Assembly (NCBI GenBank): GCA_000432255.1 | Contig: HF989914.1 | Coordinates: 11,270-75,269 of the forward strand | DNA length: 64,000 nt | Direction of reading: 5' to 3' | Source: Acholeplasma sp. CAG:878 | GTDB lineage: Bacteria; Bacillota_I; Bacilli_A; RF39; UBA660 | Shown here: in pieces, positions 1 to 64,000 of the stretch | How the letters are laid out: each line of letters starts with the position of its first letter | Position numbering within the stretch: position 1 is the first letter of the stretch | Position numbers and translations under genes: made by a program | The notes under the pieces: generated by a model | What the model was told of the DNA's origin: nothing | Database searches by the model: none | Seen by the model: only the letters and a program-made list of their open reading frames with translations

Positions 1-428
1 ATTCTATGAGTATCTTCACGTTTTTTAACAGCTGCACCTACTCCGTTAGCAGCATCCATAATTTCATTTGCTAGATTTTCAGCCATTGAATGACCTCCTC
101 TTAATCTAGCATATTGTACTAACCATCTTAAACCTAGAGCTTGACTTCTATCTGGTCTAACTTCAATAGGTACTTGGTAGTTAGCTCCACCAACACGACG
201 AGATTTAACTTCTAAAGCTGGTTTGATATTTTCTAAAGCTTTATTTAATACGTCCATTGGTTCAGAATTTGTTTTTTCTTTAATAATATCAAAAGCATCG
301 TAAAGGATTGTTTGTGCAACACCTTTTTTACCATCAATCATTAATCTATTGATTAGTTTTGTAACTAATTTAGAATTATATAGTGGATCTGGTAATACGT
401 CTCTTTTGACTGCACGTTTTTTACGCAT
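1..428 (-). CDS. rpsG: 30S ribosomal protein S7 (N-terminal part; gene runs off the window start)
   Basis: Minus-strand translation starting at ATG 428 reads [36 protein letters not shown]..., a classic S7 N-terminus. It lies directly downstream of rpsL with a GGAG SD (str operon order). Confidence 0.9.
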
Positions 429-444
429 CTAAATTTCTCCTTTC

Positions 445-864
445 TTACTTTTTGTCTTTTGGTCTTTTTGTACCATATTTACTACGTCCTTGACGACGTT
501 TTTCGATTCCATTAGTATCCATAGTACCACGAACAATGTGATATCTAACACCGATTAAGTCCTTAACACGACCACCTCTAATTAGTACAACACTGTGTTC
601 TTGAAGATTGTGTCCTTCTCCAGGTATATAAGCTGTAACTTCCATACCATTACTTAAACGAACACGAGCATACTTTCTTAAAGCTGAGTTTGGTTTCTTT
701 GGTGCCATCGTACCAACACGAGTACATACGCCACGTTTTTGTGGGGAATTTTGGTTAGTTCTTTTTTTATCTTTACTATTGTAACCGATTCCTAAAACTG
801 GTGATTTACTCTTTCTTGTTTTGTTTTGACGATTTTTTCTTACTAATTGATTAATAGTAGGCAT
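445..864 (-). CDS. rpsL: 30S ribosomal protein S12
   Basis: The ORF track protein contains [10 protein letters not shown]...; the true start is the internal ATG at 864, preceded by AGGAGGACG (SD). The S12 sequence is highly conserved. Confidence 0.95.
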
Positions 865-954
865 AACGTCCTCCTTTCTTACACACATCCAGGTGTTTCA
901 TTTTTTTGTTATTTTTTTGATTTACCCAAGTAAATCAAAATCAAACACGATATA

Positions 955-984
955 AATATACCACTTTTATTATATGATTGTCAA
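955..984 (-). promoter_or_regulatory. Candidate sigma-A promoter for rpsL-rpsG (TTGACA-18-TATATT)
   Basis: On the minus strand, TTGACA (plus 979-984) is followed by an 18-nt spacer and TATATT (plus 955-960), about 85 nt upstream of the rpsL ATG. Confidence 0.3.
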
Positions 985-1295
985 GCATTTTAATCCATAT
1001 TTTTTAAAAAAAATTCGAATGAAATTTTAAATACACCACTAAAAATACTAATGATTACTTTAGTCTTTCAATAATCATAACACATACATATAAAAAAGCA
1101 CTAAAAAATATAAAAATGGTATAAAAAGAGTTATGTCTTTATTTAAAACAGGTTTATTCTTATTAAATATAGCCTATAATTCTCGAATTAAAGTTCGGCT
1201 ACCTTTTTCTTTTATTCTATACGACATATAATCAAAATTAAAAATTTAACGTTTTATTATAAACCTTTAAAAAGGTCTTTTTGTGATTAATGAAA

Positions 1296-1340
1296 AAAAG
1301 ATAGAAATTATAAATTGTCAAAATCTTCTATCTTTTTCTA
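1296..1340 (-). terminator. Intrinsic terminator downstream of the prepilin-type gene
   Basis: Minus strand: AGATAGAA...TTCTATCT forms an 8-bp stem with a 19-nt loop, followed by TTTTTT(T). It also has an A-run on the other side, so it may act bidirectionally. Confidence 0.5.
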
Positions 1341-1416
1341 ATTTTTATACATTTAGGCGAAATTAGTCACTCATTTTGCCCTTATTTTATAAGGTAAAAT
1401 CAAAAACTGTCCTTAG

Positions 1417-2613
1417 TTAAGATTTTACAACATAAGGGTCTGAGCTTGTTCCACTTCCAGTAACTAATGTATCAGCACTTAGGTTAATAACAGGTCGAAC
1501 GCCATAATTACTGGCGACATGAAAGTCGCCAGTACGACCAGCGCTAACAACACCCCAAGCACGTGCATAATCATTATAAGTATAGAAGCCGGCGGGGCTC
1601 ATCATACAATATGCACTTCCATTTTTTAGATAAAAGTTTGAACTACTTCCTATTACTCCACCTGCAAATAGTACTTCATCTATTGTTATCAAACCTACTT
1701 TTCCACTTACGACACCTTTTCCGTTTCCATCTGTTGTACAATCAAATGATGGTGTGTAATTATCTTTTGTTGCTACTGTAGCACTTCCTGCAGTATAGTT
1801 TGTATTATATACTACTTTTGCTTGTTCACAAAAATAATTTCCATTTACCACTTTTTCATCAAAACCTTTGTCACTTATATTTGTTTTATACCAGTTTTCT
1901 ACTGCTGTTTTGATTTCTGAGTTTGTATAATACATTTTATCATATGTATTGTATGCACTATTAAATTTTTGACTTGAGATAACATTATCTTGTGTTATTA
2001 ATCTCATTGTTCCATCTTCATTGATTCTTACTATTCTCCATACTTTGTCAGCAAACTTTACATAATTATTTTCTACTGCTCCTTTAAAATAATATGTCGT
2101 TCCAGTGCTAGTGGTTTTTGAATATAATCCATCTCCACTTGTAACAACATTGGAATCATTAGTTCCTAACAACTTTTCTTTGAGTATTGGTTCTGATGAT
2201 ACATCATTTTCTTTAGTACAAGTAACATTACTATTAATAGTTCCATCACTATTTACATTCGTACATACATAATCTTTCATTGAAGCAAACTTTACTCCTT
2301 CAATCTTAATTCCTTTTTCAACGCTATCTTTTGAATTATAGATTGTCCATGTTCCTGCTATTGGTTTTTCTCCTGCTACTGTTAATTCATTTACATCTCC
2401 AGTAGTTATTTTATTTAAGTTTAGTAATCCTTCGGCATATTTTGTTCTTACCGCATCGATTACTCCATAGCAACTTTTTTCTATTGACTTAATTTTGGCA
2501 TTTTCGATGACATTAAATATTATTGGAGTTGTTATTAAGGCTATTATTGATAATACTACAATTACTGCCAATAATTCAATTAATGTAAATCCTTTTTTCT
2601 TTTTATTCTTCAT
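1417..2613 (-). CDS. Prepilin-type (class III signal peptide) protein with a large C-terminal domain; paralog of 49105..50902
   Basis: The N-terminus MKNKKKKG|FTLIELLAVIVVLSIIALI carries a prepilin cleavage/methylation motif with Glu at +5, followed by about 370 aa. The C-terminal roughly 200 aa (YYFKG...MSPAGF...GVRPVINLSADTLVTGSGTSSDPYVV) are closely similar to the C-terminus of ORF 49105..50532. Confidence 0.8.
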   Translation of the reverse strand: MKNKKKKGFTLIELLAVIVVLSIIALITTPIIFNVIENAKIKSIEKSCYGVIDAVRTKYAEGLLNLNKITTGDVNELTVAGEKPIAGTWTIYNSKDSVEKGIKIEGVKFASMKDYVCTNVNSDGTINSNVTCTKENDVSSEPILKEKLLGTNDSNVVTSGDGLYSKTTSTGTTYYFKGAVENNYVKFADKVWRIVRINEDGTMRLITQDNVISSQKFNSAYNTYDKMYYTNSEIKTAVENWYKTNISDKGFDEKVVNGNYFCEQAKVVYNTNYTAGSATVATKDNYTPSFDCTTDGNGKGVVSGKVGLITIDEVLFAGGVIGSSSNFYLKNGSAYCMMSPAGFYTYNDYARAWGVVSAGRTGDFHVASNYGVRPVINLSADTLVTGSGTSSDPYVVKS

Positions 2614-2744
2614 ATACTACTATTCCTTTCCTTATTTTTTAATATTATTTAATTTACTACTATTACTACTTTTTATGCACCGCCACCTTTTTTTATAAGT
2701 ATATTGTTAACTATAAAATACCATTTGATTATTTTCACAACACA

Positions 2745-2885
2745 TTCTTTGTTAAAAAACAAAAAAACACATCAAAAAACTAGTTTTCTCGTGTTTATTT
2801 ATATGGTTAGTTAAATACTTCTCTTTATTTGTTAACTTATTATATATATTATTTAACATAACCATATTGTTCACTCCTTGTTTTT
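2745..2885 (-). promoter_or_regulatory. Conserved upstream element, copy A (SD + short uORF + 17-bp inverted repeat + hairpin/T-run)
   Basis: Minus strand reads AAGGAGTGAacaatATGGTTATGTTAAATAAT...TATTTAACTAACCATATAAATAAACACGAG-AAAACTAGTTTT-TTGATGTGTTTTTTT. Arms atatggttatgttaaata and tatttaactaaccatat form a 17-bp inverted repeat separated by about 33 nt. The same block recurs at 50985..51125. Confidence 0.5.
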
Positions 2886-2968
2886 TTTAAATCTTTATTT
2901 AATTTGCAAATACAAATCAATAGTCATATCTTATGACAAGATAATCGTATCATATAAAATATAAAAAT

Positions 2969-3655
2969 TCAATATTTATTCAACATTTTTAATCTTCTAA
3001 TTACTTTCTTTTCGATTCTTGAAATATAAGATTGACTTATTCCCATAACCTCAGCAACATCTTTTTGAGTCAACTCAGCTTGACCATATAGTCCATACCT
3101 TAATGTCATTATTTTTTTATCACGAACTGGTAATTTATCAATCTCTTCATACAATATTTTTTTATCAATCTCATCTTCTAATGGTTTAGTTACTATATTA
3201 TTTTCTGTTCCTAAAATATCTTCTAAATGCAGTTCATTTCCTTCACTATCATAACTAAGACTATCTTCAAAACTAACTTCACTTCTTCTTTTTTTGTTTT
3301 TTCTTAAAAACATTAAAATTTCATTATCAATACACCTTGATGCATATGTAGCTAATTTAATATTTTTATCTAATTTATATGTATTAACACCTTTTATTAA
3401 TCCAATTGTTCCAATACTTACTAAATCTTCCAAATCCACACCTGTATTTTCATATTTTTTAGCTAAAAACACTACTAATCTTAAATTGTGTTCGATTAAT
3501 TTTTTTCTTGCTTCCTCTTCACCTTCTTGACTCCTAAGCACGTATGCTACTTCATCTTCTTTTGATAATGGTTCTGGTAGCTTATCCGCACTCCCTACAT
3601 AAAATATTTCACCTGTAAATATTTTTAATATTAATTCTTTAATTTTTTTTAACAT
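2969..3655 (-). CDS. sigE: Sporulation sigma factor sigma-E (pro-sigma-E)
   Basis: The protein aligns along its full length to B. subtilis SigE. The pro-sequence region ...EIFYVGSADKLPEPLSKEDE matches ...EVYYIGGSEALPPPLSKDEE, and LIEHNLRLVVFLAKKYENTGVDLEDLVSIGTIGLIKGV, KLATYASRCIDNEILMFLR and TQKDVAEVMGISQSYISRIEK are all shared. A GGAGGAATGAA SD lies in the 3' end of spoIIGA. Confidence 0.9.
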   Translation of the reverse strand: MLKKIKELILKIFTGEIFYVGSADKLPEPLSKEDEVAYVLRSQEGEEEARKKLIEHNLRLVVFLAKKYENTGVDLEDLVSIGTIGLIKGVNTYKLDKNIKLATYASRCIDNEILMFLRKNKKRRSEVSFEDSLSYDSEGNELHLEDILGTENNIVTKPLEDEIDKKILYEEIDKLPVRDKKIMTLRYGLYGQAELTQKDVAEVMGISQSYISRIEKKVIRRLKMLNKY

Positions 3656-3656
3656 T

Positions 3657-4421
3657 TCATTCCTCCAATAATTTTTTATTTAACAAACAATCTACTCCAT
3701 CAATTTTAATTTTATTCTCAAGAATTCCAATTATTACTTTTTCATATTCTTTTTCATTAATAATAACTTTATCTGCTTTAAAACATTTTATTAACCCTCT
3801 ACTAACACCAGTATAAGGTATAAAGTAATAATTAGCATCAATATTTATATCAATTAATAAAACTGCTTTTTTAGTAATTGGATCAACTAAATTATTGCCA
3901 GTATCTAAAAATCCTTTGCATTTTATTTCCTTTTTAGAAACATAAATAGTTACATCATAATAGTTATTATAATTGTGTTTTAACCAAATTCCTTGTTTTA
4001 TATACAAATATAATATTATCGGTGAGGATATAATTAAAAATACAAAATTAACCGATAACCCATTATTAATAAAAATCAATCCTTTTTGTTTATACGAAAA
4101 TGTTACATTTAAAAAGTACAAAAATCCTCCTAAAATCATACTTGTTGAATATAAATATAGTATATTTTTAAATGTATATTTCAAATCATAATATCCAAAA
4201 GTAATCAATACCATTAAAATACTTATAAATATTTTAAATATAAATAAAGTAAAAGTTGTAAATTCAAAAAACAAAAATAACATACTTAATCCACCTATAA
4301 AAGCTCCAAATATTATTCTTTTTATACTAGCATTTCTTTTTAAAACAATAGAAACAGTTAATAATAAAATAAAATCAAAGAAAAAATTCAAAAGCATAAT
4401 TATATCTATATATATTTTCAT
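3657..4421 (-). CDS. spoIIGA: Pro-sigma-E processing aspartic protease SpoIIGA
   Basis: MKIYIDIIMLLNFFFDFILLLTVSIVLKR aligns with the B. subtilis SpoIIGA N-terminus MKIYLDVIWLLNFCFDALLLLLTAFILKR. The protein is a multi-TM protein with the C-terminal FLDTGNNLVDP aspartyl-protease motif. The ORF-track start at 4478 is a TTG; the ATG at 4421 matches the homolog. Confidence 0.8.
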   Translation of the reverse strand: MKIYIDIIMLLNFFFDFILLLTVSIVLKRNASIKRIIFGAFIGGLSMLFLFFEFTTFTLFIFKIFISILMVLITFGYYDLKYTFKNILYLYSTSMILGGFLYFLNVTFSYKQKGLIFINNGLSVNFVFLIISSPIILYLYIKQGIWLKHNYNNYYDVTIYVSKKEIKCKGFLDTGNNLVDPITKKAVLLIDINIDANYYFIPYTGVSRGLIKCFKADKVIINEKEYEKVIIGILENKIKIDGVDCLLNKKLLEE

Positions 4422-4470
4422 AAACAAATTATACAAAAAATGATATAAATATTGTGTCGAAAGAAAGAAA
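4422..4470 (-). promoter_or_regulatory. Candidate spoIIG-type promoter: perfect TATAAT 6 nt before the spoIIGA ATG, with a Spo0A-box (TGTCGAA) over the -35 region
   Basis: Minus strand reads ...cTTTCGACAcaatatttatatcattttttgTATAATttgtttATG. The 0A-box consensus TGTCGAA is at plus 4455-4461 and the -10 hexamer at plus 4428-4433. No SD is present. Confidence 0.35.
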
Positions 4471-4491
4471 AAAAACAAGCTTTTTTAAGGC

Positions 4492-5748
4492 TTATTTTAT
4501 TATAAAACTAACACCAATTCTTTCATTTTGGATATTTATTTCATATCCTAACAAAGATAATGTTTTTTTAACAATTGATAGACCTAATCCAAATTGACCT
4601 TTCATACCCTTGGTATAAGGAGAAAATATACTATTAAGGACATCTTCATCAATTTTTGGTCCATCATTATAAAGAGTTATTTTATTGTTTTTTATGGTTA
4701 TTTTAATAACTTTATTTGCGTATCTAACAAAGTTATTTAATAGGTTATCAATTATTGCTTCCCATAGAGAAAATGTACCATTAAATTTTGTATTTCCACT
4801 GTAATTAATAGTAAATTTAACATCTTGTCTTTGAATTTTAAATTTAGTTATTGAACTTTCTATAACGTCTTTTAAATCTACTTTTTCTGTGTGATATTGC
4901 TCAAGGTCTTTAATATAATTTAATTTATTAAGATATAAAAGGGAGTGAACTTTATTCTCTAATTTTTCTACTTGTTCCTTGACTACTTTTCTTGCTTCTT
5001 TTGCATCTAACATATCATCATCTACAGCTTCCATATAAGATTTTATAACAGTTAGGGGTGTTTTAAAATCGTGTGATATATTTTGATACATTTGATTTTT
5101 ATATTCTTCTTGCTCTTTTAGGGAAATTTTAATATTATCAATAGCTTTAGACAAAACAGATAATTCATCATCAACATAATCAATATCTTCTGATTCGTAT
5201 TCAAAATTATCTAAGTTATCGATTTTTTTCTTGAGTATATTTATTTTTATAACAAGTCTTCTAGCCCATAAAACGACTATTGAAACTGCTATAAACAAAG
5301 TTATTATTAAAGTTGGGATTAGTGTATTAATAATATCTCTTCTAATATTTAAGACATATACATTATTTGTAAGAGTTACTCTCATTTGAGTATTTTTTAA
5401 TGAACTACAATAGTAATAGGTTTTACCTAAATTATTGAATTTACCACAGCCGTCATTTATATTCTCTAAAATCTGTTCAGGTTCTAAATCTATGATTTCA
5501 CTTAAGTTATTTGATACTAATAGTTGGGAGTTTTTGGTAACATATAAATAAGCGATATCATCTAATCCATTAGTCATAGTATCATCATCGATAAATTTTA
5601 ATGGTTGACTTAGGTATTGATAAATATTTCTCTCGTATATTGGAAGCATCAATCTTGGGAGGAGTAATCCAAGACCAATAAAGATTATTCCACATATTAT
5701 AATTGCAATAGCTACTAGTTGACGATATAAGGTTGTTTTTATTTTCAT
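4492..5748 (-). CDS. Sensor histidine kinase (two TM helices, extracytoplasmic loop, HisKA H-box HDFKTPLT, HATPase_c)
   Basis: H-box ISHDFKTPLTVIKSYMEA; C-terminal ATP-binding G-boxes (GLGLSIVKK); N-terminal TM helices flank a roughly 130-aa loop. Confidence 0.85.
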   Translation of the reverse strand: MKIKTTLYRQLVAIAIIICGIIFIGLGLLLPRLMLPIYERNIYQYLSQPLKFIDDDTMTNGLDDIAYLYVTKNSQLLVSNNLSEIIDLEPEQILENINDGCGKFNNLGKTYYYCSSLKNTQMRVTLTNNVYVLNIRRDIINTLIPTLIITLFIAVSIVVLWARRLVIKINILKKKIDNLDNFEYESEDIDYVDDELSVLSKAIDNIKISLKEQEEYKNQMYQNISHDFKTPLTVIKSYMEAVDDDMLDAKEARKVVKEQVEKLENKVHSLLYLNKLNYIKDLEQYHTEKVDLKDVIESSITKFKIQRQDVKFTINYSGNTKFNGTFSLWEAIIDNLLNNFVRYANKVIKITIKNNKITLYNDGPKIDEDVLNSIFSPYTKGMKGQFGLGLSIVKKTLSLLGYEINIQNERIGVSFIIK

Positions 5749-6401
5749 GTTAATCTATATCCATATCCATAGATTGTATTAACATTTAAGTTGGGCATTT
5801 TTTTTCTTAATCGTCTTACTAAATCATCTACTACTCTATCACTACCGAAATAATCACTTCCCCAAACTCGAGTTAATATTTCATCTCTACTGAATGATTT
5901 ACCTAAATTATTTACGAATAAAACTAATAAATCAAATTCTAAGGTTGTTAAGTTAATTTCCTTATTATTTTCTTTTACACTTCGCTTATCAAGATTAATT
6001 TCATATGATTCATAAACTGTACTATTGGAGTTATTATACACTCTTTTAAAAATATTATTTATTCTTAAAACGAGTTCTTTAGGTGAATATGGTTTAGTAA
6101 TATAATCATCACTTCCTAATTCTAAACCTATTATTTTATCTAAATCTTGATCACGAGCTGATGTAAAAATAACTGGAACATTTTGATTATATTCTCTTAT
6201 TTTTCTTATTAAATCGTAACCACTTATACTATCACCTAACATAATATCTAAAATCCATAAATCAACTTTTTCTTGACCTATAAAGTTATAAGCATCTATT
6301 CCGCTATAAAATGAAACTACTTCATAACCTGCTTTTTCAATATATGTTTTTAATAAATTATTTAAGTCTTTTTCATCCTCGACTAAACAAATCTTATACA
6401 T
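5745..6401 (-). CDS. OmpR/PhoB-family response regulator
   Basis: Receiver domain (ICLVEDEKDL...DLWILDIMLG...), C-terminal winged-helix (LTTLEFDLLVLFVNNLGKSFSRDEIL...GYGYRL). The likely start is ATG 6401 (MYKICLVEDE) with an AGGTGA SD; the ORF-track start at 6410 is a GTG inside that SD. Confidence 0.85.
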   Translation of the reverse strand: MYKICLVEDEKDLNNLLKTYIEKAGYEVVSFYSGIDAYNFIGQEKVDLWILDIMLGDSISGYDLIRKIREYNQNVPVIFTSARDQDLDKIIGLELGSDDYITKPYSPKELVLRINNIFKRVYNNSNSTVYESYEINLDKRSVKENNKEINLTTLEFDLLVLFVNNLGKSFSRDEILTRVWGSDYFGSDRVVDDLVRRLRKKMPNLNVNTIYGYGYRLT

Positions 6402-6406
6402 ATTTA

Positions 6407-6469
6407 TCACCTATCTAAAGTATAGCACTTTTTTATCTCATTTACCACCTCCATTTTAAATTTTATCAT
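6407..6469 (-). CDS. Short upstream ORF (20 aa, MIKFKMEVVNEIKKCYTLDR) with a perfect SD; its stop overlaps the response-regulator SD
   Basis: AAGGAGGTGatagaATG...; the TGA stop is part of the AGGTGA SD of the response-regulator gene. Confidence 0.25.
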   Translation of the reverse strand: MIKFKMEVVNEIKKCYTLDR

Positions 6470-6684
6470 TCTATCACCTCCTTGTAGTTTAAGTATACAA
6501 GATAAATGTGTAATTTTTTTGATAAAACAATGGGAAATTGTGGTAATGAATATAAAATAGTATTTTTTTAATATGATTTTTTATAGATTATCTAAGTAAT
6601 AATTGATTATTAACCCCACATTTTCTTTGGTAACTTTTAAATATAAAATGTGTATAATTGAATTAGAAAAAAATTTATAAAAAA

Positions 6685-6777
6685 ATGATGGGTACCCCAG
6701 GCGAGATGAATGCTCACATACAAAGTATGCTTACTGGCATTGCCAACACATCGTTATTCCTTCACAAGTATCCCATC
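6685..6777 (-). ncRNA. Candidate small structured RNA (about 95 nt), GC-rich, with its own extended -10 promoter and a closing stem plus U-run
   Basis: The minus strand carries tgcTATAATatatttgtaGATGGGATAC...(GC-rich about 75 nt)...GTACCCATCatttttttat. The closing helix is GATGGG(A)TAC/GTACCCATC. The region is GC-rich in an AT-rich genome. The promoter overlaps the stop codon of ORF 6804..7754. The family is unidentified. Confidence 0.3.
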
Positions 6778-6803
6778 TACAAATATATTATAGCATATAA
6801 TTG

Positions 6804-7754
6804 TTAATTATTCACAACTTTTTTATTTTTGAATTCTTCGATGTAAACTTGACTAATATATTCAATTGTTATATCACTATATTTATAAATTTTGGTTTTA
6901 GAATAAGGAAACTGATAACAATAATCTTGATTATTTTTTAATCCCTTTCTTTTACATATATCTTGAAATTTATTTGATGTAAATTTATGATTTGGACCTA
7001 GCGATAGCTCCAATGTTTCTTTTATCTTTTTAATTACTTCTGTAGCAGTATAAGGATGAGTTTTATCGATATCTTTTGGAACATTAATTATTGTAGCTTT
7101 TTCTCCACCATCTCTAACAACTGTGTATTTAATATCAGCTTCTTGCTCTTTTTTAGTAGATACTAATCTTAATGTTTGAGTTAAATTCTCATCTGAATCT
7201 AGTTCTTTTTTTATTTTTTTAAGCATTAACAAATTACTAGGATTTAATATTAAAGAAGAAACATCTTTATCATCTCCAGGATTAACTAACGCAATATATG
7301 GTGTTACCTTTTCATTTAAATTATATTCTGGAAATTGTTTTTTGAAAAACTTATTATAGTTTGTTAAACATCTTTGAAAAGCAGGGGATAATATAAAATC
7401 ATATTCTGGTAATATTAGATGTGTTGCTTTATTTCTAATATTTCTAACAAAAGAAATATTGTTCTTTGTTTTATCTGTTGTACTTGTAAAAACTTTCTCT
7501 ACACATTCATCTAGTCCAATTGTTCTATTAGTATCATCTTTATAATTTATTACATTGATATCTTTTGCTTTATTAATAAGATATGCTTTTAATAATAATT
7601 CCCAAGCATTACAGATAAAAAAACAAAATCCTTCAGTTCTATAATTAATAGTGGGTTTATTTATTATCTCAATTGACATTAAATATGCTTCTTCTGATTT
7701 ATTTAGTAGTGCATTAATATATTTATTTAATTCTTCTGTTTTGATAACTATCAT
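6804..7754 (-). CDS. Hypothetical protein, possibly DUF3644-like (N-terminal ...IINKPTINYRTEGFCFFICNAWELLLKAYLI... motif)
   Basis: 316-aa ORF with no housekeeping homolog recognised. The N-terminal motif resembles, as far as I can recall, the DUF3644 family often found in defence/RM neighbourhoods. It is a monocistronic gene next to tRNA-Leu. Confidence 0.6.
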   Translation of the reverse strand: MIVIKTEELNKYINALLNKSEEAYLMSIEIINKPTINYRTEGFCFFICNAWELLLKAYLINKAKDINVINYKDDTNRTIGLDECVEKVFTSTTDKTKNNISFVRNIRNKATHLILPEYDFILSPAFQRCLTNYNKFFKKQFPEYNLNEKVTPYIALVNPGDDKDVSSLILNPSNLLMLKKIKKELDSDENLTQTLRLVSTKKEQEADIKYTVVRDGGEKATIINVPKDIDKTHPYTATEVIKKIKETLELSLGPNHKFTSNKFQDICKRKGLKNNQDYCYQFPYSKTKIYKYSDITIEYISQVYIEEFKNKKVVNN

Positions 7755-7974
7755 CTCCTTTTAATTTACTATTATATCATAACTTATTTAAATTACTAAA
7801 TATAATTATACTACTCACTTTCAATATTCTTTTTATTTTTATTAGTTGGTTTAAAATTACCGAAAAAGTTTACTGTCATTTATCGAACGTTAAAAGAAAA
7901 AATATTGACGAAAATATTGGCAACATAGTTAAATTCGAAAACTTTTGGAAGTTTTTTAATATAATACATCAAAA

Positions 7975-8003
7975 AAGCCTTTATTTATAAGGCTCTTTAT
8001 TTT
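7975..8003 (-). terminator. Intrinsic terminator downstream of tRNA-Leu
   Basis: Minus strand: AGCCTT-ataaata-AAGGCT followed by TTTTTT. Confidence 0.5.
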
Positions 8004-8008
8004 ATATT

Positions 8009-8093
8009 TGGTGCGTGAAAAGAGACTTGAACTCTCACGATTATTAATCACAGACACCTCAAGCCTGCGTGTCTACCATTCCACCATTCACGC
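8009..8093 (-). tRNA. tRNA-Leu (anticodon GAG), class II with long variable arm, CCA encoded
   Basis: Minus strand: GCGTGAA-TG-GTGG-AATGGTAGA-CACG-C-AGGCT(T)TGAGG... The acceptor stem GCGTGAA/TTCACGC is perfect. The anticodon stem CAGGC/GTCTG encloses loop TTGAGGT (anticodon GAG). It has a long variable arm, T-arm GAGAG-TTCAAGT-CTCTT, discriminator A and CCA. Confidence 0.85.
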
Positions 8094-8103
8094 ATAAGAA
8101 GCT

Positions 8104-9408
8104 TTAATCTTTTGCTTTTAAAGCTTCATACATTTTTTTAAACATCCCACCACTTGAATAGTTTAATATACCTACTTTATATATTTTTAATCCGTATTTA
8201 ATCAACAAATATATTACAATAATCATTACAAATATAGCAATTACAAAATCAATAATAGTAAATTGTCCTAATACTAAAAGTGATGGCGCTAAAATAGCAG
8301 AAATAAATGGAAAGAAACCTAATATTTTTATAAATAATGCTCCTTTAAAAACTCCAGCCATCATAGCAAGATAATAACCTAATAATGAAATAATCATAAT
8401 TGGGCTTTGAATTTGTTGGAAATCTTCAGTATTTGTAGTCATACTCGATAAAATACCAGCAAGTAGTGAATATCCAACCATAGTTACCAACATAAGTATT
8501 AATATTAAAGGTATTAGATATGAAAGTGAATCCATAAATGATTGTGGTATCATAGATACAACATCACCTATAATATCAGTTGCTCCTGCTGTAATAGTAC
8601 TATTTCCTCTTAAAATAAAACCTATAATTCCATATCCTATTAATAACAAACCTTGAATAATTACAAATATATTACCAGCAATTACTTTAGAAAAGAAATG
8701 TACCTTTGGTGAAACATTAGATATTATAATTTCCATTCCTTTAGTAGTTTTCTCGTCATTAACTTCAGCGCCTATCATCTGGACTAAGAAAATCGACAAC
8801 ATAAAGAATGGTAATATAACAACTGGAAAAACCGATGTCATAATAATATTCATGTTTTCATCAACAGAAGAATCTTTATTCAAAACCTCCCTATCAATAT
8901 TAACTGAACTAGTTAAAGCATTCAACTCTTCCTCTGAAATATTATGTTTTTCAATTGCCATAACTAATTTAGTATTATTTATAGCTGTTGTTATAATTGG
9001 AATATCAACCAAATCTAAATAATCGTTTGTAATCATTTTAACGGATATAACATTTTCTTCATTATTGTCAAAAACAATTACTATACTATTTTTTTCTTCT
9101 TCGTTTTCTTTAAGCATAGTTACTGCTTCGTCATATGTTTTGTCATATAAAGATAAATTATAATTAGAATCATCTTTATTTATATAACCATCAAATAAAG
9201 AATATGCTTTATTAGTGTTATCAATTACATATATATTAGTTTTAGAGTCGAAATCTCCTCCGAAAAACTTAATAACACTATCTATATTAATTATACCAAT
9301 TATTAATACAGCTAAAGCAATGTTAGCTACTAAAAACCATTTTGTTTTAGTTTTTCTCTCTAAACTTTGTTTTATAAGAAATTTTAATTTATTTTTCATA
9401 GCTTTCAC
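8104..9408 (-). CDS. ABC-2 family transporter permease (multi-TM)
   Basis: 434 aa with an N-terminal TM helix, a large extracytoplasmic domain and six C-terminal TM helices. It is translationally coupled to the ATPase gene upstream. Confidence 0.8.
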   Translation of the reverse strand: MKAMKNKLKFLIKQSLERKTKTKWFLVANIALAVLIIGIINIDSVIKFFGGDFDSKTNIYVIDNTNKAYSLFDGYINKDDSNYNLSLYDKTYDEAVTMLKENEEEKNSIVIVFDNNEENVISVKMITNDYLDLVDIPIITTAINNTKLVMAIEKHNISEEELNALTSSVNIDREVLNKDSSVDENMNIIMTSVFPVVILPFFMLSIFLVQMIGAEVNDEKTTKGMEIIISNVSPKVHFFSKVIAGNIFVIIQGLLLIGYGIIGFILRGNSTITAGATDIIGDVVSMIPQSFMDSLSYLIPLILILMLVTMVGYSLLAGILSSMTTNTEDFQQIQSPIMIISLLGYYLAMMAGVFKGALFIKILGFFPFISAILAPSLLVLGQFTIIDFVIAIFVMIIVIYLLIKYGLKIYKVGILNYSSGGMFKKMYEALKAKD

Positions 9409-10297
9409 CTACTTTTTCAACAAATATTTCGTTTAGTGATGGTTCTTCAACAACAAATTTAGTTATGTTTGAACATCTACTAACATATTCAAACACTAAA
9501 GGAACAACATCTTCACTTTCAATTTTAATTTCATATTGAGAAGCTTCTTCTAAGACACTTACAACACCTTTTATTTTCTTAACTTCTAATACATCAATGT
9601 CGCCACATACTTTGATATTTTTCTTACGATATTGCTTTTTGATATCAACTAAATTTCCTTCTAAAACACTTTTTCCTTTTAATAAAACAACTAATTTCTT
9701 ACAAAATAATTCAACATGTTCCATTCTGTGAGATGAAAATATTATCATACTACCATTTTCAGCCATTCTAACAATTTCTGATTTAAACAATTCAACGTTA
9801 AATGGGTCTAATCCAGAAAATGGTTCATCTAAGATTAACAATTTTGGTTCATTAATAATAGCAGTAATGAATTGAATTTTTTGTTGATTACCTTTTGATA
9901 GTTCTTTAATTTTTTTATCTGCATATTCACTAATTCCAAATTTTTCAAGTAGTTCTTCCATTTTTTTATTAATTTTATCTATACTCATACCTTTTAGAGT
10001 GCCATAATAAATACATTGTTCTCTAACTGTCAATTTTAATAATAAACTTCTTTCTTCAGTTAGAAAACCTATTTCATCAGTAACACTATAATCTATTTTT
10101 TTACCATCTAGTGTTATTTTACCACTACTTAGTGGAAGTAAGCCCATAATCATTCTAAAAGTTGTTGTTTTTCCTGCCCCATTAACACCTAATAGTCCAA
10201 ATATTTCACCTGGTTTGACTTCAAAAGATAAATTATCTACTGCTAAGAAATCTCCATAATATTTTGTAACATTCTCTACTTTTAACACTATATCCAC
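9389..10297 (-). CDS. ABC transporter ATP-binding protein (ABC-2/NatA-like)
   Basis: Walker A GVNGAGKTT, ABC signature LSKGNQQKIQ, Walker B LLILDEPFSGLD, H-loop. Confidence 0.9.
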   Translation of the reverse strand: MDIVLKVENVTKYYGDFLAVDNLSFEVKPGEIFGLLGVNGAGKTTTFRMIMGLLPLSSGKITLDGKKIDYSVTDEIGFLTEERSLLLKLTVREQCIYYGTLKGMSIDKINKKMEELLEKFGISEYADKKIKELSKGNQQKIQFITAIINEPKLLILDEPFSGLDPFNVELFKSEIVRMAENGSMIIFSSHRMEHVELFCKKLVVLLKGKSVLEGNLVDIKKQYRKKNIKVCGDIDVLEVKKIKGVVSVLEEASQYEIKIESEDVVPLVFEYVSRCSNITKFVVEEPSLNEIFVEKVGESYEK

Positions 10298-10620
10298 CTT
10301 ACATTATCAATTTTTGATAACCTTTCTTCTTCAAACTTATCATATAGTCTACACATATTATTCATCAATTTTACACAAGGACTATATAAATCATCACTAA
10401 ATTCTTTAAAATAATTTTGTATATATCGATAAAATTCATCTTTATTTGTATATGCATCAAAAACTATATCTAATTTCTTTTTGTTTTTATTATTTCCAAA
10501 TAAATGTTCTTGAAAATTTTCAATTAAAACTTTCGATATTTCATCATTTTCTTGATACAAAAAATTAACGATTTTATCATAATTAGGACTATTATTGATA
10601 ATAGTATCTATACTTGCCAT
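10288..10620 (-). CDS. Hypothetical protein (first gene of the ABC operon)
   Basis: ORF only, 110 aa, overlaps the ABC ATPase start by 10 nt. Confidence 0.5.
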   Translation of the reverse strand: MASIDTIINNSPNYDKIVNFLYQENDEISKVLIENFQEHLFGNNKNKKKLDIVFDAYTNKDEFYRYIQNYFKEFSDDLYSPCVKLMNNMCRLYDKFEEERLSKIDNVRWI

Positions 10621-10627
10621 AAGTCAC

Positions 10628-11635
10628 CTACCTAAATCTTGTTATATCATTAAATGTAATAATTATCATTAATACCATAAGTAAAATAAAACCAATCGAA
10701 TGAATAGTGTTTTCAACTTTTGGATTTAAAGGTTTTTTTCTTACCTTTTCAATTAACATAAACAATATTCTTCCACCATCAAAAGCTGGAATTGGAAGTA
10801 AATTAATAAACCCAACATTTAAACTTAAATATCCCATTAAATATATTACATAAATTAAACCTATTTTAGCGCTTTCTCCTACTATATTATATATTCCAAC
10901 TGGACCAGATAAAGCGTTTAATTTCAAGTCTCCGGTAATCAAATAAAATATAATTAAAAACATTTGCTCTACTAAACTAATAAATTTTAAAAACGCATAT
11001 TTAATTGCTTCAAAGAAACCATATTTAACATTTTCTTTAAGCGTAAATCCATAATTATCTTCAAACGGAATATTAATAACTTCCTCTTTTCCATCAAGCA
11101 TTGTTGTAAGTTCTAATGTTTTTCCATAACTGATTTGATATTCTAATAAAAATCTATCTTGGTTATTAACTTTAACTCCATTTATTTTGGTTACTACCAT
11201 TCCACTTTTTAAATTCATTTTATAAGCGCTGCCATCTTCAGGTACTTGGTCTATTACAACACTTCCTATATTATTTCCTTTAACTAAACCAAAAATAAAG
11301 AAAATTATAAACGCAAATATAAAGTTAAACATAACTCCGGCAATGATAGTTAAAAATCTTTGTTTCCAAGTTTTTGACTGCATTCTCTTTTCTTCTGGTA
11401 TGTTTTCATCAACTTCAATTGATTCTCCTGATAACTGAACATAACCACCAATTGGAAGTAATCTTATACTATAATCAGTTTCATCATTTTTTCTGTTAAA
11501 TTTAAATAGTCTTGGTCCCATTCCAATACTAAATTCATATACATAGATTCCTGCTTTTTTAGCAAACAGAAAATGACCAAATTCATGGACACAAACTGTA
11601 ATACTTAAAACTAATATAAAATATATAATTGTCAT
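10628..11635 (-). CDS. rseP: RIP zinc metalloprotease RseP/RasP (site-2 protease, M50 with PDZ)
   Basis: HEFGHFLFAKKAG HExxH motif in TM1, central PDZ-like region, C-terminal LNLLPIPAFDGGR motif; conserved cdsA-rseP adjacency. Confidence 0.85.
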   Translation of the reverse strand: MTIIYFILVLSITVCVHEFGHFLFAKKAGIYVYEFSIGMGPRLFKFNRKNDETDYSIRLLPIGGYVQLSGESIEVDENIPEEKRMQSKTWKQRFLTIIAGVMFNFIFAFIIFFIFGLVKGNNIGSVVIDQVPEDGSAYKMNLKSGMVVTKINGVKVNNQDRFLLEYQISYGKTLELTTMLDGKEEVINIPFEDNYGFTLKENVKYGFFEAIKYAFLKFISLVEQMFLIIFYLITGDLKLNALSGPVGIYNIVGESAKIGLIYVIYLMGYLSLNVGFINLLPIPAFDGGRILFMLIEKVRKKPLNPKVENTIHSIGFILLMVLMIIITFNDITRFR

Positions 11636-11644
11636 AAATTCCCC

Positions 11645-12424
11645 CTATAATAATTTACTAAAATATACAAATGCTAACATAACTAAAATTATACTATCTA
11701 GCCTATCTAATATTCCTCCATGACCAGGCATAATATTTGAAAAATCTTTTATATTATGATTTCTTTTAATTTGCGAGAAAAACAAATCTCCTAGATGACC
11801 TACGATTGATAATACGAGTGTTATAAATGTTATTTTTAAAATAGAAGCATAAGGGTTAACTACAATTAAATACATCACTGTACTTAATATAACTCCTAAT
11901 ATAATTCCCCCTATATATCCTTCATAACTTTTATTAGGTGAAATTTCATTTACTTTATGTCGTCCAATAATAGTTCCGATTGCGTGAGCAAATGTATCAT
12001 TAAATATAGTTATTGAAAATAAATATACAAACAAAGGTAGACTCATGTTTCTAATAATCGGAAATAATGAAAAACCTAAACTTAAAAACAATGTGTATCC
12101 TAAAGTTTTAAATGTACCATCGACAGTATAAGTTTTATGATATAAAAGTGCAAGAAAACAAAAAATAAGAAATATAATAGAAACCATATTAATATCAAAT
12201 ATATTTGTAAATGATTTACTATCTAAATTAGAGTATACAATCATCATAGAACTTATAAAAGATACTAATTTAATTCCATTAGGACTATCATTAATTTTTA
12301 AAAATTCTCTTAATCCTAAAGCAGCTAGTATTATAACTAATAATTTAAAATAAATATCTCCTACATAAATAATTGGTACACATACAGAAAGTGCGATTAC
12401 TGCACTAATAACTCTTCGTTTCAT
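11645..12424 (-). CDS. cdsA: Phosphatidate cytidylyltransferase
   Basis: CdsA signature ...MPGHGGILDRLDS... in a multi-TM protein. The start is at ATG 12424 (MKRRVIS), preceded by a GGAGGT SD; the ORF-track ATG at 12436 is part of that SD. Confidence 0.85.
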   Translation of the reverse strand: MKRRVISAVIALSVCVPIIYVGDIYFKLLVIILAALGLREFLKINDSPNGIKLVSFISSMMIVYSNLDSKSFTNIFDINMVSIIFLIFCFLALLYHKTYTVDGTFKTLGYTLFLSLGFSLFPIIRNMSLPLFVYLFSITIFNDTFAHAIGTIIGRHKVNEISPNKSYEGYIGGIILGVILSTVMYLIVVNPYASILKITFITLVLSIVGHLGDLFFSQIKRNHNIKDFSNIMPGHGGILDRLDSIILVMLAFVYFSKLL

Positions 12425-12516
12425 ATTTACCTCCATAAATATCTCTATATAATATTATAATATATTTAACTTTTTAATACAAGAAAAAGAAGTAAAATGC
12501 TTCCTAAAATATAGTA

Positions 12517-12547
12517 TAATTTGATTAACAAAAAAAGAAGTAAAAAC
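12517..12547 (-). terminator. Intrinsic terminator after the rpsP-KH operon
   Basis: Minus strand: AAGAAGTTTTTACTTCTT followed by TTTTTTT. Confidence 0.4.
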
Positions 12548-12550
12548 TTC

Positions 12551-12796
12551 TTAAATAGAATCAATATGAATTCTAACTTTTTTATCGTTATGTGCGTAAG
12601 ATGATGCCTGAACAATCGTTCTTATCGCATTAGCAATAATGCCACCTTTTCCAATGACATAACCAATTTCATCATTACTTACTAATACTTCAATATGTAT
12701 TTCGTCTTCTAAAGGAGCAAATTGTTTGACAGAAACTGATGCTCCATCTTTAACTAAACTTTTAACTAAAAAACTTACTAAGTCGGCATAATTCAT
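12551..12796 (-). CDS. KH-domain RNA-binding protein (YlqC-like)
   Basis: 81 aa with GKGGIIANAIRTIV, a KH GXXG motif, immediately downstream of rpsP as in Firmicutes. Confidence 0.8.
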   Translation of the reverse strand: MNYADLVSFLVKSLVKDGASVSVKQFAPLEDEIHIEVLVSNDEIGYVIGKGGIIANAIRTIVQASSYAHNDKKVRIHIDSI

Positions 12797-12798
12797 AA

Positions 12799-13074
12799 TT
12801 ATTTACCTTCTTTTTTGTTTGCGTGATTTTTAGCTAAAATTCCTTGTTTTTTGAAAATATTTCTTACTGTATCAGTAGGTTCTGCTCCGTTTCCTAACCA
12901 TTTTAAAGCCAATTCTTCATCAATTTTGATTTCAGCTGGTTCTGTAATTGGATTATAAGTTCCAATAGTTTCAATAAATTTTCCATCTCTTGGACTACGA
13001 GAATCAGCGGCTACGATACGATAAAATGGTCTTTGTTTACTTCCCATTCTTTTTAATCTTAATTTAACTGCCAT
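12799..13074 (-). CDS. rpsP: 30S ribosomal protein S16
   Basis: [35 protein letters not shown]... from the internal ATG at 13074 with SD AGAAAGGAAG; the ORF-track N-extension is spurious. Confidence 0.9.
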
Positions 13075-13161
13075 AATTTCCTTCCTTTCTTTATTCATTT
13101 TAACACAAAAATATAATAGTGTCAACCTTTTTTGGTTAACACTATTATATGTTTTTATTTA

Positions 13162-14760
13162 TTAATCCATTCTAGTAAATAATAAATCTAAATTATTAAT
13201 TTTAAGATTGCCTTTTAAGTTATATTCTTCCCATTTATATTCATCTAAATTCAACATATCTTTAATTTTATTTGCACTTGATGGCATAAATGGATTTAAT
13301 AAATTTGATAAATTAGCCATTATATAAACACAAGTATATGTTATATCGTTAAATTCATCAATATTTTCTTTTACTTTAACCCAAGGTTCATTTTCATCAT
13401 AGTATTTATTACCTAATGTAGCATATTCAATAATACTTTCAATTGCTTGTCTTAATTCACCTTTTTCAATTAATAAACCAACTTCATTATATAAGTTAAT
13501 AGTTGTTTCTTTAATTTTAGAATCAATTACCCCTTCTTTTATAATTCCGTCAAATTTTTTATTGATAAATGATAAGTTACGATTGATGAAATTTCCAATT
13601 ACTCCAACTAAAAATTTGTTGTGGTAGTTAACTAAATCAGTGCTTGAAAAATTAACATCCTTTTTTTCAGGTCCATTATTAATCATATACATTCTAACTG
13701 TATCTTTATTATAGTTTTCAGCTAAATAATCAACTGTAATCAAATTACCTTTACTTTTACTCATTTTCTCATCATTCATATTAACATATTCACTTGAGAT
13801 AATATATTTTGGTAATTGCCATTTTGGATTAATTGCTTGTAATAGTGCTGGATAAATAATAGTATGGAAAGTAATATTATCCTTACCATGTACAAAATAA
13901 GTTCTTAAATTGTCATTATCAGTTACAAAAGAATTAAAGTCGATTCCTCTTTTCTTTAAAACTTGTTCACTTGCTGTTAGATAACCTAAAACAGCTTCAA
14001 TCCAAACATATATTTTTTTATCTTCGTATCCTGAAACTGGTACATCAACACCCCAATCAAGTTGTCTTGTAGCTGCTCTATCAATTAAACCTAAATTTAA
14101 ATATTTTTTTGATTCATTTAAAGCATTTTTACGCCAATCATTCTCATGACTATTTATAAATTCTTCTAAAACTTTTTGAAATGCTGATAATTTAAAATAT
14201 AAGTGTTTATTTTTTTTAATTATTGTTTCGCTATTACATGTTTTACAATGTTTTGAAAGAAGTTTAGAAGGGTCGATTGGACTTAAACACTCATCACACT
14301 GTTCTCCCATCGCTTTTCCCCCACAAATTGGACAAGTACCTAATATTTCTCTATCTGATAAAAATTCTTCGCAATTAGGACAATAATCTTGTTCTTCTTC
14401 CTTTTCATAAATGTAACCATTTTCTAATATTTTAGTAAAATATTCCATTACTTTTTGTTTATGTGTTAGAGTCATTGTAGCGGTATATAAATCATAAGAA
14501 AAATCTAATGAATTAAAACTATTTACAAATTCTTCGTGATATTTAGTTGCAATATCAACAGGTTTAACTCCTTCTTTTTTAGCTCTTACAGTAATTGGTG
14601 TTCCATGACAATCACTTCCTGATACATAAACAACCTCATCACCTAAACCTCTATAATATCTAGCAATAACATCAGCTGGAAGTAATGCGGCTAAGTGACC
14701 TATATGCAAAGAGTTATTTGCATAAGGCCACGCTCCTCCTATTAGTATATTTCTTTTCAT
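13162..14760 (-). CDS. metG: Methionine--tRNA ligase (short form)
   Basis: Class I aaRS with HIGH-type motif (SLHIGHLAAL), four-Cys zinc knuckle (CPNCEEF...CPICGG), KMSKS (KMSKSKGN). Confidence 0.9.
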   Translation of the reverse strand: MKRNILIGGAWPYANNSLHIGHLAALLPADVIARYYRGLGDEVVYVSGSDCHGTPITVRAKKEGVKPVDIATKYHEEFVNSFNSLDFSYDLYTATMTLTHKQKVMEYFTKILENGYIYEKEEEQDYCPNCEEFLSDREILGTCPICGGKAMGEQCDECLSPIDPSKLLSKHCKTCNSETIIKKNKHLYFKLSAFQKVLEEFINSHENDWRKNALNESKKYLNLGLIDRAATRQLDWGVDVPVSGYEDKKIYVWIEAVLGYLTASEQVLKKRGIDFNSFVTDNDNLRTYFVHGKDNITFHTIIYPALLQAINPKWQLPKYIISSEYVNMNDEKMSKSKGNLITVDYLAENYNKDTVRMYMINNGPEKKDVNFSSTDLVNYHNKFLVGVIGNFINRNLSFINKKFDGIIKEGVIDSKIKETTINLYNEVGLLIEKGELRQAIESIIEYATLGNKYYDENEPWVKVKENIDEFNDITYTCVYIMANLSNLLNPFMPSSANKIKDMLNLDEYKWEEYNLKGNLKINNLDLLFTRMD

Positions 14761-14772
14761 ATTTTATTCCTT

Positions 14773-17148
14773 TCATTTTACAACTATATTTACTATTTTA
14801 TTTGGTATAACTATTTCTTTTACAATTGTTTTTCCTTCTAAATATTTTAAAACATTACTTAATTCTTTAGCACATTTTAACATTTCTTCATTAGAACTAT
14901 TTAAAGCAATTGTAGTAGTTCCTCTTACTTTACCATTTACTTGAACAGCAAGTTCATACACTTCTTCTTTTGCTTTTTCTTGTTCAAATGTTGGCCATTT
15001 TTCATATGCTATAGTATTATTATGCCCTAGTTTTTCCCATAATTCCTCTGTTATGAAAGGTATTACTGGATTTAACAATTTTAAGAAACCTTCAGCGTAT
15101 TCTTTTGGAAATATATCTTCTTTGTATACTGCATTTACAAAAATCATCATTTGACTTATAGCAGTATTAAAATTAAGTGTCTCATAATCTTCAGTTACCT
15201 TTTTAACTGTTTGATGATATATTTTTTCTAAATTTTTATTTTCTAAATCTTTTATATTTCCTTCAGTATACAATCTGTATATTCTTTCAATAAATCTATG
15301 AGCTCCATTAACACCATCACTATTCCATGGTTTATCTGCTTCAAGAGGTCCCATAAACATTTCATATAATCTTAATGTATCTGCACCATATTCTTTTACA
15401 ACATCATTAGGATTAACAACATACTCTGGATATCTTTTTCCCATTTTAATTCCATTAGAGCCTAATATCATTCCTTGATGAACTAATTTTTTAAATGGCT
15501 CTTTAACTGGAGATACTCCTTTATCATATAAATAGTTATTCCACATTCGTGAATATAGTAAGTGTCCAACAGCGTGTTCAGGACCACCAACATATAAATC
15601 AACTGGCATCCAATGTTTTAATAAATCTTTATCAGCTATTTCTTTATCGTTATTAGGGTCGATATATCTTAAGAAATACCAACTTGAACCAGCACTACCA
15701 GGCATTGTAGAAGTTTCTCTTTTTCCAAGAGGTGTATTTACCCAAGAAGTTGCTCTTTCAAGTGGTGAGGCACCATCCTTAGAAGGACTATAATTATCTA
15801 ACACAGGTAATACTAAAGGTAAGTCTTTATCATCTAATGCAATGATATTATCATTATTATGAATTACAGGTATTGGTTCTCCCCAATATCTTTGTCTAGC
15901 AAATATCCATTCTCTCAAACGATAATTTACTTTTTTATTACCTTTTTTATTTTCTTCTAGCCATTCTAGCATTTTATTTATAGCATCTTCTTTGTTTAGA
16001 CCATTTAAGAAACCAGAATTAATATGAATACCATCACCTATATAAGCGGAATTAGCTACATCTCCACCTTCGATTACAGGTATAATTTTTATGTTGAATT
16101 TTCTAGCAAACTCATAATCACGTTCATCATGAGCAGGAACAGCCATAATCGCACCAGTACCATAACTTGCTAAAACGTAATCAGATATCCAAATAGGAAT
16201 TTGTTCATTGTTAACAGGATTTATTGCATATGCTCCTGTAAAAACACCAGTTTTTTCTTTATTTAATTCTGTTCTTTCCAAATCAGATTTTGATGCACAT
16301 AATTTTTGATAATTAATTACCTCTTCTTTTTTATCTTCAGTTGTTATTTTTGAAACATATTCATGTTCAGGGGACAAAACACAATATGTTGCTCCAAACA
16401 ATGTATCGCATCTTGTTGTAAATACTGTAAATTCTAAATCATGATTAGCAATTTTAAACACTACATTAGCGCCAATAGATTTTCCAATCCAATTTCTTTG
16501 CATTTCTTTAGTTGACTCTGGCCAATCTATTTCTTCTAAACCACTTAGTAATCTTTCGGCATATTTAGGAATGTCAATTACCCATTGTTTCATATTTTTT
16601 CTTATTACTGGATAACCCCCTCTTTCACTTTTACCATCGATTACTTCATCATTAGCTAGTACAGTTCCAAGTTCAGGACACCAATTAACAGGCATATCTA
16701 TTTGTTTAGCTAAGCCATCATTAAATAATTGTTTAAAAATCCATTGAGTCCATTTATAATATTTTGGGTCACTTGTAGATACTTCTTTAGACCAATCATA
16801 AGAAAAACCCAACATTTTTAATTGTTCTTTAAATATTTCAATATTTTTTTCTGTAAATCCATTAGGATTTTTTCCAGTTTTAATAGCAAATTGTTCAGCT
16901 GGTAAACCAAAAGAATCAAATCCCATTGGGTGTAATACATTAAAACCTTGCATTCTTTTCATTCTTGATACAATATCAGTTGCTGTATACCCTTCTGGGT
17001 GTCCTGCATGTAATCCTACTCCTGATGGATAAGGAAACATATCTAAACAATAAAATTTTGGTTTACTAAAATCTTTTATATCTGTTCTAAAAGTATCGTT
17101 ATCTTCCCAATACTTTCTCCATTTTTTTTCTATTTCACTTGTATTCAT
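14773..17148 (-). CDS. leuS: Leucine--tRNA ligase
   Basis: 791 aa, [20 protein letters not shown] (HIGH region) and the LeuS editing-domain signature; lies 12 nt upstream of metG. Confidence 0.9.
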
Positions 17149-17500
17149 TCATTACACATCCTTTTTTTATATAATATTTTCCAATTAAACTATAACATAT
17201 TACTAATAGTGGTATTAGAGTTAAGAAACCAACTAATAGTTGTAAAACAAAATTTTTGACTAAATAAGTTGTCATAAAAGCAGTAGAAATTATGAACGCG
17301 TTAGAGAGCGCGATTACATTCATAAATTTAGTTATATTTATTTTATTTAAATCTAAATTAAACCTTTTGACAAAAAACATAACTTGATTGCTTTTTTTAA
17401 ATTTTTCTATTTTTGATTTTTGCAGGATTACCGTCGCGAGGTAAAATAAGTATATGATTGCAAAAGATATTAAATATATTATAAAATACATATATATCAC
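17135..17500 (-). CDS. Hypothetical small membrane protein (doubtful)
   Basis: 121-aa hydrophobic ORF overlapping the leuS start. In AT-rich DNA such ORFs arise by chance, so it could instead be the leuS 5' leader. Confidence 0.35.
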
Positions 17501-17814
17501 CTTTATTAATTATATTATAAATTTCCTTTAATTACAAGAAAAATATGGCAATCACTAAAAAATTTAAAACATTATCTTTTCATTGAATTACTATGATAAA
17601 GAACTTCACACATGTGTATGTATTCCAAAAGATATACAAATTACTAGCAAATTTGAAGAATGTAAACCAGGATATTGATGGTTATACGCTTAAAGGTTAA
17701 AATGCTATAAAAATAATTAACTTTTAACAAGAAATAAATTTCTTAATTCATGTTTTATATACAACAATCACATTTTTTCTCACCTCCTAATTCTTGTCGT
17801 ATATTATTTAATTT

Positions 17815-17895
17815 CAACCAAAAAAAGATTGAAATATGTGATAAAAGTATCTATTTCAATCTTTTAAAAAAATGAATGTTTAAACATTCATTTTT
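17815..17895 (-). terminator. Two tandem intrinsic terminators downstream of ppdK
   Basis: Minus strand: ATGAATGTTTAAACATTCAT followed by TTTTTTT, then AAGATTGAAATA...TATTTCAATCTT (12-bp stem) followed by TTTTT. Confidence 0.5.
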
Positions 17896-17939
17896 TTAGT
17901 TTTTTATATAATCATAGGATTTACAGTATTTTAAGTAAA

Positions 17940-20576
17940 TTACTTTCTATCCCCAGATTTGATTGCGGCTTGTGCGGCTGCTAATCTTGCAATCGGAACT
18001 CTATATGGTGAGCAAGAAACATAATTTAGTCCGATATTATGACAGAACTCTATGCTTGATGGCTCTCCACCATGTTCACCACAAATACCAAGCTTAATAT
18101 CTGGTCTAGTTTTTTTACCTTTTTCTACAGCCATTTTAACTAATTGTCCAACACCTACCTGATCTAATTTAGCAAATGGGTCAATTTCATAAATTCTATT
18201 TTGATAATATGAATCCAAGAACTTACCAGCATCATCTCTTGAGAAACCGAAGGTCATTTGTGTTAAGTCATTAGTTCCAAATGAGAAGAATTCTGCTTCT
18301 TTAGCAATTAAATCTGCTGTTAGAGCTGCTCTTGGTATTTCAATCATAGTACCAATATGATATTTAATATCTGAATTTTTTTCCTTTTTAACTTCTTCTG
18401 CAACTTTAACCACAATATCTTTAACAAACTTAAGTTCTTTTTCTTCTCCAACTAATGGAATCATAATTTCAGGAACAATATCATAACCTTCTTCTTCCTT
18501 AACTTCAATGGCAGCTTCCATTAAAGCTCTAGTTTGCATACAAGCTATTTCAGGATAAGTAACTGCTAATCTACAACCTCTATGTCCCATCATTGGATTA
18601 AATTCATGAAGTTCAGAGATTTTATTTTTTAAATGTTCTACTGTAACATTCATATCTTTAGCTAAAGCAATAATATCCTCTTCTAAAGTTGGTAAAAATT
18701 CATGTAGTGGTGGGTCTAGGTATCTAACTGTCATAGGAAGCTCTTTTAATTCTTTATACATAGCTTTAAAATCACCTTTTTGGAATGGTATTAATTCATT
18801 TAAAGCTGCCACTCTATCTTCTACTGTTTCAGATAAAATCATTTTTCTGATTTTAGGAATTCTATTTTCTTCAAAGAACATGTGTTCTGTTCTACATAAT
18901 CCAATTCCTTCTGCTCCTAGTTCAACTGCTTTTTTAGTATCACGAGGATTATCAGCATTAGTTCTTACTTTAAGTGTTCTATATTCATCAGCCCATGACA
19001 TAATTCTTCCAAAATCACCACTAACAGTTGCTTCTTTTGTTTCAATATCACCAGCATAAATTTTACCAGTATTACCATCTAGAGAAATATAATCACCTTC
19101 ATGGAAAGTAATTCCTCCTAAAGTAAATTCTTTAGCTTCTTCATTAATGTTAATAGCTCCACATCCAGCTACACAGCAAGTTCCCATACCACGAGCAACA
19201 ACAGCAGCATGTGATGTTCTTCCACCTCTTACAGTTAGAATACCTTGAGCTGCTACCATACCTTCGATATCTTCTGGTGTAGTTTCTAATCTAACTAAAA
19301 CTACTCTTTCACCCTTACCACCTTTACCTAACATTTTAGCTTCTTCGGCAGTAAACACTACTTTACCAGCAGCAGCACCTGGGCTTGCAGGAAGTCCCTC
19401 ACCAATACTTTTTGCTTCTTTTAAAGATTTTACATCAAATGTTGGATGAAGTAATTGATCTAAACTTTTAGCATCAATTCTTAAAACTGCTTCCTCTTTT
19501 GTAATCATTCCTTCATCTACTAAGTCACATGCTATTTTAATAGCGGCATGAGCAGTTCTTTTACCATTTCTAGTTTGTAAGAAATATAGTTTACCTTCTT
19601 CGATAGTAAATTCCATATCTTGCATATCTTTATAATGGTTTTCTAACTTATTAGCTAAAGTTATAAATTCATCATAGCATTCTGGTAAATCTTCTTTTAG
19701 TTTAGTAATAGGTTCTGGAGTTCTAACACCAGCAACTACATCCTCTCCTTGAGCATTAATTAAATATTCACCATAAATACCTTTTTCTCCTGTTGCAGGG
19801 TCTCTTGTAAATGCAACACCTGTTCCACTAGTTTCGCCCATATTACCAAATACCATTGATTGAACATTAACAGCCGTTCCCCAATCTCCTGGAATATCAT
19901 TCATTCTTCTATAAACGATTGCTCTTTGGTTGTTCCATGAACGGAAAACTGCTTTAACAGCACCCATCAATTGTTCTTTTGGATTTTGTGGGAATTCTTC
20001 CCCGTTCATATGGTCACTATAAACTTTTTTAAATCTTTTTACTAACTCTTTTAAATCATCAACAGTAAGTTCTGTATCATAACATACACCTTTTTCATTT
20101 TTTAATTCATCAATGATTTTTTCAAAGAAAGATTTATTTACTTCCATTACTACATCAGAATACATTTGAATAAATCTTCTATAAGAATCATAGGCAAATC
20201 TAGGATTGTTAGTTTTTTTTGCAAAGCCTTCAACTGCTACATCATTTAATCCTAAATTAAGAATTGTATCCATCATACCAGGCATACTCGCTCTAGCACC
20301 ACTTCTTACTGATACTAACAATGGATTTTCAGTATCCCCAAATTTTTTTCCTTGTAATTTTTCTAATTCTTCTAAAGCATCAAAAATTTGTGTTTCAATT
20401 TCTTTAGAAATTTCGCATCCATTGTCATAGTAATTGGTACAAGCTTCTGTTGTAATTGTAAATCCTTGAGGTATAGGTAATCCTAAATTAGTCATTTCGG
20501 CTAAGTTTGCTCCTTTACCACCAAGTAAATTACGCATATCTTTGTTACCTTCACTAAAGGCATAAACATATTTCAT
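17940..20576 (-). CDS. ppdK: Pyruvate, phosphate dikinase
   Basis: 878 aa with PEP-utilising enzyme motifs: ATP-grasp N-terminus, central phospho-His region (GGRTSHAAVVARGMG), TIM-barrel C-terminus. Confidence 0.9.
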   Translation of the reverse strand: MKYVYAFSEGNKDMRNLLGGKGANLAEMTNLGLPIPQGFTITTEACTNYYDNGCEISKEIETQIFDALEELEKLQGKKFGDTENPLLVSVRSGARASMPGMMDTILNLGLNDVAVEGFAKKTNNPRFAYDSYRRFIQMYSDVVMEVNKSFFEKIIDELKNEKGVCYDTELTVDDLKELVKRFKKVYSDHMNGEEFPQNPKEQLMGAVKAVFRSWNNQRAIVYRRMNDIPGDWGTAVNVQSMVFGNMGETSGTGVAFTRDPATGEKGIYGEYLINAQGEDVVAGVRTPEPITKLKEDLPECYDEFITLANKLENHYKDMQDMEFTIEEGKLYFLQTRNGKRTAHAAIKIACDLVDEGMITKEEAVLRIDAKSLDQLLHPTFDVKSLKEAKSIGEGLPASPGAAAGKVVFTAEEAKMLGKGGKGERVVLVRLETTPEDIEGMVAAQGILTVRGGRTSHAAVVARGMGTCCVAGCGAININEEAKEFTLGGITFHEGDYISLDGNTGKIYAGDIETKEATVSGDFGRIMSWADEYRTLKVRTNADNPRDTKKAVELGAEGIGLCRTEHMFFEENRIPKIRKMILSETVEDRVAALNELIPFQKGDFKAMYKELKELPMTVRYLDPPLHEFLPTLEEDIIALAKDMNVTVEHLKNKISELHEFNPMMGHRGCRLAVTYPEIACMQTRALMEAAIEVKEEEGYDIVPEIMIPLVGEEKELKFVKDIVVKVAEEVKKEKNSDIKYHIGTMIEIPRAALTADLIAKEAEFFSFGTNDLTQMTFGFSRDDAGKFLDSYYQNRIYEIDPFAKLDQVGVGQLVKMAVEKGKKTRPDIKLGICGEHGGEPSSIEFCHNIGLNYVSCSPYRVPIARLAAAQAAIKSGDRK

Positions 20577-20690
20577 ATTATTTCCTCCTTCTATTTTACT
20601 AGTTAATTATAACAAAAAAAGTTAATATTTTCAATTAACTTTTTCCTATTTTATCTATTTTTTTTAATTATATTAATGTATAAGTTTATT

Positions 20691-22088
20691 TTAACAATCT
20701 TTCATTTTTACCAAAGATAGTTCCCAACTTTCCATCGCATCGTAAACATCTAGGTATAACTCAAATGTTTCATTTAAATTAAGAAAAACTTCATTAGAAA
20801 GTTTGTTTCTATATTTTTCATAATCTCCTATTATACCTTCTTGATGTGGAATTGTTAATTTAATTCCATCTTTTGTTACTTCATTAACAATTATAGTGAT
20901 TTTACCCATAATCATTGGTTCATTAGTTATTACTTTATAATAGGTAATAATTGGTTGAACTTTTTGTTTTTCCAATTCTTCTGCTGTTCCATAACAACCA
21001 TGAAATGGAATATGTGTAAGTTTTATGTAATAATCATTATCTACTATATAATTAACTACATCTTTATTTGGAAAACCTTTGCTTATTATATCTTTTGCTT
21101 CCTCTGGATTTTCTCGCAAATATTTTAAAAATGTATATACACCTGTTGCTTTAAAATGAGGATTTAATTCTGCTATTTGCTTCGCTGTATACCCTTCTAT
21201 ATTAATAGCATTAGGTAGGGCATAAGTCTTTTTCATTAAATATAAAATAAACTCATTAAATATATCATCATATTTAGATAAATCATTAAATAACACTTTA
21301 GAAACATTATCGCTTTTTCCTATTTCATTTTTAAAATAATTAATAAGCAATTTAGAAAAGAAAGAATCGTTCACTTTATTTTCTATTATTTTCTCTAGCG
21401 GTAATTCCATTTTTATTTTGTTTTCATAATTTGATACTTTTTTAAAAAGTATTTCGTATTCTGATAACAAATCAATAAAATCATTCCAATTCTCAGGCTC
21501 TGCACCATTGCCATTTATTTGTTTATTTAATCCATCTATGTTAATTTTTAGTTTCCACGCTATACTTTTATCTCCAGAATATTTTGTATTCCAATCAGCA
21601 ATAATTGTTTTTAATCTATTACAAAATTCATCAAACTTCGAAAGAGAAATCGAAACATTTAAATCATTAATATATGATGTTTTACTATTATCTAAATATA
21701 ATAAAACACATTTATTATTCGTTTTTGTTAAAGATAAGCAATAATTTTCGACAACTACATTAATACTTTCTTTTTTTACTTTATCTTGTGAAAAATCATA
21801 GTTAGGAACACCATAAACCTTTTGTGGTACATTATCCTCTGGTTCTATAACATACTTTTCCTTATTTTCATTTTTTCTTTTTTCTTGAAGCCAATTTGGT
21901 ACTCCGTATACTTCTCTTGGCAAATTATCTTCAGATTCTATAGTATATTTTTCTTTAATTTCATCTTGTTTTGCCCTTGCTTCTTCTTCCCATTGCTTTC
22001 TAATTACATCAGGAATACCATAAACTATTTGAGGCCTATTATCTTCTGCCTCAATATTATATTTATCTTTTTTATTAAATAATCCCAT
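20691..22088 (-). CDS. Hypothetical protein with three N-terminal tandem repeats (KYxIExEDNxPxxVYGVPN) and a C-terminal domain of about 360 aa with no recognised fold
   Basis: Repeats: KYNIEAEDNRPQIVYGIPDV / KYTIESEDNLPREVYGVPNW / KYVIEPEDNVPQKVYGVPNY. The likely start is ATG 22088 (MGLFNKK), preceded by a GGAGGAAAATAAA SD; the first ATG at 22103 is inside that SD. It is the last gene of the island operon. Confidence 0.6.
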   Translation of the reverse strand: MGLFNKKDKYNIEAEDNRPQIVYGIPDVIRKQWEEEARAKQDEIKEKYTIESEDNLPREVYGVPNWLQEKRKNENKEKYVIEPEDNVPQKVYGVPNYDFSQDKVKKESINVVVENYCLSLTKTNNKCVLLYLDNSKTSYINDLNVSISLSKFDEFCNRLKTIIADWNTKYSGDKSIAWKLKINIDGLNKQINGNGAEPENWNDFIDLLSEYEILFKKVSNYENKIKMELPLEKIIENKVNDSFFSKLLINYFKNEIGKSDNVSKVLFNDLSKYDDIFNEFILYLMKKTYALPNAINIEGYTAKQIAELNPHFKATGVYTFLKYLRENPEEAKDIISKGFPNKDVVNYIVDNDYYIKLTHIPFHGCYGTAEELEKQKVQPIITYYKVITNEPMIMGKITIIVNEVTKDGIKLTIPHQEGIIGDYEKYRNKLSNEVFLNLNETFELYLDVYDAMESWELSLVKMKDC

Positions 22089-22130
22089 TTTATTTTCCTC
22101 CATATTATCAATTATATATTTTTCAACATA

Positions 22131-23225
22131 TTAATCATCACCATATACATCTTTTATGCAAAAATTAGGTTTTCTCTCATCAAAATTAAATGTATGAAAT
22201 GAATCTCCTAAGCAATATTTCCAATTTGAACATTTTTCACATTTACTACACTTTGTTCTGTTTTCGGTTCTAAAAATTTTAAATCTATTTTCCCATACAT
22301 CAACAAAATTATCAGTTTTGATATTTCCTTGAATAAATTCTTTTCTTCTTTCTACATCTGGACATATAAATATATCACCGTTGCTTAAAATGCTTGCTAC
22401 ATATAACCCAGCAGTACATATAAAATAAGTATCTCGTATTTCTTTTTCTAAATTTATTCCTAAATAATGACTACAACCATATTCAACATTCATTAAATTT
22501 TCTTCTCTTTTTTCTTTTATAAAATTGAATAAATATTTATAATCTTCTTTATCTAATAAAATATCGTTGTTGTTTTTAGCTCTTCCTATTGGGTCTACAT
22601 TTATAACTCTCCATGAAATAACATTTAACTCTTTCATCAAATTATATACATCTTCTAATTCATGAATATTTTTTTTGTTAGCAACTGTTGTAACTTGAAC
22701 AATCTTAATACTTGGTACTTGTTGTAATTTTTTTATGTTATTAATAATTTTATCAAAACTATTCGGTACTTTTCTAAAACTTTCATGAGTTTCTTTTAAA
22801 CCATCTAAACTAATAGATATAGTTTCCATATTAGTATCAATCATCTTATTAATAATTTCATCATTTATTAACATTCCATTTGTTGTCATGCCCCATCTAA
22901 ATCCAAGTTCACAAGCATACTTCATAAGAGTAAATAAGTCTTTTCTAACTAATGGTTCTCCTCCAGTAACATTTAAAAGTATTTCATTAGCATTATATCT
23001 TTCAGAAATATCTCTTAATGTTCTTTTTAAATCTTCTATACTTATTTCATCTTTTAAAATTGTATCACCGCAACTACTACCACAGTGTTCGCATCTTGCA
23101 TTACATCTTAATGTCACTTCTAAAAATAAATCTTTTAAAATTGGTTTTTCATAGAGTTTTTTTCTGTAATCAGCTAATTTATCCATGTTATCAATTTTAA
23201 TTTTTTTTATATATTCTTCATTCAT
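22131..23225 (-). CDS. Radical SAM enzyme with C-terminal SPASM domain (peptide/protein-modifying maturase type)
   Basis: CNARCEHCG (CX3CX2C), GGEPL, and a C-terminal Cys cluster C...C...CSKCEKCSNWKYC (SPASM, 7 Cys). AGGTG SD. Confidence 0.85.
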   Translation of the reverse strand: MNEEYIKKIKIDNMDKLADYRKKLYEKPILKDLFLEVTLRCNARCEHCGSSCGDTILKDEISIEDLKRTLRDISERYNANEILLNVTGGEPLVRKDLFTLMKYACELGFRWGMTTNGMLINDEIINKMIDTNMETISISLDGLKETHESFRKVPNSFDKIINNIKKLQQVPSIKIVQVTTVANKKNIHELEDVYNLMKELNVISWRVINVDPIGRAKNNNDILLDKEDYKYLFNFIKEKREENLMNVEYGCSHYLGINLEKEIRDTYFICTAGLYVASILSNGDIFICPDVERRKEFIQGNIKTDNFVDVWENRFKIFRTENRTKCSKCEKCSNWKYCLGDSFHTFNFDERKPNFCIKDVYGDD

Positions 23226-23236
23226 ATTTACACCTA

Positions 23237-24685
23237 TTATTTTTCATTCAGTATTTGAATAGACTTTTTTCTTTCTCCAGCATACCAATAAATTAAATGC
23301 TTTATACTTTTTATATCATCTAAATCATTTGTATTATTATATTGTTCTATATTTCTATTCACTATAGCACTTAAAATAGTCCCATCTTCTTGTATATCAA
23401 CTATATATAAGCAAATTCCTGTCCAACTTCTATATATGTAAAACTTATTATTTTCATAAAATGCAAACCAATGGTCTTCCATTTCTTTTGGAATATGTCC
23501 TTTTTTTAATTTGGTTAAATTTTCTTTCGTAAGTTTTAAATCTAATTTAATTTTTTTTGTTTCATTTGGCATATCAAGAATTTTCCAACTTTTTCTAGTT
23601 GCTATTTCATCTTCTTCGTATAAATATTTATCATAATCGTTTAATTTGTTAATAAATTTATTTATTAATTCAGATACATAATCTTTTTTTTGAATTACTT
23701 TTAACCATTCTTGTGGTATTTCATCAAAACCATAGATTAAACCTGCTAAACCACCAGTTAAAGCTCCAATAGTATCTGTATCATCACCGAGATTAACTGC
23801 TTTTAGTAAAGCATCTTTATAATTGTTTGTCGTTAAAATGGTCCACATAACTGCTTCTAAGGTATCAACAATATAGCCACTTGACTTTATTTCTTTTTCA
23901 CCTAAATTACTAATGTCATCTACTAAAATCCTTTTATATATATTTAAAGTAATTTCTTTGTCTCCTTTTAAAACATCACAATTATTAAACCATTTTTTTA
24001 GTAAAATATAAGCATCTTTTGGATTTATACCGTCTAATAAGTATTCTATATATTTTGAATAAATAAAACATCCAATTTTACTATATATATGTGAATGAGT
24101 TAAAGAAGAACCAGTATAAATAAAATTTTTAAATAAATTATCGTCTAAAATTAACATATTACCATAAATTGCTAATGGTAAAATACGCATCAATGAACCA
24201 TTTCCATTTGAACTAATATCATCATATCCACAATTAATTAATTTTTCTAATTTTGAATCATTAATGATATTTTCATTGTATTTTTCTTTTTTGTTTTTGT
24301 AATTTGTTAAAGAATAATTAGTAGAATTTCCTATATCAAAAACATTATTAAATGGCGTGTATTTACTATTAATTTTCCAATTTAAAAATGCATCTAATAT
24401 ATTTTTAAACATTGTATAAGTATTCATATCATCAATCGGTGTATTTACAATTGCATCCATGGTTGCTAATACCATAGAAGTATCATCACTCCAAGTTCCT
24501 TTCGGTTGATTATGCGTTCCATATTCTTCCATATCTTTTACTTTTTTTCTTTTTAGTATATTTCTACTTTGAAACTCAATTGGAACACCTAGAGCATCGC
24601 CTACAACAAATCCCATAATACTTGCTTTTATTCGATTTGATTTATTTAAATTTTTAGTTAAATTAGATTTATTACTAAGTATCAT
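23237..24685 (-). CDS. ADP-ribosylglycohydrolase (ARH/DraG family) with an extra C-terminal domain of about 140 aa
   Basis: N-terminal IMGFVVGDALGVPIEF and C-terminal GDDTDTIGALTGGLAGLIYGFDEIPQEW ARH motifs. Residues from about 345 to the end form an additional domain with no recognised homology. Confidence 0.85.
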   Translation of the reverse strand: MILSNKSNLTKNLNKSNRIKASIMGFVVGDALGVPIEFQSRNILKRKKVKDMEEYGTHNQPKGTWSDDTSMVLATMDAIVNTPIDDMNTYTMFKNILDAFLNWKINSKYTPFNNVFDIGNSTNYSLTNYKNKKEKYNENIINDSKLEKLINCGYDDISSNGNGSLMRILPLAIYGNMLILDDNLFKNFIYTGSSLTHSHIYSKIGCFIYSKYIEYLLDGINPKDAYILLKKWFNNCDVLKGDKEITLNIYKRILVDDISNLGEKEIKSSGYIVDTLEAVMWTILTTNNYKDALLKAVNLGDDTDTIGALTGGLAGLIYGFDEIPQEWLKVIQKKDYVSELINKFINKLNDYDKYLYEEDEIATRKSWKILDMPNETKKIKLDLKLTKENLTKLKKGHIPKEMEDHWFAFYENNKFYIYRSWTGICLYIVDIQEDGTILSAIVNRNIEQYNNTNDLDDIKSIKHLIYWYAGERKKSIQILNEK

Positions 24686-24696
24686 TATAACACATC

Positions 24697-26013
24697 CTAT
24701 ATTCTAAATTGTTGAAAAGAAGATTTGCAAACATTTAATTTTTCTGCTTCATGTATTTTTTCTTCTATATCTAATTGTTCTAATTTCTTATCTATTTCTT
24801 TTATTAAATTATCAATTTTAGTTGGTTCATTTGATAATTCAGTTTCAAATTGATTTCCAAAGTTTTCTTTTTTTAAACGAACAAACTGTTCAAGATTAAA
24901 CATTTTAATTTGCTTTTTTTCTAATACTGGCTTATCTATGTTCAATTTTTCAACTGGTATATATAATGAATCTACTTTTTCTTCATATTCTTGATTATTA
25001 ATAAATAATTTTATTGTTTTAGAAATTATTACTAAGTCACTTAGTTTAGTTATATAGTTTCCATATTTTTCAATCAAATCTTCGTAAGAACGTGTACCTA
25101 TTTCAAATCTAATATTTCTTGAAATTCCAGAACTTAACATATCACTTAATTCATTAACCATTTCTAATACATCAATATTATCAAGTACAAAATTAAATTT
25201 ATTATATTTTTTTGAGTTTATTAATATTGTAAATAATTGTTCAATAAACATTGTTGCAACATTATTTATATATCTATTTTCATCTTTGGCAATTAAGAAA
25301 ATAGCAGTCGGTTTAGTCATAATATCATCATAACTAAATGTAGTTTTGTTAAGTAAAACACTTAACATTTCTCTACTTACGTAAGTTCTTAATTTTTCTC
25401 TTGCAACTGAAACTATACTTCCTTTTGTTTCTTTTGGAGCAAGAAAAGTAGACGCCGCAAAAATATAAGATTGTGAACATGGATTTTTCAATTTAAAATA
25501 TTGAGTTATATAATCGCTAGTAGCATAATTGTTATTTATTCCATTAAACATTAAATTAACACTGTTTAAATTAATTTCTTCTTCCTTGCCATCCTCAAAT
25601 AATCCAAGCACAATACCAGTATAAAAATCTGATGCCGTATTTGACCAAAATGGGTCTATTGTAGAATTTTCGTAAAACATTATTTTTGCTTGTTTTTCTA
25701 TATAATCTATAGCTTCATCAATCATACCTTTCTTATATAAATTATAAGGATATTCTAAAGGATTCCAACCATCACTTTTATTTAAATCTCTTAAATTTAA
25801 TATAATAATATTATAGTTTTTATTCTTTAAATCATTATAATATTTATTTATGTATTCCTCTTTTGAATCTAGTATTAATAAACTTTGTCCATCATTAATC
25901 GCTTCCCCAACTAATGGAAACAATACATTTGATGTTTTACCAGATGAAATATCACCTGATACAATTAAATTTTTTTTACTATTAAGCATTTCTTTTAATA
26001 TTTCTTTTTTCAT
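24697..26013 (-). CDS. VirD4/TraG/TrwB-family (type IV coupling protein-like) P-loop ATPase core, without the N-terminal transmembrane segment
   Basis: Walker A LIVSGDISSGKTSNVLFPLV, then LLILDSKEEY, GWNPL and DPFWSNTASDFYTGIVLGL, which match the T4SS-DNA_transf / TrwB hallmark series (GxGKT...DpKgE...NPL...dpfW.nsA). Only 438 aa and no predicted TM helices. Confidence 0.7.
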   Translation of the reverse strand: MKKEILKEMLNSKKNLIVSGDISSGKTSNVLFPLVGEAINDGQSLLILDSKEEYINKYYNDLKNKNYNIIILNLRDLNKSDGWNPLEYPYNLYKKGMIDEAIDYIEKQAKIMFYENSTIDPFWSNTASDFYTGIVLGLFEDGKEEEINLNSVNLMFNGINNNYATSDYITQYFKLKNPCSQSYIFAASTFLAPKETKGSIVSVAREKLRTYVSREMLSVLLNKTTFSYDDIMTKPTAIFLIAKDENRYINNVATMFIEQLFTILINSKKYNKFNFVLDNIDVLEMVNELSDMLSSGISRNIRFEIGTRSYEDLIEKYGNYITKLSDLVIISKTIKLFINNQEYEEKVDSLYIPVEKLNIDKPVLEKKQIKMFNLEQFVRLKKENFGNQFETELSNEPTKIDNLIKEIDKKLEQLDIEEKIHEAEKLNVCKSSFQQFRI

Positions 26014-26389
26014 ACTTCCTCCTCAACACCTTTTCTTCAGTTGTTTCTTGTAATTCATTTATTTTTTTAAGAGCGCTTTGTTGTTGTAATATTTCTAATC
26101 TTTTGTATTTTAAACTTAACAAATATATTCTTTCTTCAATTTCTTTTTTCTTTTTTTCTAATATCTCATTATTCAAATGATTTTTATAAGTAGCAATTTC
26201 TTCTAAAGTAAAATCTAGAGATTTAAGTAATTTAATTAATTCGCATTCAATAACATTTTCATCACTATAATACCTATAACCAGTAAAATTATCTATTTGA
26301 CTTGGTTCTAGAACTCCATATTGTGCATAAAACCTTAAGGTTCTAACAGGAATACCCACGATTTTTGAAAAATCGCCAATCTTATACAT
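25982..26389 (-). CDS. MerR-family transcriptional regulator
   Basis: MYKIGDFSKIVGIPVRTLRFYAQYGVLEPS (MerR HTH), followed by a coiled-coil. The start at ATG 26389 has an AAAGGAG SD. The 3' end overlaps the ATPase gene start by 32 nt. Confidence 0.8.
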   Translation of the reverse strand: MYKIGDFSKIVGIPVRTLRFYAQYGVLEPSQIDNFTGYRYYSDENVIECELIKLLKSLDFTLEEIATYKNHLNNEILEKKKKEIEERIYLLSLKYKRLEILQQQSALKKINELQETTEEKVLRRKYEKRNIKRNA

Positions 26390-26700
26390 ATTATCTACTC
26401 CTTTTAATACCAACTATTCCTCCTTTCAAATAAAGTTTAACATTTCAGTCATATGGAGAGTCAATACCTTTTTGCATTTCATAACAAAAGTTTGATTATT
26501 ATAGTTTTAACAAAGTATTTTATTTTTTATATTATATTTACTTATTAACATTATAACATGTTTTTTCATATTTTGTTTAAATATTAAAATAATCAATAAT
26601 TTATTTTAAATATATAACAAAAAAATTAACTCAATTATACTGAATTAATTTTTTATAAATTTTGTTTCACATCATTTACAAATATACACTTTTTACTATT

Positions 26701-27549
26701 TTATTTATTTTTCATAAAACATTCATAAACGTTATTTAATAACATTGCAACTGTCATAGGACCAACTCCTCCTGGAACTGGTGAATAATTTAAAATTCCA
26801 TCCTTTTTTACATCTCCATATAATTTTCCTTGAAATCTTGTTATTCCAACATCAACAATAATAGCATCTTCCTTAACCATATCTTTTGTAATTAAATCCT
26901 TAACACCAGTTGCTGATACTAATATATCAGCATCTTTAGTATATTCTCTTAAGTTTTTGGTATATGAATGACATATTGTAACTGTTGCATTTTCTTGTAA
27001 AAATAGTTGTCCTAATGGTTTACTGACTAAATTACTTCTTCCTATGATTACAACATTACAATCTAATTTAACATTATAATATTTCAATAATTTTATTACT
27101 CCTAGGGAAGTACATGGAACTAAATTATTATTACCCTTAAATAAATTACCCATATTAGTTGTAGTTAATCCATCAACGTCTTTATTAGGACTTATTAGAT
27201 CAAGTAGCCTATTTTCATTCAAATAACTTGGCAATGGGAGTTGAATTAGTATACCAGATACACTGTTATCATTATTTAATTCGATTATTTTGTTTGCTAA
27301 TTCTTCTTCTTTAACATTATCATACTTTAAATGTTTAAAAGATATTCCTACTTCTTCACAAGCCTTTCTTTTTGAGTTAACATAAACGTTACTTGCTTCA
27401 TCATTTCCAACTTGAATTACTACTAATTTGGGATTAATATTATTTTTGATAATATTATCTTTTATATTTTGCTTTATTTCAAGACTCACTTTTTTTCCAT
27501 CTAAAATCAAAATATCACTCCCCAAATTTATATTTTGAAGTAATTTCAT
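26701..27549 (-). CDS. folD: Bifunctional methylenetetrahydrofolate dehydrogenase/cyclohydrolase
   Basis: [12 protein letters not shown]..., [13 protein letters not shown]. The N-terminal start is uncertain (35-nt overlap with the glyA 3' end). Confidence 0.85.
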
Positions 27550-28726
27550 AAACTCGTTTAATTAAGTTTTCTCTACTATCACTCTTAGTTAAAGTATCAT
27601 AAATAATTAAACCTATATTTTTAAAATCATCTTCTTTCAATCCTCTTGTTGTCATAGCAGGACTACCTATTCTAATACCACTTGTAATAGTCGGTGAGGT
27701 CTTATCATAAGGGATAGAATTCTTATTTACTGTAATATTTACTTCATCTAATAATTCTTCAGCCTCTTTTCCTGTTAAATTTAATGACGTTACATCGACT
27801 AAAATTAAATGGTTATCAGTTCCATTAGATACTATTCTTAATCCCTTTTCTTGTAAGGTATCTGATAAAGCTTTAATATTCTTTAATACTTGTTTTTGGT
27901 ATAAAACAAATTCTGGTTTTAAAGCTTCGAAAAAACATTGGGCTTTAGCGGCTATAACATGCATTAAAGGTCCACCTTGAATACCTGGAAAAACAGTTTT
28001 ATTTATTTTTTTTATTATTTCTTCACTATTGGTTAGAATTAATCCTCCTCTTGGACCTCTTAGGGTTTTATGAGTAGTTGTTGTCACAACATCAGCATAA
28101 GGAATTGGCGATGGATGAAGTTCCGTAGCTACCAATCCTGCTATATGAGCCATATCAACCCAAAAATATGCATCAACTTTTTTAGCAATCTTGCTAATCC
28201 TTTCAAAGTCGATTATTCTTGAATAAGCACTTGCGCCTGCTATAATCATTTTAGGTCGTTCTAATAAAGCTAATCTTTCTAGTTCATCATAATCAATTAC
28301 TTCTGTTTCTTTGGAAACATCGTAACTTACAATATTATACTCTAAACCACTAAAGTTAATCCTATGTCCATGGGTCAAATGTCCACCATGACTTAAATTC
28401 ATTCCCATTACTTTATCATTTGGTTCGAGTAACGCTTTATATACTGCCATATTGGCATTACTTCCTGAATGTGGTTGGACATTTGCATAATTACATTTAA
28501 ACAACTTAGTTGCATAAGAAATCGCTAAATTTTCAATTGTATCAACATTAACACAACCACCATAATAACGCTTACTAGGGTAACCTTCAGCATATTTATT
28601 AGTAAAAATACTTCCTTGTAGTTCTAGAATTGCCTTACTTACATAGTTTTCTGATGCGATTAATTCAATATTATCTTGTTGCCTTTTTTTTTCTTTTTCT
28701 AATGCTTCTTTTATTTTTTCATCCAT
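27515..28726 (-). CDS. glyA: Serine hydroxymethyltransferase
   Basis: [28 protein letters not shown]-lysine motif. The start at ATG 28726 (MDEKIKE) has an AGGTGA SD; the ORF-track GTG at 28735 is within that SD. Confidence 0.9.
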
Positions 28727-28823
28727 TTTAATCACCTTTCTTGAATACTTATAATCAGAATTATACCACTAATTACCAAATTTTCAAATAAAATTGACTA
28801 CAAAAACATAACATAAACTCTTT

Positions 28824-30047
28824 TTATATTAAATCCTTTTTATTATTCAAATATTCTTCTTTTGTAAGACCATACATAACTAAATCTTCTACACCACCAT
28901 AGTAATAAAACATTGCCTGCTTTCTAGTTCCTTCATACTTTAATCCAATTTTTTCCATTATTCTTAATGTTCCTTTATTATCTTTCGCACCACATGATTC
29001 AATTCTATTTAAATCTAGTTCATCAAAAGCAAATTCTAAAATTTTTTTAGATGCCTCTGTAACATAACCTTTACCCCATTCATCTTCCCTTAACCAATAA
29101 TCAATTCCAGCAGTTTTGGCTTTTTCATCATGAATATTTAAATATATAGTTCCAAGTATTTTATTGTCTTCTTTTTTTACTATTGTCCATCTATAATAGT
29201 CTAAATTGTCGTAATTAGATTCACTAAAATATTTTCTGTTTTTTTCTAAATCATTACCTAATTTAGTAGTTCCTAAATACCTTCTTAAATTTGGATTTAG
29301 TTGAATATAGAAAAATTCATCTATATCATCTTTAGTAGTTCTTCTATAAATAAGCCTTTCGCTTTCTAAAAAAATGGTTCCTTTGTGTTTAATTGGAATG
29401 TAATCATGTCCATTTAAATCAATTTTATAGTTTTCAACTAAATTGTGTTCACCAACATATAAAATATCATTATTTTCAATCCTAACAAATGAATCATTAG
29501 GCAAAATAGTTATAGGTACATAATTACTTACCTCAAAAACTTCTTTTAAATAATCTACATTGCTCCAAACTAAATGAGGATATATGTTTATATCTACAAG
29601 TCCTAATCCATCGTATTTTAGCACTCTATCTTCGTAAGTTTCATCTATGTATACTACTTTATTTGATTGATTAATTGCCCCAGCACTAACACCTATTACT
29701 ATTTTTTTGTTTTTAATTTTATTTATTAAAGAATATTCTTTAATAAAATTCATTTGTAATATAGGACTACCACCCATTAAAAATACTATATCTGCTTCAT
29801 CAATTAAAGTTTTAGCTTCTAAATTCTTTTTCCTATTATCGATTAAATTTGAAGAATTAAAAGTAATTCCTATTTTTTTAAAATTTTCTATAAAATTGTT
29901 AAATTTTAAATCATTTTTTTCATAAGCATCTGCTACAGATGATATGAATACAATCTTTGAATTGTTTTTAATATCCTTCTTTAAATATTTTCCTTGATTT
30001 TCATTAAATCCATCATTAGATATTGCACTAAATAAATAATTAATCAT
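28824..30047 (-). CDS. Fusion protein: N-terminal S51 peptidase (PepE-like) domain + C-terminal GNAT N-acetyltransferase (RimJ/RimL-like) domain
   Basis: N-terminal half: GGSPILQMNF...IVIGVSAGAINQ (S51 Ser nucleophile context). C-terminal half: GNAT motifs (RIESCGAKDNKGTLRIMEKIGLKYEG). Confidence 0.7.
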   Translation of the reverse strand: MINYLFSAISNDGFNENQGKYLKKDIKNNSKIVFISSVADAYEKNDLKFNNFIENFKKIGITFNSSNLIDNRKKNLEAKTLIDEADIVFLMGGSPILQMNFIKEYSLINKIKNKKIVIGVSAGAINQSNKVVYIDETYEDRVLKYDGLGLVDINIYPHLVWSNVDYLKEVFEVSNYVPITILPNDSFVRIENNDILYVGEHNLVENYKIDLNGHDYIPIKHKGTIFLESERLIYRRTTKDDIDEFFYIQLNPNLRRYLGTTKLGNDLEKNRKYFSESNYDNLDYYRWTIVKKEDNKILGTIYLNIHDEKAKTAGIDYWLREDEWGKGYVTEASKKILEFAFDELDLNRIESCGAKDNKGTLRIMEKIGLKYEGTRKQAMFYYYGGVEDLVMYGLTKEEYLNNKKDLI

Positions 30048-30093
30048 AATAATACCTCCAGTTTAATTATATCAAAAATAAAGAAAAAAACAA

Positions 30094-30273
30094 CTATTCA
30101 GCTGTTTTAATTACTTCTTTATTCTTGTAAGTTCCACATTTTGGACATACTCTGTGTGGTTTTTTAACTTCTCCACATTTTGGACATGTAGTAGTTGTAT
30201 TTTCACTTATTTTGTAGTGAGTACGACGTTTACGTCCACGAGTCTTACTAACTTTTCTAAATGGTACTGCCAT
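30094..30273 (-). CDS. rpmF: 50S ribosomal protein L32
   Basis: Minus-strand translation [58 protein letters not shown]. It is not in the ORF track because it is short. yceD lies upstream, as is typical. Confidence 0.85.
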
Positions 30274-30288
30274 TTATAACACCTCTTT

Positions 30289-30753
30289 CTATAATAATTC
30301 TTTAAGTTTTTCTAATTCTGGATTAACTCTTTTTTCTTCTTCAGTAATAAGTTTCCATCCATCACCACTTGTTTTAGTAGCTTTCTTTCCACTTACAACC
30401 TTCAAAGGAACTTCCATTAATATATTTTCCCATATAATTGGAAAAATATCAAGTGTATTTGTTAAATTTTGACCAATTTCTTGTAAAATTTCCTCTAAAT
30501 CACCTTCAACATGAGTATTCAATGGAACACTTACTGGTTCTAGAGTTAAGGAACAAGGTAATATAAATTCTCCTTTAATATCTATAGATATGTAATATCT
30601 TCCATAATTATAACTAATATTTCCTTTAATATTAACGTCATCTAAACTAATGATATCTGTATTTTTAAGTTCATCAGTTTTAAATGAATAATTAAAATCA
30701 ATTGGAAGAGACTCTAAAACACCACTTCTAAGTTTTGTAATATCAATAATCAT
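30289..30753 (-). CDS. yceD: YceD/DUF177 family protein
   Basis: 154 aa, conserved yceD-rpmF pairing; acidic C-terminus with a Cys-containing motif. Confidence 0.8.
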   Translation of the reverse strand: MIIDITKLRSGVLESLPIDFNYSFKTDELKNTDIISLDDVNIKGNISYNYGRYYISIDIKGEFILPCSLTLEPVSVPLNTHVEGDLEEILQEIGQNLTNTLDIFPIIWENILMEVPLKVVSGKKATKTSGDGWKLITEEEKRVNPELEKLKELL

Positions 30754-30828
30754 CTAATCACCTAGAACATTATACATTAAAATCTTTGAAAAGTAAACAA
30801 TTAATGATATAATTAAGTTGGTGAGTTT

Positions 30829-31890
30829 ATGGTAGGAATTATAGCAGAATATAATCCATTTCACAATGGACATTTAAAACAAATAAATATGGTAAAAGAA
30901 ATGTTCCCAAATGATATTATTACTATAGTCTTAGCAGGTAATTTTTTAAATAGAGGCGATGTTAGTGTTATAGACAAATGGGATAAAACTAAACTAGCAC
31001 TAGAATACGGCGTTGATATAGTTGTAGAATTACCTTTTGTTTTTGCTACTCAAGCTTCAGATTATTATGCTTATGGGGGAGTCAAAACATTAAATTTATT
31101 AAAAGCTGATTATTTAGTTTTTGGAAGTGAATCAAATGATTTAAATAACCTAATTAAAATAGCAAATACTAATATAAATAATGAAGAATTAAAAAATAAT
31201 ATAAAAAAAGGATACAATTATCCTAAAAGTATTGCCTGTTCTATTAATTCTAATATTGATAGTCCAAATGATTTATTAGGAATAAGTTATATAAAAGCAA
31301 TTAATAAAATAAATAGCAATATAAAACCTATAACAATTAAAAGAACAAATAACTACCATAGTTTAGATATTAATAGTAATATAATTAGTGCATCAGCGAT
31401 TAGAAATTTAGTAAAAAATAACAAAAATATTGATAAATATGTTCCAAGTAAAACTTTAAAATATATTAAAAATAGAAGTTTAAATGATTATTTCTACATT
31501 TTAAAATATAAAATCATGAATGAAGATATATCTAAATATGTAGACATTAAAATAAATAATAAACTTAAAAAAGTAATAAATGATTGTAATAATATAGATG
31601 AATTGATTAGTAAAGTTAAAACTAAAAACTATAGTTATAATTATATAAAAAGAAGTTTGGTTCATATTTTATGTGAATTTGAAACTAAACATTATGATGT
31701 TTCTTATGTAAGGGTATTAGGATTTAATAATAAAGGTCAAGAATACTTAAAAAGTATTAAAAAAGATGTCAAATTAATTACAAATTATTGTAACATACTA
31801 GAATATGAATTGAAAGTTAGCAACATATATAATATGTTTGACAAAGAATACATCAATAAAGAGTTAAATAAACCAATAAAACTGGATTAA
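30829..31890 (+). CDS. tmcAL: tRNA(Met) cytidine acetate ligase (TmcAL/YlbM, nucleotidyltransferase fold)
   Basis: N-terminal MVGIIAEYNPFHNGHLKQI, the HIGH-like nucleotidyltransferase motif typical of YlbM/TmcAL. Confidence 0.75.
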   Translation: MVGIIAEYNPFHNGHLKQINMVKEMFPNDIITIVLAGNFLNRGDVSVIDKWDKTKLALEYGVDIVVELPFVFATQASDYYAYGGVKTLNLLKADYLVFGSESNDLNNLIKIANTNINNEELKNNIKKGYNYPKSIACSINSNIDSPNDLLGISYIKAINKINSNIKPITIKRTNNYHSLDINSNIISASAIRNLVKNNKNIDKYVPSKTLKYIKNRSLNDYFYILKYKIMNEDISKYVDIKINNKLKKVINDCNNIDELISKVKTKNYSYNYIKRSLVHILCEFETKHYDVSYVRVLGFNNKGQEYLKSIKKDVKLITNYCNILEYELKVSNIYNMFDKEYINKELNKPIKLD

Positions 31891-32768
31891 ACCAGTTTTT
31901 TTATGTATTCATATACTTCATCAATTGTTTTATTAAAGTCATTAAAATTAACATTAAACCATGTAACATTCATTTGATTATTAAACCAAGTGTATTGCCT
32001 TTTAGCATATTTTCTACTATTTTGTTTAATTTTTTCTAAACAAACATCTAGTGTTTCTTTATTTTCAAAATATGGGAATAATTCTTTATAAGCTATTGGT
32101 GTTGTGACGGCTTTTGTTCTAATATTGCTATCATATATTTGTTTTGCTTCTTCTAAAAGACCTTCAGTAACCATAACATCTACCCTTTTATTAATTCTAT
32201 CATATAAAATACTTCTATCTGTAGTTAAGCCAATAAAAATAGAATCATAAATCAATTTGTCTGTTTTTTCTTTTTGACTAAAAGGTAAATTAGTTGAAAC
32301 ACAATAATTTAATGCTCTAATCAATCTTTTTCGATTATTAATATGAATTTTATTATTTTTATCATATTTTAATAACTCATTATATATTTCCTCGTTAGTT
32401 AATGTCTCATAATTGTTGACTATTTTTTCATCACTAAATTTATAATCATATAAAGCCGCTTTAATATATAATCCTGTCCCACCTACTAAAATAGGTGTTT
32501 TATTTCTACTTAATATTTCATCAATTTTACATCTAGCATCTTTTTGATAATCATAAGCAGTATAGTTTTCAGTTAATTCTTTAATATCAAATAAATGATG
32601 AGCAATACCTTGCTTTTCTTCTTCTGTTACTTTAGCTGTTCCTATATTTAAATTTTTATAAACTTGAGTACTATCAGCATTTATAATCTCACCATTTAAT
32701 TTTTTAGCTAATTCTACACTTAGTTTTGTTTTACCTACTGCTGTTGGACCTAGTATTACTATAACCAT
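31887..32768 (-). CDS. miaA: tRNA dimethylallyltransferase
   Basis: P-loop ILGPTAVGKT, conserved MiaA core. Confidence 0.9.
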   Translation of the reverse strand: MVIVILGPTAVGKTKLSVELAKKLNGEIINADSTQVYKNLNIGTAKVTEEEKQGIAHHLFDIKELTENYTAYDYQKDARCKIDEILSRNKTPILVGGTGLYIKAALYDYKFSDEKIVNNYETLTNEEIYNELLKYDKNNKIHINNRKRLIRALNYCVSTNLPFSQKEKTDKLIYDSIFIGLTTDRSILYDRINKRVDVMVTEGLLEEAKQIYDSNIRTKAVTTPIAYKELFPYFENKETLDVCLEKIKQNSRKYAKRQYTWFNNQMNVTWFNVNFNDFNKTIDEVYEYIKKLV

Positions 32769-33358
32769 GATTTTACCTCGTTATAAATTGCTTCTTTAGC
32801 CAAATCAATGAAAACTTCAACTTCTTTTATACCAAACATATAAGTTTGACCTTTCTTTGAATCTTTAATAATTCTTTCCATTTCATCTACAACTATGTTT
32901 AATTTATCCATAGGTATTTCTTCTATAATGTTATTAATCTTAGGAATTTCGTTGGAAAAAATATCTAAACTCAAATTATAATCACGAATCAATTCGATAT
33001 TTAAGTTACTATAATCAGCATATAAATAATTTGTTAACTCTTCTTCTTGTAGCTTGTTTTTTAAAGGATTTTCAACATACCTTGGTAAAAAAAACTTGAA
33101 CCATAAATAATCAGTATATAAATGAATATAATAACCTAAAACAAAATCGTCGCTTAAATAATTAGAATACTTATTTAAAAACAATTTTAAATCTGGTATG
33201 TCATCATTTTTTTCTTGAAAATGAGTTTCCATTTTATGAACTCCAATATATTTTGCTATGTCAGGAGCGATACTTCCAATTAATAACTCTAAACTTTTTT
33301 TATTTGTTTTTTTTAAATATTCATTTGCTACACATAAATGTATTACTGCACTTGCCAC
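32759..33358 (-). CDS. Hypothetical protein (possible metal-dependent hydrolase), upstream of miaA
   Basis: ORF only, 199 aa; His-containing motifs (HLCVANE, HFQEKND, HLYTDY). The family call is low confidence. Confidence 0.5.
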   Translation of the reverse strand: MASAVIHLCVANEYLKKTNKKSLELLIGSIAPDIAKYIGVHKMETHFQEKNDDIPDLKLFLNKYSNYLSDDFVLGYYIHLYTDYLWFKFFLPRYVENPLKNKLQEEELTNYLYADYSNLNIELIRDYNLSLDIFSNEIPKINNIIEEIPMDKLNIVVDEMERIIKDSKKGQTYMFGIKEVEVFIDLAKEAIYNEVKSWL

Positions 33359-33377
33359 TTTATCACCTAAATATATT

Positions 33378-34448
33378 TTATAACAAATTTATTTTATCTT
33401 CAATTGTTTTTTTATTTTCTTTTAATCTTTCTATATTAGGACTTATTTCAATCGCTTTATTAACGCAATCTAGTGCTTTAGCATAATTACTTAAATTAAA
33501 ATAAGCTATACTTAATAAATCATAAATTGTATGGTCATAACAGAATGGTTCATTAATGTATGTTTTGTTGTGTTTTTTAATTTTTAAAGCATCATAACTA
33601 TATTTTATTAATAGTTCCCATTCTTCTAAATTGTAGTTTAAAAACATCATTTCTACATATGGTTCTCGTAAGTAAGGTGCTTCTTTTATAGCTTTTTCTA
33701 ACCACATTCTCGCCTCTTCAAATCTATTTAAGTTTTGATAACATCTTGCAATATATTGCATAGATGCACATCTCTCATCCTTCCAAGTAGATGTTTTTAA
33801 GTTTAAATGTTTAATTAATGTATCAATACTTTCATTGTATTTTTTATGATACATATACTCTCTACCTAAATAATGCATATTTCTATCATCTTCTGGTTCT
33901 TCCCTAATTGACAATTCTAACAATTCTAAATAATTACTTCTTGATTTAGTTTCATCCGGATAATGATTAATTATTATATTATCAGTTGTTTTTATAACCT
34001 CTTCTTCACCTACTAAAACTTCATGAACAGGATGTTTCCAAGTATATCCTTTTCTTTTATGTATTTTATCAGCGTAAAAACTAACAACTGGTTTATTATC
34101 TATTAATTTCCAATTATAGATGTACCTTATTCTTGTTGTTTTGTCACTAAATAATTTAATTAATTCATCTCTAAATCCAGGAGATATTACTTCATCTAAA
34201 TCTACACAAACACATATATCATAATAATCAGGTACCATTTCTAATGATTTATTTCTTGCTATATCAAATCTAAATGGTTCTATAATTTCTTGTTTTACAA
34301 AAGCGCCTCTCTTTTTTAATTTATCTATTGTATCATCAGTTGAACCAGTATCTAATATAAAAACATCATCAGCTTCACTAACACTATCCATAAATCTATC
34401 AACAAATTTACTTTCATTTTTACATATAGCATAAACTGCTACTTTCAT
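33378..34448 (-). CDS. Family-2 glycosyltransferase with C-terminal TPR repeats
   Basis: N-terminal KVAVYAICKNE...ILDTGSTDDT (GT2 DXD-type), C-terminal TPR-like helical repeats. The probable start is MKVAVYAI at 34448. Confidence 0.7.
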   Translation of the reverse strand: MKVAVYAICKNESKFVDRFMDSVSEADDVFILDTGSTDDTIDKLKKRGAFVKQEIIEPFRFDIARNKSLEMVPDYYDICVCVDLDEVISPGFRDELIKLFSDKTTRIRYIYNWKLIDNKPVVSFYADKIHKRKGYTWKHPVHEVLVGEEEVIKTTDNIIINHYPDETKSRSNYLELLELSIREEPEDDRNMHYLGREYMYHKKYNESIDTLIKHLNLKTSTWKDERCASMQYIARCYQNLNRFEEARMWLEKAIKEAPYLREPYVEMMFLNYNLEEWELLIKYSYDALKIKKHNKTYINEPFCYDHTIYDLLSIAYFNLSNYAKALDCVNKAIEISPNIERLKENKKTIEDKINLL

Positions 34449-34501
34449 AAAATCACCCAAAATATTATATGAAAAAAATAGATAGCGTTTACTATCTATT
34501 A

Positions 34502-35515
34502 TTATTTTATAAACATACTATCACCAAACGAAAAGAAACGATACTTTTCTTCTACTGCTATTTTGTAAGCATTCATAATATTTTCTTTTCCTGCTAGTGC
34601 ACTTACTAACATCATTAAAGTTGATTTAGGAAGATGAAAATTTGTTATTAAAGCATCAATTGCTTTAAATTCATACCCTGGATATATAAATATATCTGTC
34701 CAACCACTACATTCGATAAACTTTCCATATAAATTTTTAATCGTTTCTAATGTTCTTGTTGATGTTGTTCCAACACTTATAATTCTTCCTTTAGCATTAT
34801 TTAATATATCAGCAGTATCACTACTCATTTGATAAAATTCTTGATGCATATGATGAGATTTAACATCTTCTACATTAACTGGCCTAAATGTTCCAAGACC
34901 AACGTGTAAAGTAATAGGAACTATTTTAACGCCTTTTTCTTTTATTTTTTCTAATAATTCTTCTGTAAAATGTAATCCTGCTGTTGGAGCGGCCGCACTT
35001 CCACTGTTTTTAGCATAAACTGTTTGATATCGATTTTTAGATTCTAATTGTTCATGAATATATGGAGGTAGTGGCATAGTACCTAATTTATCTAAAATTT
35101 CATATAAAATACCTTCATTTTTTAATTCAAAAATTCTAATACCTTCCTCTTTAACTTCGACGCATTTCATTTTAAGTAAATCGCCAAAATTAACAACAGT
35201 TCCTACCTTAATTCTTTTAGCTGGTTTAGTTAAACATTCCCACTTATTATTAGATATTTCTTTTAGTAATAATACTTCTATTAAAGCTTTTGTTTCTTCT
35301 TTTTCACCATATAATCTTGCGGGAATTACTTTAGTATCATTTACTACTAAAATATCATCTTCATTTAAATAATTAATTATATTTTTAAATACCTCATGTT
35401 TAATGCTTCCAGTTTTTTTATCTAGTACCAAAAGTCTTGATTCATCCCTTTTTTCTAGTGGTGTTTGGGCAATTAACTCTAAAGGTAATTCATAATCAAA
35501 TTCACTTGTTTTCAT
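34502..35515 (-). CDS. queA: S-adenosylmethionine:tRNA ribosyltransferase-isomerase
   Basis: Full-length QueA homology; ruvA-ruvB-queA operon order as in Bacillus. Confidence 0.9.
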
Positions 35516-36525
35516 TATTCTATCTCCAATTTTTCTTGATGTTCTATTTTTAAGTGGTCATAGGCTTTTGGCGTTACTACTCTACCTCGCGCTGTTCGTT
35601 TTAAAAATCCGTGTTGTAATAGATAAGGTTCGTAAACATCTTCTATAGTAGATGCTTCTTCACCTATTGAAGATGCGATTGCATCGATTCCAACTGGACC
35701 ACCATTAAATTTTTCTATTATCGCTTTTAATAAATTGTAATCAGTTTCATCTAATCCACTACTATCTACTTTTAATTTATCTAAAGCTAGTCTTGTTATT
35801 TCACTATCAATTATTGGTTTATTCATAACCAATCCAAAATCTCTAACTCGTTTAAATAATCTGTTTGCTATTCTTGGTGTTCCTCTGCTTCTTCTTGCTA
35901 ATTCTAAAGCTGCATCTTCTTCGATTGGACTATTTAAAACTCTACTTGTTCTTTTAATTATCTCTTTTAGCTCATCCTCAGTATAATAATTTAATTTTGA
36001 GATAATTCCAAATCTATCTCTTAGTGGACTTGTTAAGTCACCAGTTCTTGTTGTTGCTCCAACTAAAGTAAATGGTGGGAGGTCTATTTTAATGCTTCTA
36101 CTACTTGCATCATTTCCTATAACGATATCTAAAGTAAAATCTTCCATAGCTGAATATAAAATTTCTTCAATATATCTTGGAATACGATGAATTTCATCTA
36201 TAAATAATACATCACCAGGTTCTAGTGTTGATAAAATAGCAGCCAAATCTCCTGTTTTTTCTATAGCTGGACCACTACTTGTTTTTATATTTCTTCCTAA
36301 TTCATTTGCTATAATATACGCTAGTGTTGTTTTACCTAATCCTGGTGGACCATAAAGTAATACATGATCTAATGGTTCTTCACGAATTTTTGCAGCTTTT
36401 ATAAAAACTTTTAAGTTTTCTTTGATTTCACTTTGACCAATGTATTCTTCAATACTATCAGGTCTAATCGTTTTTTCAAATGAATCTTCAAGAAGAGTGT
36501 TCTCAGTTACAACTCTATCATCCAT
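35515..36525 (-). CDS. ruvB: Holliday junction branch migration ATPase RuvB
   Basis: Walker [10 protein letters not shown], Walker [10 protein letters not shown], highly conserved RuvB. Confidence 0.95.
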
Positions 36526-36534
36526 AAAATCCTC

Positions 36535-37089
36535 CTAACTTTTAAGTAATAATTTCAATGCTTCTTTTATTTGTTGTTCTAATGTTTCATTACTATTTAC
36601 CTTTGGCAATACTTTTACAATATCAGCTTGTTTATAACCCAATCCTTTTAAGGCTTCAATTACTTCTTCATTACTATCTTTTGAAATAGTAATGTTGTTA
36701 TTTAATTTGCCTTTTAAATCTAAAATAATTTGTTTGGCAACTTTGTCGCCAATTTTTGGAAATTTCTTTAAATAAAGTATATTTTCTCTTTCAATAGCGT
36801 CAACTATTCCACTTATTGAACCAGTTGCTAGCATTGGAAGTGCCATTTTACAACCTAATCCTTTAACTTCTATTAGTTTTAAAAATAAGTCTTTTTCTTC
36901 TTTTGTTTTAAAACCATAAAGAGTCATTTCATCTTCACGAATGTTTTGATAAATCCATACTAAAGTTTCTTCATTTTCTTTAAAACTATATGGATTTGGT
37001 GTGTAAATCAAATAACCAATACCATTGTTATCTAGTACAATATAATTGCTTTCTATAAGAGTAACTATTCCTTTTATATATGAATACAT
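36535..37089 (-). CDS. ruvA: Holliday junction DNA helicase RuvA
   Basis: MYSYIKGIV..., HhH motifs (GIGYK), RuvA domain III. Confidence 0.9.
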   Translation of the reverse strand: MYSYIKGIVTLIESNYIVLDNNGIGYLIYTPNPYSFKENEETLVWIYQNIREDEMTLYGFKTKEEKDLFLKLIEVKGLGCKMALPMLATGSISGIVDAIERENILYLKKFPKIGDKVAKQIILDLKGKLNNNITISKDSNEEVIEALKGLGYKQADIVKVLPKVNSNETLEQQIKEALKLLLKS

Positions 37090-37097
37090 AAAATCAC

Positions 37098-37397
37098 CTA
37101 TTTTTTCTTAAAAAAAGTTTTTACAATATAACATTCAAATGCTACATAATTAGCAAATAATAACCATAATAATACAATTTCAAATATACCACTTGAATAC
37201 ATACTAATAATTCCTGAAACACTACTTGGAAAATATGTATTTATAAAACCATTAATTGGTGGAATATTGTTTCCTAAAAAATCAATTAATCTTAAAAATA
37301 TATCTACAAATGCTACATAATATACAAAACTTCCAAATCTTTTGAATATTAATACGGCTAATGCTCCTAAAACTAAAATTATAACTACTACATCCAT
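37098..37397 (-). CDS. Hypothetical small membrane protein
   Basis: ORF only, 99 aa, 3 predicted TM helices. Confidence 0.4.
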   Translation of the reverse strand: MDVVVIILVLGALAVLIFKRFGSFVYYVAFVDIFLRLIDFLGNNIPPINGFINTYFPSSVSGIISMYSSGIFEIVLLWLLFANYVAFECYIVKTFFKKK

Positions 37398-37413
37398 TTT
37401 ATTTCTTCCTTCC

Positions 37414-37917
37414 TTACTCCATAATGTAATCTACCGTATATGGATAACCATACACTAAACTAAAATCACAATTTATTTTTGTTGTTTTATCATCTTTTTT
37501 ATAAACAACTATTTTTATATTTTCATCTGTATTTAATTTGTTTTCCAATAGTTTATTATACTCTTCTACACTTACAATGTAAGTTAATGTATTTAAAATA
37601 TAATTTTGACTTTCTAAAGTACCATTTTTAATCAAGTTATTAATATCTTCTAATTTTAGAGCAAAATTATATTCTTTAAAATCATTTTTCGAATATGTTT
37701 TTCCATTATATGTTATTTTAAAATCTTTAACTGTTATTTCATTATTTATAACATAGTAATACTTTGTATAGTTATCACTAATTGGTTTTTCTTCTTTAAA
37801 AGAATTAATGTAAATAAAACAAAACACAAAAAATATAGCATATAAAGCTAAAATTATAATAGCTCTATATCTTTTATTCGCCCATATTTCTTTTAGTTTT
37901 TTGAATTTTTCTTTCAT
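37414..37917 (-). CDS. Hypothetical protein with N-terminal TM anchor
   Basis: ORF only, 167 aa. Confidence 0.5.
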   Translation of the reverse strand: MKEKFKKLKEIWANKRYRAIIILALYAIFFVFCFIYINSFKEEKPISDNYTKYYYVINNEITVKDFKITYNGKTYSKNDFKEYNFALKLEDINNLIKNGTLESQNYILNTLTYIVSVEEYNKLLENKLNTDENIKIVVYKKDDKTTKINCDFSLVYGYPYTVDYIME

Positions 37918-37918
37918 T

Positions 37919-38872
37919 TTACATTAGCATCCTTCCAAGAAGAGTTTGAAAACCATTCATAAAATCTTTGGCGTTCATTTTCTTTTTACCTTCTAATTGA
38001 ACGACTTTAAAGATAATTTCTCCGTTTCCCACTTTAACGCCAAAACCATCATCATAAACGCTTGTAATTTCTCCATTAAGTCCCATTGGATAGTTATTTG
38101 AAAGTGAACTTTCAAATACTTTTAATCTTTTGCCTTCAAAAAAGCAATAAGCACCTGGAAATGAATTTAATCCTCTTATTTGATTATAAATTTGTCTTGC
38201 ATTTTTATTGAAATCAATTCTTTCATCCTCTGGTTTAATATTGAAAGCATATGTTGCTTCACTTGCTTCTTGTCTTTCTCTACTATTAGTTCCATTAATT
38301 ATACTAGGTAAAGTTTCTAATAATAAATCTCTTCCTAAGAGCATTAATTTATCATGCAAAGATGAGGATGTATCAGTATCGAGTATTTCAATACTCTTTT
38401 TGCTAATTATATCTCCTTCATCCATTCTCTCATTCATGTACATAATTGTTATACCAGTTTCTTTATATCCATTCATAATTGCTCTTTGAATAGGAGCTCC
38501 ACCTCTTAATTTAGGAAGTAATGAAGCATGAACATTAATACATCCTAATCTAGGACAATCAAGTAACTCTTTAGGAATGATTTGCCCATATGCACAAGTT
38601 ATAATTAAATCAGGTTTTAAATCTATTATTTCTTGATATTCTTCTTTTATTTTATTAGGTTGTAAAACTAAAATTGTGTGTTCTTTTGCTACTTTTTTTA
38701 CTGGTGTTTCAATTAAATTACCATGTTTATCTTTTGCTCTATCAGGTTGTGTGACAACTGCTCTTACTTTATAATTTTCTATCAATCCTTCTAATACAGG
38801 AACAGCAAAATAAGGTGTTCCCATAAAAACAATTTGTAATTCTTTTTCAACTGTTATATTAGATAAATCCAT
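37919..38872 (-). CDS. fmt: Methionyl-tRNA formyltransferase
   Basis: IVFMGTPYFAVPVLEGL..., HASLLPKLRGGAPI formyltransferase motif. Confidence 0.9.
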   Translation of the reverse strand: MDLSNITVEKELQIVFMGTPYFAVPVLEGLIENYKVRAVVTQPDRAKDKHGNLIETPVKKVAKEHTILVLQPNKIKEEYQEIIDLKPDLIITCAYGQIIPKELLDCPRLGCINVHASLLPKLRGGAPIQRAIMNGYKETGITIMYMNERMDEGDIISKKSIEILDTDTSSSLHDKLMLLGRDLLLETLPSIINGTNSRERQEASEATYAFNIKPEDERIDFNKNARQIYNQIRGLNSFPGAYCFFEGKRLKVFESSLSNNYPMGLNGEITSVYDDGFGVKVGNGEIIFKVVQLEGKKKMNAKDFMNGFQTLLGRMLM

Positions 38873-38975
38873 TCTTAATCACCCATTAACATTATACCAT
38901 TTAGTTATGTTTTTTACAAACATTTATTTTATGGTAAAAGAAAATTCTAGATTTAAACTAGAATTAATCTAATGC

Positions 38976-39095
38976 TTTAATTATAATACGATAAGCAAAA
39001 CTATATATGTTTGTAGTATCACTATATTTTTGTAGTTTGAAAGAAAATGGTGTATCATTTCCATCACATACTACTGTATTACTTATATTTGCCAT
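38976..39095 (-). CDS. Small ORF (39 aa, MANISNTVVCDGNDTPFSFKLQKYSDTTNIYRFCLSYYN) with strong SD
   Basis: An AAAGGAAG SD lies 8 nt upstream of the ATG, in the 267-bp fmt/RNB-protein intergenic region. It is unsupported by homology. Confidence 0.2.
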
Positions 39096-39139
39096 ATTTA
39101 GTCTTCCTTTTGATACGTTCATTATTTTAACAAAAAATC

Positions 39140-41140
39140 CTAAATTAGGCTCTTTTGTTTTTCCTTAGTTCTATGTTCAACTCTTCGTTGATTTGCTAGA
39201 ACAATAATTTTTTTAATTTCTTGTTGCCATTCTTCACTTTTATATTTTCTTTCGTTGATATAAAAATCATCAATCAGTTTTTGTAAAGTTAATGTAATAT
39301 AACTGTCAATAGGACTAAACAAATCTAAAAAATATGCTTGCCCACAACCATCATGACCTATATTTTCACTAGCGTAATAAGCTTTATTAGTATCTTCACA
39401 TATAATCTGATAAATTACTTTAGCCGTATTTCTATCTAATTTTCCCATCAAACTGTTTAGAACATTCATATCTCTTACAAATGAATCTTCATCTTGATGA
39501 GCTTGAACACGATAAATGCATGGTAATCCTTTTTTAGTAAAATAAGTTCCAACTGCTCTTGATACTTTAGATAAATACATTTTTTCTAATGTTTTTCCAA
39601 AATCTTTATCATCTAAATCAAAATCATTTAACAATGTATAATAACTAAATGTTACTTCTTTATTTGGTAATATAAAGTTATCATATGAATATATTTTATC
39701 TAAACTAACAATACTTCTATATATATCAAAACTTGCTATTCTACCATTATTTGATAGTTCTATTTCATATGTTATAGCAGGTCTTTTAATCATTGGTTCA
39801 AATGATAAATAATTTGTTATAATATCCATTGGAAAAATCGGATTTTCGCCTGTAAACATCTTATTTCTAAAATAAGATTCTAATTCATCATATTTTACAT
39901 AAGCACTTATATCAATAGTATGAACTTTAATTACCACTCTTCCTTTTTCATTAATATTTGCTGAATAACATTTATTAATATAAGAATTATCTAGACTAGT
40001 TATAGCAAAAGTAGGAGAATCTTCAACTCTTTCATTTAAATCCATTTGCCTTCTATATAAATATCCAAATGAAGAATAATCAGGATTTATAAAGTCTTCA
40101 ATGTTGTTTTCTTCTTGTTTACCTAAATTATAAATACTTTTTAAAATTTCCGGATATTTTTTATAGTGCTTAATTGTTTCAACAAATTCTTCGATTTTAA
40201 TTTGAATTAAAGCTTCATATTCTTTATTAAAATAAGGATGATTGACAAATAAATTAAATATTTTTTCATAATATTCTTTAGGAATATATGTAGAAGTTTG
40301 ATTTTTAAGCTCAATTAAGCAACTTTCAAAATAATAATCTAATATTACAAAAATAATGTTTTGATTATTTATAGAGATATTTAAGATATCTGGCATTAAT
40401 TCGATTAATCTTTTGATTTTATCATAATTATTTAAAGTGTTTAAAAAGTATTTGATTATATCTATTCTATTATCGTAAAAAGTAATTTCTTCATATTTAA
40501 AATCTAATATAGAATAAATTTCTTTTAATTTATTAACTAAAGCTTTTTTGTTTTGTTTTTTTAATTCTCTTCTTTTAATGATTGTTTGGTGTTTTAAACT
40601 GTTCAACAACGGTTCGATTTCTTCTTTTAATTTACTATCAGAACTACTATAAATAACCATTAATCTAATAGCAACTTGCTTTAATAAATCTAGGTCAACT
40701 AAAGTATTTAATAAATATAAATATAGTGATGTTAATTCTGATATTTTAAATGTTTCAATTTCCGTAGTTTTAGCTTTTTCCAATAAATCAGAAGATAAAG
40801 TCACTTCTTTTTTTTCATCTTTATCTACTGCTTTTCTCTCATTAAAAGAATTTATCTTTTTAGCGTGGCTTAAATATTCTTGTAAAATTTGCTTTTGAAA
40901 ATTACAAAACAAAACTGCTTCTTTTACATCTGGTTTTAATCTCAACTTTTGTTCTTCTTTATAATAATTATTTTTATTCTTTTTATATTCATTTATTGCT
41001 TTATTTAATTTTTCAATTTCTCTTTCAATTTCTTCTAAAAGTTGCCTTGAAACTTCTTTATCAAATGGTTTTAGAAAAGGATATTTTAAAACCAATTCTC
41101 TCATTTTATTAATACTAAAATTAAACTTCATATAATTCAC
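39140..41140 (-). CDS. RNB-domain (RNase II/R-like) protein with long N-terminal coiled-coil; catalytic motifs degenerate
   Basis: C-terminal half matches RNB landmarks: ...KVHTIDISAYV..., IFPMDI, CIYRVQAH, ENIGHDGCGQAYFLDLFSPIDSYITL (cf. GHFGL...YTHFTSPIRRYxDL). The acidic DxxxxxDDA block is replaced by SLDNSYINKC and RR by DS. Confidence 0.6.
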   Translation of the reverse strand: MNYMKFNFSINKMRELVLKYPFLKPFDKEVSRQLLEEIEREIEKLNKAINEYKKNKNNYYKEEQKLRLKPDVKEAVLFCNFQKQILQEYLSHAKKINSFNERKAVDKDEKKEVTLSSDLLEKAKTTEIETFKISELTSLYLYLLNTLVDLDLLKQVAIRLMVIYSSSDSKLKEEIEPLLNSLKHQTIIKRRELKKQNKKALVNKLKEIYSILDFKYEEITFYDNRIDIIKYFLNTLNNYDKIKRLIELMPDILNISINNQNIIFVILDYYFESCLIELKNQTSTYIPKEYYEKIFNLFVNHPYFNKEYEALIQIKIEEFVETIKHYKKYPEILKSIYNLGKQEENNIEDFINPDYSSFGYLYRRQMDLNERVEDSPTFAITSLDNSYINKCYSANINEKGRVVIKVHTIDISAYVKYDELESYFRNKMFTGENPIFPMDIITNYLSFEPMIKRPAITYEIELSNNGRIASFDIYRSIVSLDKIYSYDNFILPNKEVTFSYYTLLNDFDLDDKDFGKTLEKMYLSKVSRAVGTYFTKKGLPCIYRVQAHQDEDSFVRDMNVLNSLMGKLDRNTAKVIYQIICEDTNKAYYASENIGHDGCGQAYFLDLFSPIDSYITLTLQKLIDDFYINERKYKSEEWQQEIKKIIVLANQRRVEHRTKEKQKSLI

Positions 41141-41160
41141 CTACTAACTTTAAGAACACA

Positions 41161-42057
41161 CTATTTACGCATGTTATCGCTATTCATTTCGATAACATCA
41201 CATAATTGTTTAACCCTCTCAATTATTCTTTTTGCTTTCACAACTTCTTTTCCATTAAAACTTAAGTGTTGTTCTAAATCATCAATACTTAAATTAGAAG
41301 TAAAAAATGTTGGTAGTTTTTCATCCATTCTATACTGTAAAATAGGACATAATATTTCATCTCTTGACCATGCACTGATTGCTTCAGCGCCAATATCATC
41401 GATTAATAAAATTGGTGTTTTTTTGACATTTAGTAATTTATCAGAAAAATCGCTATCAAATGAACTTTTTAATTCTTGTAAAAATTCAGAAAAGAAAACG
41501 ATTGTACTTCTTACTTGTTTTTTTGCTAACTCATTTAACATGGCAGTTATTAAATATGATTTACCACATCCAAAATTACCATATAAATATAATCCTTTTG
41601 AAACATTTGGATAGTTATTTTTAAAATCATTTAACCATCTAATTGTATCTTTTCTTTTAAGATATTTTCCATCTATATTACTCCAAGATGCATTACTAGC
41701 ACCTACTGGAGTGTTATAATATTTAACATATTTTAAATGATTATTTTCTTTATTTTTATTATTTGTATAATGACATGCCTTATATCTAAAGACTAATGTA
41801 TTATTAACAACTTTAGGTAAGTATGTATAACCTCTTATTTTATTCAAACATTCCATTAATCCGCTACAATTTAAACAATTATTATATTCTATAGTACTTT
41901 CTTCTAAATTAGATGTATGCTTCATCATTTCTTCTTTAGGTAGATTAAATTTATTAACGAAATTTTTAAATTGTTCATTTTCTAAACTTTTTTCATATTC
42001 GTAAGAAAGTTCCGTTTTTTTATTATATCCATTAGTAAGTTCGCTTGCTTTAATCAT
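41161..42057 (-). CDS. dnaI: Primosomal helicase loader DnaI
   Basis: N-terminal Zn-binding CLNCSGLMEC, AAA+ Walker A GNFGCGKSYL, Walker B LLIDDIG. Confidence 0.85.
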   Translation of the reverse strand: MIKASELTNGYNKKTELSYEYEKSLENEQFKNFVNKFNLPKEEMMKHTSNLEESTIEYNNCLNCSGLMECLNKIRGYTYLPKVVNNTLVFRYKACHYTNNKNKENNHLKYVKYYNTPVGASNASWSNIDGKYLKRKDTIRWLNDFKNNYPNVSKGLYLYGNFGCGKSYLITAMLNELAKKQVRSTIVFFSEFLQELKSSFDSDFSDKLLNVKKTPILLIDDIGAEAISAWSRDEILCPILQYRMDEKLPTFFTSNLSIDDLEQHLSFNGKEVVKAKRIIERVKQLCDVIEMNSDNMRK

Positions 42058-43294
42058 TAATACCTACTCCTAATTCTTTTTCAAAAGCTCTCAATTCTTC
42101 TTCACTCATCAAATCTGATTTTATTTCTTTATCTAACCAATCGGGTAATTTTTTAGATTGTTGTTTTATTTTTTTCTTATTTTCACCTTTGGCAATATTA
42201 ATAGCATCGGCTACCGTATTTATATTACATCTTATCCATTGTGAGGCTATTTTTTCAACATATGCTTTATTTAATTTATTATTATTTATTCTTAAAACAT
42301 AATCTATTAAAACATTTACAACTCCTGGTTTTAGATTTAAATCGATTAACAAATATTCGATTAATTTTAAATCAGCTCTAGTTGGTTCACAACCACCATT
42401 TTTGCTCGTTAAAAATTCTTTTGGACTTGCTTCTTCTAATTCTTTTATATATAAATCTAATTTACTTCCTCCATTAGTATTACTACGCCAAGCATAAGGT
42501 TGTTCTCTATCAACAATCGCTGGAACATGATTTTTATTTTCAAACTTATAGTAATTTCTACAATTTGTTTTTAATACATCAGTTTCAATTTTTTTATTAC
42601 AACCTAGGGAATCTTCAATAATCGTAGTCATCGTTTTGTTATCATAACCATAAACTAAAGCTAATTGATAAATTAACATTCTTGTGTTGCTATCAATGCT
42701 TTTATAATCAATCAACTCACTTGGAATATTTCCTAATACTTCTCTTAAGTCGATTGTTGGCTCAAAATCTAATCCTAAATGTTTTACTTTGACAATATTT
42801 TTATTATTAATTCTTTTAGTTTGTGTAAAACTAAATACATCTCTAAATGTTTTACTTATATCTTTATATTCACTTAAATTGATATTTGGAATACTAAATT
42901 TATTAACAATGTTTTCATATGCTTTTTTACCTACATTGTTAAATAAAGATGTATCTAAAATTGGATTATTTATAAACTCATAAGCAGTAAGTGGTGAGTA
43001 TAATTCATATATATATTCATTTAAATCACCTTTTTTTACATATGTTTTAAGTAAACCTAAGGCTTCTAATTTTTCTCTTGCTTTACATATATCTTCTAAT
43101 TTTAATTGCATAGTATTTACTATATCATAATGATTAATATTTTCATTACCAATAAATCCCCATAAAGTAACATATAAATTAAAAGCAATGCTTCCCATTA
43201 TTGGTTGATATAAAAGGGATAACACTTCTCTATTCTGATCATTTAAAAATGTATGATTGATTACTATAAAACTATCTAGTGGTAGTACATCCAT
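42050..43294 (-). CDS. dnaB: Replication initiation/membrane attachment protein DnaB (Firmicutes DnaB/DnaD family)
   Basis: Conserved dnaB-dnaI pairing with an 8-nt overlap; DnaB/DnaD-like C-terminal region. Confidence 0.7.
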   Translation of the reverse strand: MDVLPLDSFIVINHTFLNDQNREVLSLLYQPIMGSIAFNLYVTLWGFIGNENINHYDIVNTMQLKLEDICKAREKLEALGLLKTYVKKGDLNEYIYELYSPLTAYEFINNPILDTSLFNNVGKKAYENIVNKFSIPNINLSEYKDISKTFRDVFSFTQTKRINNKNIVKVKHLGLDFEPTIDLREVLGNIPSELIDYKSIDSNTRMLIYQLALVYGYDNKTMTTIIEDSLGCNKKIETDVLKTNCRNYYKFENKNHVPAIVDREQPYAWRSNTNGGSKLDLYIKELEEASPKEFLTSKNGGCEPTRADLKLIEYLLIDLNLKPGVVNVLIDYVLRINNNKLNKAYVEKIASQWIRCNINTVADAINIAKGENKKKIKQQSKKLPDWLDKEIKSDLMSEEELRAFEKELGVGIND

Positions 43295-43347
43295 GTTTTT
43301 CCCTCCCTTTCAATATAATAACATATTTTAGAAATAAAAAAAAGAAA

Positions 43348-43635
43348 TTAATCTAAAATATTTATAATTTCTTCTTTTAATTTTTCGTCTTTAACTAAAT
43401 TTAATATTAATTTTTTTTTATTGTAAATTTTTAACTTTTCTTCATACATTAATAGTTTGTCAATAGTATCTTTTAATGACTTAAAAACAGCATTTCTACT
43501 TACATTATCATTTAAAGCGATTTCTTGTAAGGTTAGATTGTCAAAATAATATGCTTTAAAATATTCTTGTTGTTTTAAAGTTAAAAGATTATAATAACAA
43601 TCAAAAAGATTTGTGTATAGTATTATATCTTCCAT
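43348..43635 (-). CDS. ylxM: UPF0122 protein YlxM (SRP-associated putative DNA-binding protein)
   Basis: ...LTLKQQEYFKAYYFDNLTLQEIALNDNVSRNAVFKSLKDT... is the YlxM helix-turn-helix signature. Confidence 0.75.
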   Translation of the reverse strand: MEDIILYTNLFDCYYNLLTLKQQEYFKAYYFDNLTLQEIALNDNVSRNAVFKSLKDTIDKLLMYEEKLKIYNKKKLILNLVKDEKLKEEIINILD

Positions 43636-43636
43636 A

Positions 43637-43936
43637 CTATATAAATAAGCTAACTAATAGTAGTATTCCAAACAACATATAAACATATGTCATATATTTT
43701 CTTTTATATACTTTTTGATTATTAAATGCTAGTACAAACATCATAACACTAATTAAAACTTCACATATTATAAATAAATCTTTATTAAAAATAGATAAAA
43801 TACCGAAACTAATTATAAAAATAATTAAAGCCATTTGAAATAATAGTGTTATTTGATAAAATTCTTTTAAATCGATTACTTTTCTAGTTTTCATCATTAC
43901 CTCCAAATAATCCATAGATATATTTTTCAATATCAA
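43637..43936 (-). CDS. Hypothetical small membrane protein
   Basis: ORF only; overlaps the ftsY 3' end by 53 nt, so the start is probably internal. Confidence 0.35.
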   Translation of the reverse strand: MILKNISMDYLEVMMKTRKVIDLKEFYQITLLFQMALIIFIISFGILSIFNKDLFIICEVLISVMMFVLAFNNQKVYKRKYMTYVYMLFGILLLVSLFI

Positions 43937-44855
43937 ATACTTTTAAATCTTCTTCTTTTTCTCCTAAACCGATAAACTTAACTGGAATGCCGACTTTTTC
44001 TTTAATTGCAAGTACAATACCACCTTTAGCAGTTCCATCTAGTTTTGTTAATACAATTCCTGTTATATTTGTGATTTCTTTAAAACTTTTGGCTTGACTT
44101 ATACCATTTTGACCACTAGTAGCGTCGATTACTAACAAAACTTCATGAGGGGCGTTTGGAATAATTTTTCCAATTACTTTATTAATCTTTTCTAATTCAT
44201 TCATTAAATTAACTTTATTTTGAAGTCTTCCAGCTGTATCGATTAAAACAACATCATAATTTTCATTTTTAGCTTTTTCTAATCCATCATATATAACACT
44301 AGCAGCATCTTTTGTATCTTTATAACAAACTTCACAATTCGTTTTAATACCCCATTCTTTTATTTGTTCTACTGCTCCTGCTCTAAATGTATCTCCAGCT
44401 ACTAATAATACTTTTTTTCCTTCTTTTTTTAATTTATAAGCAATTTTACCGATTGTAGTAGTTTTACCTACTCCATTAACACCAACAAATAGTATTACAG
44501 TTGGTCCTTCCTTACTATAATTTATCTTATTTACAATGATATCATTATTAACATAAATAACAAACATTTCATCAATTATAATATCCATTAAATCTTTGCT
44601 ATCAACTATATTTTCTTTTTTTACTCTTCTTTTTAATTTATCAATTAAATCCATAACTGTCTCAACACCGATATCGGCTGTTATGAAAATTTCTTCTAGT
44701 TCGTCAAAGTATTCATCACTTACTTTTTTATATTTACCATTTAAAATTGATAATTTTGATTTAAATTCTTTGCTTGTTTTTTCTAAACCTGTTTTATAAT
44801 CTTCTAACTCTTCTTTGTTGCTAAATAAATTTTTAAATTTTTTAAATATTTGCAT
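43884..44855 (-). CDS. ftsY: Signal recognition particle receptor FtsY (NG domain only)
   Basis: GVNGVGKTTTIGK (G1), DTAGR (G3), TKLDGTAKGG (G4). It lacks the N-terminal acidic A domain, as in many Firmicutes. Confidence 0.9.
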   Translation of the reverse strand: MQIFKKFKNLFSNKEELEDYKTGLEKTSKEFKSKLSILNGKYKKVSDEYFDELEEIFITADIGVETVMDLIDKLKRRVKKENIVDSKDLMDIIIDEMFVIYVNNDIIVNKINYSKEGPTVILFVGVNGVGKTTTIGKIAYKLKKEGKKVLLVAGDTFRAGAVEQIKEWGIKTNCEVCYKDTKDAASVIYDGLEKAKNENYDVVLIDTAGRLQNKVNLMNELEKINKVIGKIIPNAPHEVLLVIDATSGQNGISQAKSFKEITNITGIVLTKLDGTAKGGIVLAIKEKVGIPVKFIGLGEKEEDLKVFDIEKYIYGLFGGNDEN

Positions 44856-44943
44856 GCTTAATCACCTATATTTATTATACTATTTTTAATCTTACTTTAC
44901 AATTATTTTTTTTGTGTTATAATAAGAAACCGTGAGGTGACTT

Positions 44944-45765
44944 ATGTTTAAAAAATTATTAAAACTAACAAAAGATATTACTGAATTATATCAAAAATTA
45001 GGTTACTTAGAATGTCAAGGAAGAAAAAATAGTCAAGAATGGCATTTATCAAAAGCTGAACTTAAAGAAAAATTAGAAGAAGAAAAGAAATTTTACGAAA
45101 ATCTTGAAGCAATCAGTACCGAAGAATTAGATGAAATAAAATGTGATGATATTGTAATGGCAAGAATTAAAAGTAAACTTACAAAAGTTCAAATAAAGCA
45201 AATGGAAGATGAAATGTTAACAATTGCAGAAGAAAACGGCAATTTACCTTATATTAAATCAGTTCTTTTTAAAGTAGGTAAACTTAATAATTGCATTGAT
45301 AATGATATTACTATGAATGCTTTAGTTTATTTAAACGAATACTTACCTTATATAGGTTCAAAGGATTTAGCGATTAGTTTTATGTATGAAAAATTTAGAA
45401 TTGCTGCTGCTAGTATAGATGATTGTGAAAATTTATTGTTTGACGCAAATTTTGAACTACCAAATACTGCTTATACAACATGTCAAACATGTGGTAGATT
45501 ATTAGGTCTTGATGATAATACTATAAATGAAGCAATTGATTCTAATTGTTTAAACCTTTTAACTAGTTTACTTAATATAAATATAAAAGAAGATACATTT
45601 GAAGAAGTAAAACCATATTATATGTGTCAAATTAAAGCAAGAGTTACTTTACTTAGTGATGAAGGACTAAATCAACTTTCCAATTTATTAGAAGAAAGTA
45701 ATAATACTATAATAAGTTGTTTAATGGAAAAAACAATAAAAGAACTTAAAGGAAAAACTTACTAA
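44944..45765 (+). CDS. Hypothetical protein
   Basis: 273-aa ORF with a GGTG SD (gtgaggtgacttATG); no family recognised; followed by a hairpin terminator. Confidence 0.55.
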   Translation: MFKKLLKLTKDITELYQKLGYLECQGRKNSQEWHLSKAELKEKLEEEKKFYENLEAISTEELDEIKCDDIVMARIKSKLTKVQIKQMEDEMLTIAEENGNLPYIKSVLFKVGKLNNCIDNDITMNALVYLNEYLPYIGSKDLAISFMYEKFRIAAASIDDCENLLFDANFELPNTAYTTCQTCGRLLGLDDNTINEAIDSNCLNLLTSLLNINIKEDTFEEVKPYYMCQIKARVTLLSDEGLNQLSNLLEESNNTIISCLMEKTIKELKGKTY

Positions 45766-45770
45766 AACAC

Positions 45771-45793
45771 CTTAGTGGTGTTTTTACTTTACA
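45771..45793 (+). terminator. Intrinsic terminator
   Basis: AACACC-ttagt-GGTGTT followed by TTTT. Confidence 0.4.
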
Positions 45794-45851
45794 AATTTAC
45801 AAAAACAATGTATAATTAATTAGTCGCAAAACTTTTAAGAAAGGAGGATTC

Positions 45852-47495
45852 ATGGAAAATAAATTTACTAAAGTATTTGCTTTAGGTGGTTTGGGTGAAG
45901 TTGGAAAAAATATGTATTGCATTATGTATGACAAAGAAATCATTATTACTGATGCAGGTATTACTTTTCCACAAGAGATTAAGGGTGTTGATTATATAAT
46001 TCCAGATTTCACATTTTTAAAGAAAAATGAAAAATATATTAAAGCTCTATTTATAACCCATGGTCATGAGGATCATATAGGAGCGATACCTTTTCTTTTA
46101 AATATGGTAAACATTCCTCGTGTATATGCTCCAAACCAAGCAGTGGGTCTAATTAGAAAAAAATTAGAAGAAAGAAATATTCAATATAAAAATTTATTTG
46201 TTTATACTGAAAAAAATCATATTAAATTTAAAAATATTAGTGTTGAATTTTTTATGACAACTCACTCTATACCAGATTCACATGGTATTGTAGTTCATAC
46301 TCCAGATGGTACTATTGTAACAACGGGTGATTTTAAATTTGACTTAACACCAATTGGTCCAATGGCTAATTTACATAAAATGGCCGAAGTTGGAAAAAAA
46401 GGTGTTACTCTACTTTTAAGTGATAGTACTAATGCTTTAAATAGTGGTTTTTCAGCTAGTGAGTCAAAAGTTGATGAAGCGTTAGCTGGTATTTTTAGAA
46501 CTCATAGTGGACGTATTATAATTGCAACATTTGCTTCTAATATATACAGATTAAAACATATAGTTGATACTTGCCAAAGAAACGGTAGAAAAATCGCTGT
46601 ATTTGGACGTAGCATGGATACTAATATTGAAATATCTATTAAAGATGGTTATATTAAAAATAAAGGTATTTTTATAACACCTGAAGAAGCAAATCATTTA
46701 CCAAATAATAAAGTATGCTTGTTATGTACTGGCTCTCAAGGTGAACCACTTGCTGCTTTATCAAGAATTGCTAATGGTAGTCATAGACAAATAAAATTAC
46801 AAGCAGATGATGTAGTTGTATTTTCATCATCAGCTATTCCTGGTAATGCTATTAGTATATCAAGAACAATCAACAAATTATATTTAAAAGGTGTTAAAGT
46901 ATATACCAATACACTATTAAGTGATATTCATACATCTGGTCATGGAAGTCAAGAAGAATTAAAGTTAATGTTGCGACTAATTAAACCAAAATATTTCATG
47001 CCATTTCACGGTGAATATCGTATGCTTAAAAAACATGCTGACCTTGCTACTTTATGTGGCGTACCTAAGGAAAACACATTTGTTTTAGGTAATGGCGAAG
47101 TTTTAACTATTAAAAAAGGTATTGTTAAAAAACAAGGTACTGTTCCTGCTGGTGATATATATGTCGATGGTAATAAAATTGGTGATGTTGATAATCTAAT
47201 TATGAAAGAAAGAAAAATAATGTCTAATGATGGTATTGTTATTGTAATTATTAATACTAAAAATAATAAATTAATAACAAAACCAAGCATTGCTACTCGT
47301 GGTTTTGTAGTTGTCAATGATAATCAAGAATTACTACATGAACTTGAAAATTATGTTGAAAAAGTTATAATAAATAGTAAAAACAATGATATCAAACCAT
47401 TAGTTATTAATGAACTATCAGATTATATATTTACTAAAACTGGAAGAAAACCAATTATTATGCCTGTAATAATGGAAATTAAAAAAACACATTAA
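45852..47495 (+). CDS. rnj: Ribonuclease J
   Basis: Metallo-beta-lactamase HGHEDHIGA motif, beta-CASP and C-terminal domains; AAGGAGG SD. Confidence 0.9.
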   Translation: MENKFTKVFALGGLGEVGKNMYCIMYDKEIIITDAGITFPQEIKGVDYIIPDFTFLKKNEKYIKALFITHGHEDHIGAIPFLLNMVNIPRVYAPNQAVGLIRKKLEERNIQYKNLFVYTEKNHIKFKNISVEFFMTTHSIPDSHGIVVHTPDGTIVTTGDFKFDLTPIGPMANLHKMAEVGKKGVTLLLSDSTNALNSGFSASESKVDEALAGIFRTHSGRIIIATFASNIYRLKHIVDTCQRNGRKIAVFGRSMDTNIEISIKDGYIKNKGIFITPEEANHLPNNKVCLLCTGSQGEPLAALSRIANGSHRQIKLQADDVVVFSSSAIPGNAISISRTINKLYLKGVKVYTNTLLSDIHTSGHGSQEELKLMLRLIKPKYFMPFHGEYRMLKKHADLATLCGVPKENTFVLGNGEVLTIKKGIVKKQGTVPAGDIYVDGNKIGDVDNLIMKERKIMSNDGIVIVIINTKNNKLITKPSIATRGFVVVNDNQELLHELENYVEKVIINSKNNDIKPLVINELSDYIFTKTGRKPIIMPVIMEIKKTH

Positions 47496-48310
47496 TTGTG
47501 TTTTTTTTGACAACAAGGACAATAATAAGTTCCTCTTCCACCTACTCTTATTTTTAAAATATCAGAATTACAATTTGGACAATTCTTTTTTGTATGCACT
47601 AGTAATTCATTTTGAAATCTTCCATGAACTCCTTCACTTGATTCATAACTTTTTATAGTAGTACCACCTAATTCAATAGCTTTTTCTAATACAATTTTTG
47701 AATTATCTATAATTGCTTGTAATTCTTTTTCATTTAATTCACATGCTTTAGTTAAAGGATTAATTTTACTTAAAAAAAGTACCTCATCAGCATATATATT
47801 ACCTAATCCTGTAATTATTTGTTGATCTAAAATAACTGTTTTAATTGGTGTTTTCTTATTTTTGTATTTTTCTTTTAAATATTTAACATTTAAATTATCA
47901 TCAAATGGTTCATATCCCAATTCATTTAATGGTTTATTATTATAAACTTCATCTTTTTTATATAGATACATTTTTCCAAATTTTCTTGTATCTTGATATC
48001 TTAATTCTTCATCTTCAAATTTAAATACAACATGTTGGTGTTTAGATAAAGGTTCATTTGTTTTTATATAAAACTTTCCTTCCATTCTAAGATGACTTAA
48101 TAAATAATAATCATTTAATTCAAACATTAACCATTTTCCTCTTCTTTTAATATCGATTATTGTTTGTTCCTTTAAATTATTAATAAATTCTTCTACTTTG
48201 GGGTAAGCAATTATATTGTTATAATACACTTGTACATCAATTATCTTTTTATTTAAAATTTGTTTTTTTAGTGTTTCTTTTACTGTTTCTACTTCTGGTA
48301 ATTCTGGCAT
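47492..48310 (-). CDS. mutM: Formamidopyrimidine-DNA glycosylase
   Basis: MPELPEVETV N-terminus (catalytic Pro2), C-terminal zinc finger CPNC...CPCC. Confidence 0.9.
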   Translation of the reverse strand: MPELPEVETVKETLKKQILNKKIIDVQVYYNNIIAYPKVEEFINNLKEQTIIDIKRRGKWLMFELNDYYLLSHLRMEGKFYIKTNEPLSKHQHVVFKFEDEELRYQDTRKFGKMYLYKKDEVYNNKPLNELGYEPFDDNLNVKYLKEKYKNKKTPIKTVILDQQIITGLGNIYADEVLFLSKINPLTKACELNEKELQAIIDNSKIVLEKAIELGGTTIKSYESSEGVHGRFQNELLVHTKKNCPNCNSDILKIRVGGRGTYYCPCCQKKHN

Positions 48311-48311
48311 A

Positions 48312-49034
48312 CTAATCCTCCAATACTACTTCTTCTAAATAATACTTTTCTTTAATTATTTTATCTATATTTGAAATTAATGTGTGATTTACTTTACTAA
48401 AATATAATCTTATTTGTTTTTCTTTGTTACCTAATTTTAATGTGTCAGCTAAAATTGTACCCATATTTATTAATGGTATTTTACTATCTAAATAATCATT
48501 CAATTCTTTTTCAATAATTGGATAATGTGTACATCCTAGTATTAACACATCGACTTTATCTTTAAAAATATTCATATATTTTGGTATTATATCTGTTAGA
48601 GATTGTTCATTTTCAATATATGGTACAAAATCATTACATGACCTAGCTATTATTTTTTTATTTATTCTTTTTTCAAATGTTTTACTCTTAATCGTCATAT
48701 TTGTTCCTATTAGTCCTATAGTTTCATAATTAGAATTGTTTATATAATCAATAGTAGGACTTATAACATCATATATTTTAGTGTCTTTGGGTAATTTATC
48801 AAATACATTAGAACTTATAGTTCCACACGCAACTATAATTAAATCAACATCTTTTTTGTTTAAAAAGTTAATTATTTTATTTGATAGTTTTAATAATTCT
48901 TCTTTTGATTTTGTTCCATAAGGTGCGTTTATATTATCTCCAAAATAATAATATTTATTATTTGGGTATTTTTTTATTAATTCTGCTAAAACTGTTAATC
49001 CACCTATTCCTGAGTCAAAAATACCTATTTTCAT
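48312..49034 (-). CDS. murI: Glutamate racemase
   Basis: IGIFDSGIGGLTV, VACGTIS, GCTHYP racemase motifs. Confidence 0.9.
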   Translation of the reverse strand: MKIGIFDSGIGGLTVLAELIKKYPNNKYYYFGDNINAPYGTKSKEELLKLSNKIINFLNKKDVDLIIVACGTISSNVFDKLPKDTKIYDVISPTIDYINNSNYETIGLIGTNMTIKSKTFEKRINKKIIARSCNDFVPYIENEQSLTDIIPKYMNIFKDKVDVLILGCTHYPIIEKELNDYLDSKIPLINMGTILADTLKLGNKEKQIRLYFSKVNHTLISNIDKIIKEKYYLEEVVLED

Positions 49035-49059
49035 AAAAACCTCCTAATTAATTATATCA

Positions 49060-49090
49060 CATTAAAGAAAAAAACTGATTATTTTCAGTT
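49060..49090 (-). terminator. Intrinsic terminator downstream of the prepilin-type gene fragment
   Basis: Minus strand: AACTGA-aaataa-TCAGTT followed by TTTTTT. Confidence 0.4.
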
Positions 49091-49104
49091 TTTTATTTTG
49101 ATTT

Positions 49105-50532
49105 TTATTTTACAACATAAGGATTAGCACTTGTTCCACTTCCAGACACAAGCGTATCAGCACTTAGGTTCAAAACTGGGCGGACGCCACGAGTAGCGCT
49201 GACATAATCGTAGTTAGTAGTACCATCACTATTAGCATACCAAGCATTAGCATTAGCACTATTATACATATTACTGAAGCCGGCGGGGCTCATAGTCCAA
49301 TAACTACTTCCACTATTCAAGTAATATGGATAACTACGCCCTCTTACATAATACCATCCTCCAGCATAGATTGTCTCATCATATGTTACTAATCCTACTT
49401 TTGATGTTACTACTCCTTTTCCATTTCCATCTGTTGTACATTCAAATGTTGGTGTATATGATTCTTTTGCTGTCAATTTTGTAGAACCTGTTTTTAATTT
49501 AAAATTAGTTCCATCATATGCAACTCTTGCAGCCTCACAGAAATAGTTTCCACTTACTACTTTACTTGCATTATCTCCTGTTATATTGGTAGTAAACCAA
49601 TTATCAACTACCGTTTTAAGTTCTGAATTTGTATAATACATTTTATCATATGTTTTGTATGTACTATTAAATTTATTGTATCCAATACTTGATGTTAACA
49701 TTATTCTAATTGTTCCATCTTCATTAACTCTTAATATTCTATAGTCTTTTCCTGCAAATTTTATGTAGTTATTTGTTGGATTTCCTCTGAAATAATATGT
49801 TTTATTACCCCCCAATGTTTGGGCATATAATCCGCTTTGGTCACTTGTTTGCCATGAAGTTGTCCAAGTTTGGTCAGTTGCTATTACATTAGAGTTATTT
49901 GTTCCTAATATTGCACTTTTTAAGCCAACTGTATTACTAACTGTTATTTTTACAGTTGCTTCTGCAGTTTTTCCATTTGTTCCTGTTGCTGTACATTTTA
50001 CTGTATGGTCTCCTGCATCTAATGAACTTACATTTTCTACTTCACATGTAACTTGTCCGCCAGTTTTTCCAAATTTTACATTGAAGCAATTTTTGATTTT
50101 TACATCTGTTCCTTTATTTACTGTTACTGCTGCTTCTTTCGCGCTAATAGTAGGTTGAAATTCATCAACTCCATCTTTTTCGCATGTTACTTTACTTGTT
50201 ATTTTGTCATTTTCATCAACATTTGAACAAGTATAGTTTTTCATTGATGCGAATTTTACTCCGACAATTTTGATTCCTCTTTCATCACTATTTTTTGAAT
50301 TATCTATTGTCCATGTCCCCATGTATGGATGTTCTCCTGCTATTGTTAAATCTGCTACTTCTCCTGATAGATTAACTGTTCCATCAGTTGAATTTAATAA
50401 TCCTTCTGCATATTTTGTTCTTACTGTATCGATTACTCCATAGCAACTATTTTCTAATGACTTAATTTTTGCATGGTTCCTCGTTCTTTCCATCTTTAGC
50501 GCAAGTAACTTTACTATTAATGGTTCCATCAC
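49105..50532 (-). pseudogene. 3' portion of a prepilin-type paralog: second copy of the head module + Ig-like segment + shared C-terminal domain. It has no signal peptide and is frame-disrupted relative to 50462..50902.
   Basis: Homology to 1417..2613 begins at ...AKIKSLENSCYGVIDTVRTKYAEGLLN, exactly at the stop of the upstream ORF but in another frame. There is no class III signal peptide of its own. The C-terminal 200 aa are paralogous to gene 1417..2613 (MSPAGF...GVRPVLNLSADTLVSGSGTSANPYVV). Confidence 0.5.
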
Positions 50533-50902
50533 TATTTACATTTGTACATGTATAATCTTTCATTGATGCAAATTTTACATCTTTTATTTTTATTCCTCGA
50601 TTATCTGGATTACTTGAATTATCAATCTCCCATATTCCAGCGATTGGTTGTTCTCCCGATACTGTTATTTCTGTTACATTTCCTTTTGATTTTACTGTTC
50701 CATCTTCTGAATTTAATAATCCTTCGGCATACTTTGTTCTTACCCCATCAATTACTTCATAACAACTATTTTCTATTGACTTAATTTTTTCATTTTCGAT
50801 TACATTAAATATTATTGGAGTAGCTATTAAGGCTATTATTGCTAGTACTATAATGACTGCTAATAATTCTATTAATGTAAATCCATTCTTTTTATTTTTC
50901 AT
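50462..50902 (-). CDS. Prepilin-type protein, N-terminal module only (146 aa); forms a frame-shifted tandem arrangement with 49105..50532
   Basis: MKNKKNG|FTLIELLAVIIVLAIIALI has a prepilin motif, then one head module (IENEKIKSIENSCYEVID...KVTC). It ends AKDGKNEEPCKN* where homology continues in the +1 frame. Confidence 0.6.
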   Translation of the reverse strand: MKNKKNGFTLIELLAVIIVLAIIALIATPIIFNVIENEKIKSIENSCYEVIDGVRTKYAEGLLNSEDGTVKSKGNVTEITVSGEQPIAGIWEIDNSSNPDNRGIKIKDVKFASMKDYTCTNVNSDGTINSKVTCAKDGKNEEPCKN

Positions 50903-50984
50903 TTTTACTTTCCTCTCTACTAATTATTTTTATACTTTAATCTCATCTTATTATATTTTTTATACCACTTCCTTTTATTAAGCA

Positions 50985-51125
50985 ACAAAAAAACACGAAA
51001 GAAACCTAGGCAATAAACCTAGTTTCTCCGTGTTTATTTATATGGTTAGTTAAATAACCCCCCATGTGTTAACTCATTGTATACATTATTTAACATAACC
51101 ATATCAATCACTCCTACTATTTAAA
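50985..51125 (-). promoter_or_regulatory. Conserved upstream element, copy B: promoter (TTGAAA-17-TATTAT), strong SD, 18-codon uORF, 17-bp inverted repeat, 15-bp-stem terminator
   Basis: Minus strand: TTGAAAaatgatttattatgtgtTATTATttaaatagtAGGAGTGattgatATGGTTATGTTAAATAATGTA...TTATTTAACTAACCATATAAATAAACACGGAGAAACTAGGtttattgCCTAGGTTTCTTTCGTGTTTTTTT. It shares the ATGGTTATGTTAAATA / TATTTAACTAACCATAT inverted repeat with copy A. Confidence 0.5.
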
Positions 51126-51156
51126 TAATAACACATAATAAATCATTTTTCAAGTA

Positions 51157-53655
51157 TTATTCTATGTCAATATTATCAATAATACCTTCAATTTGAAGCA
51201 TTCTATTATCAATATCATCTAACGATATATCTAATATTTCTTCTTCTATTTCTTTATTTTCTTTTGTTTTTTTAGTCAATTCTACTAATTCAAAACAATC
51301 TTTAATTCCTTTTTTATTAATAACTGTACCGGTTGAATATCTATCTACAATTGGCAATTCTGTTACTTTTAAATGTTTAATTTCATCAGTTAATATTAAA
51401 ATATTTTTAGTATTTACAAACGTTTTTAATATTTTGTATGGATTAGTTTTAACATCCCTAACTAATAAAATACCTTTTCTTGCTCTTGTGGATAATTCAA
51501 ATTCATTTAATTTAATTCTTTTTCCTGTACCATTTTCAGTAATTACAGTTATATAATCAGCACTATTAAATACTAAACCACTTCTAACTTCATCATTTTT
51601 CAAATTAATCGACTTAACGCCACTTGCTTTAATTCCAACAGTTGATACTTCCGATGTATTGTATCTTAAGGCATAACCATTTTTAGTTGTTACAAATATG
51701 TTATTGCCATCTACATTAGATACGCTTACCAATTTGTCATGATTTTTCAAATTCATACAACACATTGGTTTAGAATATCTATTAACTTTAAATTCATTTA
51801 AACTTGTTCTTTTTACAAAACCATCTTTGCTAAATAAAGTTATTAAAGTGTTGTTAAACTCATATACCGGCATACTTGCTATAATGTTTTCATCACTATT
51901 AAGTTTTACAATATTAGATATATGTTTACCTAATTCTTTCCACTTTAATTCTGGTATTTCATATACTGGTAAATATATATAATTACCTAAATCAGTAAAT
52001 AATAAAATTGTATTTAATGTATTAATTTCATATAATCCAATTAAATAATCTCCATCTTTTACTAGTGTGTCTTCATCTTTATTATAACTTCTAAGTGATA
52101 CTCTTTTAACATAACCTTCCTTAGTTATTGCTACTACGACGTCATCTTTTGGTAACATTTTAGTCGCATCTATTTTTATATCTTCGATTTCATCTAACAC
52201 TTCTGTTTTTCTATCTACGGCATAAAGTTTTTTAATTTCTCTTAATTCTTCTTTCATAACACTTTTCAAAACATCTACATTAGATAAAATAGAATTTAAT
52301 TTATCAACAATTATTTTTAAATTGTTAGCTTCTTCAATTAATTCAGAAACATCTGTATTAGTTAATTTATAAAGTTGTAATTCGACAATTGCTTTAGCTT
52401 GCTTTTCACTAAAATCATAGTTATTAACTAAATTAACTTCAGCATCACTTTTATTTTTACTACTTCTAATCGTTTTAATAACTTCATCTAAAATACTTAA
52501 AGCCTTAATTAATCCTTCAACAATATGTATTCTTGCTTTTGCGTGTTCTAAATCAAATTGTGTTCGTTTTAATATAACTTCCTTTTGATGAGCTATATAA
52601 GCGTCTAATATTGATAATATTCCTAAAACTACTGGTCTATGATTTACTATAGCAACCATATTATAGTTATAAGATATTTGCATATCAGTATTTTTCAATA
52701 AATAATTTACTATTAAATTTGTATCAGCATCTTTTTTTAAGTCGATTACTATTGTTTCTGGATTTTCTAAATCTGATTCATCTCTTACTTCTAAAATTCC
52801 TTCTATTTTTTTATCAATTCTAATTTCATCTATTTTTTTAACTAATAAACTTTTATTAACATCAAATGGAATTTCAGTTATTATTATTTGGTCTTTTCCT
52901 TTGTTTTTAACTATTTCATACTTTGATTTAACTATTACTTTTCCTTTTCCTGTTTTGAAAGCATCGATTATTCCTTGTTTTCCACAAACAATTCCTCCGG
53001 TTGGAAAATCTGGTCCTTTAATAATGTCTAAAATAGTATCTAAATAGCAATTAGGACTATCTATTCTTTTTATTGTAGCATCTATTACTTCACCTAAATT
53101 GTGAGGAGGAATGTTAGTTGCATATCCAGCACTTATTCCATTTGCTCCATTTACTAATAAATTGGGAAATCTTGCTGGTAAGACAGTTGGTTCGAATAAT
53201 GTGTCATCATAGTTATATGTCATTACAACTGTATCTTTATTTATGTCTTTTAATAATTCATTGCTTATTCTACCTAATCTTGCTTCGGTATAACGATAAG
53301 CGGCTGGACTATCCCCATCCATTGAACCATTATTACCATGCATATCGATATATAAAGTGTTTTGTTTCCACCATTGACTCATTCTTACCATTGCATCATA
53401 TATTGAAGCATCTCCATGTGGGTGGTAGTGTCCCATAACATCTCCAACGGTTTTTGCACATTTACGATATGGTTTATCATATGTGTTTTTACCTTGATAC
53501 ATTGTATATAAGATTCTTCTTTGAACAGGTTTTAAGCCATCCCTTACATCTGGTAAGGCTCTATCTTGAATAATTTCTTTAGCATATCTTGAAAACCTAT
53601 CCCCCATTATATCTTCTAGTGAATAATCATAAATTCTTTTGATTATATCTTGCAT
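51157..53655 (-). CDS. parC: DNA topoisomerase IV subunit A (type IIA topoisomerase A subunit; ParC rather than GyrA because there is no GyrA-box)
   Basis: LPDVRDGLKPVQRRILY, active-site Tyr region AAYRYTEARL; the C-terminal beta-pinwheel lacks a QRRGGKG GyrA box. It lies downstream of parE in the same operon and not in the dnaA context. Confidence 0.8.
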   Translation of the reverse strand: MQDIIKRIYDYSLEDIMGDRFSRYAKEIIQDRALPDVRDGLKPVQRRILYTMYQGKNTYDKPYRKCAKTVGDVMGHYHPHGDASIYDAMVRMSQWWKQNTLYIDMHGNNGSMDGDSPAAYRYTEARLGRISNELLKDINKDTVVMTYNYDDTLFEPTVLPARFPNLLVNGANGISAGYATNIPPHNLGEVIDATIKRIDSPNCYLDTILDIIKGPDFPTGGIVCGKQGIIDAFKTGKGKVIVKSKYEIVKNKGKDQIIITEIPFDVNKSLLVKKIDEIRIDKKIEGILEVRDESDLENPETIVIDLKKDADTNLIVNYLLKNTDMQISYNYNMVAIVNHRPVVLGILSILDAYIAHQKEVILKRTQFDLEHAKARIHIVEGLIKALSILDEVIKTIRSSKNKSDAEVNLVNNYDFSEKQAKAIVELQLYKLTNTDVSELIEEANNLKIIVDKLNSILSNVDVLKSVMKEELREIKKLYAVDRKTEVLDEIEDIKIDATKMLPKDDVVVAITKEGYVKRVSLRSYNKDEDTLVKDGDYLIGLYEINTLNTILLFTDLGNYIYLPVYEIPELKWKELGKHISNIVKLNSDENIIASMPVYEFNNTLITLFSKDGFVKRTSLNEFKVNRYSKPMCCMNLKNHDKLVSVSNVDGNNIFVTTKNGYALRYNTSEVSTVGIKASGVKSINLKNDEVRSGLVFNSADYITVITENGTGKRIKLNEFELSTRARKGILLVRDVKTNPYKILKTFVNTKNILILTDEIKHLKVTELPIVDRYSTGTVINKKGIKDCFELVELTKKTKENKEIEEEILDISLDDIDNRMLQIEGIIDNIDIE

Positions 53656-53665
53656 AATTCACCTC

Positions 53666-54235
53666 TTATTTAAATAATTGTTTAAATATAACAATTATAT
53701 TATTAATTAATATTTTAAAGTCGAACATAAAACTTAAATTATCATAATATTCAATATCACATTTTAATGTTTCACTATAACTAAGGTATCTTCCACCTCT
53801 TGATTGAGCTAAGCCAAAAATTCCTGGTTTTACTAGATATCTTTTTTCACTAATAGTGCCTTCTGGTAATTTTTCATTACATATGAATGCTCTAGGTCCT
53901 ATTAAAGACATATCACCCATTAAAACATTATAAAACTGTGGTAATTCATTTAGTGATAATTTATCTATTATTTTACTTGTCTTAGTATATGTACTATTTC
54001 CTTGCTTATCATAAACTCTAGTTCTTATTTTGTACATATAAAATGGTTTTTTATTTTTACCCTCTCTTGGTATTCTAATGTCGATAATCGGTTTTCCTAA
54101 ATTAATTAGAGTTATTAACATAACTATTAACATCGGAATAAAAGTTAAAATTATTAAAATCAACGATATAATTATATCTAATAATCTTTTAATATATTTT
54201 CTATACATAATCATCCTGTAAGGTAAAATCGACAT
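53666..54235 (-). CDS. Small monotopic phosphoglycosyl (sugar) transferase (Bac_transf family, PglC/EpsL-like)
   Basis: RLLDIIISLILIIL membrane helix, KPFYMYKIRT, LNELPQFYNVLMGDMSLIGPRAF, KPGIFGLAQS motifs. It is inserted between parE and parC and overlaps the parE 3' end by 35 nt. Confidence 0.75.
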   Translation of the reverse strand: MSILPYRMIMYRKYIKRLLDIIISLILIILTFIPMLIVMLITLINLGKPIIDIRIPREGKNKKPFYMYKIRTRVYDKQGNSTYTKTSKIIDKLSLNELPQFYNVLMGDMSLIGPRAFICNEKLPEGTISEKRYLVKPGIFGLAQSRGGRYLSYSETLKCDIEYYDNLSFMFDFKILINNIIVIFKQLFK

Positions 54236-56102
54236 TCTCTTCTATCCATTCTTTACGAGGTTCTACTTTATCCCCCATTAAAATGCTTACTCTTTTTTCT
54301 GCTAATAAGACATCGTTTATATTAACTTTAACTAAACTTCTAGTATCAGGATTCATTGTAGTTTCCCATAATTGATCAGCATTCATTTCTCCTAAACCTT
54401 TATATCTTTGTGTTTCTAACTTTAATTTAGATTTAGAAAGTATTTCTTTTCTCTCTTCATCAGTCCAAGCATAATATACTACTTTACCGCTAAATAGTTT
54501 ATATAAAGGTGGCATTGCAATATATAATTTTCCTTTTTCAATTAAAGGTTTCATATATCGATAAAAGAAAGTTAATAATAATATTTGAATGTGAGCCCCA
54601 TCAACATCAGCGTCAGTCATTATTATTATTTTATCGTAATTAGCATCATTAATATCAAAATCACTTCCAACACCAGCTCCAACTGTATGAATAATAGTGT
54701 TTATTTCCTCGTTTTTTAAAATCTCTTCTAATTTTGTTTTTTCACAGTTAAGTACCTTACCCCTAAGTGGTAAAATAGCTTGAAATTTACGGTCTCTTCC
54801 TTGTTTAGCAGAACCACCAGCTGAATCTCCTTCGACTAAAAATAATTCATTTTTGTTTGGATTTTTAGTTTGAGCTGGAGTTAATTTGCCACTCAATGCA
54901 TGTTCTTTTTTATTTTTACTTTTTCCGTTTCTTGCTTCATCGCGAGCACGTCTTGCTGCTTCTCTTACCATCTTACTTTTAACCATTTTGTCTAGTATAG
55001 AAGTTGCGACTGATTTATTTTCCTCTAAGAAAAATTGTAATTTTTCTGTAACGATACTTTCTGTGATTGTTCTTGCTTGAGGAGTACCTAATTTTGATTT
55101 TGTTTGTCCTTCAAATTGTAGTAAATTTTCTGGAATTTGCAAACTTATAATAGCTGTCAATCCTTCTCTAGTGTCGCTACCTTCTAAATTTTTATCTTTA
55201 TTTTTTAAGTATCCATTATTTTTAGCATAATCATTAAACACTTTAGTTAAAGCTGTTTTAAAGCCAACTTCATGAGTTCCACCATCAATTGTTTTAACAT
55301 TGTTAGCAAAACTAATTAAATTATCTTGGTATGTATCAGTATATTGAAAAGCCACTTCAACATTTATTCCATCTTTAACACTTTCAAAATGAACAACTTT
55401 GTGTAATTCTGGTTTACCATCATTTAAATATTCAACAAATGATTTTAATCCATTTTCATAGCAGAAAGTTTCATGTTTATCATCTTCTTCATCGATTACC
55501 TCAACAGTTAATCCCTTCAATAAAAAAGCTGATTCTTGCATTCTTTCACACACTGTCGTAAATGAAAATTGAATAGTTGAAAATATTTGAGTATCTGGTA
55601 GGAATCTAACAGTTGTTCCTGTTTTACTTGTTTTTTCTAATTTTTTTAGAGGTATTTTTACTTTACCACCGTTTTCAAATCTAATATAGTATGTATAACC
55701 ATCACGATTTATAGTGACTTCCATCCATTTTGATAAAGCATTAACAACACTTGCCCCAACTCCATGTAGACCACCTGATACTTTATATCCAGAATTTTCA
55801 AATTTACCTCCAGCGTGTAATACTGTATATATTACTTCAGGGGTAGACATTCCACTTGCATGCATCCCAACTGGAACACCTCTACCTTCATCAGATACAC
55901 TAACGCTTTTATCTTTATGTAATATTATTTTTATTTTTTTACCATAACCATTTAAAACCTCATCAATACTATTATCAACAATTTCCCAAATTAAATGGTG
56001 TAGGCCTCTTTTATCAGTTGAACCAATATACATACCTGGTCTTTTTCTAACTGCTTCTAATCCTTCTAATATTTTAATAGAACTTTCATCATAATTTGCC
56101 AT
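54201..56102 (-). CDS. parE: DNA topoisomerase IV subunit B (type IIA topoisomerase B subunit)
   Basis: GHKL ATPase (EIVDNSIDE, GLHGVGASVVNALS), TOPRIM (EGDSAGGSAKQGRDRKFQAILPLRGK), PLYKL. Confidence 0.85.
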   Translation of the reverse strand: MANYDESSIKILEGLEAVRKRPGMYIGSTDKRGLHHLIWEIVDNSIDEVLNGYGKKIKIILHKDKSVSVSDEGRGVPVGMHASGMSTPEVIYTVLHAGGKFENSGYKVSGGLHGVGASVVNALSKWMEVTINRDGYTYYIRFENGGKVKIPLKKLEKTSKTGTTVRFLPDTQIFSTIQFSFTTVCERMQESAFLLKGLTVEVIDEEDDKHETFCYENGLKSFVEYLNDGKPELHKVVHFESVKDGINVEVAFQYTDTYQDNLISFANNVKTIDGGTHEVGFKTALTKVFNDYAKNNGYLKNKDKNLEGSDTREGLTAIISLQIPENLLQFEGQTKSKLGTPQARTITESIVTEKLQFFLEENKSVATSILDKMVKSKMVREAARRARDEARNGKSKNKKEHALSGKLTPAQTKNPNKNELFLVEGDSAGGSAKQGRDRKFQAILPLRGKVLNCEKTKLEEILKNEEINTIIHTVGAGVGSDFDINDANYDKIIIMTDADVDGAHIQILLLTFFYRYMKPLIEKGKLYIAMPPLYKLFSGKVVYYAWTDEERKEILSKSKLKLETQRYKGLGEMNADQLWETTMNPDTRSLVKVNINDVLLAEKRVSILMGDKVEPRKEWIEENVDFTLQDDYV

Positions 56103-56161
56103 GTTCTCACCTAAACTTGATTATACATTATTTTGACTTAAAAAACAAGCAAAAAGAGGTA

Positions 56162-56524
56162 TTATTCTACCTCTTTAACATCAACTTCGTACCTAAGCCC
56201 ATCATTAGTATTTGTAACAGTAATTATAGTATCGTCACTAAATTTTTTACTACTTATTGGACTAATAACATCTTTTGTTATATATCCTTTTTCTTTTAAA
56301 TCACCTAGCGTTATTGTATAGCTTTGACTTAAATCCGGCAAAAGTTCTGGATTATCAGCAAAATAATTTTTTGTATTCTCAACAATACTATTAATTTGAA
56401 TATTATATGCGTTTTTTCTATTTTCTTTTAAACTTCTATCAACTATCGTAACAACAATCGTTGCAATAATACCAAGTAGTACAACCACTCCTAATAGTTC
56501 AACTAAAGTAAATCCTTTTTTCAT
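56162..56524 (-). CDS. ComGC/PulG-like major pseudopilin (prepilin-type N-terminus), orphan
   Basis: MKKG|FTLVELLGVVVLLGIIATIVV has a class III signal with Glu+5; 120 aa. It overlaps the murC stop by 4 nt. No comGA/GB or prepilin peptidase is present in the window. Confidence 0.7.
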   Translation of the reverse strand: MKKGFTLVELLGVVVLLGIIATIVVTIVDRSLKENRKNAYNIQINSIVENTKNYFADNPELLPDLSQSYTITLGDLKEKGYITKDVISPISSKKFSDDTIITVTNTNDGLRYEVDVKEVE

Positions 56525-57825
56525 TGCTCACCTTCTAACAATTTTTCATATTTTTCTTGTAATACATATATATCTTTACTACTCATAAAGATCATTACAG
56601 CATTTTTATGTTTCAATAATTTATCAACTAGAGCAAGTGACATATATTCACAACCAGGAACTTTTTCTTGAATTATTTTGTATGTGACATCATCATATCC
56701 CACTTCTTCTCTATCAACTCCAACATCCATAATATAAGCTTTATCTGCTAGTTTTAAGGCTTCAGCAAATTCGTTTGCCATTTCTTTAGTTCTTGATAGA
56801 GTATGTGTTTTTAAGATGGCTACGATTTCTTTATCTGGGTATTTTTGTCTTGCCCCTTTAATCGTTACCTTTACTTCTGTTGGATGGTGGGCGTAATCAT
56901 CAATTGTTACAATATCACCAATTACTTTTTCTTTGAACCTTCTTTTTGCTCCTTTAAATGTTTTCAAGTTTTTAGATACTTCTTTAGCATCTAATCTTTC
57001 ATAATAACAAACACCAATTACTGCTAAAGAATTTAAAAGCATATGTTTACCAAATAATGGTAAGTCAAAATGACCATAGTAATTATCTTCAACATAAACA
57101 TCAAAACTAGTACCTTCATTAGTATAATTAACATCACGGGCAACTATATCATTATCTTCATTTAAGCCATAAAAGAATATTGGTTTTTTTGGTTCAAGCA
57201 TATGTGTATATTGGTCATCACCACACGCTATAACCATCTTCTCAGCATTATTGGCATATTCTCTAAAAGCATCAATATAATCATCAATATCTTTGTAATA
57301 ATCTATATGATCTAATTCTATATTAGTTATTATAGCATATTGTGGGGTATAACTTAAAAAATGTCTTTTGTATTCACATGCTTCTAAAACAAAATAATTA
57401 TTTTCTTTTATAGCATAACCACTTCCATCACCAATTAAATAATTAGCACCTACTATATTATTTAACACATGACTTAACATAGCGCTTGTTGTTGTTTTAC
57501 CGTGGCAACCTGCAACTGTTATAGTATTAAACATTTTAGTTAATTTTCCAACCATCTCTTGATATGTATAAATTTTTAAATTTAATTCTTTTGCCCTTAC
57601 TACTTCTTCATTTGTATCTGAAAAAGCGTTTCCTTGAACTATAAGCATATCTTCTTTGATATTATCTTTATTAAATGGCAAAATTTTAATACCTCTTTCA
57701 ATTAAAGGTTTTTCTGTAAAGAAATGGTCAGGTTTATCACTTCCCATTACCTCATAACCCAAATCGAATAGAATTTGAGCTAAAGCACTCATACCTGTTC
57801 CTTTTATTCCAATTAAATAATACAT
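56521..57825 (-). CDS. murC: UDP-N-acetylmuramate--L-alanine ligase
   Basis: GIKGTGMSALAQIL N-terminus, Mur ligase central/C-terminal domains (TVAGCHGKTTTS). Confidence 0.9.
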   Translation of the reverse strand: MYYLIGIKGTGMSALAQILFDLGYEVMGSDKPDHFFTEKPLIERGIKILPFNKDNIKEDMLIVQGNAFSDTNEEVVRAKELNLKIYTYQEMVGKLTKMFNTITVAGCHGKTTTSAMLSHVLNNIVGANYLIGDGSGYAIKENNYFVLEACEYKRHFLSYTPQYAIITNIELDHIDYYKDIDDYIDAFREYANNAEKMVIACGDDQYTHMLEPKKPIFFYGLNEDNDIVARDVNYTNEGTSFDVYVEDNYYGHFDLPLFGKHMLLNSLAVIGVCYYERLDAKEVSKNLKTFKGAKRRFKEKVIGDIVTIDDYAHHPTEVKVTIKGARQKYPDKEIVAILKTHTLSRTKEMANEFAEALKLADKAYIMDVGVDREEVGYDDVTYKIIQEKVPGCEYMSLALVDKLLKHKNAVMIFMSSKDIYVLQEKYEKLLEGEQ

Positions 57826-57963
57826 AATACTCCTCCTTAGGAATTCATTATAATTATATTCATTAATAATATTTTAACGCAAATAATTATTATAGTCAAC
57901 TAAAACAAATTTTATATTACTATAAATAGTTGTATTAAAATTACAAAAATAAGAGTAAAACTC

Positions 57964-59229
57964 TTATTCTGTATATTCAAATTCATAATCTAAAATGCGA
58001 ATTGTATCTCCTTCTTCCGCTCCTAGTTCTTTTAATTTATCATCAACGCCTAAATGTCTTAATTTGCTAGCAAAACGAGCAGCTGCTTCATCTGTATTAA
58101 ATTTAGTCATACGGAGTAATTTTTCAACTACTTCTCCTTTTATTACATAGGCATCTTCTTCTTTAGTAATTGTAAAAGGTTCTTTTAAAGAAAATTTATA
58201 TAATACATGACTTTCAAATTTCTCTTCTTCATAAAGTGGTTGTTTTGCTATTTTATCTAACATTTCTGATAGTTTTTCTATAACTTCTTTTAATCCTTCA
58301 CCTGTAATAGCTTTAACTGGATATACATTATCTACTTTTTTCTTGAACTCTTCTAAGTTCTTTTCGGCATCTGGCATATCCATTTTATTAGCAATCACGA
58401 TTTGTGGTTTTTCTAATATTTTAGGATTAAATTCTTTTAATTCTTTATTAATTTTAATATAATCTTCATATGGACACCTTCCTTCAGTTCCTCCCATATC
58501 GATAACATGAGCAATAACCCTAGTTCTTTCAATATGTTTTAAAAATTGGTCTCCTAATCCTTCGCCTAGGCTAGCGCCTTCAATCAACCCTGGTAAGTCG
58601 GCAACTACAAAAGAACTATTGTTAGATTTTACTACTCCTAAATTGGGTTTTAAAGTTGTAAAATGATAAGCAGCTATTTTAGGTTTAGCGGCTGATATTT
58701 TAGAAATAATTGTTGATTTTCCAACGCTTGGCATTCCAACTAAACCGACATCAGCAAGTAATTTTAATTCTACTTTTACATTCTTTATTTCTCCTGGTTC
58801 GCCACCTTCGGCGTATCTTGGTGCGGGGTTCGCTTGCGTAGCAAACGCCATATTTCCTCTTCCACCTCTACCTCCATGAGCAACGATAACTTCATCATCT
58901 TTTTTAGTTAAATCAGCTATTATTAAATTTGTATCTAAATCTGTTATTATAGTCCCAAGAGGAACATTAATAATCACATCTTCGGCTTTAGCACCATGCA
59001 TGCCCTTACCTAGACCATTGTTTCCTTTTTTTCCTTTGATTTGTTTTTGATACCTTAAATCAACTAATGTATTTAATCCTTCATCTACTTTAAATATAAT
59101 GTCAGAACCCTTACCACCATTTCCGCCATAAGGTCCTCCCATTTCAATATATTTTTCTCTTCTAAATGCCATACAACCATCTCCACCAGTTCCGGCAATT
59201 AGTATGAGTTTAACTTCATCTATAAACAT
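57964..59229 (-). CDS. obg: GTPase Obg/CgtA
   Basis: MFIDEVKLILIAGTGGDGCMAFRREKY (Obg fold), G domain GMPSVGKST/DLPGLIEGAS/NKMD, C-terminal OCT domain. Confidence 0.95.
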   Translation of the reverse strand: MFIDEVKLILIAGTGGDGCMAFRREKYIEMGGPYGGNGGKGSDIIFKVDEGLNTLVDLRYQKQIKGKKGNNGLGKGMHGAKAEDVIINVPLGTIITDLDTNLIIADLTKKDDEVIVAHGGRGGRGNMAFATQANPAPRYAEGGEPGEIKNVKVELKLLADVGLVGMPSVGKSTIISKISAAKPKIAAYHFTTLKPNLGVVKSNNSSFVVADLPGLIEGASLGEGLGDQFLKHIERTRVIAHVIDMGGTEGRCPYEDYIKINKELKEFNPKILEKPQIVIANKMDMPDAEKNLEEFKKKVDNVYPVKAITGEGLKEVIEKLSEMLDKIAKQPLYEEEKFESHVLYKFSLKEPFTITKEEDAYVIKGEVVEKLLRMTKFNTDEAAARFASKLRHLGVDDKLKELGAEEGDTIRILDYEFEYTE

Positions 59230-59312
59230 AATATCACCTATCTAAAATTTATTATGAACACATTATAATTTTTTTTGTCTAAAAAGTCAAGTTTTCACTT
59301 AAAAAGTCTTGA

Positions 59313-59669
59313 TTATTCAAGGCTTTCAGTTTTTTTATATATAACTAATGATAATATTCCTATTAATATATATATAATACCTATTGTAGTAATAGTTCTA
59401 AGTATTCTTGGCATCAAGGTTTTAATCATATTAGCATATTCTTCAAAGATAAAGTCTACTAAAGTTGGTGTGAGAAATCTTAAAACTATAAACAATATAC
59501 CACTTATAATAACAGCAATTCCTAATGATTTTAGTGGCTTTTTAAAACTTTTATTTATTAGTGACAATAACAAATATATAATCACTACAAATCCCAATAA
59601 TATTAACCATAAATATGGACTTTTTATTATATTAAGTATAATTACTACTGAATCATTCATTAACATCAC
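59313..59669 (-). CDS. Hypothetical small membrane protein
   Basis: 118-aa ORF with 3 TM helices; chosen over the overlapping plus-strand ORF 59275..59673 because it is co-directional and 17-nt-overlap-coupled with the upstream gene. Confidence 0.4.
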   Translation of the reverse strand: MMLMNDSVVIILNIIKSPYLWLILLGFVVIIYLLLSLINKSFKKPLKSLGIAVIISGILFIVLRFLTPTLVDFIFEEYANMIKTLMPRILRTITTIGIIYILIGILSLVIYKKTESLE

Positions 59670-60156
59670 CTAATTCTTCTCTTAAGGTTTTATTGATTTC
59701 GTTCAATAATTCTTCTTTATCAATTTCAATTTGCTCTTCCTTAAGTATTTTACTTACTTGTTCGTTATTTAATAATTTGTCTAGAGAATCATAATCTAAT
59801 TGTGGTATAGGAGCATCTGTAAGTTCATAATCAACCACTTCACTTATTATTTTTCCTAATACCTCTTTTACCTCTCTACTTTCAATTACCTCAATTGCTA
59901 TTTTACTATCTATAGAAGCACTTTCAAGTTCAGTTATGATTGCTTCTTCTATTGTCATATCCTTGTATTTTTCATCTAGTTCTTTAATTCCTAACTCACT
60001 TATTTTCATTTCTTTAATGTCAATATCATCTAGAATTTGTGTATAATAATTTTGATTAAAGAATCTACTTACTAGAAATGAAATACCAAATATTGTTATA
60101 CCTATAAAAAATATTAATTCAAATACAAAAGAAAATATTTTTGTTAAAATTTTCAT
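59653..60156 (-). CDS. Hypothetical protein, N-terminal TM helix + acidic coiled-coil domain (occupies the spo0B position)
   Basis: ORF only, 167 aa; lies between rpmA and obg, where Bacillus has spo0B, but shows no Spo0B similarity. Confidence 0.5.
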   Translation of the reverse strand: MKILTKIFSFVFELIFFIGITIFGISFLVSRFFNQNYYTQILDDIDIKEMKISELGIKELDEKYKDMTIEEAIITELESASIDSKIAIEVIESREVKEVLGKIISEVVDYELTDAPIPQLDYDSLDKLLNNEQVSKILKEEQIEIDKEELLNEINKTLREELGDVNE

Positions 60157-60215
60157 ATATGCCTCCTTAATTGTATAACTTATTTACAAATCAAATTTTT
60201 TAAAAGAAAAAGTGC

Positions 60216-60506
60216 TTACAAAGTTGGGTAAACACTTACTTGTTTTTTGTCTTTTCCTTTTCGTTCAAATTTTACATAACCATCAATTTTAGCATATACA
60301 GTATCATCTGAACCAATTCCTACATTAGTTCCTGGATAAATTTTTGTACCTCTTTGACGATAGATAATTGAACCACCTGTTACATATTCGCCATCACTAG
60401 CTTTAGCACCTAGTCTTTTTGAAATAGAGTCACGACCATTTTTAGTAGAACCTTGACCTTTTTTATGAGCGAATAATTGTATATTTAATTGCATCAATTC
60501 AAACAC
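60216..60506 (-). CDS. rpmA: 50S ribosomal protein L27 with N-terminal propeptide (Prp-cleaved)
   Basis: ...QLNIQLFA|[14 protein letters not shown]... parallels B. subtilis MLRLDLQFFA|SKKG. The AAGGAGGTG SD is 8 nt before GTG 60506; the ATG at 60494 is an alternative start. The ORF-track start at 60515 is the GTG within the SD. Confidence 0.9.
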
Positions 60507-60508
60507 AA

Positions 60509-60793
60509 TCAACACCTCCTTATATTTTCTGGATATTGTTTTTCTAATTCTTCTAATAATTCTAACATATTAGTTATTAAAAGATTAACTATTTCATCTT
60601 TTTTTAATATTTCGATAACAAGTTCATCACCATTAGTATACTTAATAGCTTTATTATTATATCTTAATATAGCATTAACAGAAGTTATTACTATACTCGA
60701 TACACTAGCGCATACTATGTCTTTTCCATATTCATCAAAACCAGCATGACCACTTATAATTATTTTGTTATCATTTTCTTTGAATTTTATCAT
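60509..60793 (-). CDS. prp: Ribosomal-processing cysteine protease Prp (YsxB)
   Basis: ISGHAGF...DIVCASVS His/Cys dyad context; conserved rplU-prp-rpmA arrangement. Confidence 0.85.
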
Positions 60794-60794
60794 A

Positions 60795-61097
60795 TTAATT
60801 CTCTTTTATACTTTTAATTTCAACTTTAGTATAAGGTTGACGATGACCTTGAGTTTTACGGAATTTTTTCTTAGCATTGTATTTAAATACTTTAATTTTT
60901 TTGTTTTTTCCGTGTTTTAAAACTTCACCTGTTACAACAACATTATTTAAAAATGGTCTCCCAGATACTCCATTAGCCATTAAAACTTTGTCAAATTTTA
61001 CTTCTTTTCCAGTTTCAGCGTCTAATTTTTCAACATAGATAATTGAACCTTCTTCAACATAATATTGTTTTCCTCCAGTTTCGATTACAGCTTTCAT
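60795..61097 (-). CDS. rplU: 50S ribosomal protein L21
   Basis: [25 protein letters not shown]... is the canonical L21. Confidence 0.95.
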
Positions 61098-61104
61098 ATA
61101 ATAC

Positions 61105-61200
61105 CTCCTTTAATCTCAGACTCGCCATTAAGGTACATTAAATGTTTATAACCTTTTTTGTGCGGTTGTAGAGAGGTCTCTACACAGTAATTAATTTTAA
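61105..61200 (-). promoter_or_regulatory. Candidate L21-operon leader RNA structure (ribosomal-protein leader)
   Basis: A GC-rich structured segment upstream of rplU on the minus strand: TGTGTAGAGACCTCTCTACAACCGCACA (nested stems), then GGCGAGTCTGAGATTAAAGGAGG leading to the ATG. This is the position where Firmicutes carry the L21 leader. Confidence 0.3.
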
Positions 61201-61211
61201 CACATTTTCCT

Positions 61212-61925
61212 TTATTTGTCAAATATTTTCTTAAGTATTTCTTTTTCTGTTAGCCATGTATTTTTAATTCTAAATAAATGTTTTTTATTCAAACTCATTT
61301 GTTTTAATTTTGTTATTTTTTTTGTTTTTTTATAATTAAAATTTGAAAGATATCGTTCTAGTAAAAATTTATTAAAAATTTCTTTTACCTTTTTATGTTC
61401 TAATACTACTCTATATAATATTAATAACATTATTAGATATAATAATATATTGTTATACTTTAATATAACTAGTAAAATCATTATATAAGATAAATATATT
61501 ATTAGTTTTAAACTAGAATAAAAAGATAAGAAATTATTAAATATTACATTTACTATTTTCGAACCATCCAATGGATAAATCGGTATTAAATTAAACAATA
61601 ATAGTGAATAATGAATATTCAATAAGGTATTATCTTTTATAAATAAACCTATTATTAATTGAAAAATTGGCCCTAATAGACTGACAAATAATTCTTCCTT
61701 TAATGGATGATTTATTTTGTTGTTAAATATAGTTAGCCCTCCAAATGGCATTATAATTACTTCTTCTATTTTCCATTTGCAAATTATTCCTGCAAATATA
61801 TGACCAATTTCATGAAATAAAATTAAAAAAGTGAAAAATAAGAAAAACTTTATATATCCAGTTATTAAACATATAATTGCAACAACATAAAAAAATGGAT
61901 GAATTTTAAATATATGGTTTATAAT
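61212..61925 (-). CDS. spoIVFB: Pro-sigma-K processing metalloprotease SpoIVFB (M50B), probably initiating at a non-AUG (AUU/AUA) codon
   Basis: The frame reads ...IINHIFKIHPFFYVVAIICLITGYIKFF...FHEIGHIFAG...IMPFGGL...NLIPIYPLDGSK...KFLLERYL. This aligns with B. subtilis SpoIVFB (KIHVHPFLWIIAALGLLTGHMK, HELGH, LLPFGGT, NLLPIWPLDGGK, RFLLERYY). Upstream in frame there is ATG GAG AGG TAG TAG ATT ATA AAC..., with GGAGAGG acting as the SD. The first in-frame ATG is at 61751, which is after the HExxH motif. Confidence 0.75.
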   Translation of the reverse strand: MINHIFKIHPFFYVVAIICLITGYIKFFLFFTFLILFHEIGHIFAGIICKWKIEEVIIMPFGGLTIFNNKINHPLKEELFVSLLGPIFQLIIGLFIKDNTLLNIHYSLLLFNLIPIYPLDGSKIVNVIFNNFLSFYSSLKLIIYLSYIMILLVILKYNNILLYLIMLLILYRVVLEHKKVKEIFNKFLLERYLSNFNYKKTKKITKLKQMSLNKKHLFRIKNTWLTEKEILKKIFDK

Positions 61926-62430
61926 CTACTACCTCTCCATTTGAAATGAATTTTAAATATAGGTTATTGTTTACTTCTCCTATTAAAACGCCACTATCAA
62001 TATAGTCATATAACTTAACATTTATATTATCTAAATTTGAATACCATACATCAATACCATTTTGTTGTTGTACTATTACAGTATTTCCATAATCTTCCTT
62101 CTCACCTATAAAAATAACTATTCCTTTTTCTAAACTAGGTACTAAATAGTTACTTCCAACTTCTAATTTAACTCCATCCATATATTTAGAAGCATCAGAA
62201 TATTTTAACTTTTCTTTAAAAACGGCTTGGTTTTCTTTTATAAGGTCTTTAAATGGCAAGGGACTTCCAAATTTACTTTCATACCAATTATTAATTGTCG
62301 CAAATGAAAAATTAGTATCATATACATATTGGTAAAATTTTGTTTTAAATCCAACATTTTGTTTTATTAGTATTAAAACCACTAGCATAATAATTATGGA
62401 TAATAAAAATTTTATAACTACTTTTTTCAT
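61906..62430 (-). CDS. spoIVFA: SpoIVFA-like membrane protein (degenerate LytM/M23 domain)
   Basis: NNWYESKFGSPLPF aligns with B. subtilis SHWFETKFGNPLAF. The C-terminal ...TVIVQQQNGIDVWYSNLDNINVKLYDYIDSGVLIGEV aligns with ...LTVKVQHADNTYSIYGELKDVDVALYDFVDKGKKLGSI. N-terminal TM anchor; overlaps spoIVFB. Confidence 0.7.
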   Translation of the reverse strand: MKKVVIKFLLSIIIMLVVLILIKQNVGFKTKFYQYVYDTNFSFATINNWYESKFGSPLPFKDLIKENQAVFKEKLKYSDASKYMDGVKLEVGSNYLVPSLEKGIVIFIGEKEDYGNTVIVQQQNGIDVWYSNLDNINVKLYDYIDSGVLIGEVNNNLYLKFISNGEVVDYKPYI

Positions 62431-62617
62431 TTAATCACCATTAAATTATATTATCATTTTATATTAAAAATTACTATTAACATTTCTTCATTGTAAGAAA
62501 TCGTATTTTTGATTTATAGTATATTTCAACTAAAAACTTCATTTAATAATGAAGCTTAGAGTATTTTTATTTAAAAATTTTATAAGTATTTAAAAATAAA
62601 ATATATATAAATCAATT

Positions 62618-62650
62618 AATAAAAGAGCCTACATTTTCATGTAAGCATAT
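62618..62650 (-). terminator. Intrinsic terminator downstream of tig
   Basis: Minus strand: GCUUACAU-gaaa-AUGUAGGC (8-bp stem with one G.U) followed by a U-rich tract. Confidence 0.4.
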
Positions 62651-62657
62651 ACTAGTT

Positions 62658-63896
62658 TTATTTTTTCAATATTTCAATAGCTCTTTTCATGCTTAAATCA
62701 TATTTAACCATCTCTAAGCCACCAAATAATTTTAAGAATTCATCTTTGTTCATATCATATTTAATAGCTAAATCTTCAGCTTCTTTTGAAGCTTCTTCAT
62801 CACTAATTTGAATGTTTTCTTTTTCAGCTATTGCTTCTAACATTAAACGATATTTAACATTCTTTTCTGCTTCGCCGTGTAATTGGTCTTTTAACGCTTT
62901 CTCATCTGAATTAGTAAATTGATAAAACATTTCTAAAGTTATTCCTTGCATTTTTAATCTTTCTTCATATTGTTTTAACATACGGTCTAACTCATCATGA
63001 ATCATAATATGTGGTATTGAAACTTTAGTTTCACCTGCAGCAGCTTCTAATAATTCATCGATATATTTATTTTCAACTTCTTGAGTTTTGCGAGCTTCAA
63101 TGTTCTCTTTAAGTTGTTTTTTTAATGATTCAGCATCTTCTATTCCTTCCATACCTAAATCTTCAAAAAAATCTTTATCTAATTCTGGTAATTTTACTTC
63201 TTGAACTTCTTTTACTTTTACTTTAAAAACAACTGGTTTCCCTTTTAAATTTTCAGAATGATAATCTTCTGGGAAAGTTACATTAATGTCTTTTTCTTCA
63301 CCTTTAGACATTCCAATTATTTGTTCTTCAAAACCTGGAATAAATGTATTACTTCCAATTTTTAATGAATAATCCTCACCTTTTCCACCTTCAAAAGGAA
63401 CTCCATTATCAAATCCTTCAAAGTCGATTACAGCAATATCTCCATCTTCAACTTTACCATCTTTGTTAACATTTTCAGTATATCTTTTACGCATATTTAT
63501 AAGAGCTTCATCAACTTCTTCGTCAGTTACTGTAACTTCTTCTTTTTTAATATTAAAACCATTGTATTTACCTAATTCAACTTCTGGTTTTGTTACTAAA
63601 ACAAATTTATATTCTATTGCATCTTCTGTTACACTATTGATTTCTACTCTTGGTTGAGCAACAATTTGTAAATCTTTATTATCTTCCATTACTTTTTTAT
63701 AAGCATCTTCTAATAAAATCTCTGCTGCTTCTTCAAATAATACACCAATTCCATATTTTTTTAAAAACACATCTTTAGGTGCTTTTCCTGGTCTAAATCC
63801 ATCTATTTTAGCAGTTTTATTTGCTTTTTTAAATGCTTGATTTAAAGCATCTTGCCATTCTTCTCCTTCAAACTTAACTAATATTTCTTTTTCCAT
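62658..63896 (-). CDS. tig: Trigger factor
   Basis: MEKEILVKFEGEEWQDALNQAFKK...GFRPGKAPK (ribosome-binding signature), FKBP-type PPIase middle domain, C-terminal arm. Confidence 0.95.
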   Translation of the reverse strand: MEKEILVKFEGEEWQDALNQAFKKANKTAKIDGFRPGKAPKDVFLKKYGIGVLFEEAAEILLEDAYKKVMEDNKDLQIVAQPRVEINSVTEDAIEYKFVLVTKPEVELGKYNGFNIKKEEVTVTDEEVDEALINMRKRYTENVNKDGKVEDGDIAVIDFEGFDNGVPFEGGKGEDYSLKIGSNTFIPGFEEQIIGMSKGEEKDINVTFPEDYHSENLKGKPVVFKVKVKEVQEVKLPELDKDFFEDLGMEGIEDAESLKKQLKENIEARKTQEVENKYIDELLEAAAGETKVSIPHIMIHDELDRMLKQYEERLKMQGITLEMFYQFTNSDEKALKDQLHGEAEKNVKYRLMLEAIAEKENIQISDEEASKEAEDLAIKYDMNKDEFLKLFGGLEMVKYDLSMKRAIEILKK

Positions 63897-64000
63897 AAAA
63901 TCCTTCCTTCCACTTTTAATAGTATATAATATAATTCAAAATAAATCAAGTAAATCCAAAAAATTAAAGATTTCTCTTTAATTTATTTCAATAATTTTAA

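Follow-up and report, generated by a model that had tools for sequence, protein, structure and literature searches.

The 64,000-nt stretch of DNA analysed here, which we refer to as the window, holds exactly two copies of a short element, as determined both by blastn and with a covariance model. Copy A (2885..2745, minus strand) is flanked by a sigE-like sigma factor gene, whose stop codon is at 2969, and by a prepilin-like gene, whose product has a methylation motif at the N-terminus and a large domain at the C-terminus. Copy B (51125..50985, minus strand) sits between the gene for topoisomerase IV subunit A (parC) and a second prepilin gene, and an exact look-up of the 146-aa pilin B gave no matching record. 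Both copies have the same layout, in which a Shine-Dalgarno site and ATGGTTATGTTAAATAAT are followed by a 17-19 bp hairpin (P1), a linker and a terminator. The features of each copy are collected in Table 1.

Table 1 Positions in the window of the features of element copies A and B and of their downstream genes.
Feature	Position	Strand	Basis and remarks
Copy A leader promoter	2944..2972	-	Read from sequence; -35 TTGAAT 2972-2967, 17-nt spacer, -10 TACGAT 2949-2944
Possible small hairpin near leader 5' end, GTCAT-AAGAT-ATGAC	2923..2937	-	Read from sequence; tentative
Copy A Shine-Dalgarno site AGGAGTG	2872..2878	-	6 nt 5' of uORF ATG
Copy A uORF, 37 codons + TAA	2752..2865	-	ATG 2865, stop TAA 2754-2752; a 'long frame'
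Copy A hairpin P1	2801..2867	-	Folding; 17-bp stem, one bulged T, 32-nt loop
Decayed poly-G remnant AAAGAGAAG	2818..2826	-	Alignments; comparison with L039 and L040
Copy A eroded terminator, CACGAG...GATGTG 2793-2768 + T7 2767-2761	2761..2793	-	Folding
Promoter-like sites between terminator remnant and pilin A	2710..2755	-	Promoter scan
Prepilin-like gene A, 398 aa	1417..2613	-	PF07963, E=2e-8
Copy B promoter, TTGAAA-17-TATTAT with TG	51125..51153	-	Promoter scan
Copy B uORF, 18 codons + TAA	51046..51102	-	Stop inside P1 3' arm; a 'short frame'
Copy B poly-G tract (G6) in P1 loop, within uORF	51058..51063	-	G/C-run count
Copy B hairpin P1	51040..51104	-	Folding
Copy B intact intrinsic terminator, CACGG...CGTG + T7	50987..51032	-	Terminator scan, folding
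Pilin locus B	49105..50902	-	Split in the window strain: 146-aa prepilin + 475-aa ORF without signal sequence

Anatomy of copy A and its likeness to copy B

The promoter of copy A lines up with the promoters of other element copies in an alignment. It carries a TG at 2952-2951, its -35 hexamer overlaps the sigE stop codon TGA (2971-2969), and its -10 hexamer, TACGAT in the window, is TATGAT in other strains. The window allele scores 8/12, which is why the promoter scan did not flag it. The tentative hairpin near the 5' end of the leader has a counterpart in the long-leader copies, where CCAT(A)...(T)ATGG aligns with it. The upstream open reading frame (uORF) encodes the peptide MVMLNNIYNKLTNKEKYLTNHINKHEKTSFLMCFFVF, comprising 37 sense codons, and is called as a 37-aa ORF by gene callers in metagenomes. 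The original prediction had put it at 36 codons, although its own listing of the peptide had 37 residues. It had correctly described the frame as running through the second arm of the inverted repeat and the hairpin: the uORF crosses the 3' arm of P1 and the linker, then the eroded terminator with its T run, and its TAA lies past the T7.

P1 is formed by the inverted repeat ATATGGTTA(T)GTTAAATA / TATTTAAC-TAACCATAT, the 5' arm of which includes the uORF start codon, and is followed by the linker AAATAAA. Within the eroded terminator hairpin lies the palindrome AAAACTAGTTTT, at 2787-2776. Folding gave -8.1 kcal/mol for this remnant compared to -20.6 kcal/mol for the intact terminator of the family, and a terminator scan flagged copy B and not copy A, so the contrast of strong and weak terminators first proposed for the two loci is borne out. 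Between the remnant and the gene for pilin A, the promoter-like sites are TTAACA-16-AATAAT (2755-2728), GTGAAA-17-TATAGT (2738-2710) and an extended -10-like sequence, TGGTATTTT (2723-2715). These are homologous to a clearer second promoter at the cca locus, L038 (TTGAAA-17-TACTAT, with TG).

The two copies resemble each other far more than chance would allow. The 27-mer TATTTAACTAACCATATAAATAAACAC has two exact occurrences, with an expected count of 0.00 even at up to three mismatches, and the blastn alignment of 2754-2878 with 50988-51115 has 81% identity over 131 nt (E=1e-22). In folding, copy A has a z-score of -3.6 and copy B one of -4.3. The common Shine-Dalgarno and inverted-repeat architecture proposed earlier is confirmed. 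The uORF frames of the two copies diverge after codon 13, owing to a 2-nt difference in length, and yet the 3' arm and linker are identical, so that these parts are conserved at the nucleotide rather than the protein level. That the uORF stop lies inside the second arm in one copy and beyond it in the other, as had been noted, is real, and it is a variable feature of the whole family.

Occurrence of the element in human-gut bacteria

Exact look-ups, together with one pattern scan of metagenome contigs (ATGGTTATGTTAAAN{25,55}AACCATATAAAT), gave 16 further loci, and protein-based look-ups added more. All of the further loci are in human-gut assemblies. One relative is a metagenome-assembled genome labelled Acholeplasma sp. 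by NCBI, and others are labelled 'Candidatus ...' or Bacilli bacterium. Overall, the element is found in at least 11 chromosomal contexts in these related bacteria: after sigE, parC, mfd, rpoC, ftsZ, cca, an rnf-like cluster, a Nudix gene and another pilin, and before a lipoprotein gene. A single metagenome has four copies on contigs of similar coverage, and several assemblies end exactly at the terminator, as would be expected of a repeated sequence. The copies are visibly mosaic in alignment, and one locus carries a partially duplicated pilin.

The downstream gene is always co-oriented with the element and encodes a prepilin-like or related surface protein. The prepilin-like genes encode 270 to 576 aa and start ~200-330 nt past the uORF ATG. 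The original view of the element as lying upstream of prepilin genes holds for most loci; at L025 the downstream gene instead encodes a lipoprotein, with a C-terminal tail that is common to the pilins. Not every pilin gene has the element, however. At a leuS-pilin-pilin-lepA locus, which encodes short pilins, the element is absent and the genes have their own promoter (TTGACT-17-TATAAT), showing that the element is not a general pilin leader. A profile search of the genome contigs with a pilin alignment gave one locus, which ends at a contig edge with no upstream DNA, and a covariance model built from 13 copies revealed no further diverged copies in the window or in 23 loci.

Conserved promoters, hairpins and terminators

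Directly upstream of every copy is a sigma-A-type promoter with an extended -10. Examples, flagged by the promoter scan, are TTGAAA-17-TATTAT or TATATT with TG, and TTGATT-17-TATAAT; that of copy A is TTGAAT-17-TA(C/T)GAT with TG. The distance from promoter to Shine-Dalgarno site is either ~10 nt or ~85 nt, depending on the copy. Each of the 20 distinct copies has the GGAG core at a constant distance from the ATG, while the neighbouring bases vary. In short modules such as copy B and the mfd locus, the promoter scan found no consensus promoter between the terminator and the gene, and on the correct strand only the site 5' of the element conforms to the consensus, an arrangement that fits a leader role. 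A clear second promoter between terminator and gene is seen at ftsZ, cca and one parC variant (TTGAAA-17-TACTAT or TATTAT, with TG). Given these sites, and the promoter-like sites at sigE (copy A), read-through past the terminator would be dispensable at these loci, and pilin A in particular may not depend on it.

No copy differs from the others in the arms of P1 or in the linker TAACCATATAAATAAACACG, an identity that was partly forced by the search pattern; because the pattern fixed the arms, P1 has no covariation support. For one family member P1 folds at about -19 kcal/mol. Every copy has an unchanged GTTAAC in the loop. The family terminator is strong, with T6-7 and a few compensated or wobble changes. 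The G+C-containing stem-loop followed by a U run that characterises intrinsic terminators is present, and flagged by the terminator scan, in copy B and the other family members, whereas copy A has only a remnant of it in the window. Changes in codons 6-13 of the uORF are mostly non-synonymous, and the C-terminus varies with the length of the tract described below; from the variation in codons 6-13, the peptide sequence itself is probably unimportant.

The element matches no RNA family in Rfam, among which are the c-di-GMP riboswitches known to precede pilin genes in clostridia. A search of the whole window against Rfam at the gathering threshold returned only an L21 leader and a tRNA, and permissive scans of both copies gave only chance-level matches (E >= 0.14), far under the gathering scores.

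Poly-G tract length and uORF reading frame

In all copies except copy A, a run of G occupies the P1 loop directly 3' of uORF codon 13. Lengths read from DNA, all taken from consensus assemblies, are 6 (copy B in the window and L035), 7 (L028), 8 (L038), 9 (nine loci) and 10 (four loci). At L039 and L040 the G9 is followed by one T, where the others have two. We see length differences at single loci: the parC locus has G6 in the window, G7 in L028 and G9+T in L039 and L040, with nearly identical flanks, lengths of 9, 10 and 9 are seen at mfd, and lengths of 6 and 9 at the Nudix locus. At the level of sequence, the tract has the features expected of a contingency locus, namely a slippable homopolymer, same-locus length differences between strains and an association with surface proteins; overall, the lengths range from G6 to G10. 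Distinct small ORFs called in public assemblies number 1, 5, 18, 43 and 8 for n = 6, 7, 8-equivalent, 9 and 10, respectively, a census in which long-frame ORFs are over-represented because they are easier for gene callers to report. The distribution of lengths is roughly symmetric around 9 and so gives no sign of selection on frame.

Runs of this kind are concentrated in the element. In 305 kb of DNA of 26% GC, 19 of the 20 G/C runs of at least 6 nt lie inside it, and the window has two, namely the copy B tract and one within a pilin ORF at 49808.

A change in tract length shifts the uORF frame and moves its stop codon relative to the terminator. When n is divisible by three, the uORF ends ...GGGLF(N/R), with a TAA in the P1 3' arm; when the remainder is one, it ends ...GGGVI, with the stop 3 nt earlier. 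In these short frames (n = 6, 7, 9, 10) the stop lies about 13-20 nt before the terminator. When the remainder is two, or in the G9+T allele, the uORF reads YL(T/D)NHINKHEETRFIA and ends at a TAG within the 3' half of the terminator stem. At this composition, we estimate that a long frame of 16 codons would be open by chance with a probability of roughly 0.24, a point against the switch considered below. The original prediction had made no mention of the poly-G tract, which toggles the position of the stop. Changes in tract length would, we infer, also affect the downstream gene.

Copy A as a probable decayed allele

In the position of the G tract, copy A has AAAGAGAAG followed by TATTT. Its length and frame are those of a long-frame G9+TATTT allele, from which it differs in that six of the nine G's are replaced by A. 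Judged from these alignments, copy A is a long-frame allele of the element with a decayed tract, and the interruption to AAAGAGAAG means that slippage would no longer be possible.

The terminator of copy A also varies between strains. At the same locus in L008 it is a full hairpin, CACGAGGAAACTAGGTTTATAGCCTAGGTTTCTTTCGTG, in the window and at least eight other assemblies it is eroded, and in L009 there is a clean deletion of the terminator and ~40 nt past it. Additional variants are present among the called ORFs. The degenerate hairpin that drew attention to this copy is therefore real, folding weakly and escaping the terminator scan, but it is a strain allele; on the sequences compared, it is one state of a decaying part rather than a fixed design. 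Taken together, these observations suggest that copy A is probably a decayed, locked member of a leader family that otherwise bears poly-G. The anatomy of the element, the family, the tract-length polymorphism with its consequences for frame, and this allelic decay are established here.

A possible phase-variable leader

The reading that we favour, with a probability of roughly 0.45, is that the element is a phase-variable leader: as the G tract slips, the uORF would change frame and read-through would be turned on or off, with copy A being locked on. It is a tentative but quite possible extension of this that the poly-G in the leader uORF makes a phase-variable attenuator, stochastically switching some ten scattered pilin-like adhesin genes. 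The element has its own promoter, a ribosome-binding site and a short uORF, with the start codon in the P1 5' arm, poly-G in the loop and a strong terminator 3' of these, and would most likely act as a heritable on/off switch of the surface-protein gene. Slippage in the G tract would alter the reading frame of the uORF. In the OFF state (n = 6, 7, 9, 10), the ribosome would halt in the P1 3' arm, the terminator would form and transcription would end. In the ON state (G8, or G9 with a single T), it would cross the linker and the 5' arm and loop of the terminator to reach the TAG in the 3' arm, and its presence on the hairpin sequence would permit read-through into the pilin-like gene. Once fully transcribed, P1 would hide the start codon, such that only ribosomes loading during transcription would count; translation of the uORF would thereby be limited to a co-transcriptional window, which is the time of the termination decision. 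In copy A, where the tract would be unable to slip, the terminator may have become redundant and eroded, leaving a locked-on derivative.

The idea of an attenuator, raised in the original prediction, is partly supported, in that the architecture (promoter, Shine-Dalgarno site, uORF and strong terminator) is compatible with it. However, an antiterminator was sought by constrained folding of a typical copy, with its 5' 30-69 nt held unpaired, and the terminator stayed the minimum free energy structure with no competing helix. A trp-type attenuator is thus excluded, and we see no way for the uORF to influence termination other than direct occlusion by the ribosome. There is precedent for this in the streptococcal msrD leader, where a ribosome on the leader ORF physically blocks a Rho-independent terminator (PMC10314930). 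A leader ORF running into or across the terminator is found in copy A and in the G8 and G9+T alleles, but not in the n = 6, 7, 9 and 10 alleles, which include copy B. As there is no antiterminator, the phase-variable leader would need a ribosome that closely trails RNA polymerase, and such coupling is reported to be weak in Bacillus subtilis. We infer here that slippage is the cause of the length changes, that the uORF is translated and that its frame is linked to termination, although between-strain length differences could also stem from gene conversion between mosaic paralogs.

Alternative explanations

As the main rival reading, the element might instead be an independent small transcription unit, giving an RNA of ~120-190 nt that acts as an sRNA or encodes a peptide of 17-19 aa. 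The terminator of the element would then insulate a pilin gene with its own downstream promoter, and the association of the two would reflect duplication of the whole block. A strong terminator with no antiterminator agrees with this, as do the clear second promoters at the cca, ftsZ and one parC-variant loci and the weaker sites in copy A. The short modules, too, offer a weak candidate promoter (TTGTTG-17-TATAAA with TG), and the block AAGGAAGTGATATAAAAATATAATAA directly past the terminator is conserved even where the surroundings differ. We nevertheless regard a separate unit as less likely than the phase-variable leader, because the scan of the short modules found no promoter between terminator and gene, because the peptide is not conserved, its positions 6-13 being mostly non-synonymous and its C-terminus following tract length, and because orientation and a short distance to the gene are always kept. 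There are also strains that have dropped the copy A terminator with all else retained. An improbable alternative is a switch at the DNA level, in which the GTTAAAT / ATTTAAC arms and the central GTTAAC form an operator and the G tract sets the half-site spacing, so that its length would affect how a regulator binds and how active the promoter is, and not translation. Phase variation through spacing has well-known examples in Neisseria nadA and Haemophilus hif, and here the invariant loop GTTAAC would be explained; by manual count, the central palindrome is equidistant from both arms only at the n=8-equivalent length. Against this, the site is 3' of the promoter in a transcribed and apparently translated region, the tract could be assigned to no promoter spacer on either strand, there is no linked gene for a candidate regulator, and short palindromes are abundant in AT-rich DNA.

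We also give little credence to the idea that the element has no function of its own, being conserved as part of a recently duplicated and gene-converted block that carries the G tract along neutrally. Copies A and B are no more alike in the element (81% identity) than in the adjacent coding region (79-80%), the mosaic variants point to frequent gene conversion, and copy A shows that both tract and terminator can decay. Set against these is the retention of promoter, Shine-Dalgarno site, start codon, hairpin arms, linker and terminator at the 11 or more loci while the loop and flanks vary. Moreover, since G runs of at least 6 are otherwise almost absent from the genome, a neutral G9-10 tract should decay fast, as it has once in copy A. 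Least credible, to the point of being very improbable, is that the element initiates recombination, with transcription through the G run opening the duplex and promoting pilin gene conversion. It does combine a short terminated transcript, a strong promoter and a non-template G run directly 5' of pilin genes, within a mosaic, multi-copy pilin family that has a partial duplication at one locus. Yet an intramolecular G-quadruplex requires four G tracts, which a single run of 6-10 G cannot provide, and no silent-cassette array was seen.

Several further arrangements were considered and rejected. The G tract does not serve as a promoter spacer, as no acceptable -35/-10 pair surrounds it on either strand. 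Poly-G might, as in pyrG of Bacillus subtilis, pair with the 3' arm of the terminator, which is pyrimidine-rich, but the 5' arm is purine-rich and the hairpin would form first. An integron attC site would have an inverse core RYYYAAC ... core GTTRRRY and a linked integrase; the motif order is reversed here (GTTAAAT ... ATTTAAC), and no integrase adjoins any copy. An invertible switch of the cwpV / flgB type would have inverted repeats around a segment of 150-300 bp, found in both orientations, whereas the P1 arms are ~30-35 nt apart and all 28 occurrences taken from the window and the retrieved loci have the same internal orientation. Finally, the Neisseria pilE G4 type does not apply to a single uninterrupted run of 6-10 G with no other G tracts nearby.

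Significance and comparison with known systems

If the phase-variable leader is correct, slippage would be coupled to termination in a way of an undescribed kind, and copy A would be a naturally locked-on allele. It would also suggest that surface adhesins vary stochastically in an uncultured human-gut bacterium of the class Bacilli, a commensal Firmicute relative. The family provides natural controls, in the form of the G6 to G10 alleles and of locked copy A with an intact, eroded or deleted terminator. We also caution annotators that the 'hypothetical proteins' of 30-70 aa called at the element are leader frames.

Phase variation by repeat slippage is textbook knowledge for Gram-negative pathogens, where it acts in coding regions or promoter spacers. 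With homopolymeric contingency loci such as the poly-G tracts of Campylobacter jejuni and Neisseria pilC, the element shares poly-G in a low-GC genome, an association with surface-structure genes, many copies, and between-strain length differences at one locus that change a reading frame. It differs in that the tract lies outside the regulated gene and outside a promoter spacer, being placed in a separate leader uORF, in a hairpin loop, directly 5' of an intrinsic terminator. The general logic of such loci is set out in PMC3546556 and PMC8437040. In a full-text search of the literature, no case was found of a slippery tract that lies in a leader uORF and precedes a terminator. In Moraxella catarrhalis uspA1, a poly-G of 9 or 10 is found in the transcribed leader of an adhesin gene, as in the element, and its length correlates with expression; to our knowledge, no uORF, hairpin or terminator architecture has been described there. 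The Neisseria pilE G4 and its sRNA resemble the recombination-initiating role considered above, although the element fails the pilE G4 test.

Leader terminators of other types offer further parallels. In Clostridioides difficile cwpV, a recombinase inverts a 195-bp segment between promoter and ORF, and this switch has been proposed to act via an intrinsic terminator that forms in the OFF-state leader (PMC2784873). Likeness to the element lies in a heritable change between the promoter and the ORF of a surface protein, in a gut Firmicute and with a leader terminator (PMC2784873), but the element uses a homopolymer in a uORF, has nothing invertible and has no linked recombinase. The attenuators of trp and his operons have, as here, a Shine-Dalgarno site and short ORF, an upstream hairpin and a terminator before the structural gene. 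Unlike these, the element lacks an antiterminator and has no run of regulatory codons save the two or three GGG codons that come from the tract itself. The enterobacterial pyrBI leader uses a similar attenuation by ribosome occlusion, based on UTP-dependent pausing. In the msrD leader MsrDL, the leader ORF overlaps the Rho-independent terminator (PMC10314930), which the uORF of the element does only in the long frame, the short-frame ORFs ending before it. The msrD and pyrBI leaders answer a physiological signal, in the form of drug-induced stalling or UTP-dependent pausing, whereas the element would respond to a heritable change of frame. If that link between frame and termination holds, the element would represent a new mechanism, namely frame-dependent ribosome occlusion of a terminator.

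Genomic setting of the leader element

The surface-protein modules, in which a leader element (promoter, SD, uORF, hairpin P1 and intrinsic terminator) precedes the surface-protein gene, sit immediately 3' of housekeeping or sporulation genes, namely sigE, parC, mfd, rpoC, ftsZ and cca, and none of these has a separate terminator of its own before the module. At copy A, the element copy that follows the sigE-like gene, the leader promoter's -35 hexamer (2967-2972) shares bases with the stop codon of sigE. Modules of the ftsZ, cca and sigE types also carry a second promoter, 3' of which the leader contains a short hairpin, AACATAC-GATA-GTATGTT, and another conserved stretch, ...ATAAAAAGTAGTAA.AGT.GTAAATTAAATAATA.... 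A search of the whole window against Rfam gave no matches beyond an L21 leader and one tRNA.

Features in the window and in related human-gut loci (L-numbers)
Feature	Position	Strand	Remarks
339-aa lipoprotein gene	L025:1590-2812		element copy upstream; signal ...ITGCGN
Second promoter, terminator-to-pilin interval	L038:2678-2706; equivalents in L030, L033; window 2710-2755		sequence resembles promoter upstream of element
Pilin gene of locus B	window 49105-50902	minus	split: 146-aa prepilin + 475-aa ORF
G6 run	window 49808-49813	minus	inside 475-aa pilin ORF, codons for ...GKTGGQ...
Third short prepilin, 120 aa, unrelated	window 56162-56524	minus	directly 3' of murC-like gene
L21 ribosomal-protein leader	window 61108-61177	minus	Rfam match (RF00559, 54.8 bits)
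tRNA	window 8012-8093	minus	Rfam match

The element is absent from a separate locus found outside the window (L010-L017, L019), with the order leuS - short pilin - short pilin - lepA, where a consensus promoter (TTGACT-17-TATAAT) overlaps the leuS terminator. The short pilins of this locus are probably major pilins that are constitutively expressed. Within the window, the start of the 120-aa prepilin overlaps the stop of the murC-like gene, and there is likewise no element upstream.

Variation in the downstream genes

The pilin gene of locus B, downstream of the second element copy in the window (copy B), is split near 50462-50532. Its 475-aa ORF lacks a signal sequence and, from around residue 38 onwards, repeats the first globular domain; with A4 instead of the A5 run in ATGCAAAAATTAAG, this ORF and the 146-aa prepilin would join in frame. 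The equivalent locus of another strain (L039) has one intact 504-aa gene, without the duplication. The G6 run inside the 475-aa ORF, the sole G/C run of at least six in the window besides the copy B tract, may be another slippery site, or may simply be due to chance.

In L025, the element is followed by a lipoprotein in place of a prepilin. The C-terminus of this lipoprotein (GSGT..DPYIV) matches the tail of the pilins, and the same surface domain is thus displayed on two different anchors.

Assembly and annotation

Several metagenome contigs (L008, L024, L035, L036 and L040) end within or just 3' of the element's terminator, which indicates that the stretch from the terminator into the 5' end of the pilin gene is a repeat present in multiple copies, at which assemblies break. 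Long-leader copies (L018, L022, L027 and similar loci) have an extra ATG without an SD, some 110 nt before the start codon of the uORF and in the uORF frame, so gene callers list 'hypothetical proteins' of 41-68 aa (MKDMVIDLVDLYILI...). The leader has probably given rise to these calls as artefacts of annotation; one of them is found in an Acholeplasma sp. MAG at NCBI.

Follow-up and report, generated by a model that had tools for sequence, protein, structure and literature searches.

The window analysed here, a 64-kb stretch of DNA with a GC content of 26%, carries on its minus strand spoIIGA, which encodes the protease that processes pro-sigma-E, followed by sigE, the gene for pro-sigma-E, and preceded by the end of a histidine-kinase gene. 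Read along the minus strand, the kinase stop codon TAA is followed by a short hairpin and T8, then ctttct, TTCGACA, 21 nt, TATAAT, ttgttt, and the spoIIGA ATG. The features are the following:

4468..4498, minus strand: terminator-like hairpin and U8 at the end of the histidine-kinase gene, overlapping its stop codon (4494-4492)
4455..4461, plus strand: perfect Spo0A-box core TGTCGAA, on the gene strand TTCGACA, including the -35-like TCGACA; -40..-34 relative to A4421
4434..4454, minus strand: 21-nt spacer from the box to the -10, with a T-run at its end
4428..4433, minus strand: sigma-A type -10 TATAAT, its first T 12 nt upstream of the start codon
4422..4427, minus strand: discriminator ttgttt, the 6 nt between the -10 and the ATG
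4419..4421, minus strand: spoIIGA ATG; A4421, the seventh base after the -10, is the predicted +1
3657..4421, minus strand: spoIIGA coding sequence, 254 aa and a TGA stop
3661..3666, minus strand: sigE Shine-Dalgarno (SD) sequence GGAGGA, within the last spoIIGA codons and 5 nt upstream of the sigE ATG
2969..3655, minus strand: sigE (pro-sigma-E, 228 aa), beginning 1 nt past the spoIIGA stop

In a profile search, the spoIIGA product matches Pfam PF03419 (SpoIIGA) with E = 1.5e-47; its score against NCBIfam TIGR02854 is 130 bits, below the cut-off of 209.55, as expected for a divergent and shorter RF39 SpoIIGA. In the alignment of homologues, the aspartic-protease motif D173-T-G175 is invariant or nearly so, and the N-terminus MKIYIDII resembles that of the homologues, with MKIY conserved. 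CCY28236.1, from Acholeplasma sp. CAG:878 (also Candidatus Faecisoma sp.), has the identical sequence. Faecisoma/CAG-878 is placed in GTDB order RF39, family CAG-822 (PMC8035907), and for RF39 genomes both the presence of spoIIGA and a predicted capacity for sporulation have been reported (PMC10868615). An alternative genetic code in which the TGA of spoIIGA is read as tryptophan was rejected, as homologues terminate at the same LLEE/LLEG position. The top NCBIfam matches of the sigE product are SigE equivalogs, with scores of 320 and 305 bits that narrowly miss the cut-offs of 339 and 348.6, and sigE is syntenic with spoIIGA in every locus examined, relatives and Bacillus included. At gathering threshold, Rfam finds no known RNA in the spoIIGA intergenic region; its matches elsewhere in the window are a tRNA and an L21 leader.

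An earlier note on this DNA had read TATAAT-ttgttt-ATG on the minus strand before spoIIGA, and the coordinates 4433..4428, 4427..4422, and 4421..4419 bear this out. Its placement of TGTCGAA at 4455-4461 is also correct, but the position it gave relative to the transcription start, -29 to -23, has to be changed to -40..-34. The box overlaps the -35-like TCGACA but stands 21 nt from the -10 rather than the canonical 17. At the canonical 17-nt spacing the hexamer is cacaat, with a 1/6 match, so that no -35-like hexamer occurs there. With up to one mismatch allowed, TGTCGAA at 4455-4461 is the only 0A box between 4400 and 4700, and no second box at this threshold lies within 280 nt upstream. The supposed lack of an SD sequence for spoIIGA stands as well, since a check of the 20 nt upstream of the ATG returned no SD-like motif. 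Most of the approximately 55 long ORFs of the window, sigE included, have an SD-like motif (AGGTG, GGAGG, etc.) before a plausible start, and spoIIGA is among the few that do not. A -10 of the form TANNNT starting about 12 nt before the start codon has been used as a signature for predicting leaderless genes (PMC3160421), and the first T of the spoIIGA TATAAT (4433) lies 12 nt before A4421; spoIIGA is the sole gene start of the window with this -10/N6/ATG signature. Over its first 60 nt, the predicted mRNA has next to no secondary structure (-1.3 kcal/mol, z = +1.65).

By itself, the pattern in this single sequence is not significant. The two strands of the window hold 266 copies of TATAAT, and TATAAT-N6-ATG occurs four times against 4.5 expected, although only the spoIIGA copy sits at a gene start. 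TGTCGAA is found three times (2.4 expected), and the other two copies, at 21747 and 52381, lie inside ORFs and are compatible with chance. The joint motif CGACA-N20-22-TATAMT occurs once where 0.17 would be expected, with no further CGACA-21-TATAAT promoter in the 64 kb. The argument that the arrangement is real therefore comes from its conservation across orthologous loci and not from window statistics.

A protein search combined with a scan of genome contigs gave 80 orthologous loci, with 46-66% identity, from metagenome-assembled genomes of uncultured gut Bacilli or "Tenericutes", and closer relatives added through contig look-ups brought the total to about 90. Upstream of spoIIGA, the typical locus reads AAAA(C/T)GACA, 21 nt ending in a T-run, and TATAAT or TATACT. 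The pattern GACA-N21-TA...T fits 83 of 85 orthologous loci (the exceptions being one GTCA and one 22-nt spacer), the (A/T)(C/T)GACA core is kept at the box position in 83/85, and the T-run at -7..-1 relative to the -10 is conserved among the relatives; a cruder regular expression gives a spacing of exactly 21 nt in 72 of 81 loci. Most of the relatives' boxes are degenerate, either AACGACA (five of seven matches to the box) or AATGACA/TGACA. The promoter module accompanies spoIIGA under different upstream genes, namely a histidine kinase, a pilin-like gene, or FtsW/SpoVE. Two Bacillus loci fetched via SigE (the pair L093/L094) carry TTGACA-22 nt-TATACT, followed by 50 nt to a GTG start in the B. 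subtilis group and by 30 nt to a TTG start in the B. cereus group. The conservation among the relatives together with this Bacillus arrangement leads us to infer that the window carries an orthologue of the classical spoIIG promoter and that its TATAAT is very probably the orthologous spoIIG -10. The earlier proposal that this TATAAT is a real -10 thus gains weight, with a -10 in the same place in 83/85 of the loci, at a constant distance of 21 nt from the GACA box.

What sets the window apart from most of its relatives lies downstream of the -10, in the segment that leads to the start codon. In most relatives the order is -10, N6, GGTGAT, N3/4, and ATG, and the distance from -10 to ATG is 15 or 16 nt in 52/81 loci. 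GGTGAT is complementary to the 3' end of 16S rRNA and is the SD of many genes in the window. As the SD begins 6 nt downstream of the -10, the first G of the SD itself is the predicted +1 of these relatives, and the leader would be just 9-10 nt long. In the alignment, the A of the window ATG occupies the position of the relatives' first SD base, and the SD leader appears as a clean gap. In one relative, the segment that the window lacks reads GGTGATTAT. The SD-less TATAAT-N6-ATG layout is found in a clade of six distinct members including the window (73-100% protein identity) and in one further lineage. The SD-less loci other than the window itself, with their identity to the window protein, are the following:

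L081 and L082: second and third assembly of the window species, SD-less, arrangement identical
L085: 85% protein identity, SD-less, N6 = taattt
L086/87: 80% protein identity, SD-less, N6 = gtaatt
L088: 76% protein identity, SD-less, N6 = taaaat
L089/90: 73% protein identity, SD-less, N6 = gtaaat
L095/96: 73% protein identity, SD-less, N6 = aatttc
L027: 60% identity, separate lineage, SD-less, N6 = aaaaat

In all seven distinct SD-less loci the N6 spacer is exactly 6 nt long while its letters vary (ttgttt in the window), a pyrimidine stands at -1 and an A at +1, and the gene opens with ATG, the codon needed for initiation at the very 5' end. In the SpoIIGA tree, the window-type SD-less loci form one clade and L027 adjoins the SD-led L029, which points to a second, independent origin of the SD-less layout. 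The six spacer sequences and the recurrence in L027 indicate that the 6-nt layout is kept by selection and is no single accident. The leaderless layout put forward for the window is in this way strengthened: it is shared by the six clade members, it appears independently in L027, and the first base of the relatives' SD aligns with the A of the window ATG.

Among the 82 SD-led loci of the SpoIIGA tree, 24 have non-ATG starts (ATA, ACG, GTG, or TTG), and a locus added later (L097) has one more ATA start. In a 21-locus sister clade a strong SD is present, yet ATA or ACG stands in place of ATG.

With moderate confidence, we interpret the locus as a Spo0A-type sigma-A promoter that would yield a leaderless spoIIGA-sigE mRNA. 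In this model, Spo0A~P bound at TTCGACA would activate sigma-A RNA polymerase on a promoter without a properly spaced -35, and transcription would begin at A4421, the seventh base downstream of the -10 and the first of the spoIIGA start codon. Ribosomes would bind the 5'-terminal AUG directly, probably with low SpoIIGA output; for sigE they would use the strong SD of that gene, which lies within the last codons of spoIIGA. The leaderless arrangement would go back to the loss of a 9-10 nt leader with its SD, a segment still present in relatives. As to the 5' end itself, the conserved geometry gives good reason to expect transcription to start at A4421 or no more than one or two bases away.

The position of the start is the point on which a different reading survives best, although we regard it as unlikely: the same promoter could be used with an offset start, giving either a leader of 1-3 nt or, if transcription begins past the A, translation from Met9 (ATG 4397) behind a leader of about 20 nt that lacks an SD. 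Transcription can begin anywhere from 6 to 9 nt past a -10, G4419 and A4418 are purines like A4421, and gene callers put the start of P0003-P0005 at Met9. The codons in question argue otherwise. Across about 85 loci, codons 2-8 vary at first and third positions and are invariant at second positions, a coding periodicity, and within the window clade the changes in these codons are synonymous or conservative. This periodicity implies that MKIY is translated, that the start is at this ATG or before codon 2, and that Met9 is not the real start. Met9 is also not universal (Trp in Bacillus, Leu in L027), and no SD precedes ATG 4397, which we rejected as a start on the coding periodicity. The exact 6-nt spacing, with its pyrimidine at -1 and A at +1 in seven loci, likewise counts against an offset. 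An mRNA with a leader of 1-3 nt would functionally still be leaderless. As alternative initiation codons, TTG 4478, 4436, and 4427 were rejected, having no SD and no conservation.

If transcription does begin at A4421, the identity of the upstream regulator is a separate question. Spo0A control of the window spoIIG promoter seems fairly likely, given that the conserved C-G-A-C core of the box matches the bases contacted by Spo0A, namely G2, C4, and G5 (contacts from PMC3485338). A tblastn search with a B. subtilis Spo0A query, covering the 64-kb window and all fetched loci, gave receiver-domain similarity only. In C. difficile, a spo0A mutant shows a 240-fold drop in sigE expression (PMC3789822, PMC3485338); Spo0A binds the spoIIGA promoter region of this species only weakly (PMC3485338). 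This weak binding at the species' own spoIIGA promoter can be read the other way, as can the AACGACA (5/7) or TGACA of most relatives and the single box of the window: the mRNA would be leaderless, but (C/T)GACA would serve as a sigma-A -35 out of its usual place or would bind some other activator or repressor, and the window TGTCGAA would be coincidental. We consider this rather improbable. At the box, 53 loci have CGACA and 21 have TGACA, the opposite of the preference of a sigma-A -35 and a better fit to the Spo0A contact bases; the C. difficile sigE expression depends on Spo0A as well; and the 21-22 nt spacing and the orientation are a hallmark of the Spo0A-dependent Bacillus spoIIG promoter. 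The Bacillus promoter is known to need Spo0A~P at boxes overlapping a -35-like element (Satola 1992, Baldus 1994, Kumar and Moran 2008).

A third reading would move the 5' end altogether, with spoIIGA expressed mainly from longer transcripts, through read-through from the response-regulator/kinase genes or from another upstream promoter, and translated by SD-independent initiation on an A/U-rich leader. Such A/U-rich, SD-less initiation exists in low-GC bacteria, and the last part of the kinase gene contains another TATAAT, at 4504-4499. The kinase hairpin is also weak here, at -6.1 kcal/mol with one stem mismatch, compared with a perfect stem of -9.5 kcal/mol in L081 and with -7.9 kcal/mol in L085, and a consensus terminator scan of the kinase/spoIIGA region found no terminator, since the stem has too few G-C pairs. 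On these folding energies the hairpin may act as a weak terminator, and some read-through is possible. Read-through transcripts would carry no SD for spoIIGA. Against longer transcripts as the main source, which we think very unlikely, the GACA-21-TATAAT module stays with spoIIGA under different upstream genes, a hairpin and T-run precede or overlap the module in nearly all loci, and promoter-like matches in the region are at chance level (31 vs 27). Moreover, conservation of the exact N6 spacing would not be expected of a -10 that has no bearing on the 5' end. Read-through from the kinase operon, the scenario that the earlier note had itself set against a leaderless mRNA, accordingly looks unlikely, with the hairpin and U8 after the kinase stop and the promoter travelling with spoIIGA.

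In relatives with other upstream genes, the hairpin and T-run overlap the GACA box itself, and the stems differ by clade, CGACAC/GTGTCG in one case and ATCATTAAAA/TTTTAATGAT in another. The change of stem between clades, with the T-run kept, suggests a terminator of the upstream gene nested in the promoter. An inverted pair of 0A boxes was rejected as an account of this hairpin, given that the stems vary by clade, that the T-run is kept, and that the window lacks this hairpin.

That TATAAT, the 0A box, and the ATG are together a functionless chance product of a 26% GC genome has the chance-level counts of TATAAT-N6-ATG and TGTCGAA in the window to recommend it, but its probability is negligible, and the comparative data refute it through position-for-position conservation over about 90 loci down to 46% protein identity and through identity in the independent same-species assemblies L081 and L082.

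Taking the leaderless spoIIGA-sigE mRNA as the working interpretation, leaderless initiation in the window clade would set a low ratio of SpoIIGA to pro-sigma-E, and SpoIIGA synthesis might depend on the condition of ribosomes and initiation factors during sporulation, a translational layer of sigma-E activation that would be previously undescribed. The initiation of spoIIGA takes several forms: GTG or TTG in Bacillus, an SD at the 5' end of a 9-10 nt leader in RF39, AUA or ACG in one large clade, and, by prediction, a leaderless AUG twice. The minimal leader, the two leaderless origins, the ATA/ACG clade, and the Bacillus GTG and TTG starts may hint at selection for weak initiation of spoIIGA; that this initiation is a repeatedly remodelled control point, kept weak or atypical across the Firmicutes, is a tentative idea on which we would not yet rely. 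The spoIIG promoter is a textbook case of activator-dependent repositioning of RNA polymerase, and its odd 21-22 bp geometry is conserved between Bacillus and the uncultured gut lineage RF39, whose genomes are reduced. Together, the SD-led loci with a minimal leader, the predicted leaderless loci (with two origins), and the loci with non-AUG starts form a natural series with the same gene and promoter, usable for studying the origins of leaderless mRNAs and the protease-to-substrate ratio in sigma-E activation. On the practical side, gene callers mis-start spoIIGA in RF39-type genomes, at Met9 or Met46.

Relative to known systems, the promoter, judged by its sequence features, is of the spoIIG type; the new element is the loss of the leader. 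Bacillus spoIIG, like the window promoter, lies directly before spoIIGA-sigE and has a sigma-A-like -10 and a displaced GACA overlapping a reverse-oriented 0A-type box, and the earlier suggestion that the window follows the same logic as B. subtilis spoIIG agrees with the geometry and box orientation of the two fetched Bacillus loci. The differences are in detail: the Bacillus spacing is TTGACA-22-TATACT and that of the window TTCGACA-21-TATAAT, so that the -10 is TATACT in the former and a perfect TATAAT in the latter; Bacillus carries additional 0A boxes farther upstream (in L093, a CTCGACA at a distance of some 54 nt), whereas the window has a single perfect box; in Bacillus spoIIG, a leader of about 24-44 nt includes an SD and leads to a GTG or TTG, whereas the window has no predicted leader, no SD, and ATG; and sigG follows sigE in Bacillus but not in the window. 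In C. difficile, C. acetobutylicum, and C. perfringens, sigma-A promoters have been mapped upstream of spoIIGA, and the C. difficile promoter boxes GTGACA and TATAAT are akin to the window elements (PMC3789822, PMC3485338). The C. difficile start site was mapped upstream of spoIIGA, unlike the predicted +1 of the window at the ATG.

Leaderless mRNAs are known in bacteria from lambda cI, Tn1721 tetR, and many Actinobacteria and Deinococcus genes, and among the Firmicutes from Lactococcus/Streptococcus and Mycoplasma. The window spoIIGA resembles bacterial leaderless mRNAs in a -10 that begins 12 nt before the start, the lack of an SD, and an AUG start, and differs from the known examples in being a developmental, activator-dependent operon in an SD-using genome, with a start site that is predicted. 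Leaderless genes are scarce among Firmicutes, making up about 4% of genes in the roughly one quarter of genomes where any are detected (PMC3160421). For C. difficile, 15 potentially leaderless genes have been described (PMC7438776), which the text of that article does not link with spoIIGA, and a full-text literature search found no paper connecting spoIIGA with leaderless mRNA. The closest comparison is with the SD-led RF39-type loci (L005, L015, etc.), which have the same promoter module and an N-terminus of the form MK(I/V)Y(L/I/V)DL and retain GGTGAT-N3/4 between the predicted +1 and the ATG, exactly the segment that the window clade and L027 have lost.

In a sister clade of 21 relatives' loci, which includes Candidatus Faecisoma merdavium, a strong Shine-Dalgarno (SD) sequence, GAGGTGAT or GGAGAGTGAT, is kept upstream of spoIIGA, and the position aligned with the window's start codon (Met1, 4421-4419 on the minus strand) is occupied by ATA or ACG.

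Codon at the Met1 position of spoIIGA in the sister clade (aligned with window 4421-4419)
ATA: L001, L003, L004, L007, L008, L018, L023, L061, L091, L092, L097
ACG: L014, L025, L028, L039, L042, L045, L047, L048, L051, L060

Upstream of this codon the 21 loci have no in-frame ATG, GTG, or TTG, and at one of the ACG loci (L039) an in-frame TAA lies two codons upstream of the Met1 position. Persisting coding constraint on codons 2-8 of spoIIGA in this clade suggests that its SpoIIGA proteins are translated by non-canonical initiation at AUA or ACG. Gene callers place the start of these proteins at Met9, giving products of 248-250 aa. For SD-less spoIIGA genes, automatic gene callers disagree on the start, and the N-terminus is shortened or lengthened.

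Gene-called starts and lengths of SpoIIGA proteins from SD-less genes
P0003, P0004, P0005: called from Met9
P0044: called from Met46
Cluster members: lengths of 246, 257, and 260 aa

One relative's locus, L046, carries within positions 1-145 the promoter and SD and then CTG AAA ATA AAT, which looks like the remnant of a spoIIGA start; a second start, MKVY, comes after about 60 nt of unrelated sequence. This arrangement could reflect an insertion or a misassembly, the site being near a contig end.

At most SD-led loci (for example, 2970-3003 in both L005 and L015), the SD, GGTGAT, begins only 6-7 nt past the -10 element, and the predicted spoIIGA leader is therefore just 9-10 nt long, with the SD at its extreme 5' end; the distance from the -10 to the SD is conserved to the same degree as the promoter itself. 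At the three loci listed below, a hairpin followed by a T-run (-9 to -10 kcal/mol, z = -3 to -5) covers the GACA box, the Spo0A-box or -35-like element, and occupies the 21-nt spacer.

Hairpin and T-run over the GACA box upstream of spoIIGA
L086: 277-299
L015: 2953-2980
L003: 2937-2968

The stem sequence varies by clade, with the GACA box in either stem or loop, and the structure looks like a terminator of the upstream gene nested within the promoter. It is not present at 4434-4461 of the window; in the window, as in the related locus L085, a separate terminator lies 3' of the kinase gene instead.

Elsewhere in the window, a cluster set among housekeeping genes (22131-26013) has as its products a radical SAM/SPASM protein, a protein resembling ADP-ribosylarginine hydrolases, and a VirD4-like coupling protein of the CD1115 family. 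The cluster may be left over from a mobile or defence element. The adjoining 465-aa ORF (20691-22088) and the ORF at 6804-7754 gave no family match. The sole RNA family matches in the window are an L21 leader (Rfam, 54.8 bits) and a tRNA, at 61108-61177 and 8012-8093, respectively; Rfam reported no T-box upstream of metG (13162-14760) or leuS (14773-17148).

The sigma factor encoded downstream of spoIIGA at 2969-3655 (minus strand), named SigK in NCBI records, has its best matches to SigE equivalogs (320 and 305 bits, both below cut-offs) and passes the SigK subfamily cut-off (260.6 vs 252). Synteny with spoIIGA speaks for the SigE assignment. The pro-sequence at the protein's N-terminus appears about 11 residues shorter than in the model.

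The gene next after sigE in the window (1417-2613) codes for a product of 398 aa that carries a prepilin-type N-terminal methylation domain. In L088, a locus of the window clade, a pilin-like gene lies upstream of spoIIGA.

In the Bacillus loci L093 (B. subtilis group) and L094 (B. cereus group), unlike in the window, sigE is followed by sigG. Their spoIIGA starts are GTG (L093 1509-1511) and TTG (L094 1564-1566), respectively, and weak spoIIGA start codons therefore extend beyond RF39.

What the first reader, a model, noticed from the sequence alone, without database searches (positions are those of the whole stretch)
6680..6800. GC-rich ~95-nt candidate small RNA with its own extended -10 promoter and a long closing helix + U-run, overlapping the stop of an orphan gene
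Between the response-regulator promoter region and ORF 6804..7754 lies a segment of about 50% GC, the GC-richest noncoding stretch in the window. On the minus strand, TGcTATAAT (plus 6787-6795, overlapping the TAA stop at 6804-6806) precedes GATGGGATAC...GTACCCATC, a 9-10 bp terminal helix enclosing about 75 nt with internal hairpins (for example GCAUAC-UUU-GUAUGU). This is followed by AUUUUUUUAU. The architecture of promoter, structured body and intrinsic terminator fits an independently transcribed sRNA. It could equally serve as the terminator of the upstream gene. I could not match it to SRP RNA, 6S RNA or another family I know.
Basis: seen in the sequence. Interest (0 to 1): 0.5.

Follow-up and report, generated by a model that had tools for sequence, protein, structure and literature searches.

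The report
Structured small RNA partnered with nuclease gene
The GC-rich patch is a real, separately transcribed ~95-nucleotide structured RNA gene that travels across many bacteria and phages glued to the end of a predicted RNA/DNA-cutting defence gene, most likely acting as its RNA "antidote" or regulator, and it is not in the public RNA family library.

Summary
Window 6679-6795 (minus strand) has a TGcTATAAT promoter, a ~91-nt body closed by a 10-12 bp helix, and a U7 run.

It belongs to the PADLOC candidate defence family PDC-S19.

The RNA is not linked to the neighbouring two-component system; related genomes lack it there. It follows the nuclease gene:
- All 15 protein-selected homologs of 27-88% identity carry it at the gene's 3' end. 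These include gut Bacilli islands, prophages, and Listeria, Staphylococcus, Streptococcus, Flavonifractor and Corynebacterium phages.
- It is co-directional in the window's clade and convergent elsewhere.
- Each copy has its own promoter, and most have a U-run.

A three-way-junction structure is strongly supported. Across 61 distinct sequences, 96% of cells pair against 73% in shuffles, and 21 of 31 pairs show compensatory changes. No Rfam 15 family matches, and I found no paper describing it.

Best reading (inferred): a type III-like RNA antitoxin or regulator of the HEPN nuclease, analogous to AbiF with its ncRNA.

Caveat: 12 of 39 phage contigs carry the RNA without DUF3644. Two of those pair it with Abi_2 HEPN genes.

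The parts
6787..6795 (-). Extended -10 promoter element TGcTATAAT of the RNA gene. The weak -35-like TGAATA (~6809-6814) lies in the last codons of the upstream ORF.
   Evidence: Read directly from the sequence. TGnTATAAT lies 8-9 nt before the model start in most copies of the window's clade. Many convergent and phage copies have TTGACA-like -35/N17/TATAAT instead.
6687..6777 (-). Body of the structured RNA (~91 nt): closing helix P1, two inner helices separated by conserved internal loops, and a three-way junction carrying hairpins P2 and P3.
   Evidence: Covariance model R1 match at 6688-6777, 98.4 bits, E 1e-29. Structure statistics. RNAalifold gives the same helices.
6766..6777 (-). P1 5' strand, GAUGGG(A)UACUU. 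It pairs with 6687-6697.
   Evidence: 7 of 11 P1 pairs show changes on both sides across the family. Examples are GGUGGUUAAC/GUUAACCACC in L252 and GACAAUUAAC/GUUGAUUGUC in L248.
6687..6697 (-). P1 3' strand, GGGUACCCAUC.
   Evidence: Same evidence as for the P1 5' strand.
6747..6761 (-). 5' side of the inner stem. AGG (6761-6759) pairs with CCU (6701-6699). CGA-U-GUG (6753-6747) pairs with CAU-C-UCG (6708-6702). The conserved unpaired blocks are GUGA (6765-6762) and AAUAA (6758-6754).
   Evidence: Compensatory changes: A-U to G-C or U-A in the AGG:CCU helix. In the second helix, C-G to A-U, G-C to A-U/UA, A-U to C-G and U-A to G-C.
6699..6708 (-). 3' side of the inner stem, CAUCUCGCCU.
6734..6746 (-). 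P2 hairpin, UUGGC-AAU-GCCAG.
   Evidence: GGC/GCC changes to GGU/ACC in L100 and to CCC/GGG in the phage copies. 4 of 5 pairs covary.
6716..6730 (-). P3 hairpin, GCAUAC-UUU-GUAUGU, variable in sequence and length across the family.
   Evidence: 5 of 6 pairs covary.
6679..6685 (-). U7 run directly after P1, the presumed intrinsic termination signal.
   Evidence: Read from the sequence. Most copies have a run of 4 or more T directly after P1. Those without one (L100, L227, L231/L243, L256) are followed by a separate hairpin with a T-run, read by eye from the printed sequences.
6804..7754 (-). Partner protein gene, 316 aa: an N-terminal HEPN domain (DUF3644/EC042_2821 family, invariant R107-N-x-x-T-H112) followed by a C-terminal EC042_2821 REase-like domain. 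PADLOC candidate defence family PDC-S19.
   Evidence: Pfam DUF3644 at 5.6e-42 and EC042_2821 at 5.3e-12. PADLOC PDC-S19 at 1.4e-68. Invariant RNxxTH in the 19-sequence alignment. Family described in PMC3710099.

Best explanation
**What it is (well supported).** Window 6679-6795 (minus strand) is a small-RNA gene of about 95-100 nt.
- It is transcribed from its own sigma-70-type promoter, starting a few nt before the closing helix.
- It ends at the U-run directly after that helix.
- The RNA folds into a long irregular stem: P1, then AGG:CCU, then CGAUGUG:CAUCUCG. Between these lie strictly conserved unpaired blocks (GUGA and A-UAA).
- The stem is topped by a three-way junction with two hairpins. 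The junction strands (UAAG and GAGnAUU) are also conserved.
- The RNA forms a two-gene module with the adjacent HEPN-REase gene (6804-7754). This module sits as a small mobile or defence cargo in variable islands, prophages and phage satellites.

**How it most likely works (inferred by analogy, not shown).**
- The RNA binds the HEPN nuclease and keeps it inactive, or tunes its level, in uninfected cells. That is the behaviour of a type III-like RNA antitoxin, as RCd22/AbiFr is for the HEPN toxin AbiF.
- The conserved unpaired nucleotides would be the protein-contact or active-site-occluding elements.
- Loss of the short-lived RNA, for example when infection shuts off host transcription, would free the nuclease and abort infection or plasmid establishment.

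**Confidence.** About 0.9 for a genuine structured RNA gene co-inherited with the HEPN gene. About 0.45-0.5 for the antitoxin/regulator mechanism.
For: **Linkage from the protein side.**
- Homologs of 80-88% identity in three unrelated chromosomal contexts each carry the RNA right after the stop codon.
- Five more homologs of 43-54% identity all carry it: four convergent, one co-directional.
- Seven annotated phage or satellite records with homologs of 27-35% identity all carry it, convergent and at the gene's 3' end. It overlaps or abuts the stop in six; the gap is 69 nt in Poushou.

**Not linked to the other neighbour.**
- 80 loci holding orthologs of the adjacent response regulator and kinase have no copy.
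- The closest relative has other defence genes at that spot, and homology with the window stops at about 6595.

**Structure.** Across 61 distinct sequences, 96.0% of cells pair against 72.7% in shuffles. 21 of 31 pairs show double changes. The covariation score is 0.567 against 0.181. Slid controls give 31-51% pairing. The MAFFT-only alignment shows the same trend.

**Folding strand.** Conserved G-U pairs put the folding strand on the promoter-to-U-run strand.

**Independent transcription unit.** Promoter and U-run are conserved in both orientations.

**Partner protein.**
- It is a HEPN protein with the catalytic Rx4H motif invariant (PMC3710099).
- A DUF3644 HEPN protein (HEC-08) is a demonstrated defence that depends on the motif's histidine (bioRxiv 10.1101/2024.01.29.577857).

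**Precedent.** HEPN AbiF is neutralised by a cis-encoded structured ncRNA of about 100-130 nt that has a SigA promoter and a terminator (PMC12373285; PMC12737573).

**Second HEPN family.** In two phage contigs the same RNA sits tail-to-tail with Abi_2/AbiD-F HEPN genes in place of DUF3644 (L271, L303).
Against: - There is no transcript, binding or toxicity data. The mechanism rests on analogy.
- 12 of 39 IMG/VR contigs carry an apparently intact RNA, with promoter and U-run, but no DUF3644 gene. Ten of these also have no recognisable HEPN gene next to it. Their neighbours are a CapA-like protein, a SHOCT protein, a DUF1828/1829 protein, small unknown ORFs, or (L283) no adjacent ORF. So the RNA can persist, or perhaps function, without the protein.
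- Known type III antitoxins lie upstream of the toxin gene, and most are tandem repeats processed by the toxin. This RNA is single-copy and lies downstream or convergent.
- The structure bears no resemblance to the abiF motif (no Rfam hit).
- In the convergent arrangement an antisense (type I-like) effect on the mRNA 3' end cannot be excluded.
- DUF3644 homologs at 22-24% identity on actinobacterial and rhizobial plasmids show no copy with the present model.
Confidence: 0.5

Rival explanations
1. An autonomous sRNA of mobile elements. It would be a conserved RNA gene belonging to the integrase-proximal or cargo hot spot of prophages and small islands. Its own function would be unrelated to the neighbouring protein, for example trans-acting regulation of host or phage genes, or insulation by convergent transcription. 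On this view DUF3644 genes are simply the commonest cargo next to it.
For: - 12 of 39 phage contigs have the RNA intact without DUF3644, next to varied cargo. A tyrosine integrase diverges upstream in those examined.
- StB20-like phage has a second copy behind a capA-like gene.
Against: - From the protein side the association is 15 of 15, across 27-88% identity, several host genera in two phyla, and chromosomal sites with no integrase such as the window, L098, L100 and L102.
- Adjacency is kept to within a few nt through an orientation flip.
- The exceptions all carry the Staphylococcus-phage-like RNA sequence type, and two of them carry another HEPN family.
Confidence: 0.2
2. An obligatory RNA cofactor rather than an inhibitor. 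The RNA would be a scaffold, sensor or activator that the HEPN-REase nuclease needs in order to recognise or cut its target, in the way that tracrRNA, omega-RNA or retron ncRNA are needed by their proteins.
For: The one-sided dependence is the same: the protein always has the RNA, while the RNA sometimes lacks the protein. The loops are very strongly conserved.
Against: There is no variable single-stranded segment that could act as a guide. The variable parts (outer P1 and P3) are base-paired. No known HEPN or REase-fold enzyme of this size uses such a cofactor (my own knowledge).
Confidence: 0.12
3. A cis-antisense (type I-like) regulator or bidirectional terminator. Convergent transcription of the RNA across the 3' end of the cargo mRNA would control mRNA stability or stop read-through. 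The structure would matter only for termination and stability.
For: In most lineages the RNA is convergent, and its 3' end overlaps or abuts the stop codon of the neighbouring gene. P1 followed by a U-run resembles a terminator.
Against: - In the window's clade and in L256 the RNA is co-directional, so it is not complementary to the mRNA, yet it is equally conserved.
- A terminator does not need a conserved three-way junction or four invariant unpaired blocks.
- A few lineages (L100, L227, L231/L243, L256) lack the U-run and appear, by eye, to use a separate downstream terminator hairpin.
Confidence: 0.08
4. A DNA-level element: a recombination or attachment site of the cassette, attC-like, folding as single-stranded DNA.
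For: It lies at the 3' boundary of single-gene insertions. L098 shows a ~40-nt direct repeat flanking the cassette. The base of P1 often reads ..TTAAC/GTTAA.., vaguely like integron core sites (recalled from memory).
Against: - The ~40-nt repeats in L098 lie outside the element.
- Promoter and U-run are conserved on one strand.
- Conserved G-U pairs exist on that strand only.
- No integron integrase is nearby.
- Internal sequence is far more conserved than is usual for attC sites (my own knowledge).
Confidence: 0.04
5. A small protein gene on the plus strand (the 40-aa ORF at 6685-6807), or a decayed fragment of a coding gene.
For: The ORF is listed, and a TGTGTATAAT promoter-like site lies at 6648-6657.
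Against: The frame is broken by stop codons or frameshifts in most close relatives. There is no RBS and no Pfam hit. The substitution pattern is compensatory pairing, not codon-like.
Confidence: 0.01

Closest known systems
AbiF (Abi_2 HEPN toxin) with its ncRNA antitoxin (RCd22 in C. difficile phi027; AbiFr of PbAbiF; Rfam abiF motif RF03085)
   Same: - A HEPN-domain nuclease of a phage or defence locus is paired with a cis-encoded, structured ncRNA of about 100 nt.
- That ncRNA has a sigma-A-type promoter and an intrinsic terminator.
- It is prophage-borne.
- The RNA structure, rather than the stem sequence, is what is conserved (PMC12373285; PMC12737573).
- In two phage contigs (L271, L303) the RNA described here lies next to Abi_2 genes.
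   Different: - The HEPN family differs in most cases (DUF3644/EC042_2821, fused to a REase-like domain).
- The RNA lies at the 3' end of the gene, tandem or convergent, not in the 5' leader.
- It is not co-transcribed as a riboswitch-like attenuator.
- The fold is a three-way junction of about 91 nt, not one or two ~34-nt abiF hairpins.
- There is no cmscan match to RF03085.
- Antitoxin activity is untested here.
Classical type III toxin-antitoxin systems (ToxIN, AbiQ/antiQ, CptIN, TenpIN)
   Same: A protein endoribonuclease is paired with an adjacent non-coding RNA partner. They are abortive-infection-type defences on mobile elements.
   Different: In those systems the RNA is an array of short tandem repeats upstream of the toxin gene and is processed by the toxin. 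The toxins are ToxN/AbiQ-fold, not HEPN. Here the RNA is single-copy, unrepeated and downstream.
DUF3644-type HEPN defence proteins described as single genes (PADLOC PDC-S19; HEC-08; Ishtar anti-plasmid proteins)
   Same: They share the N-terminal HEPN family. HEC-08 defence needs the Rx4-6H histidine. Ishtar proteins have a HEPN N-terminus plus an uncharacterised alpha/beta C-terminal domain.
   Different: None of these descriptions mentions an RNA component. The Ishtar preprint text contains none of the words ncRNA, sRNA or intergenic. HEC-08 has zinc-finger C-terminal domains rather than the REase-like domain. Whether Ishtar or HEC-08 loci carry this RNA was not tested.
Gram-positive type I TA systems with 3'-overlapping convergent antitoxin RNAs (e.g. 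SprG/SprF, TxpA/RatA; named from memory)
   Same: A convergent small RNA whose 3' end overlaps the 3' end of the neighbouring gene, located on prophages or islands.
   Different: Those toxins are small hydrophobic peptides and the RNAs act by antisense pairing. Here the neighbour is a 316-aa nuclease, and the co-directional arrangement in the window's clade removes any complementarity.

Membership tests
Any Rfam 15 family (4227 covariance models) | A cmscan match at or near a family's gathering score | tested here: not met
   - Whole window at gathering threshold: only the L21 leader and a tRNA.
- Window 6400-7000 at E<=10: only a chance snoRNA hit.
- 17 other loci carrying the RNA at E<=1: no family overlaps it.
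abiF RNA motif (RF03085) / AbiF antitoxin RNA | The abiF hairpin motif located upstream of an Abi_2 gene | tested here: not met
   No RF03085 hit in any locus scanned, including the Abi_2-linked L271. The RNA lies at the 3' end of the gene.
Type III toxin-antitoxin system | The toxin is a protein endoribonuclease | tested here: inconclusive
   The HEPN domain (Pfam DUF3644) and an invariant RNxxTH motif are present. The AF2 model gives only weak HEPN fold hits. Enzymatic activity cannot be tested here.
Type III toxin-antitoxin system | A non-coding RNA gene directly adjacent to the toxin gene and co-inherited with it | tested here: met
   15 of 15 protein-selected homologs of 27% identity or more have it at the gene's 3' end.
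Type III toxin-antitoxin system | The RNA binds the toxin protein and neutralises it; the toxin alone is toxic | not testable with these tools
   This needs expression, co-purification or EMSA experiments.
Type III toxin-antitoxin system (classical ToxIN-type layout) | Antitoxin made of tandem repeats upstream of the toxin, separated from it by a terminator, and processed by the toxin | tested here: not met
   Single copy with no internal or tandem repeat. It is downstream or convergent.
Type I toxin-antitoxin system | A small hydrophobic toxin peptide with an antisense RNA overlapping its mRNA | tested here: not met
   The only small ORF (6685-6807, plus strand) is not hydrophobic and is broken by stops in relatives. 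The co-directional layout gives no antisense overlap.
Simple intrinsic terminator / 3' UTR of the upstream gene | A compact GC-rich hairpin followed by a U-run, with no independent promoter and a fixed orientation after the gene | tested here: not met
   The helix encloses about 70 nt containing a conserved three-way junction. A conserved promoter lies upstream. In most lineages the orientation relative to the gene is inverted.
HEPN EC042_2821 family / PADLOC PDC-S19 (the partner protein) | DUF3644 HEPN domain with the Rx4-6H motif plus the EC042_2821 REase-like C-terminal domain | tested here: met
   Pfam PF12358 at 5.6e-42 and PF18740 at 5.3e-12. PDC-S19 at 1.4e-68. R107/H112 are invariant. 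A canonical D...(D/E)xK motif was not evident in the C-terminal domain; only A206, K227 and D228 are conserved.
Integron attC site | An imperfect inverted repeat at the 3' end of a cassette, within an integron that has an IntI integrase, and with little internal sequence conservation | tested here: not met
   No integron integrase in the window or related loci. Internal sequence is highly conserved. The element has a promoter, a U-run and strand-specific G-U pairs.

The most novel reading that the evidence does not exclude
The RNA may be a general HEPN-nuclease-neutralising RNA that works across toxin families (DUF3644 and Abi_2). If so, the "orphan" copies kept under their own strong promoters beside the integrase in many Staphylococcus-type phages would be phage-encoded anti-defence decoys. 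They would disarm host HEPN abortive-infection systems. Alternatively they could be anti-addiction modules. Either way, one RNA fold would be used both as an antitoxin by defence cassettes and as a counter-defence by phages.
Probability: 0.12. Interest if true: 0.88.

Novelty: new variant of a known kind. Interest (0 to 1): 0.72.

Why it matters
- **A "single-gene" defence candidate may be a two-part system.** DUF3644/EC042_2821 HEPN-REase genes (PADLOC PDC-S19, related to HEC-08 and Ishtar) are currently treated as single-gene candidate defence systems. If each carries an obligatory structured RNA partner, they are two-component protein-RNA systems. Cloning the ORF alone could be toxic or could give misleading negatives.
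- **The AbiF principle would extend further.** The recently established AbiF-ncRNA principle (a HEPN toxin held by a structured RNA, the proposed root of Cas13) would reach a second large HEPN family. It would do so with a different RNA fold and a different gene layout.
- **Annotation.** The RNA is present but unannotated, or overlaid by spurious CDSs, in published phages of Listeria, Staphylococcus, Streptococcus, Flavonifractor and Corynebacterium, and in abundant human-gut Bacilli. A covariance model would correct those annotations.
- **Tractability.** The family is well defined, with 61 distinct sequences and covariation in every helix. It offers a clear target for structure and mechanism work.

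Tried and rejected
1. **Link to the downstream response regulator and kinase (riboswitch or leader idea).** Rejected.
   - 80 GTDB loci with RR-HK orthologs have no copy by nhmmer or by the covariance model.
   - The closest relative has methylase, MutH-like and UvrD genes at that spot instead.
2. **Known RNA families** (SRP, 6S, tRNA-like, ribozymes, abiF, Lacto-int and others). No Rfam hit at E<=10 on the element.
3. **Duplicated tRNA-Leu 3' end (att site).** No similarity to 8009-8093 and no second copy in the window.
4. **Thermodynamic significance of the single sequence.** z = -0.95, which is uninformative.
5. **Viral scan with a bare 14-mer (TAACGATGTGTTGG).** It returned 120 chance matches and no true copies, wasting one scan.
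6. **Plus-strand 40-aa ORF.** Not conserved.
7. **Solved-structure relatives of the protein.** None by sequence. Foldseek on the AF2 model (pLDDT 77) gave only weak HEPN hits with E>0.1. Fold evidence for the REase-like domain was therefore not obtained.
8. **Complementarity between the RNA and the gene's RBS.** Considered by eye. It appears only in the window's clade and involves a paired segment of the RNA, so it was not pursued.
9. **Distant DUF3644 homologs on Mycolicibacterium and Sinorhizobium plasmids (22-24% identity).** No copy found with model R1. The RNA may be absent there or too diverged to detect.
Full report
**1. The observation**

On the minus strand the window reads TGcTATAAT (6795-6787), then 9 nt, then GAUGGGAUAC...GUACCCAUC (6777-6687), which encloses about 70 nt. 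A U7 run follows at 6685-6679.

A 90-nt window here is 45.6% GC against 26.2% for the whole window. That equals the only tRNA in the window.

Three details need correcting:
- The -10 element lies 9 nt after the stop codon of the upstream ORF rather than overlapping it.
- The segment is about 46% GC, not 50%.
- The upstream ORF is not an orphan.

A single-sequence fold is not better than shuffles (z = -0.95). There is no second copy in the window. No Rfam 15 family matches, even at E<=10.

**2. Which neighbour does it belong to?**

All neighbouring genes are on the minus strand. In order they are:
- an ABC transporter;
- tRNA-Leu(GAG) at 8009-8093;
- ORF 6804-7754;
- the element;
- a 20-aa upstream ORF;
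- an OmpR-type response regulator and a histidine kinase;
- spoIIGA and sigE.

The species is a common human-gut organism. Ten metagenome contigs of the same species carry an identical element.

I first tested a link to the two-component system.
- Eighty loci from GTDB genomes ("Bacilli bacterium" MAGs, Candidatus Faecisoma, Coprosoma and others) hold kinase orthologs of 51-65% identity. None contains the element, by nhmmer or later by a covariance model.
- In the closest relative (kinase 86% identical), a methylase, a MutH-like gene and a UvrD-like helicase gene occupy the spot upstream of the regulator.
- Nucleotide homology with the window stops at about 6595, well short of the element.

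So the site upstream of the regulator is a variable island, and the element belongs to the variable part.

**3. The upstream ORF and the linkage**

ORF 6804-7754 (316 aa) has two domains:
- a DUF3644 domain (5.6e-42);
- an EC042_2821 restriction-endonuclease-like domain (5.3e-12).

DUF3644 is the HEPN "EC042_2821 family" of Anantharaman et al. 2013, which is fused to a novel REase domain (PMC3710099). The Rx4H motif (R107-N-K-A-T-H112) is invariant in a 19-sequence alignment reaching down to 26% identity. The protein matches the PADLOC candidate defence family PDC-S19 at 1.4e-68 and PHROG 9605, which has no known function.

Homologs of 80-88% identity sit as single-gene insertions in three unrelated chromosomal contexts:
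- next to a tRNA and VanZ/RDD genes;
- next to a rhomboid protease gene and RNHCP;
- between NUDIX and RNase HII genes.

Each has the element immediately after the stop codon, including the TGnTATAAT element (nhmmer E 1e-22 to 1e-28).

A metagenome scan with an RNA-derived pattern that excluded the window's own sequence type gave 27 more loci.

Five more distant homologs (43-54% identity) were then chosen purely by protein similarity. All five have the element. In four it is convergent with the gene, with its P1 3' strand and U-run overlapping or abutting the stop codon. In one, inside a prophage between the lysis genes and the integrase, it is co-directional.

Seven annotated phage or satellite records with homologs of 27-35% identity also all have it, convergent at the gene's end (covariance-model E 1e-11 to 1e-19). 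They are:
- Streptococcus satellite Javan334;
- Streptococcus phage Javan263;
- Listeria phage LP-HM00113468;
- Flavonifractor phage Chenonceau;
- Staphylococcus phages StB20-like and FJ04;
- Corynebacterium phage Poushou.

That makes 15 of 15 protein-selected loci at 27% identity or more. Two plasmid homologs at 22-24% identity gave no hit.

**4. Structure**

RNAalifold on a plain MAFFT alignment of 24 sequences gave these helices:
- the inner part of the closing helix P1;
- an AGG:CCU helix;
- a CGA-U-GUG:CAU-C-UCG helix with a U.C mismatch;
- hairpins P2 (GGC-NNN-GCC) and P3 (variable).

I extended P1 to about 12 bp and counted pairs on a MAFFT alignment:

| Measure | Observed | Control |
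|---|---|---|
| Cells paired | 95.5% | 85.4% in shuffles (0 of 500 reach the observed value) |
| Pairs with changes on both sides | 16 | 8.6 in shuffles |
| Cells paired after sliding partners | n/a | 32-47% |

A covariance model built from this alignment (R1) finds one copy in the window: 6688-6777, minus strand, 98.4 bits.

The family-wide alignment has 73 matches and 61 distinct sequences:

| Measure | Observed | Control |
|---|---|---|
| Cells paired | 96.0% | 72.7% in shuffles |
| Pairs with compensatory changes | 21 of 31 | n/a |
| Covariation score | 0.567 | 0.181 in shuffles |
| Cells paired after sliding partners | n/a | 31-51% |

This alignment is fitted to the model and so leans towards it, but the MAFFT-only result shows the same trend.

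Every helix covaries. Examples:
- P1: GAUGGGAUAC/GUACCCAUC becomes GGUGGUUAAC/GUUAACCACC, GACAAUUAAC/GUUGAUUGUC or AAGAUAAC/GUUAUCUU.
- P2: GGC/GCC becomes CCC/GGG.
- Inner helix: C-G to A-U, A-U to C-G, U-A to G-C.

Conserved G-U pairs (columns 11, 12, 29, 32 and 51 of the alignment) exist only on the strand that carries the promoter and the U-run.

Four unpaired blocks are nearly invariant: GUGA, A-UAA, UAAG and GAGnAUU. Such blocks typically serve as protein-contact or tertiary-interaction sites.

**5. A transcription unit of its own**

In most gene-linked copies a near-consensus -10 lies 4-9 nt before the model start.
- In the window's clade it is TG-extended.
- In many of the convergent and phage copies it is preceded by a TTGACA-like -35 at a 17-nt spacing, for example TTGACA-N17-TATAAT in L251 and L260.

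Most copies have a run of four or more T directly after P1. The few that lack it are followed by a separate terminator-like hairpin, as read from the printed sequences.

The unit therefore starts and stops almost exactly at the ends of the structure. It keeps this design whether it points with or against the neighbouring gene. That excludes a mere 3' UTR or terminator.

The plus-strand 40-aa ORF is broken by stops in close relatives.

**6. Exceptions**

A scan of IMG/VR with a core pattern found 39 phage contigs.
- 27 have a DUF3644 gene convergent to the RNA.
- 12 do not. All 12 carry one RNA sequence type, the one seen in Staphylococcus phages.

In those 12 the RNA appears intact by eye, with promoter, U-run and pairing. 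In most, a 350-390-aa ORF diverges upstream; one of these was confirmed as a tyrosine integrase and two more look alike by sequence. A different cargo gene usually converges downstream:
- Abi_2/AbiD-F HEPN proteins in two contigs (L271 and L303; Pfam 1e-28 and 1e-32);
- a CapA-like protein;
- a SHOCT protein;
- a DUF1828/1829 protein (PADLOC PDC-M24B);
- several small unknown ORFs.

StB20-like phage has two copies.

In some gut genomes, promoter-less copies with a destroyed P2 lie in pairs beside housekeeping genes. They look like decaying remnants.

So the dependence is one-sided. The nuclease gene is always accompanied by the RNA, but the RNA can stand without the nuclease gene.

**7. Mechanism**

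Shown:
- a structured RNA gene is co-inherited with a HEPN-REase gene across wide divergence and through an orientation flip;
- the loci are defence or mobile contexts.

Inferred:
- the RNA binds and restrains (or regulates) the HEPN nuclease, as a type III-like antitoxin.

The inference rests on three things.
- First, the one-sided dependence is what toxin-antitoxin pairs typically show, since orphan antitoxins are tolerated but orphan toxins are not.
- Second, the same RNA appears next to a second HEPN family, Abi_2.
- Third, there is direct precedent. AbiF, an Abi_2 HEPN toxin, is neutralised through direct binding by a cis-encoded structured ncRNA of about 100-130 nt that has a SigA promoter and a terminator. 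Conserved single-stranded nucleotides of that RNA inhibit the HEPN site (PMC12373285; PMC12737573).

A DUF3644 protein (HEC-08) has been shown to defend in a HEPN-histidine-dependent manner. HEPN/DUF3644 "Ishtar" proteins block plasmids. Neither report mentions an RNA component; for Ishtar this was checked by term search.

Arguments against:
- the layout differs from every known type III system, being downstream, single-copy and often convergent;
- ten phage contigs keep the RNA beside genes that are not HEPN;
- a convergent RNA could also act as an antisense regulator;
- nothing has been measured.

I put the antitoxin/regulator reading at about 0.5. The other readings are an autonomous mobile-element sRNA (0.2), an obligatory cofactor (0.12), an antisense regulator or terminator (0.08), a DNA-level site (0.04) and a small protein (0.01).

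**8. Comparison with what is known, and novelty**

The RNA is not in Rfam 15. In particular it is not the abiF motif.

Full-text searches found no description of an RNA partner. The terms searched were DUF3644, EC042_2821, PDC-S19, and combinations of HEPN, ncRNA and antitoxin.

In published phage genomes the RNA is unannotated or overlaid by a hypothetical CDS, as with StB20-like gp58.

It works like the AbiF-ncRNA pair but fails the tests for membership of that RNA family and of the classical type III layout. I therefore file it as a new variant of a known kind: a new RNA family and a new gene architecture for a HEPN protein-RNA module.

The protein model (pLDDT 77) gave only weak HEPN fold matches, and no solved relative exists.

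**9. Verdict**

This is a genuine, widespread, previously uncatalogued structured sRNA gene. Its upstream "orphan" gene is its partner nuclease. Interest 0.72.

Noticed in passing
window 6407-6469 (-): A 20-aa upstream ORF (MIKFKMEVVNEIKKCYTLDR*) has a strong AGGAGG ribosome-binding site. It ends 5 nt before the response-regulator ATG at 6401. The region, and the peptide's C-terminal part (..MVNEIKK[C/W]YTL[D/N]R), are conserved in related species (L091, L093, L096). It may be a leader peptide or translational coupling device for the RR-HK operon.
   Followed up: partly
window ~6520-6595 (-): The sequence TTACCACAATTTCCCATTGTTTTATCAAAAAAATTACACATTT upstream of the regulator is conserved down to relatives whose kinase is about 65% identical. 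It contains TTAC(C)ACA-type repeats and may be an autoregulatory binding site. It marks the point where homology with relatives begins.
   Followed up: no
L098 ~4800-4840 and ~6170-6210: A ~40-nt direct repeat (AAAACTACTCTCAAATAAAATTGAAAGTAGTTTTATTTT) flanks the whole nuclease-plus-RNA cassette, just downstream of a tRNA gene. It looks like an insertion scar, which suggests the 1.4-kb two-gene module moves as a unit without its own recombinase.
   Followed up: no
L225 216-307 and 1525-1615 (also L232, L240, L245, L246, L249): Promoter-less copies of the RNA with a destroyed P2 hairpin occur in pairs 1309 nt apart. They flank a 306-aa ORF with no Pfam hit, beside a class II aminoacyl-tRNA synthetase gene, with no nuclease gene nearby. 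They are probably decaying remnants.
   Followed up: partly
L248 2650-2675, L252 ~3925-3942, L303 (convergent loci): Where the RNA is convergent, the Lys-rich C-terminus of the protein (..KKK..) is encoded by the complement of the RNA's terminator U-run. The two genes therefore share these bases.
   Followed up: no
window 6796-6815 (-); L098 downstream of gene; L102 upstream of gene: The motif TGAATAATTAACAA, followed 5-6 nt later by TGnTATAAT, precedes the RNA in the window and in L098. In L102 an almost identical motif and promoter precede the nuclease gene itself. This may be a shared promoter or operator for both genes.
   Followed up: no
L261 (Staphylococcus phage StB20-like NC_028821) 617-706 and 2450-2536: This phage has two copies of the RNA, one behind a capA-like gene and one behind the DUF3644 gene. 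The annotated hypothetical CDS gp58 (2478-2645, minus strand) lies over the second copy and is probably spurious.
   Followed up: partly
L266 2334-2422 (-) (Streptococcus phage Javan263): A sub-threshold Rfam match to S. pyogenes sRNA Spy779816 (46 bits; gathering score 67) lies directly upstream of the RNA on the same strand, between it and the integrase gene.
   Followed up: no
window 61108-61177 (-) and 8009-8093 (-): These are the only Rfam-recognised RNAs in the window: a ribosomal protein L21 leader (54.8 bits) and tRNA-Leu(GAG). The nuclease-plus-RNA cassette sits directly downstream of that tRNA, a typical island insertion point.
   Followed up: no
L254 2747-3010: In one distant lineage (P0290) an HTH/XRE-family gene overlaps the start of the DUF3644 gene. 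Streptococcus satellite Javan334 has a similar XRE-family gene overlapping the start. This may add a protein regulator to the module.
   Followed up: no

Follow-up and report, generated by a model that had tools for sequence, protein, structure and literature searches.

Genes and features of the locus

The window (the whole stretch of DNA analysed: 64,000 nucleotides of Acholeplasma sp. CAG:878, GCA_000432255.1 HF989914.1:11270-75269; positions counted from its first letter) contains on its minus strand, between folD-glyA and ppdK, a block of five co-directional genes. All five ORFs were confirmed at the coordinates of the original prediction (ORF check); the genes and their promoter are as follows.

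26434..26464, minus strand: MerR-type promoter; −35 TTGACT (26459..26464), 19-bp spacer CTCCATATGACTGAAATGT, −10 TAAACT (26434..26439)
25982..26389, minus strand: merR, ATG start, 135 aa; Pfam MerR_1 (PF13411) 7.7e-17, 61.6 bits
24697..26013, minus strand: VirD4/TraG-like P-loop protein (ATPase), TM-less, 438 aa; Pfam T4SS-DNA_transf 8.8e-19, TrwB_AAD_bind 7.5e-9
23237..24685, minus strand: ADP-ribosylhydrolase (ARH) gene, 482 aa; Pfam ADP_ribosyl_GH (PF03747) 1.2e-59 over aa 22–326, 202.8 bits, cut-off 26.2
22131..23225, minus strand: radical SAM (rSAM)/SPASM enzyme, 364 aa; Pfam Radical_SAM (PF04055) 4.3e-22, 79.5 bits vs cut-off 29.5; SPASM (PF13186) 1.3e-8, 35.5 bits vs cut-off 21.5
20691..22088, minus strand: Rep gene, 465 aa, 3' of the rSAM gene

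Gene spacing from merR to the Rep gene: 32-bp overlap, 11 bp, 11 bp and 27–42 bp; alternative starts: TTG at 26413 (merR) and ATG at 22103 (Rep). The flanks were confirmed by profile matches to TIGR01828 (ppdK, 1459 bits), NF000586 (glyA, 620 bits) and FolD models (top matches of folD). The overlap of the MerR and ATPase genes at the operon head, the base composition similar to the flanks (GC 23–25% in the block vs 23–35%) and the absence of an integrase, transposase or meaningful flanking repeat from the window were likewise borne out. No TM-like segment was found in any of the five proteins (maximal 19-residue Kyte-Doolittle mean 0.6–1.4), and prediction of terminator-like sites gave none inside the block on the coding (minus) strand. 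Human-gut metagenome contigs identical to the window were found; L027 and L028, the two independent contigs recovered, carry the block unchanged.

Pfam searches supported the MerR, T4CP-like, ARH and rSAM/SPASM domain calls; Rep belongs to no family of Pfam, NCBIfam or PADLOC. With PADLOC-DB v2 no defined system was obtained: matches were generic only (rSAM-pVip, 90 bits; MerR HTH-mad1), and the ATPase, ARH, Rep and 10 accessory proteins had no match at all. No domain typical of effectors or toxins (nuclease, TIR, SIR2, ART, pore or other) was recognisable. The earlier statement that the block matches no described system held in PADLOC, NCBIfam and the literature, and the five-gene operon is previously undescribed.

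Properties of the five gene products

The merR ATG is preceded by the SD sequence AAAGGAG. As in MerR-family activators, the product has an N-terminal MerR HTH followed by a coiled coil, and the promoter (TTGACT-19 bp-TAnnnT) resembles their 19–20-bp spacer promoters; this element was kept upstream of merR in 20/20 loci compared, loci without rSAM-Rep included. Most related loci show a clear dyad in the spacer (GCAGTcaACTGC or GCAGTCGACTGC); that of the window is degenerate. Unlike these activators, the 135-aa protein has no recognisable effector-binding domain and no metal-binding Cys (single Cys in the protein); scores on the MerR, CueR, ZntR and SoxR-type equivalogs were ≤53 bits vs cut-offs of 117–450. 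MerR is 58–80% identical in related loci, where the overlap with the ATPase gene is constant; since merR always overlaps this gene, the ATPase may provide the signal input of MerR.

Type IV coupling proteins are characterised by an N-terminal TM anchor, Walker A and Walker B (hhhhDE) motifs and association with relaxase/T4SS genes. The corresponding motifs of the ATPase are as follows.

25933..25956, minus strand: Walker A, GDISSGKT
25171..25197, minus strand: Walker-B position, FNFVLDNID, D-N invariant

The protein shares with CD1115-family VirD4-like proteins and with TrwB, VirD4 and TraG a P-loop NTPase domain that is homologous to T4SS-DNA_transf and TrwB_AAD_bind and has its Walker A conserved (GDxxSGK[ST] in 13 members). 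In contrast to coupling proteins, it has no N-terminal TM anchor (maximal 19-residue hydropathy 1.25; P-loop region right at the start), and its Walker-B position reads L-D-N-[IF]-D, Asn replacing Glu in 13/13 members. Relaxase and T4SS genes were absent among the window ORFs around the block (17000..31000), and relaxase/T4SS channel genes from the called genes and Pfam matches of the related loci inspected; neither VirB4 nor an att-like repeat was found in the window, and the ATPase gave no match to TraG-D_C. NCBIfam NF045973 (conju_CD1115): 129.5 bits, below the cut-off of 250; identity to plasmid CD1115-family proteins: 25–27%; identity across loci: 42–73%. Unlike the plasmid members, the ATPase here is chromosomal, and its clade, like more distant homologs, is often found amid housekeeping genes. 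Pfam, hydropathy and neighbour inspection thus agreed with its description as a VirD4/TraG relative devoid of a membrane anchor and of relaxase/T4SS neighbours.

The ARH consists of two parts.

23642..24634, minus strand: catalytic domain, aa 18–348 of 482
23273..23614, minus strand: C-terminal ~110-aa 'eraser-associated' domain, aa ~358–471; motif G-x-IP-x-x-MED-x-WF ... RSWTG-x-C

The nearest solved structures were Lmo0067 (8za7, 9e-63) and Tri1 (6dre, 4e-33). The full ARH fold of Tri1, Lmo0067 and DraG is present, with the acidic metal-binding motifs intact (GDALG, WSDDTS and GDDTDT, aligned with Lmo0067 and Tri1). The enzyme is below the equivalog cut-offs of Tri1 (NF041672, 170.9 bits vs 490) and DraG (TIGR02662, 121.9 bits vs 337); it further differs from these ARHs by its extra ~110-aa domain and by the lack of a cognate ADP-ribosyltransferase near it, none being found in the window. 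The C-terminal extension noted originally is a real, widespread domain: a search at E<=1e-3 gave 1,634 representative proteins that have it. Pfam gave no match for the extension in the window or for the stand-alone member P0239, and no sequence relative was found in the PDB. Its fusion partners among the best 150: ARH 8, Macro 8, NUDIX 7, NADAR 6, DSP-PTPase 2, PARG 1; outside this family of loci it is thus joined to erasers of ADP-ribose. The domain is part of the NAD+/ADPr conflict toolkit (PMC9503650). The domain is fused in other loci to Rep C-termini and to the ATPase ortholog P0382 (ATPase part 53% identity, E=2e-152).

The rSAM enzyme is 79–93% identical across loci and has the following Cys motifs.

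23082..23105, minus strand: CX3CX2C, CNARCEHC, aa 41–48
22158..22475, minus strand: Cys-rich SPASM half, seven invariant C-terminal Cys

Invariant Cys: C41, C45, C48, C52, C251, C270, C288, C329, C332, C338, C356. The nearest structures were SuiB, SkfB, CteB, anSME (Foldseek) and ChlB, all peptide- or protein-modifying enzymes, with CteB (5wgg, E=2e-22) the best match by sequence. In common with these, the enzyme combines CX3CX2C with a Cys-rich SPASM half and is encoded beside a protein whose disordered segment carries a conserved motif. It differs in having no RRE-like N-terminal domain (the CteB alignment begins after CteB residue 80), in a presumed substrate that is large and multi-domain and not a short leader-core peptide, in the absence of a protease or exporter from the window and in falling below every NCBIfam equivalog cut-off (best TIGR04133, rSAM_w_lipo, 317.2 bits vs 425). 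Homologs at 63–66% identity have neighbour genes without the Rep motif.

Rep has a predicted disordered motif segment (aa 1–102, pLDDT <50) and a folded, non-enzymatic part.

22008..22064, 21894..21950 and 21801..21857 (span 21801..22064), minus strand: three motif copies, K-Y-x-I-x-x-E-D-N-x-P-x-x-V-Y-G-[IV]-P-[DN]
20706..21773, minus strand: folded part; Mago-like alpha/beta (aa 106–223), helical (231–337), FHA/SMAD-MH2-like beta-sandwich (353–461)

Three copies had been predicted and were found; they are not 26-aa tandem units, but a ~19-aa motif (aa 9–27, 47–65 and 78–96) spaced 38 and 31 aa apart. Across loci, Rep carries 1–4 copies of K-Y-D-I-x-P-E-D-N-x-P-Q-x-V-Y-G-[IV]-P-[DN], with Y, N, P, Y-G and P invariant in 42 distinct motif units. 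The protein is fast-evolving (24–80% identity); a 99%-identical cluster of the 465-aa form comprises 68 member sequences. The window Rep is a shortened form (usually 630–800 aa, range 465–1231 aa); long homologs have the repeats in their interior. Their N-terminal domain, absent from the window Rep, is fused to the rSAM enzyme in 514–520-aa variants (BLASTP E=1e-14). An AlphaFold2 rSAM-spacer-repeat pseudo-fusion left the repeats at pLDDT 25–50, and therefore no docking onto the enzyme was predicted.

The reaction of tyramine spliceases is a 135 Da loss (tyramine equivalent) at the motif; RiPP maturase-precursor pairs comprise a short leader-core precursor and an RRE, carried by the enzyme or by a partner, and their clusters encode a protease, an exporter or both. 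As in RiPP pairs, the conserved motif lies in the gene adjoining the maturase (directly 3' of rSAM in 21/21 motif-bearing ORFs); unlike them, the presumed substrate contains folded domains and has a length of 465 aa, reaching 1231 aa in other loci, and the enzyme has no RRE region. The splicease target is x-Y-G (PMC11414181, PMC11626197); it can be repeated, and spliceases can modify proteins, their activator element residing on enzyme or substrate (PMC11414181). Likenesses to PlpX and RhaX are the V-Y-G invariant in the 42 Rep motif units and the Rep N-terminal domain fused to some rSAM orthologs (cf. activator/leader fusions, PMC11414181). In contrast to them, the enzyme scored 97.5 bits on TIGR04103, the model of the PlpX type (cut-off 725); the AhbD, NirJ2, MftC and WgkB models gave higher scores, so that it is no closer to PlpX than to other SPASM families. 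No Nif11/NHLP-type leader is present. The loose cyclophane motif aromatic-X-X (PMC12912966) is compatible with Y-x-[IV]. The mic (minviopeptin) cluster, with an rSAM cyclophane synthase, an ADP-ribosyltransferase, a short precursor and an alpha-KG oxygenase, is a precedent for ADP-ribosylation and rSAM peptide modification on one substrate (PMC12912966); it differs in having a writer (ART) where the operon here has an eraser (ARH), and in the lack of MerR and a T4CP-like ATPase.

Conservation and modularity of the block

The comparison covered 47 distinct locus types, which differ in their genomic surroundings. The ATPase and rSAM genes were adjacent in 30/47, in the order MerR-ATPase-(ARH)-rSAM-Rep with the same orientation and 11–50-bp gaps; the exact five-gene order was found in 7/47. 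This recurrence goes beyond a chance arrangement. The deepest conserved pair is rSAM-Rep. ARH is optional and variable in position (present in 14/47 locus types, absent from 33/47).

MerR-ATPase without rSAM-Rep was found amid housekeeping genes in L032, L046, the L049 group and L097; neighbours of the solitary pair were rpsP, a KH-domain gene and ppdK, in a further case dacA-like, rluB, rlmN, prpC and prkC, and in another dus and an RDD protein. Conversely, rSAM occurs without the ATPase in L022–L025 (rSAM-Rep alone in L025); therefore the modules can function independently. In a related lineage, MerR-ATPase lies directly upstream of ppdK and the other three genes are absent. The block is accordingly not one inserted five-gene island, but two separable modules (MerR-ATPase; rSAM-Rep) with an optional insert (ARH), linked by two domain fusions: the Rep N-terminal domain on rSAM, and the ARH C-terminal domain on ATPase and Rep.

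The window represents a minimal version; larger loci contain large arrays of fast-evolving, multi-domain accessory proteins, with extra ARH copies, a calcineurin-like phosphoesterase, His_Phos_1, a zincin-like protein, DUF4272 and DUF6508. Some larger loci hold HTH_36 proteins, transposases or a distant integrase, and some loci adjoin SLFN-like helicases and DUF2290, transposases or integrases.

Interpretation and rival explanations

That Rep is the rSAM substrate, as originally suggested, is strongly favoured by the comparative data (motif only 3' of rSAM, deepest conserved pair, domain swap). The preferred reading, held with slightly less than even confidence, is a composite MerR-controlled operon confined to uncultured low-GC gut Bacilli in which rSAM would modify Rep, and this would be tied to ADP-ribosylation reversal in a role most likely in stress or conflict. 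It has to be weighed against four others.

Adjacency could be fortuitous or the linkage loose: MerR-ATPase would be a chromosomal pair specific to the lineage, with a role of its own (e.g., linked to DNA or stress), ARH an orphan gene of immunity type for ADP-ribose removal, and rSAM-Rep a separate protein-modification pair with a tendency to insert at a permissive site after the ATPase gene. The solitary MerR-ATPase pairs and distant ATPase homologs in housekeeping contexts, the lone rSAM-Rep in L025 and the variable, often missing ARH agree with this; the order, orientation and short gaps shared by 30/47 locus types, the single conserved promoter at the head of a block with no terminator-like site predicted inside, and the presence of one small domain on ARH, ATPase or Rep depending on the locus, hardly to be expected unless the parts were coupled physically or functionally, make it unlikely. 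A new anti-phage or anti-mobile-element defence, with the NTPase sensing infection, Rep and accessories forming diversifying sensor/effector arrays and ARH controlling an ADP-ribosylation-based effector or signal, is considered similarly improbable: the variable genomic location, the fast-evolving arrays and accessory hydrolases of larger loci, the adjoining SLFN-like helicases, DUF2290, transposases and integrases and the toolkit membership of the eraser-associated domain (PMC9503650) would suit it, but PADLOC models match core and accessory proteins by generic rSAM or HTH similarity only, no effector domain is recognisable, the Rep folds are of scaffold type only, the very strong rSAM conservation is unusual for a defence component and the ATPase clade is often amid housekeeping genes.

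A RiPP natural-product cluster is a still weaker candidate, with Rep as a multi-core precursor: rSAM would modify its repeats, which would then be cut out and set free as bioactive peptides or as a cofactor (cf. PQQ, mycofactocin, spliceotides, triceptides). An rSAM/SPASM enzyme with RiPP maturases as structural neighbours does stand beside a protein with 1–4 copies of an invariant Tyr motif that fits both the splicease target (PMC11414181, PMC11626197) and the cyclophane motif (PMC12912966); against this, protease, exporter and leader-type architecture are lacking, the 'precursor' is a cytoplasmic multi-domain protein of 465–1231 aa with conserved folded domains and, in long homologs, internal repeats, and the TIGR04103 score is below those of several other SPASM families. 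Very improbable is a decayed conjugative or integrative element with the coupling protein and cargo genes as survivors. The nearest named ATPase relatives are indeed CD1115-family proteins of conjugative Firmicutes plasmids, and HTH_36 proteins, transposases or a distant integrase occur in some larger loci; yet identity to the plasmid proteins is only 25–27%, the window lacks a relaxase, VirB4, an integrase and att-like repeats, none of the five ORFs is disrupted, the family has many invariant positions, consistent with purifying selection, and the identical block in L027 and L028, the 68-member Rep cluster and the promoter kept in 20/20 loci point the same way.

In the preferred reading of a composite operon, the rSAM/SPASM enzyme would be a protein maturase installing a radical-mediated modification on each Rep motif. 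In chemical terms this may be a cross-link or cyclophane centred on Tyr, or a removal of tyramine, as by spliceases, at the invariant V-Y-G. Since its folds are of interaction type only (Mago-like, helical, FHA-like), Rep, once modified, would serve as scaffold or adaptor. Given its loss of membrane anchor, T4SS partners and Walker-B glutamate, the ATPase would be a cytoplasmic nucleotide-dependent switch or substrate-engaging ring and not a conjugative coupling protein; with MerR it may form the regulatory front end. ARH would strip ADP-ribose from a macromolecular target and may join the same assembly via its eraser-associated domain, found on ATPase or Rep in other loci. The function would then most likely be coping with an ADP-ribosylating attack, or regulated ADP-ribosylation signalling.

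A wider proposal, possible but rather doubtful, is that of a new multi-component system of gut Bacilli, in which the widespread ~110-aa domain without a Pfam match here, a mark of enzymes reversing ADP-ribosylation across bacteria, mechanistically couples rSAM Tyr-motif modification of a modular scaffold with ADP-ribose erasers and a cytoplasmic NTPase derived from VirD4. If true, both the conflict or signalling machinery, as a class, and the post-translational protein modification would be new.

The five-gene block and its promoter

Five tightly packed genes between folD and ppdK had been put forward in the original prediction; all five were found on the minus strand at the coordinates given, and the domain calls of the first four were confirmed with Pfam as follows:

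25982..26389, minus strand: merR, MerR-type regulator; MerR HTH
24697..26013, minus strand: ATPase, VirD4/TraG-like protein (438 aa); T4SS-DNA_transf/TrwB_AAD_bind P-loop
23237..24685, minus strand: ARH; ADP-ribosylglycohydrolase domain (aa 22–326 of 482)
22131..23225, minus strand: rSAM, radical SAM/SPASM enzyme (364 aa); Radical_SAM and SPASM
20691..22088, minus strand: Rep, repeat-bearing, scaffold-like protein

merR and the ATPase gene overlap by 32 bp, an overlap that is always present in related loci; the later gaps are 11, 11 and 27–42 bp. The flanking housekeeping genes were verified as ppdK (TIGR01828, 1459 bits), folD and glyA. Mobile elements had been described as absent and the base composition as similar to the flanks, and both held: no integrase or transposase gene and no significant flanking repeat was detected, the search for repeats and att sites around the block gave AT-rich chance matches only, and the GC content was ca. 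24% vs 23–35% in the flanks. An Rfam scan of 17000..29000 gave nothing, and none of the five proteins has a TM-like segment, the T4CP-family ATPase, predicted to lack its membrane anchor, included. From glyA–folD through the five genes to ppdK, two human-gut metagenome contigs (OJMM01000009.1 and OJMO01000018.1) are identical to the window. A 407-aa ORF upstream of glyA (28824..30047) matched nothing in NCBIfam at E ≤ 1e-10; on visual inspection, the C-terminal half of the protein is GNAT-type acetyltransferase-like.

MerR regulator: 135 aa, one Cys; far below every effector-specific MerR model. The promoter upstream of merR, composed of TATTGACT, a 19-bp spacer and TAnnnT, is common to all 20 loci compared; a spacer dyad such as GCAGTcaACTGC is found in most of them and is degenerate in the window (26434..26464). 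The layout TATTGACT–19 bp–TAnnnT with a dyad in the spacer is a hallmark of MerR-type activation. Two Shine-Dalgarno-like elements, AGGAGGA and then AAAGGAGTAGAT, are conserved between the −10 element and the merR ATG (26390..26433; equivalents in 19 loci); the first of them may, in the window, belong to an alternative TTG start further upstream, at 26413.

Gene content of related loci

Related loci were collected by a Rep-anchored scan of reference genomes (17 loci, mostly labelled as uncultured 'Bacilli' MAGs, several short contigs bearing other bin labels) and an ATPase-anchored scan of metagenomes (70 loci); all these loci fall into 47 distinct types, as judged by mapping of the window proteins. 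Identities to the window proteins were: rSAM 79–93%; Rep 24–80%; ATPase 42–73%; MerR 58–80%. The ATPase gene is followed by rSAM and Rep, in the same order, in 30 of the 47 types; about 4 genuine types have MerR–ATPase without rSAM–Rep, and 4 have rSAM without ATPase. ARH is adjacent in 14 types: in its window position, between ATPase and rSAM, in 7; directly after Rep in 4; upstream in 3.

folD or glyA was beside no non-identical rSAM–Rep locus. In a lineage with a ppdK of ca. 69% identity, MerR–ATPase is followed by rpsP, a KH-domain gene and ppdK, with rSAM, Rep and ARH absent (loci L049–L055, L057 and L059; e.g., L049, 7616..12597); the MerR–ATPase/ppdK neighbourhood therefore seems older than the rSAM–Rep–ARH content of the window. 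Other stand-alone MerR–ATPase pairs were located before dacA-like, rluB, rlmN, prpC and prkC genes, or before dus and an RDD protein gene, and an ATPase homolog of 35% identity was found among glycosyltransferase, ruvX and yceG genes; one locus (L025) contains rSAM and a Rep-like protein only. A single inserted five-gene island was not borne out: since the modules occur separately, the block is a composite of a MerR–ATPase module, an rSAM–Rep module and an optional ARH.

Larger loci (15–20 kb) contain multi-domain protein arrays, with members of up to 1231 aa, and accessory genes (extra ARH copies, calcineurin-like phosphoesterase, His_Phos_1, zincin-like protein, DUF4272+TPR, DUF6508); the window holds a minimal version of these. 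For ten representative accessory proteins PADLOC returned no match and NCBIfam a single, sub-threshold one. Two giant Rep-cluster proteins (L008, 13109..16525, 1138 aa; L014, 6173..9868, 1231 aa) carry DUF4272+TPR or a Lar-like zinc ribbon beside unassigned regions, a mixture that suggests modular domain shuffling around a conserved core. In three loci (L017, 7009..9494; L048, 2760..3835; L056, 9344..10420) rSAM and/or ATPase were detected as partial overlapping tblastn fragments only, and rSAM identity falls to 53–55% in L017 and L056; the system may have decayed in certain lineages. The neighbourhood of another locus (L001, 556..5325) is defence-island-like, with two large SLFN-like/AAA helicase genes and one for DUF2290 immediately upstream.

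Properties of the encoded proteins

Rep: No family match was obtained in Pfam, NCBIfam or PADLOC; the ca. 110 homologs, most of 630–800 aa, are likewise without any Pfam domain. Three tandem 26-aa repeats had been predicted; three copies are present, the unit being a motif of ca. 19 aa (aa 9–27, 47–65 and 78–96). When every ORF in 23 loci was searched, the motif K-Y-D-I-x-P-E-D-N-x-P-Q-x-V-Y-G-[IV]-P-[DN] was restricted to the gene directly 3' of rSAM; all 21 motif-bearing ORFs hold this position, with 1–4 copies each, and Y, N, P, Y-G and P are invariant across 42 distinct units. In an AlphaFold2 model of Rep from the window, all three motifs lie within a disordered N-terminal segment of 102 residues, followed by three confident domains, one of them helical; neither an enzyme fold nor viral structural relatives were detected. 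Long Rep homologs have an extra N-terminal domain that is found on the N-terminus of rSAM in 514–520-aa rSAM variants (BLASTP E = 1e-14 and 8e-9).

rSAM: The window enzyme contains CNARCEHC, and 11 Cys are invariant in the alignment. Its nearest solved relatives, by sequence and structure, are the peptide- or protein-modifying rSAM/SPASM enzymes CteB, SuiB, SkfB, anSME, PqqE, EpeE and ChlB. From the restriction of the motif, its disordered placement, the domain swap and these maturase-like relatives, the Rep repeats are favoured as the substrate of rSAM. The neighbours of rSAM homologs of 63–66% identity have no motif. In an AlphaFold2 pseudo-fusion (rSAM, native 8-residue spacer, Rep 1–113; rSAM-only MSA, single-sequence peptide, no Fe-S or SAM) the repeats remained undocked at pLDDT 25–50. 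The rSAM C-terminus in the window (...CIKDVYGDD, 22131..22145) also contains V-Y-G; orthologs differ (e.g., ...CIKDILKEE in L026), and the likeness is probably a coincidence.

Candidate chemistry: The invariant V-Y-G of Rep fits x-Y-G, the site on which tyramine spliceases act and whose activator elements may occur as fusions to enzyme or substrate (PMC11414181, PMC11626197); the score of rSAM with the PlpX-type model was 97.5 bits only (TIGR04103), and the best model, TIGR04133, was also below cut-off. Both tyrosines of the motif are in Y-x-[IV], compatible with a loose aromatic-X-X cyclophane motif (PMC12912966). Viperin-like nucleotide chemistry was rejected, as the SPASM domain is complete and the score was below threshold (88.9 vs 180).

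ATPase: Walker A is GDISSGKT; at the Walker-B position all 13 members have L-D-N-[IF]-D, not D-E (window: F-N-F-V-L-D-N-I-D, aa 273–281, 25171..25197), and the invariant Asn in place of the catalytic Glu suggests slow or no hydrolysis. The match to TraG-D_C is sub-threshold (13.3 bits, cut-off 22), a gut family of 24% identity does match this model, and the CD1115-family score is 129.5 vs a cut-off of 250; a profile search against PDB sequences gave no relative. Identity is 25–27% to plasmid CD1115-family proteins and 22.6% to two Listeria phages; a phage or plasmid origin was rejected on these matches and on the lack of any phage match for Rep. The ATPase would act as a nucleotide-dependent switch or ring in the cytoplasm rather than as a conjugative coupling protein.

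ARH and the eraser-associated domain: The catalytic domain (aa 18–348), with metal-binding motifs kept, is closest to Listeria Lmo0067 (8za7, 9e-63) and Tri1 (6dre, 4e-33). The extra C-terminal domain noticed originally is real (ca. 110 aa; aa ca. 358–471; 23273..23614). A word-index search with it returned 2 matches only and a full HMMER scan was needed, which gave 1,634 representative proteins at E ≤ 1e-3 (553 at E ≤ 1e-10), most of them stand-alone and 120–160 aa long. Fusion partners among the best 150 of the 1,634 were: ARH 8, Macro 8, NUDIX 7, NADAR 6, PARG 1, DSP-PTPase 'SAK' 2, HIRAN 2; as these are mainly ADP-ribose erasers, the domain is associated with such erasers. Neither the window extension nor a stand-alone member (P0239) matched Pfam, and a profile search found no PDB relative; the domain looks like an undescribed family in its own right. 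It is also located at the C-terminus of a full-length ATPase ortholog (P0382; 53% identity, E = 2e-152), whose locus consists of MerR–ATPase and then housekeeping genes, and on Rep C-termini (L008/L009, L026, L040/L041); this three-way fusion pattern links ARH, ATPase and Rep. A role as an immunity domain against ART toxins was unsupported, three stand-alone members (a small sample) having housekeeping genes, not toxins, as their neighbours.

Proposed function and significance

Literature searches on the gene combination, TIGR04133 and Lmo0067 gave nothing, and no publication or curated model was found for this combination, in agreement with the original view that no described system matches. 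The system is read as an rSAM protein/peptide maturase system with unprecedented partners. In the best supported model, held tentatively and at a little under even confidence, the MerR promoter would drive the operon, rSAM would modify the Tyr motif of the scaffold Rep post-translationally, the VirD4-derived NTPase and MerR would form a regulatory or engaging front end, and the ARH eraser would enter the same assembly via the shared eraser-associated domain. Its function in the cell probably has to do with stress or conflict and is probably linked to ADP-ribosylation; the original interpretation is in part supported.

Loosely linked independent modules would accommodate the loci with MerR–ATPase or rSAM–Rep alone; the recurrent ATPase–rSAM–Rep order and the three-way fusion pattern speak against them, and this explanation is considered unlikely. 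A new anti-phage defence system is given a similarly low probability: PADLOC yielded generic matches only for the core proteins, by which a known defence system was rejected. A RiPP natural-product cluster, with the peptide-modifying relatives of rSAM for it and the size of Rep against it, is quite improbable; a decayed conjugative element, with a VirD4/TraG-like ATPase for it and the lack of an integrase against it, is very improbable indeed.

To our knowledge, few cases of rSAM/SPASM modification of large proteins exist apart from anSME, QhpD and engineered spliceases. The preferred model, if true, would provide a natural example, at Tyr motifs repeated within a large cytoplasmic protein, and the x-Y-G core of the motif allows the chemistry to be tested directly; a Walker-B-variant offshoot of the conjugative coupling proteins that is chromosomal, membrane-less and always with MerR would be a new functional context for the ATPase fold. 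The hosts are abundant, uncultured human-gut Bacilli with small genomes, and the widespread eraser-associated domain would be a new handle on the reversal of bacterial ADP-ribosylation.
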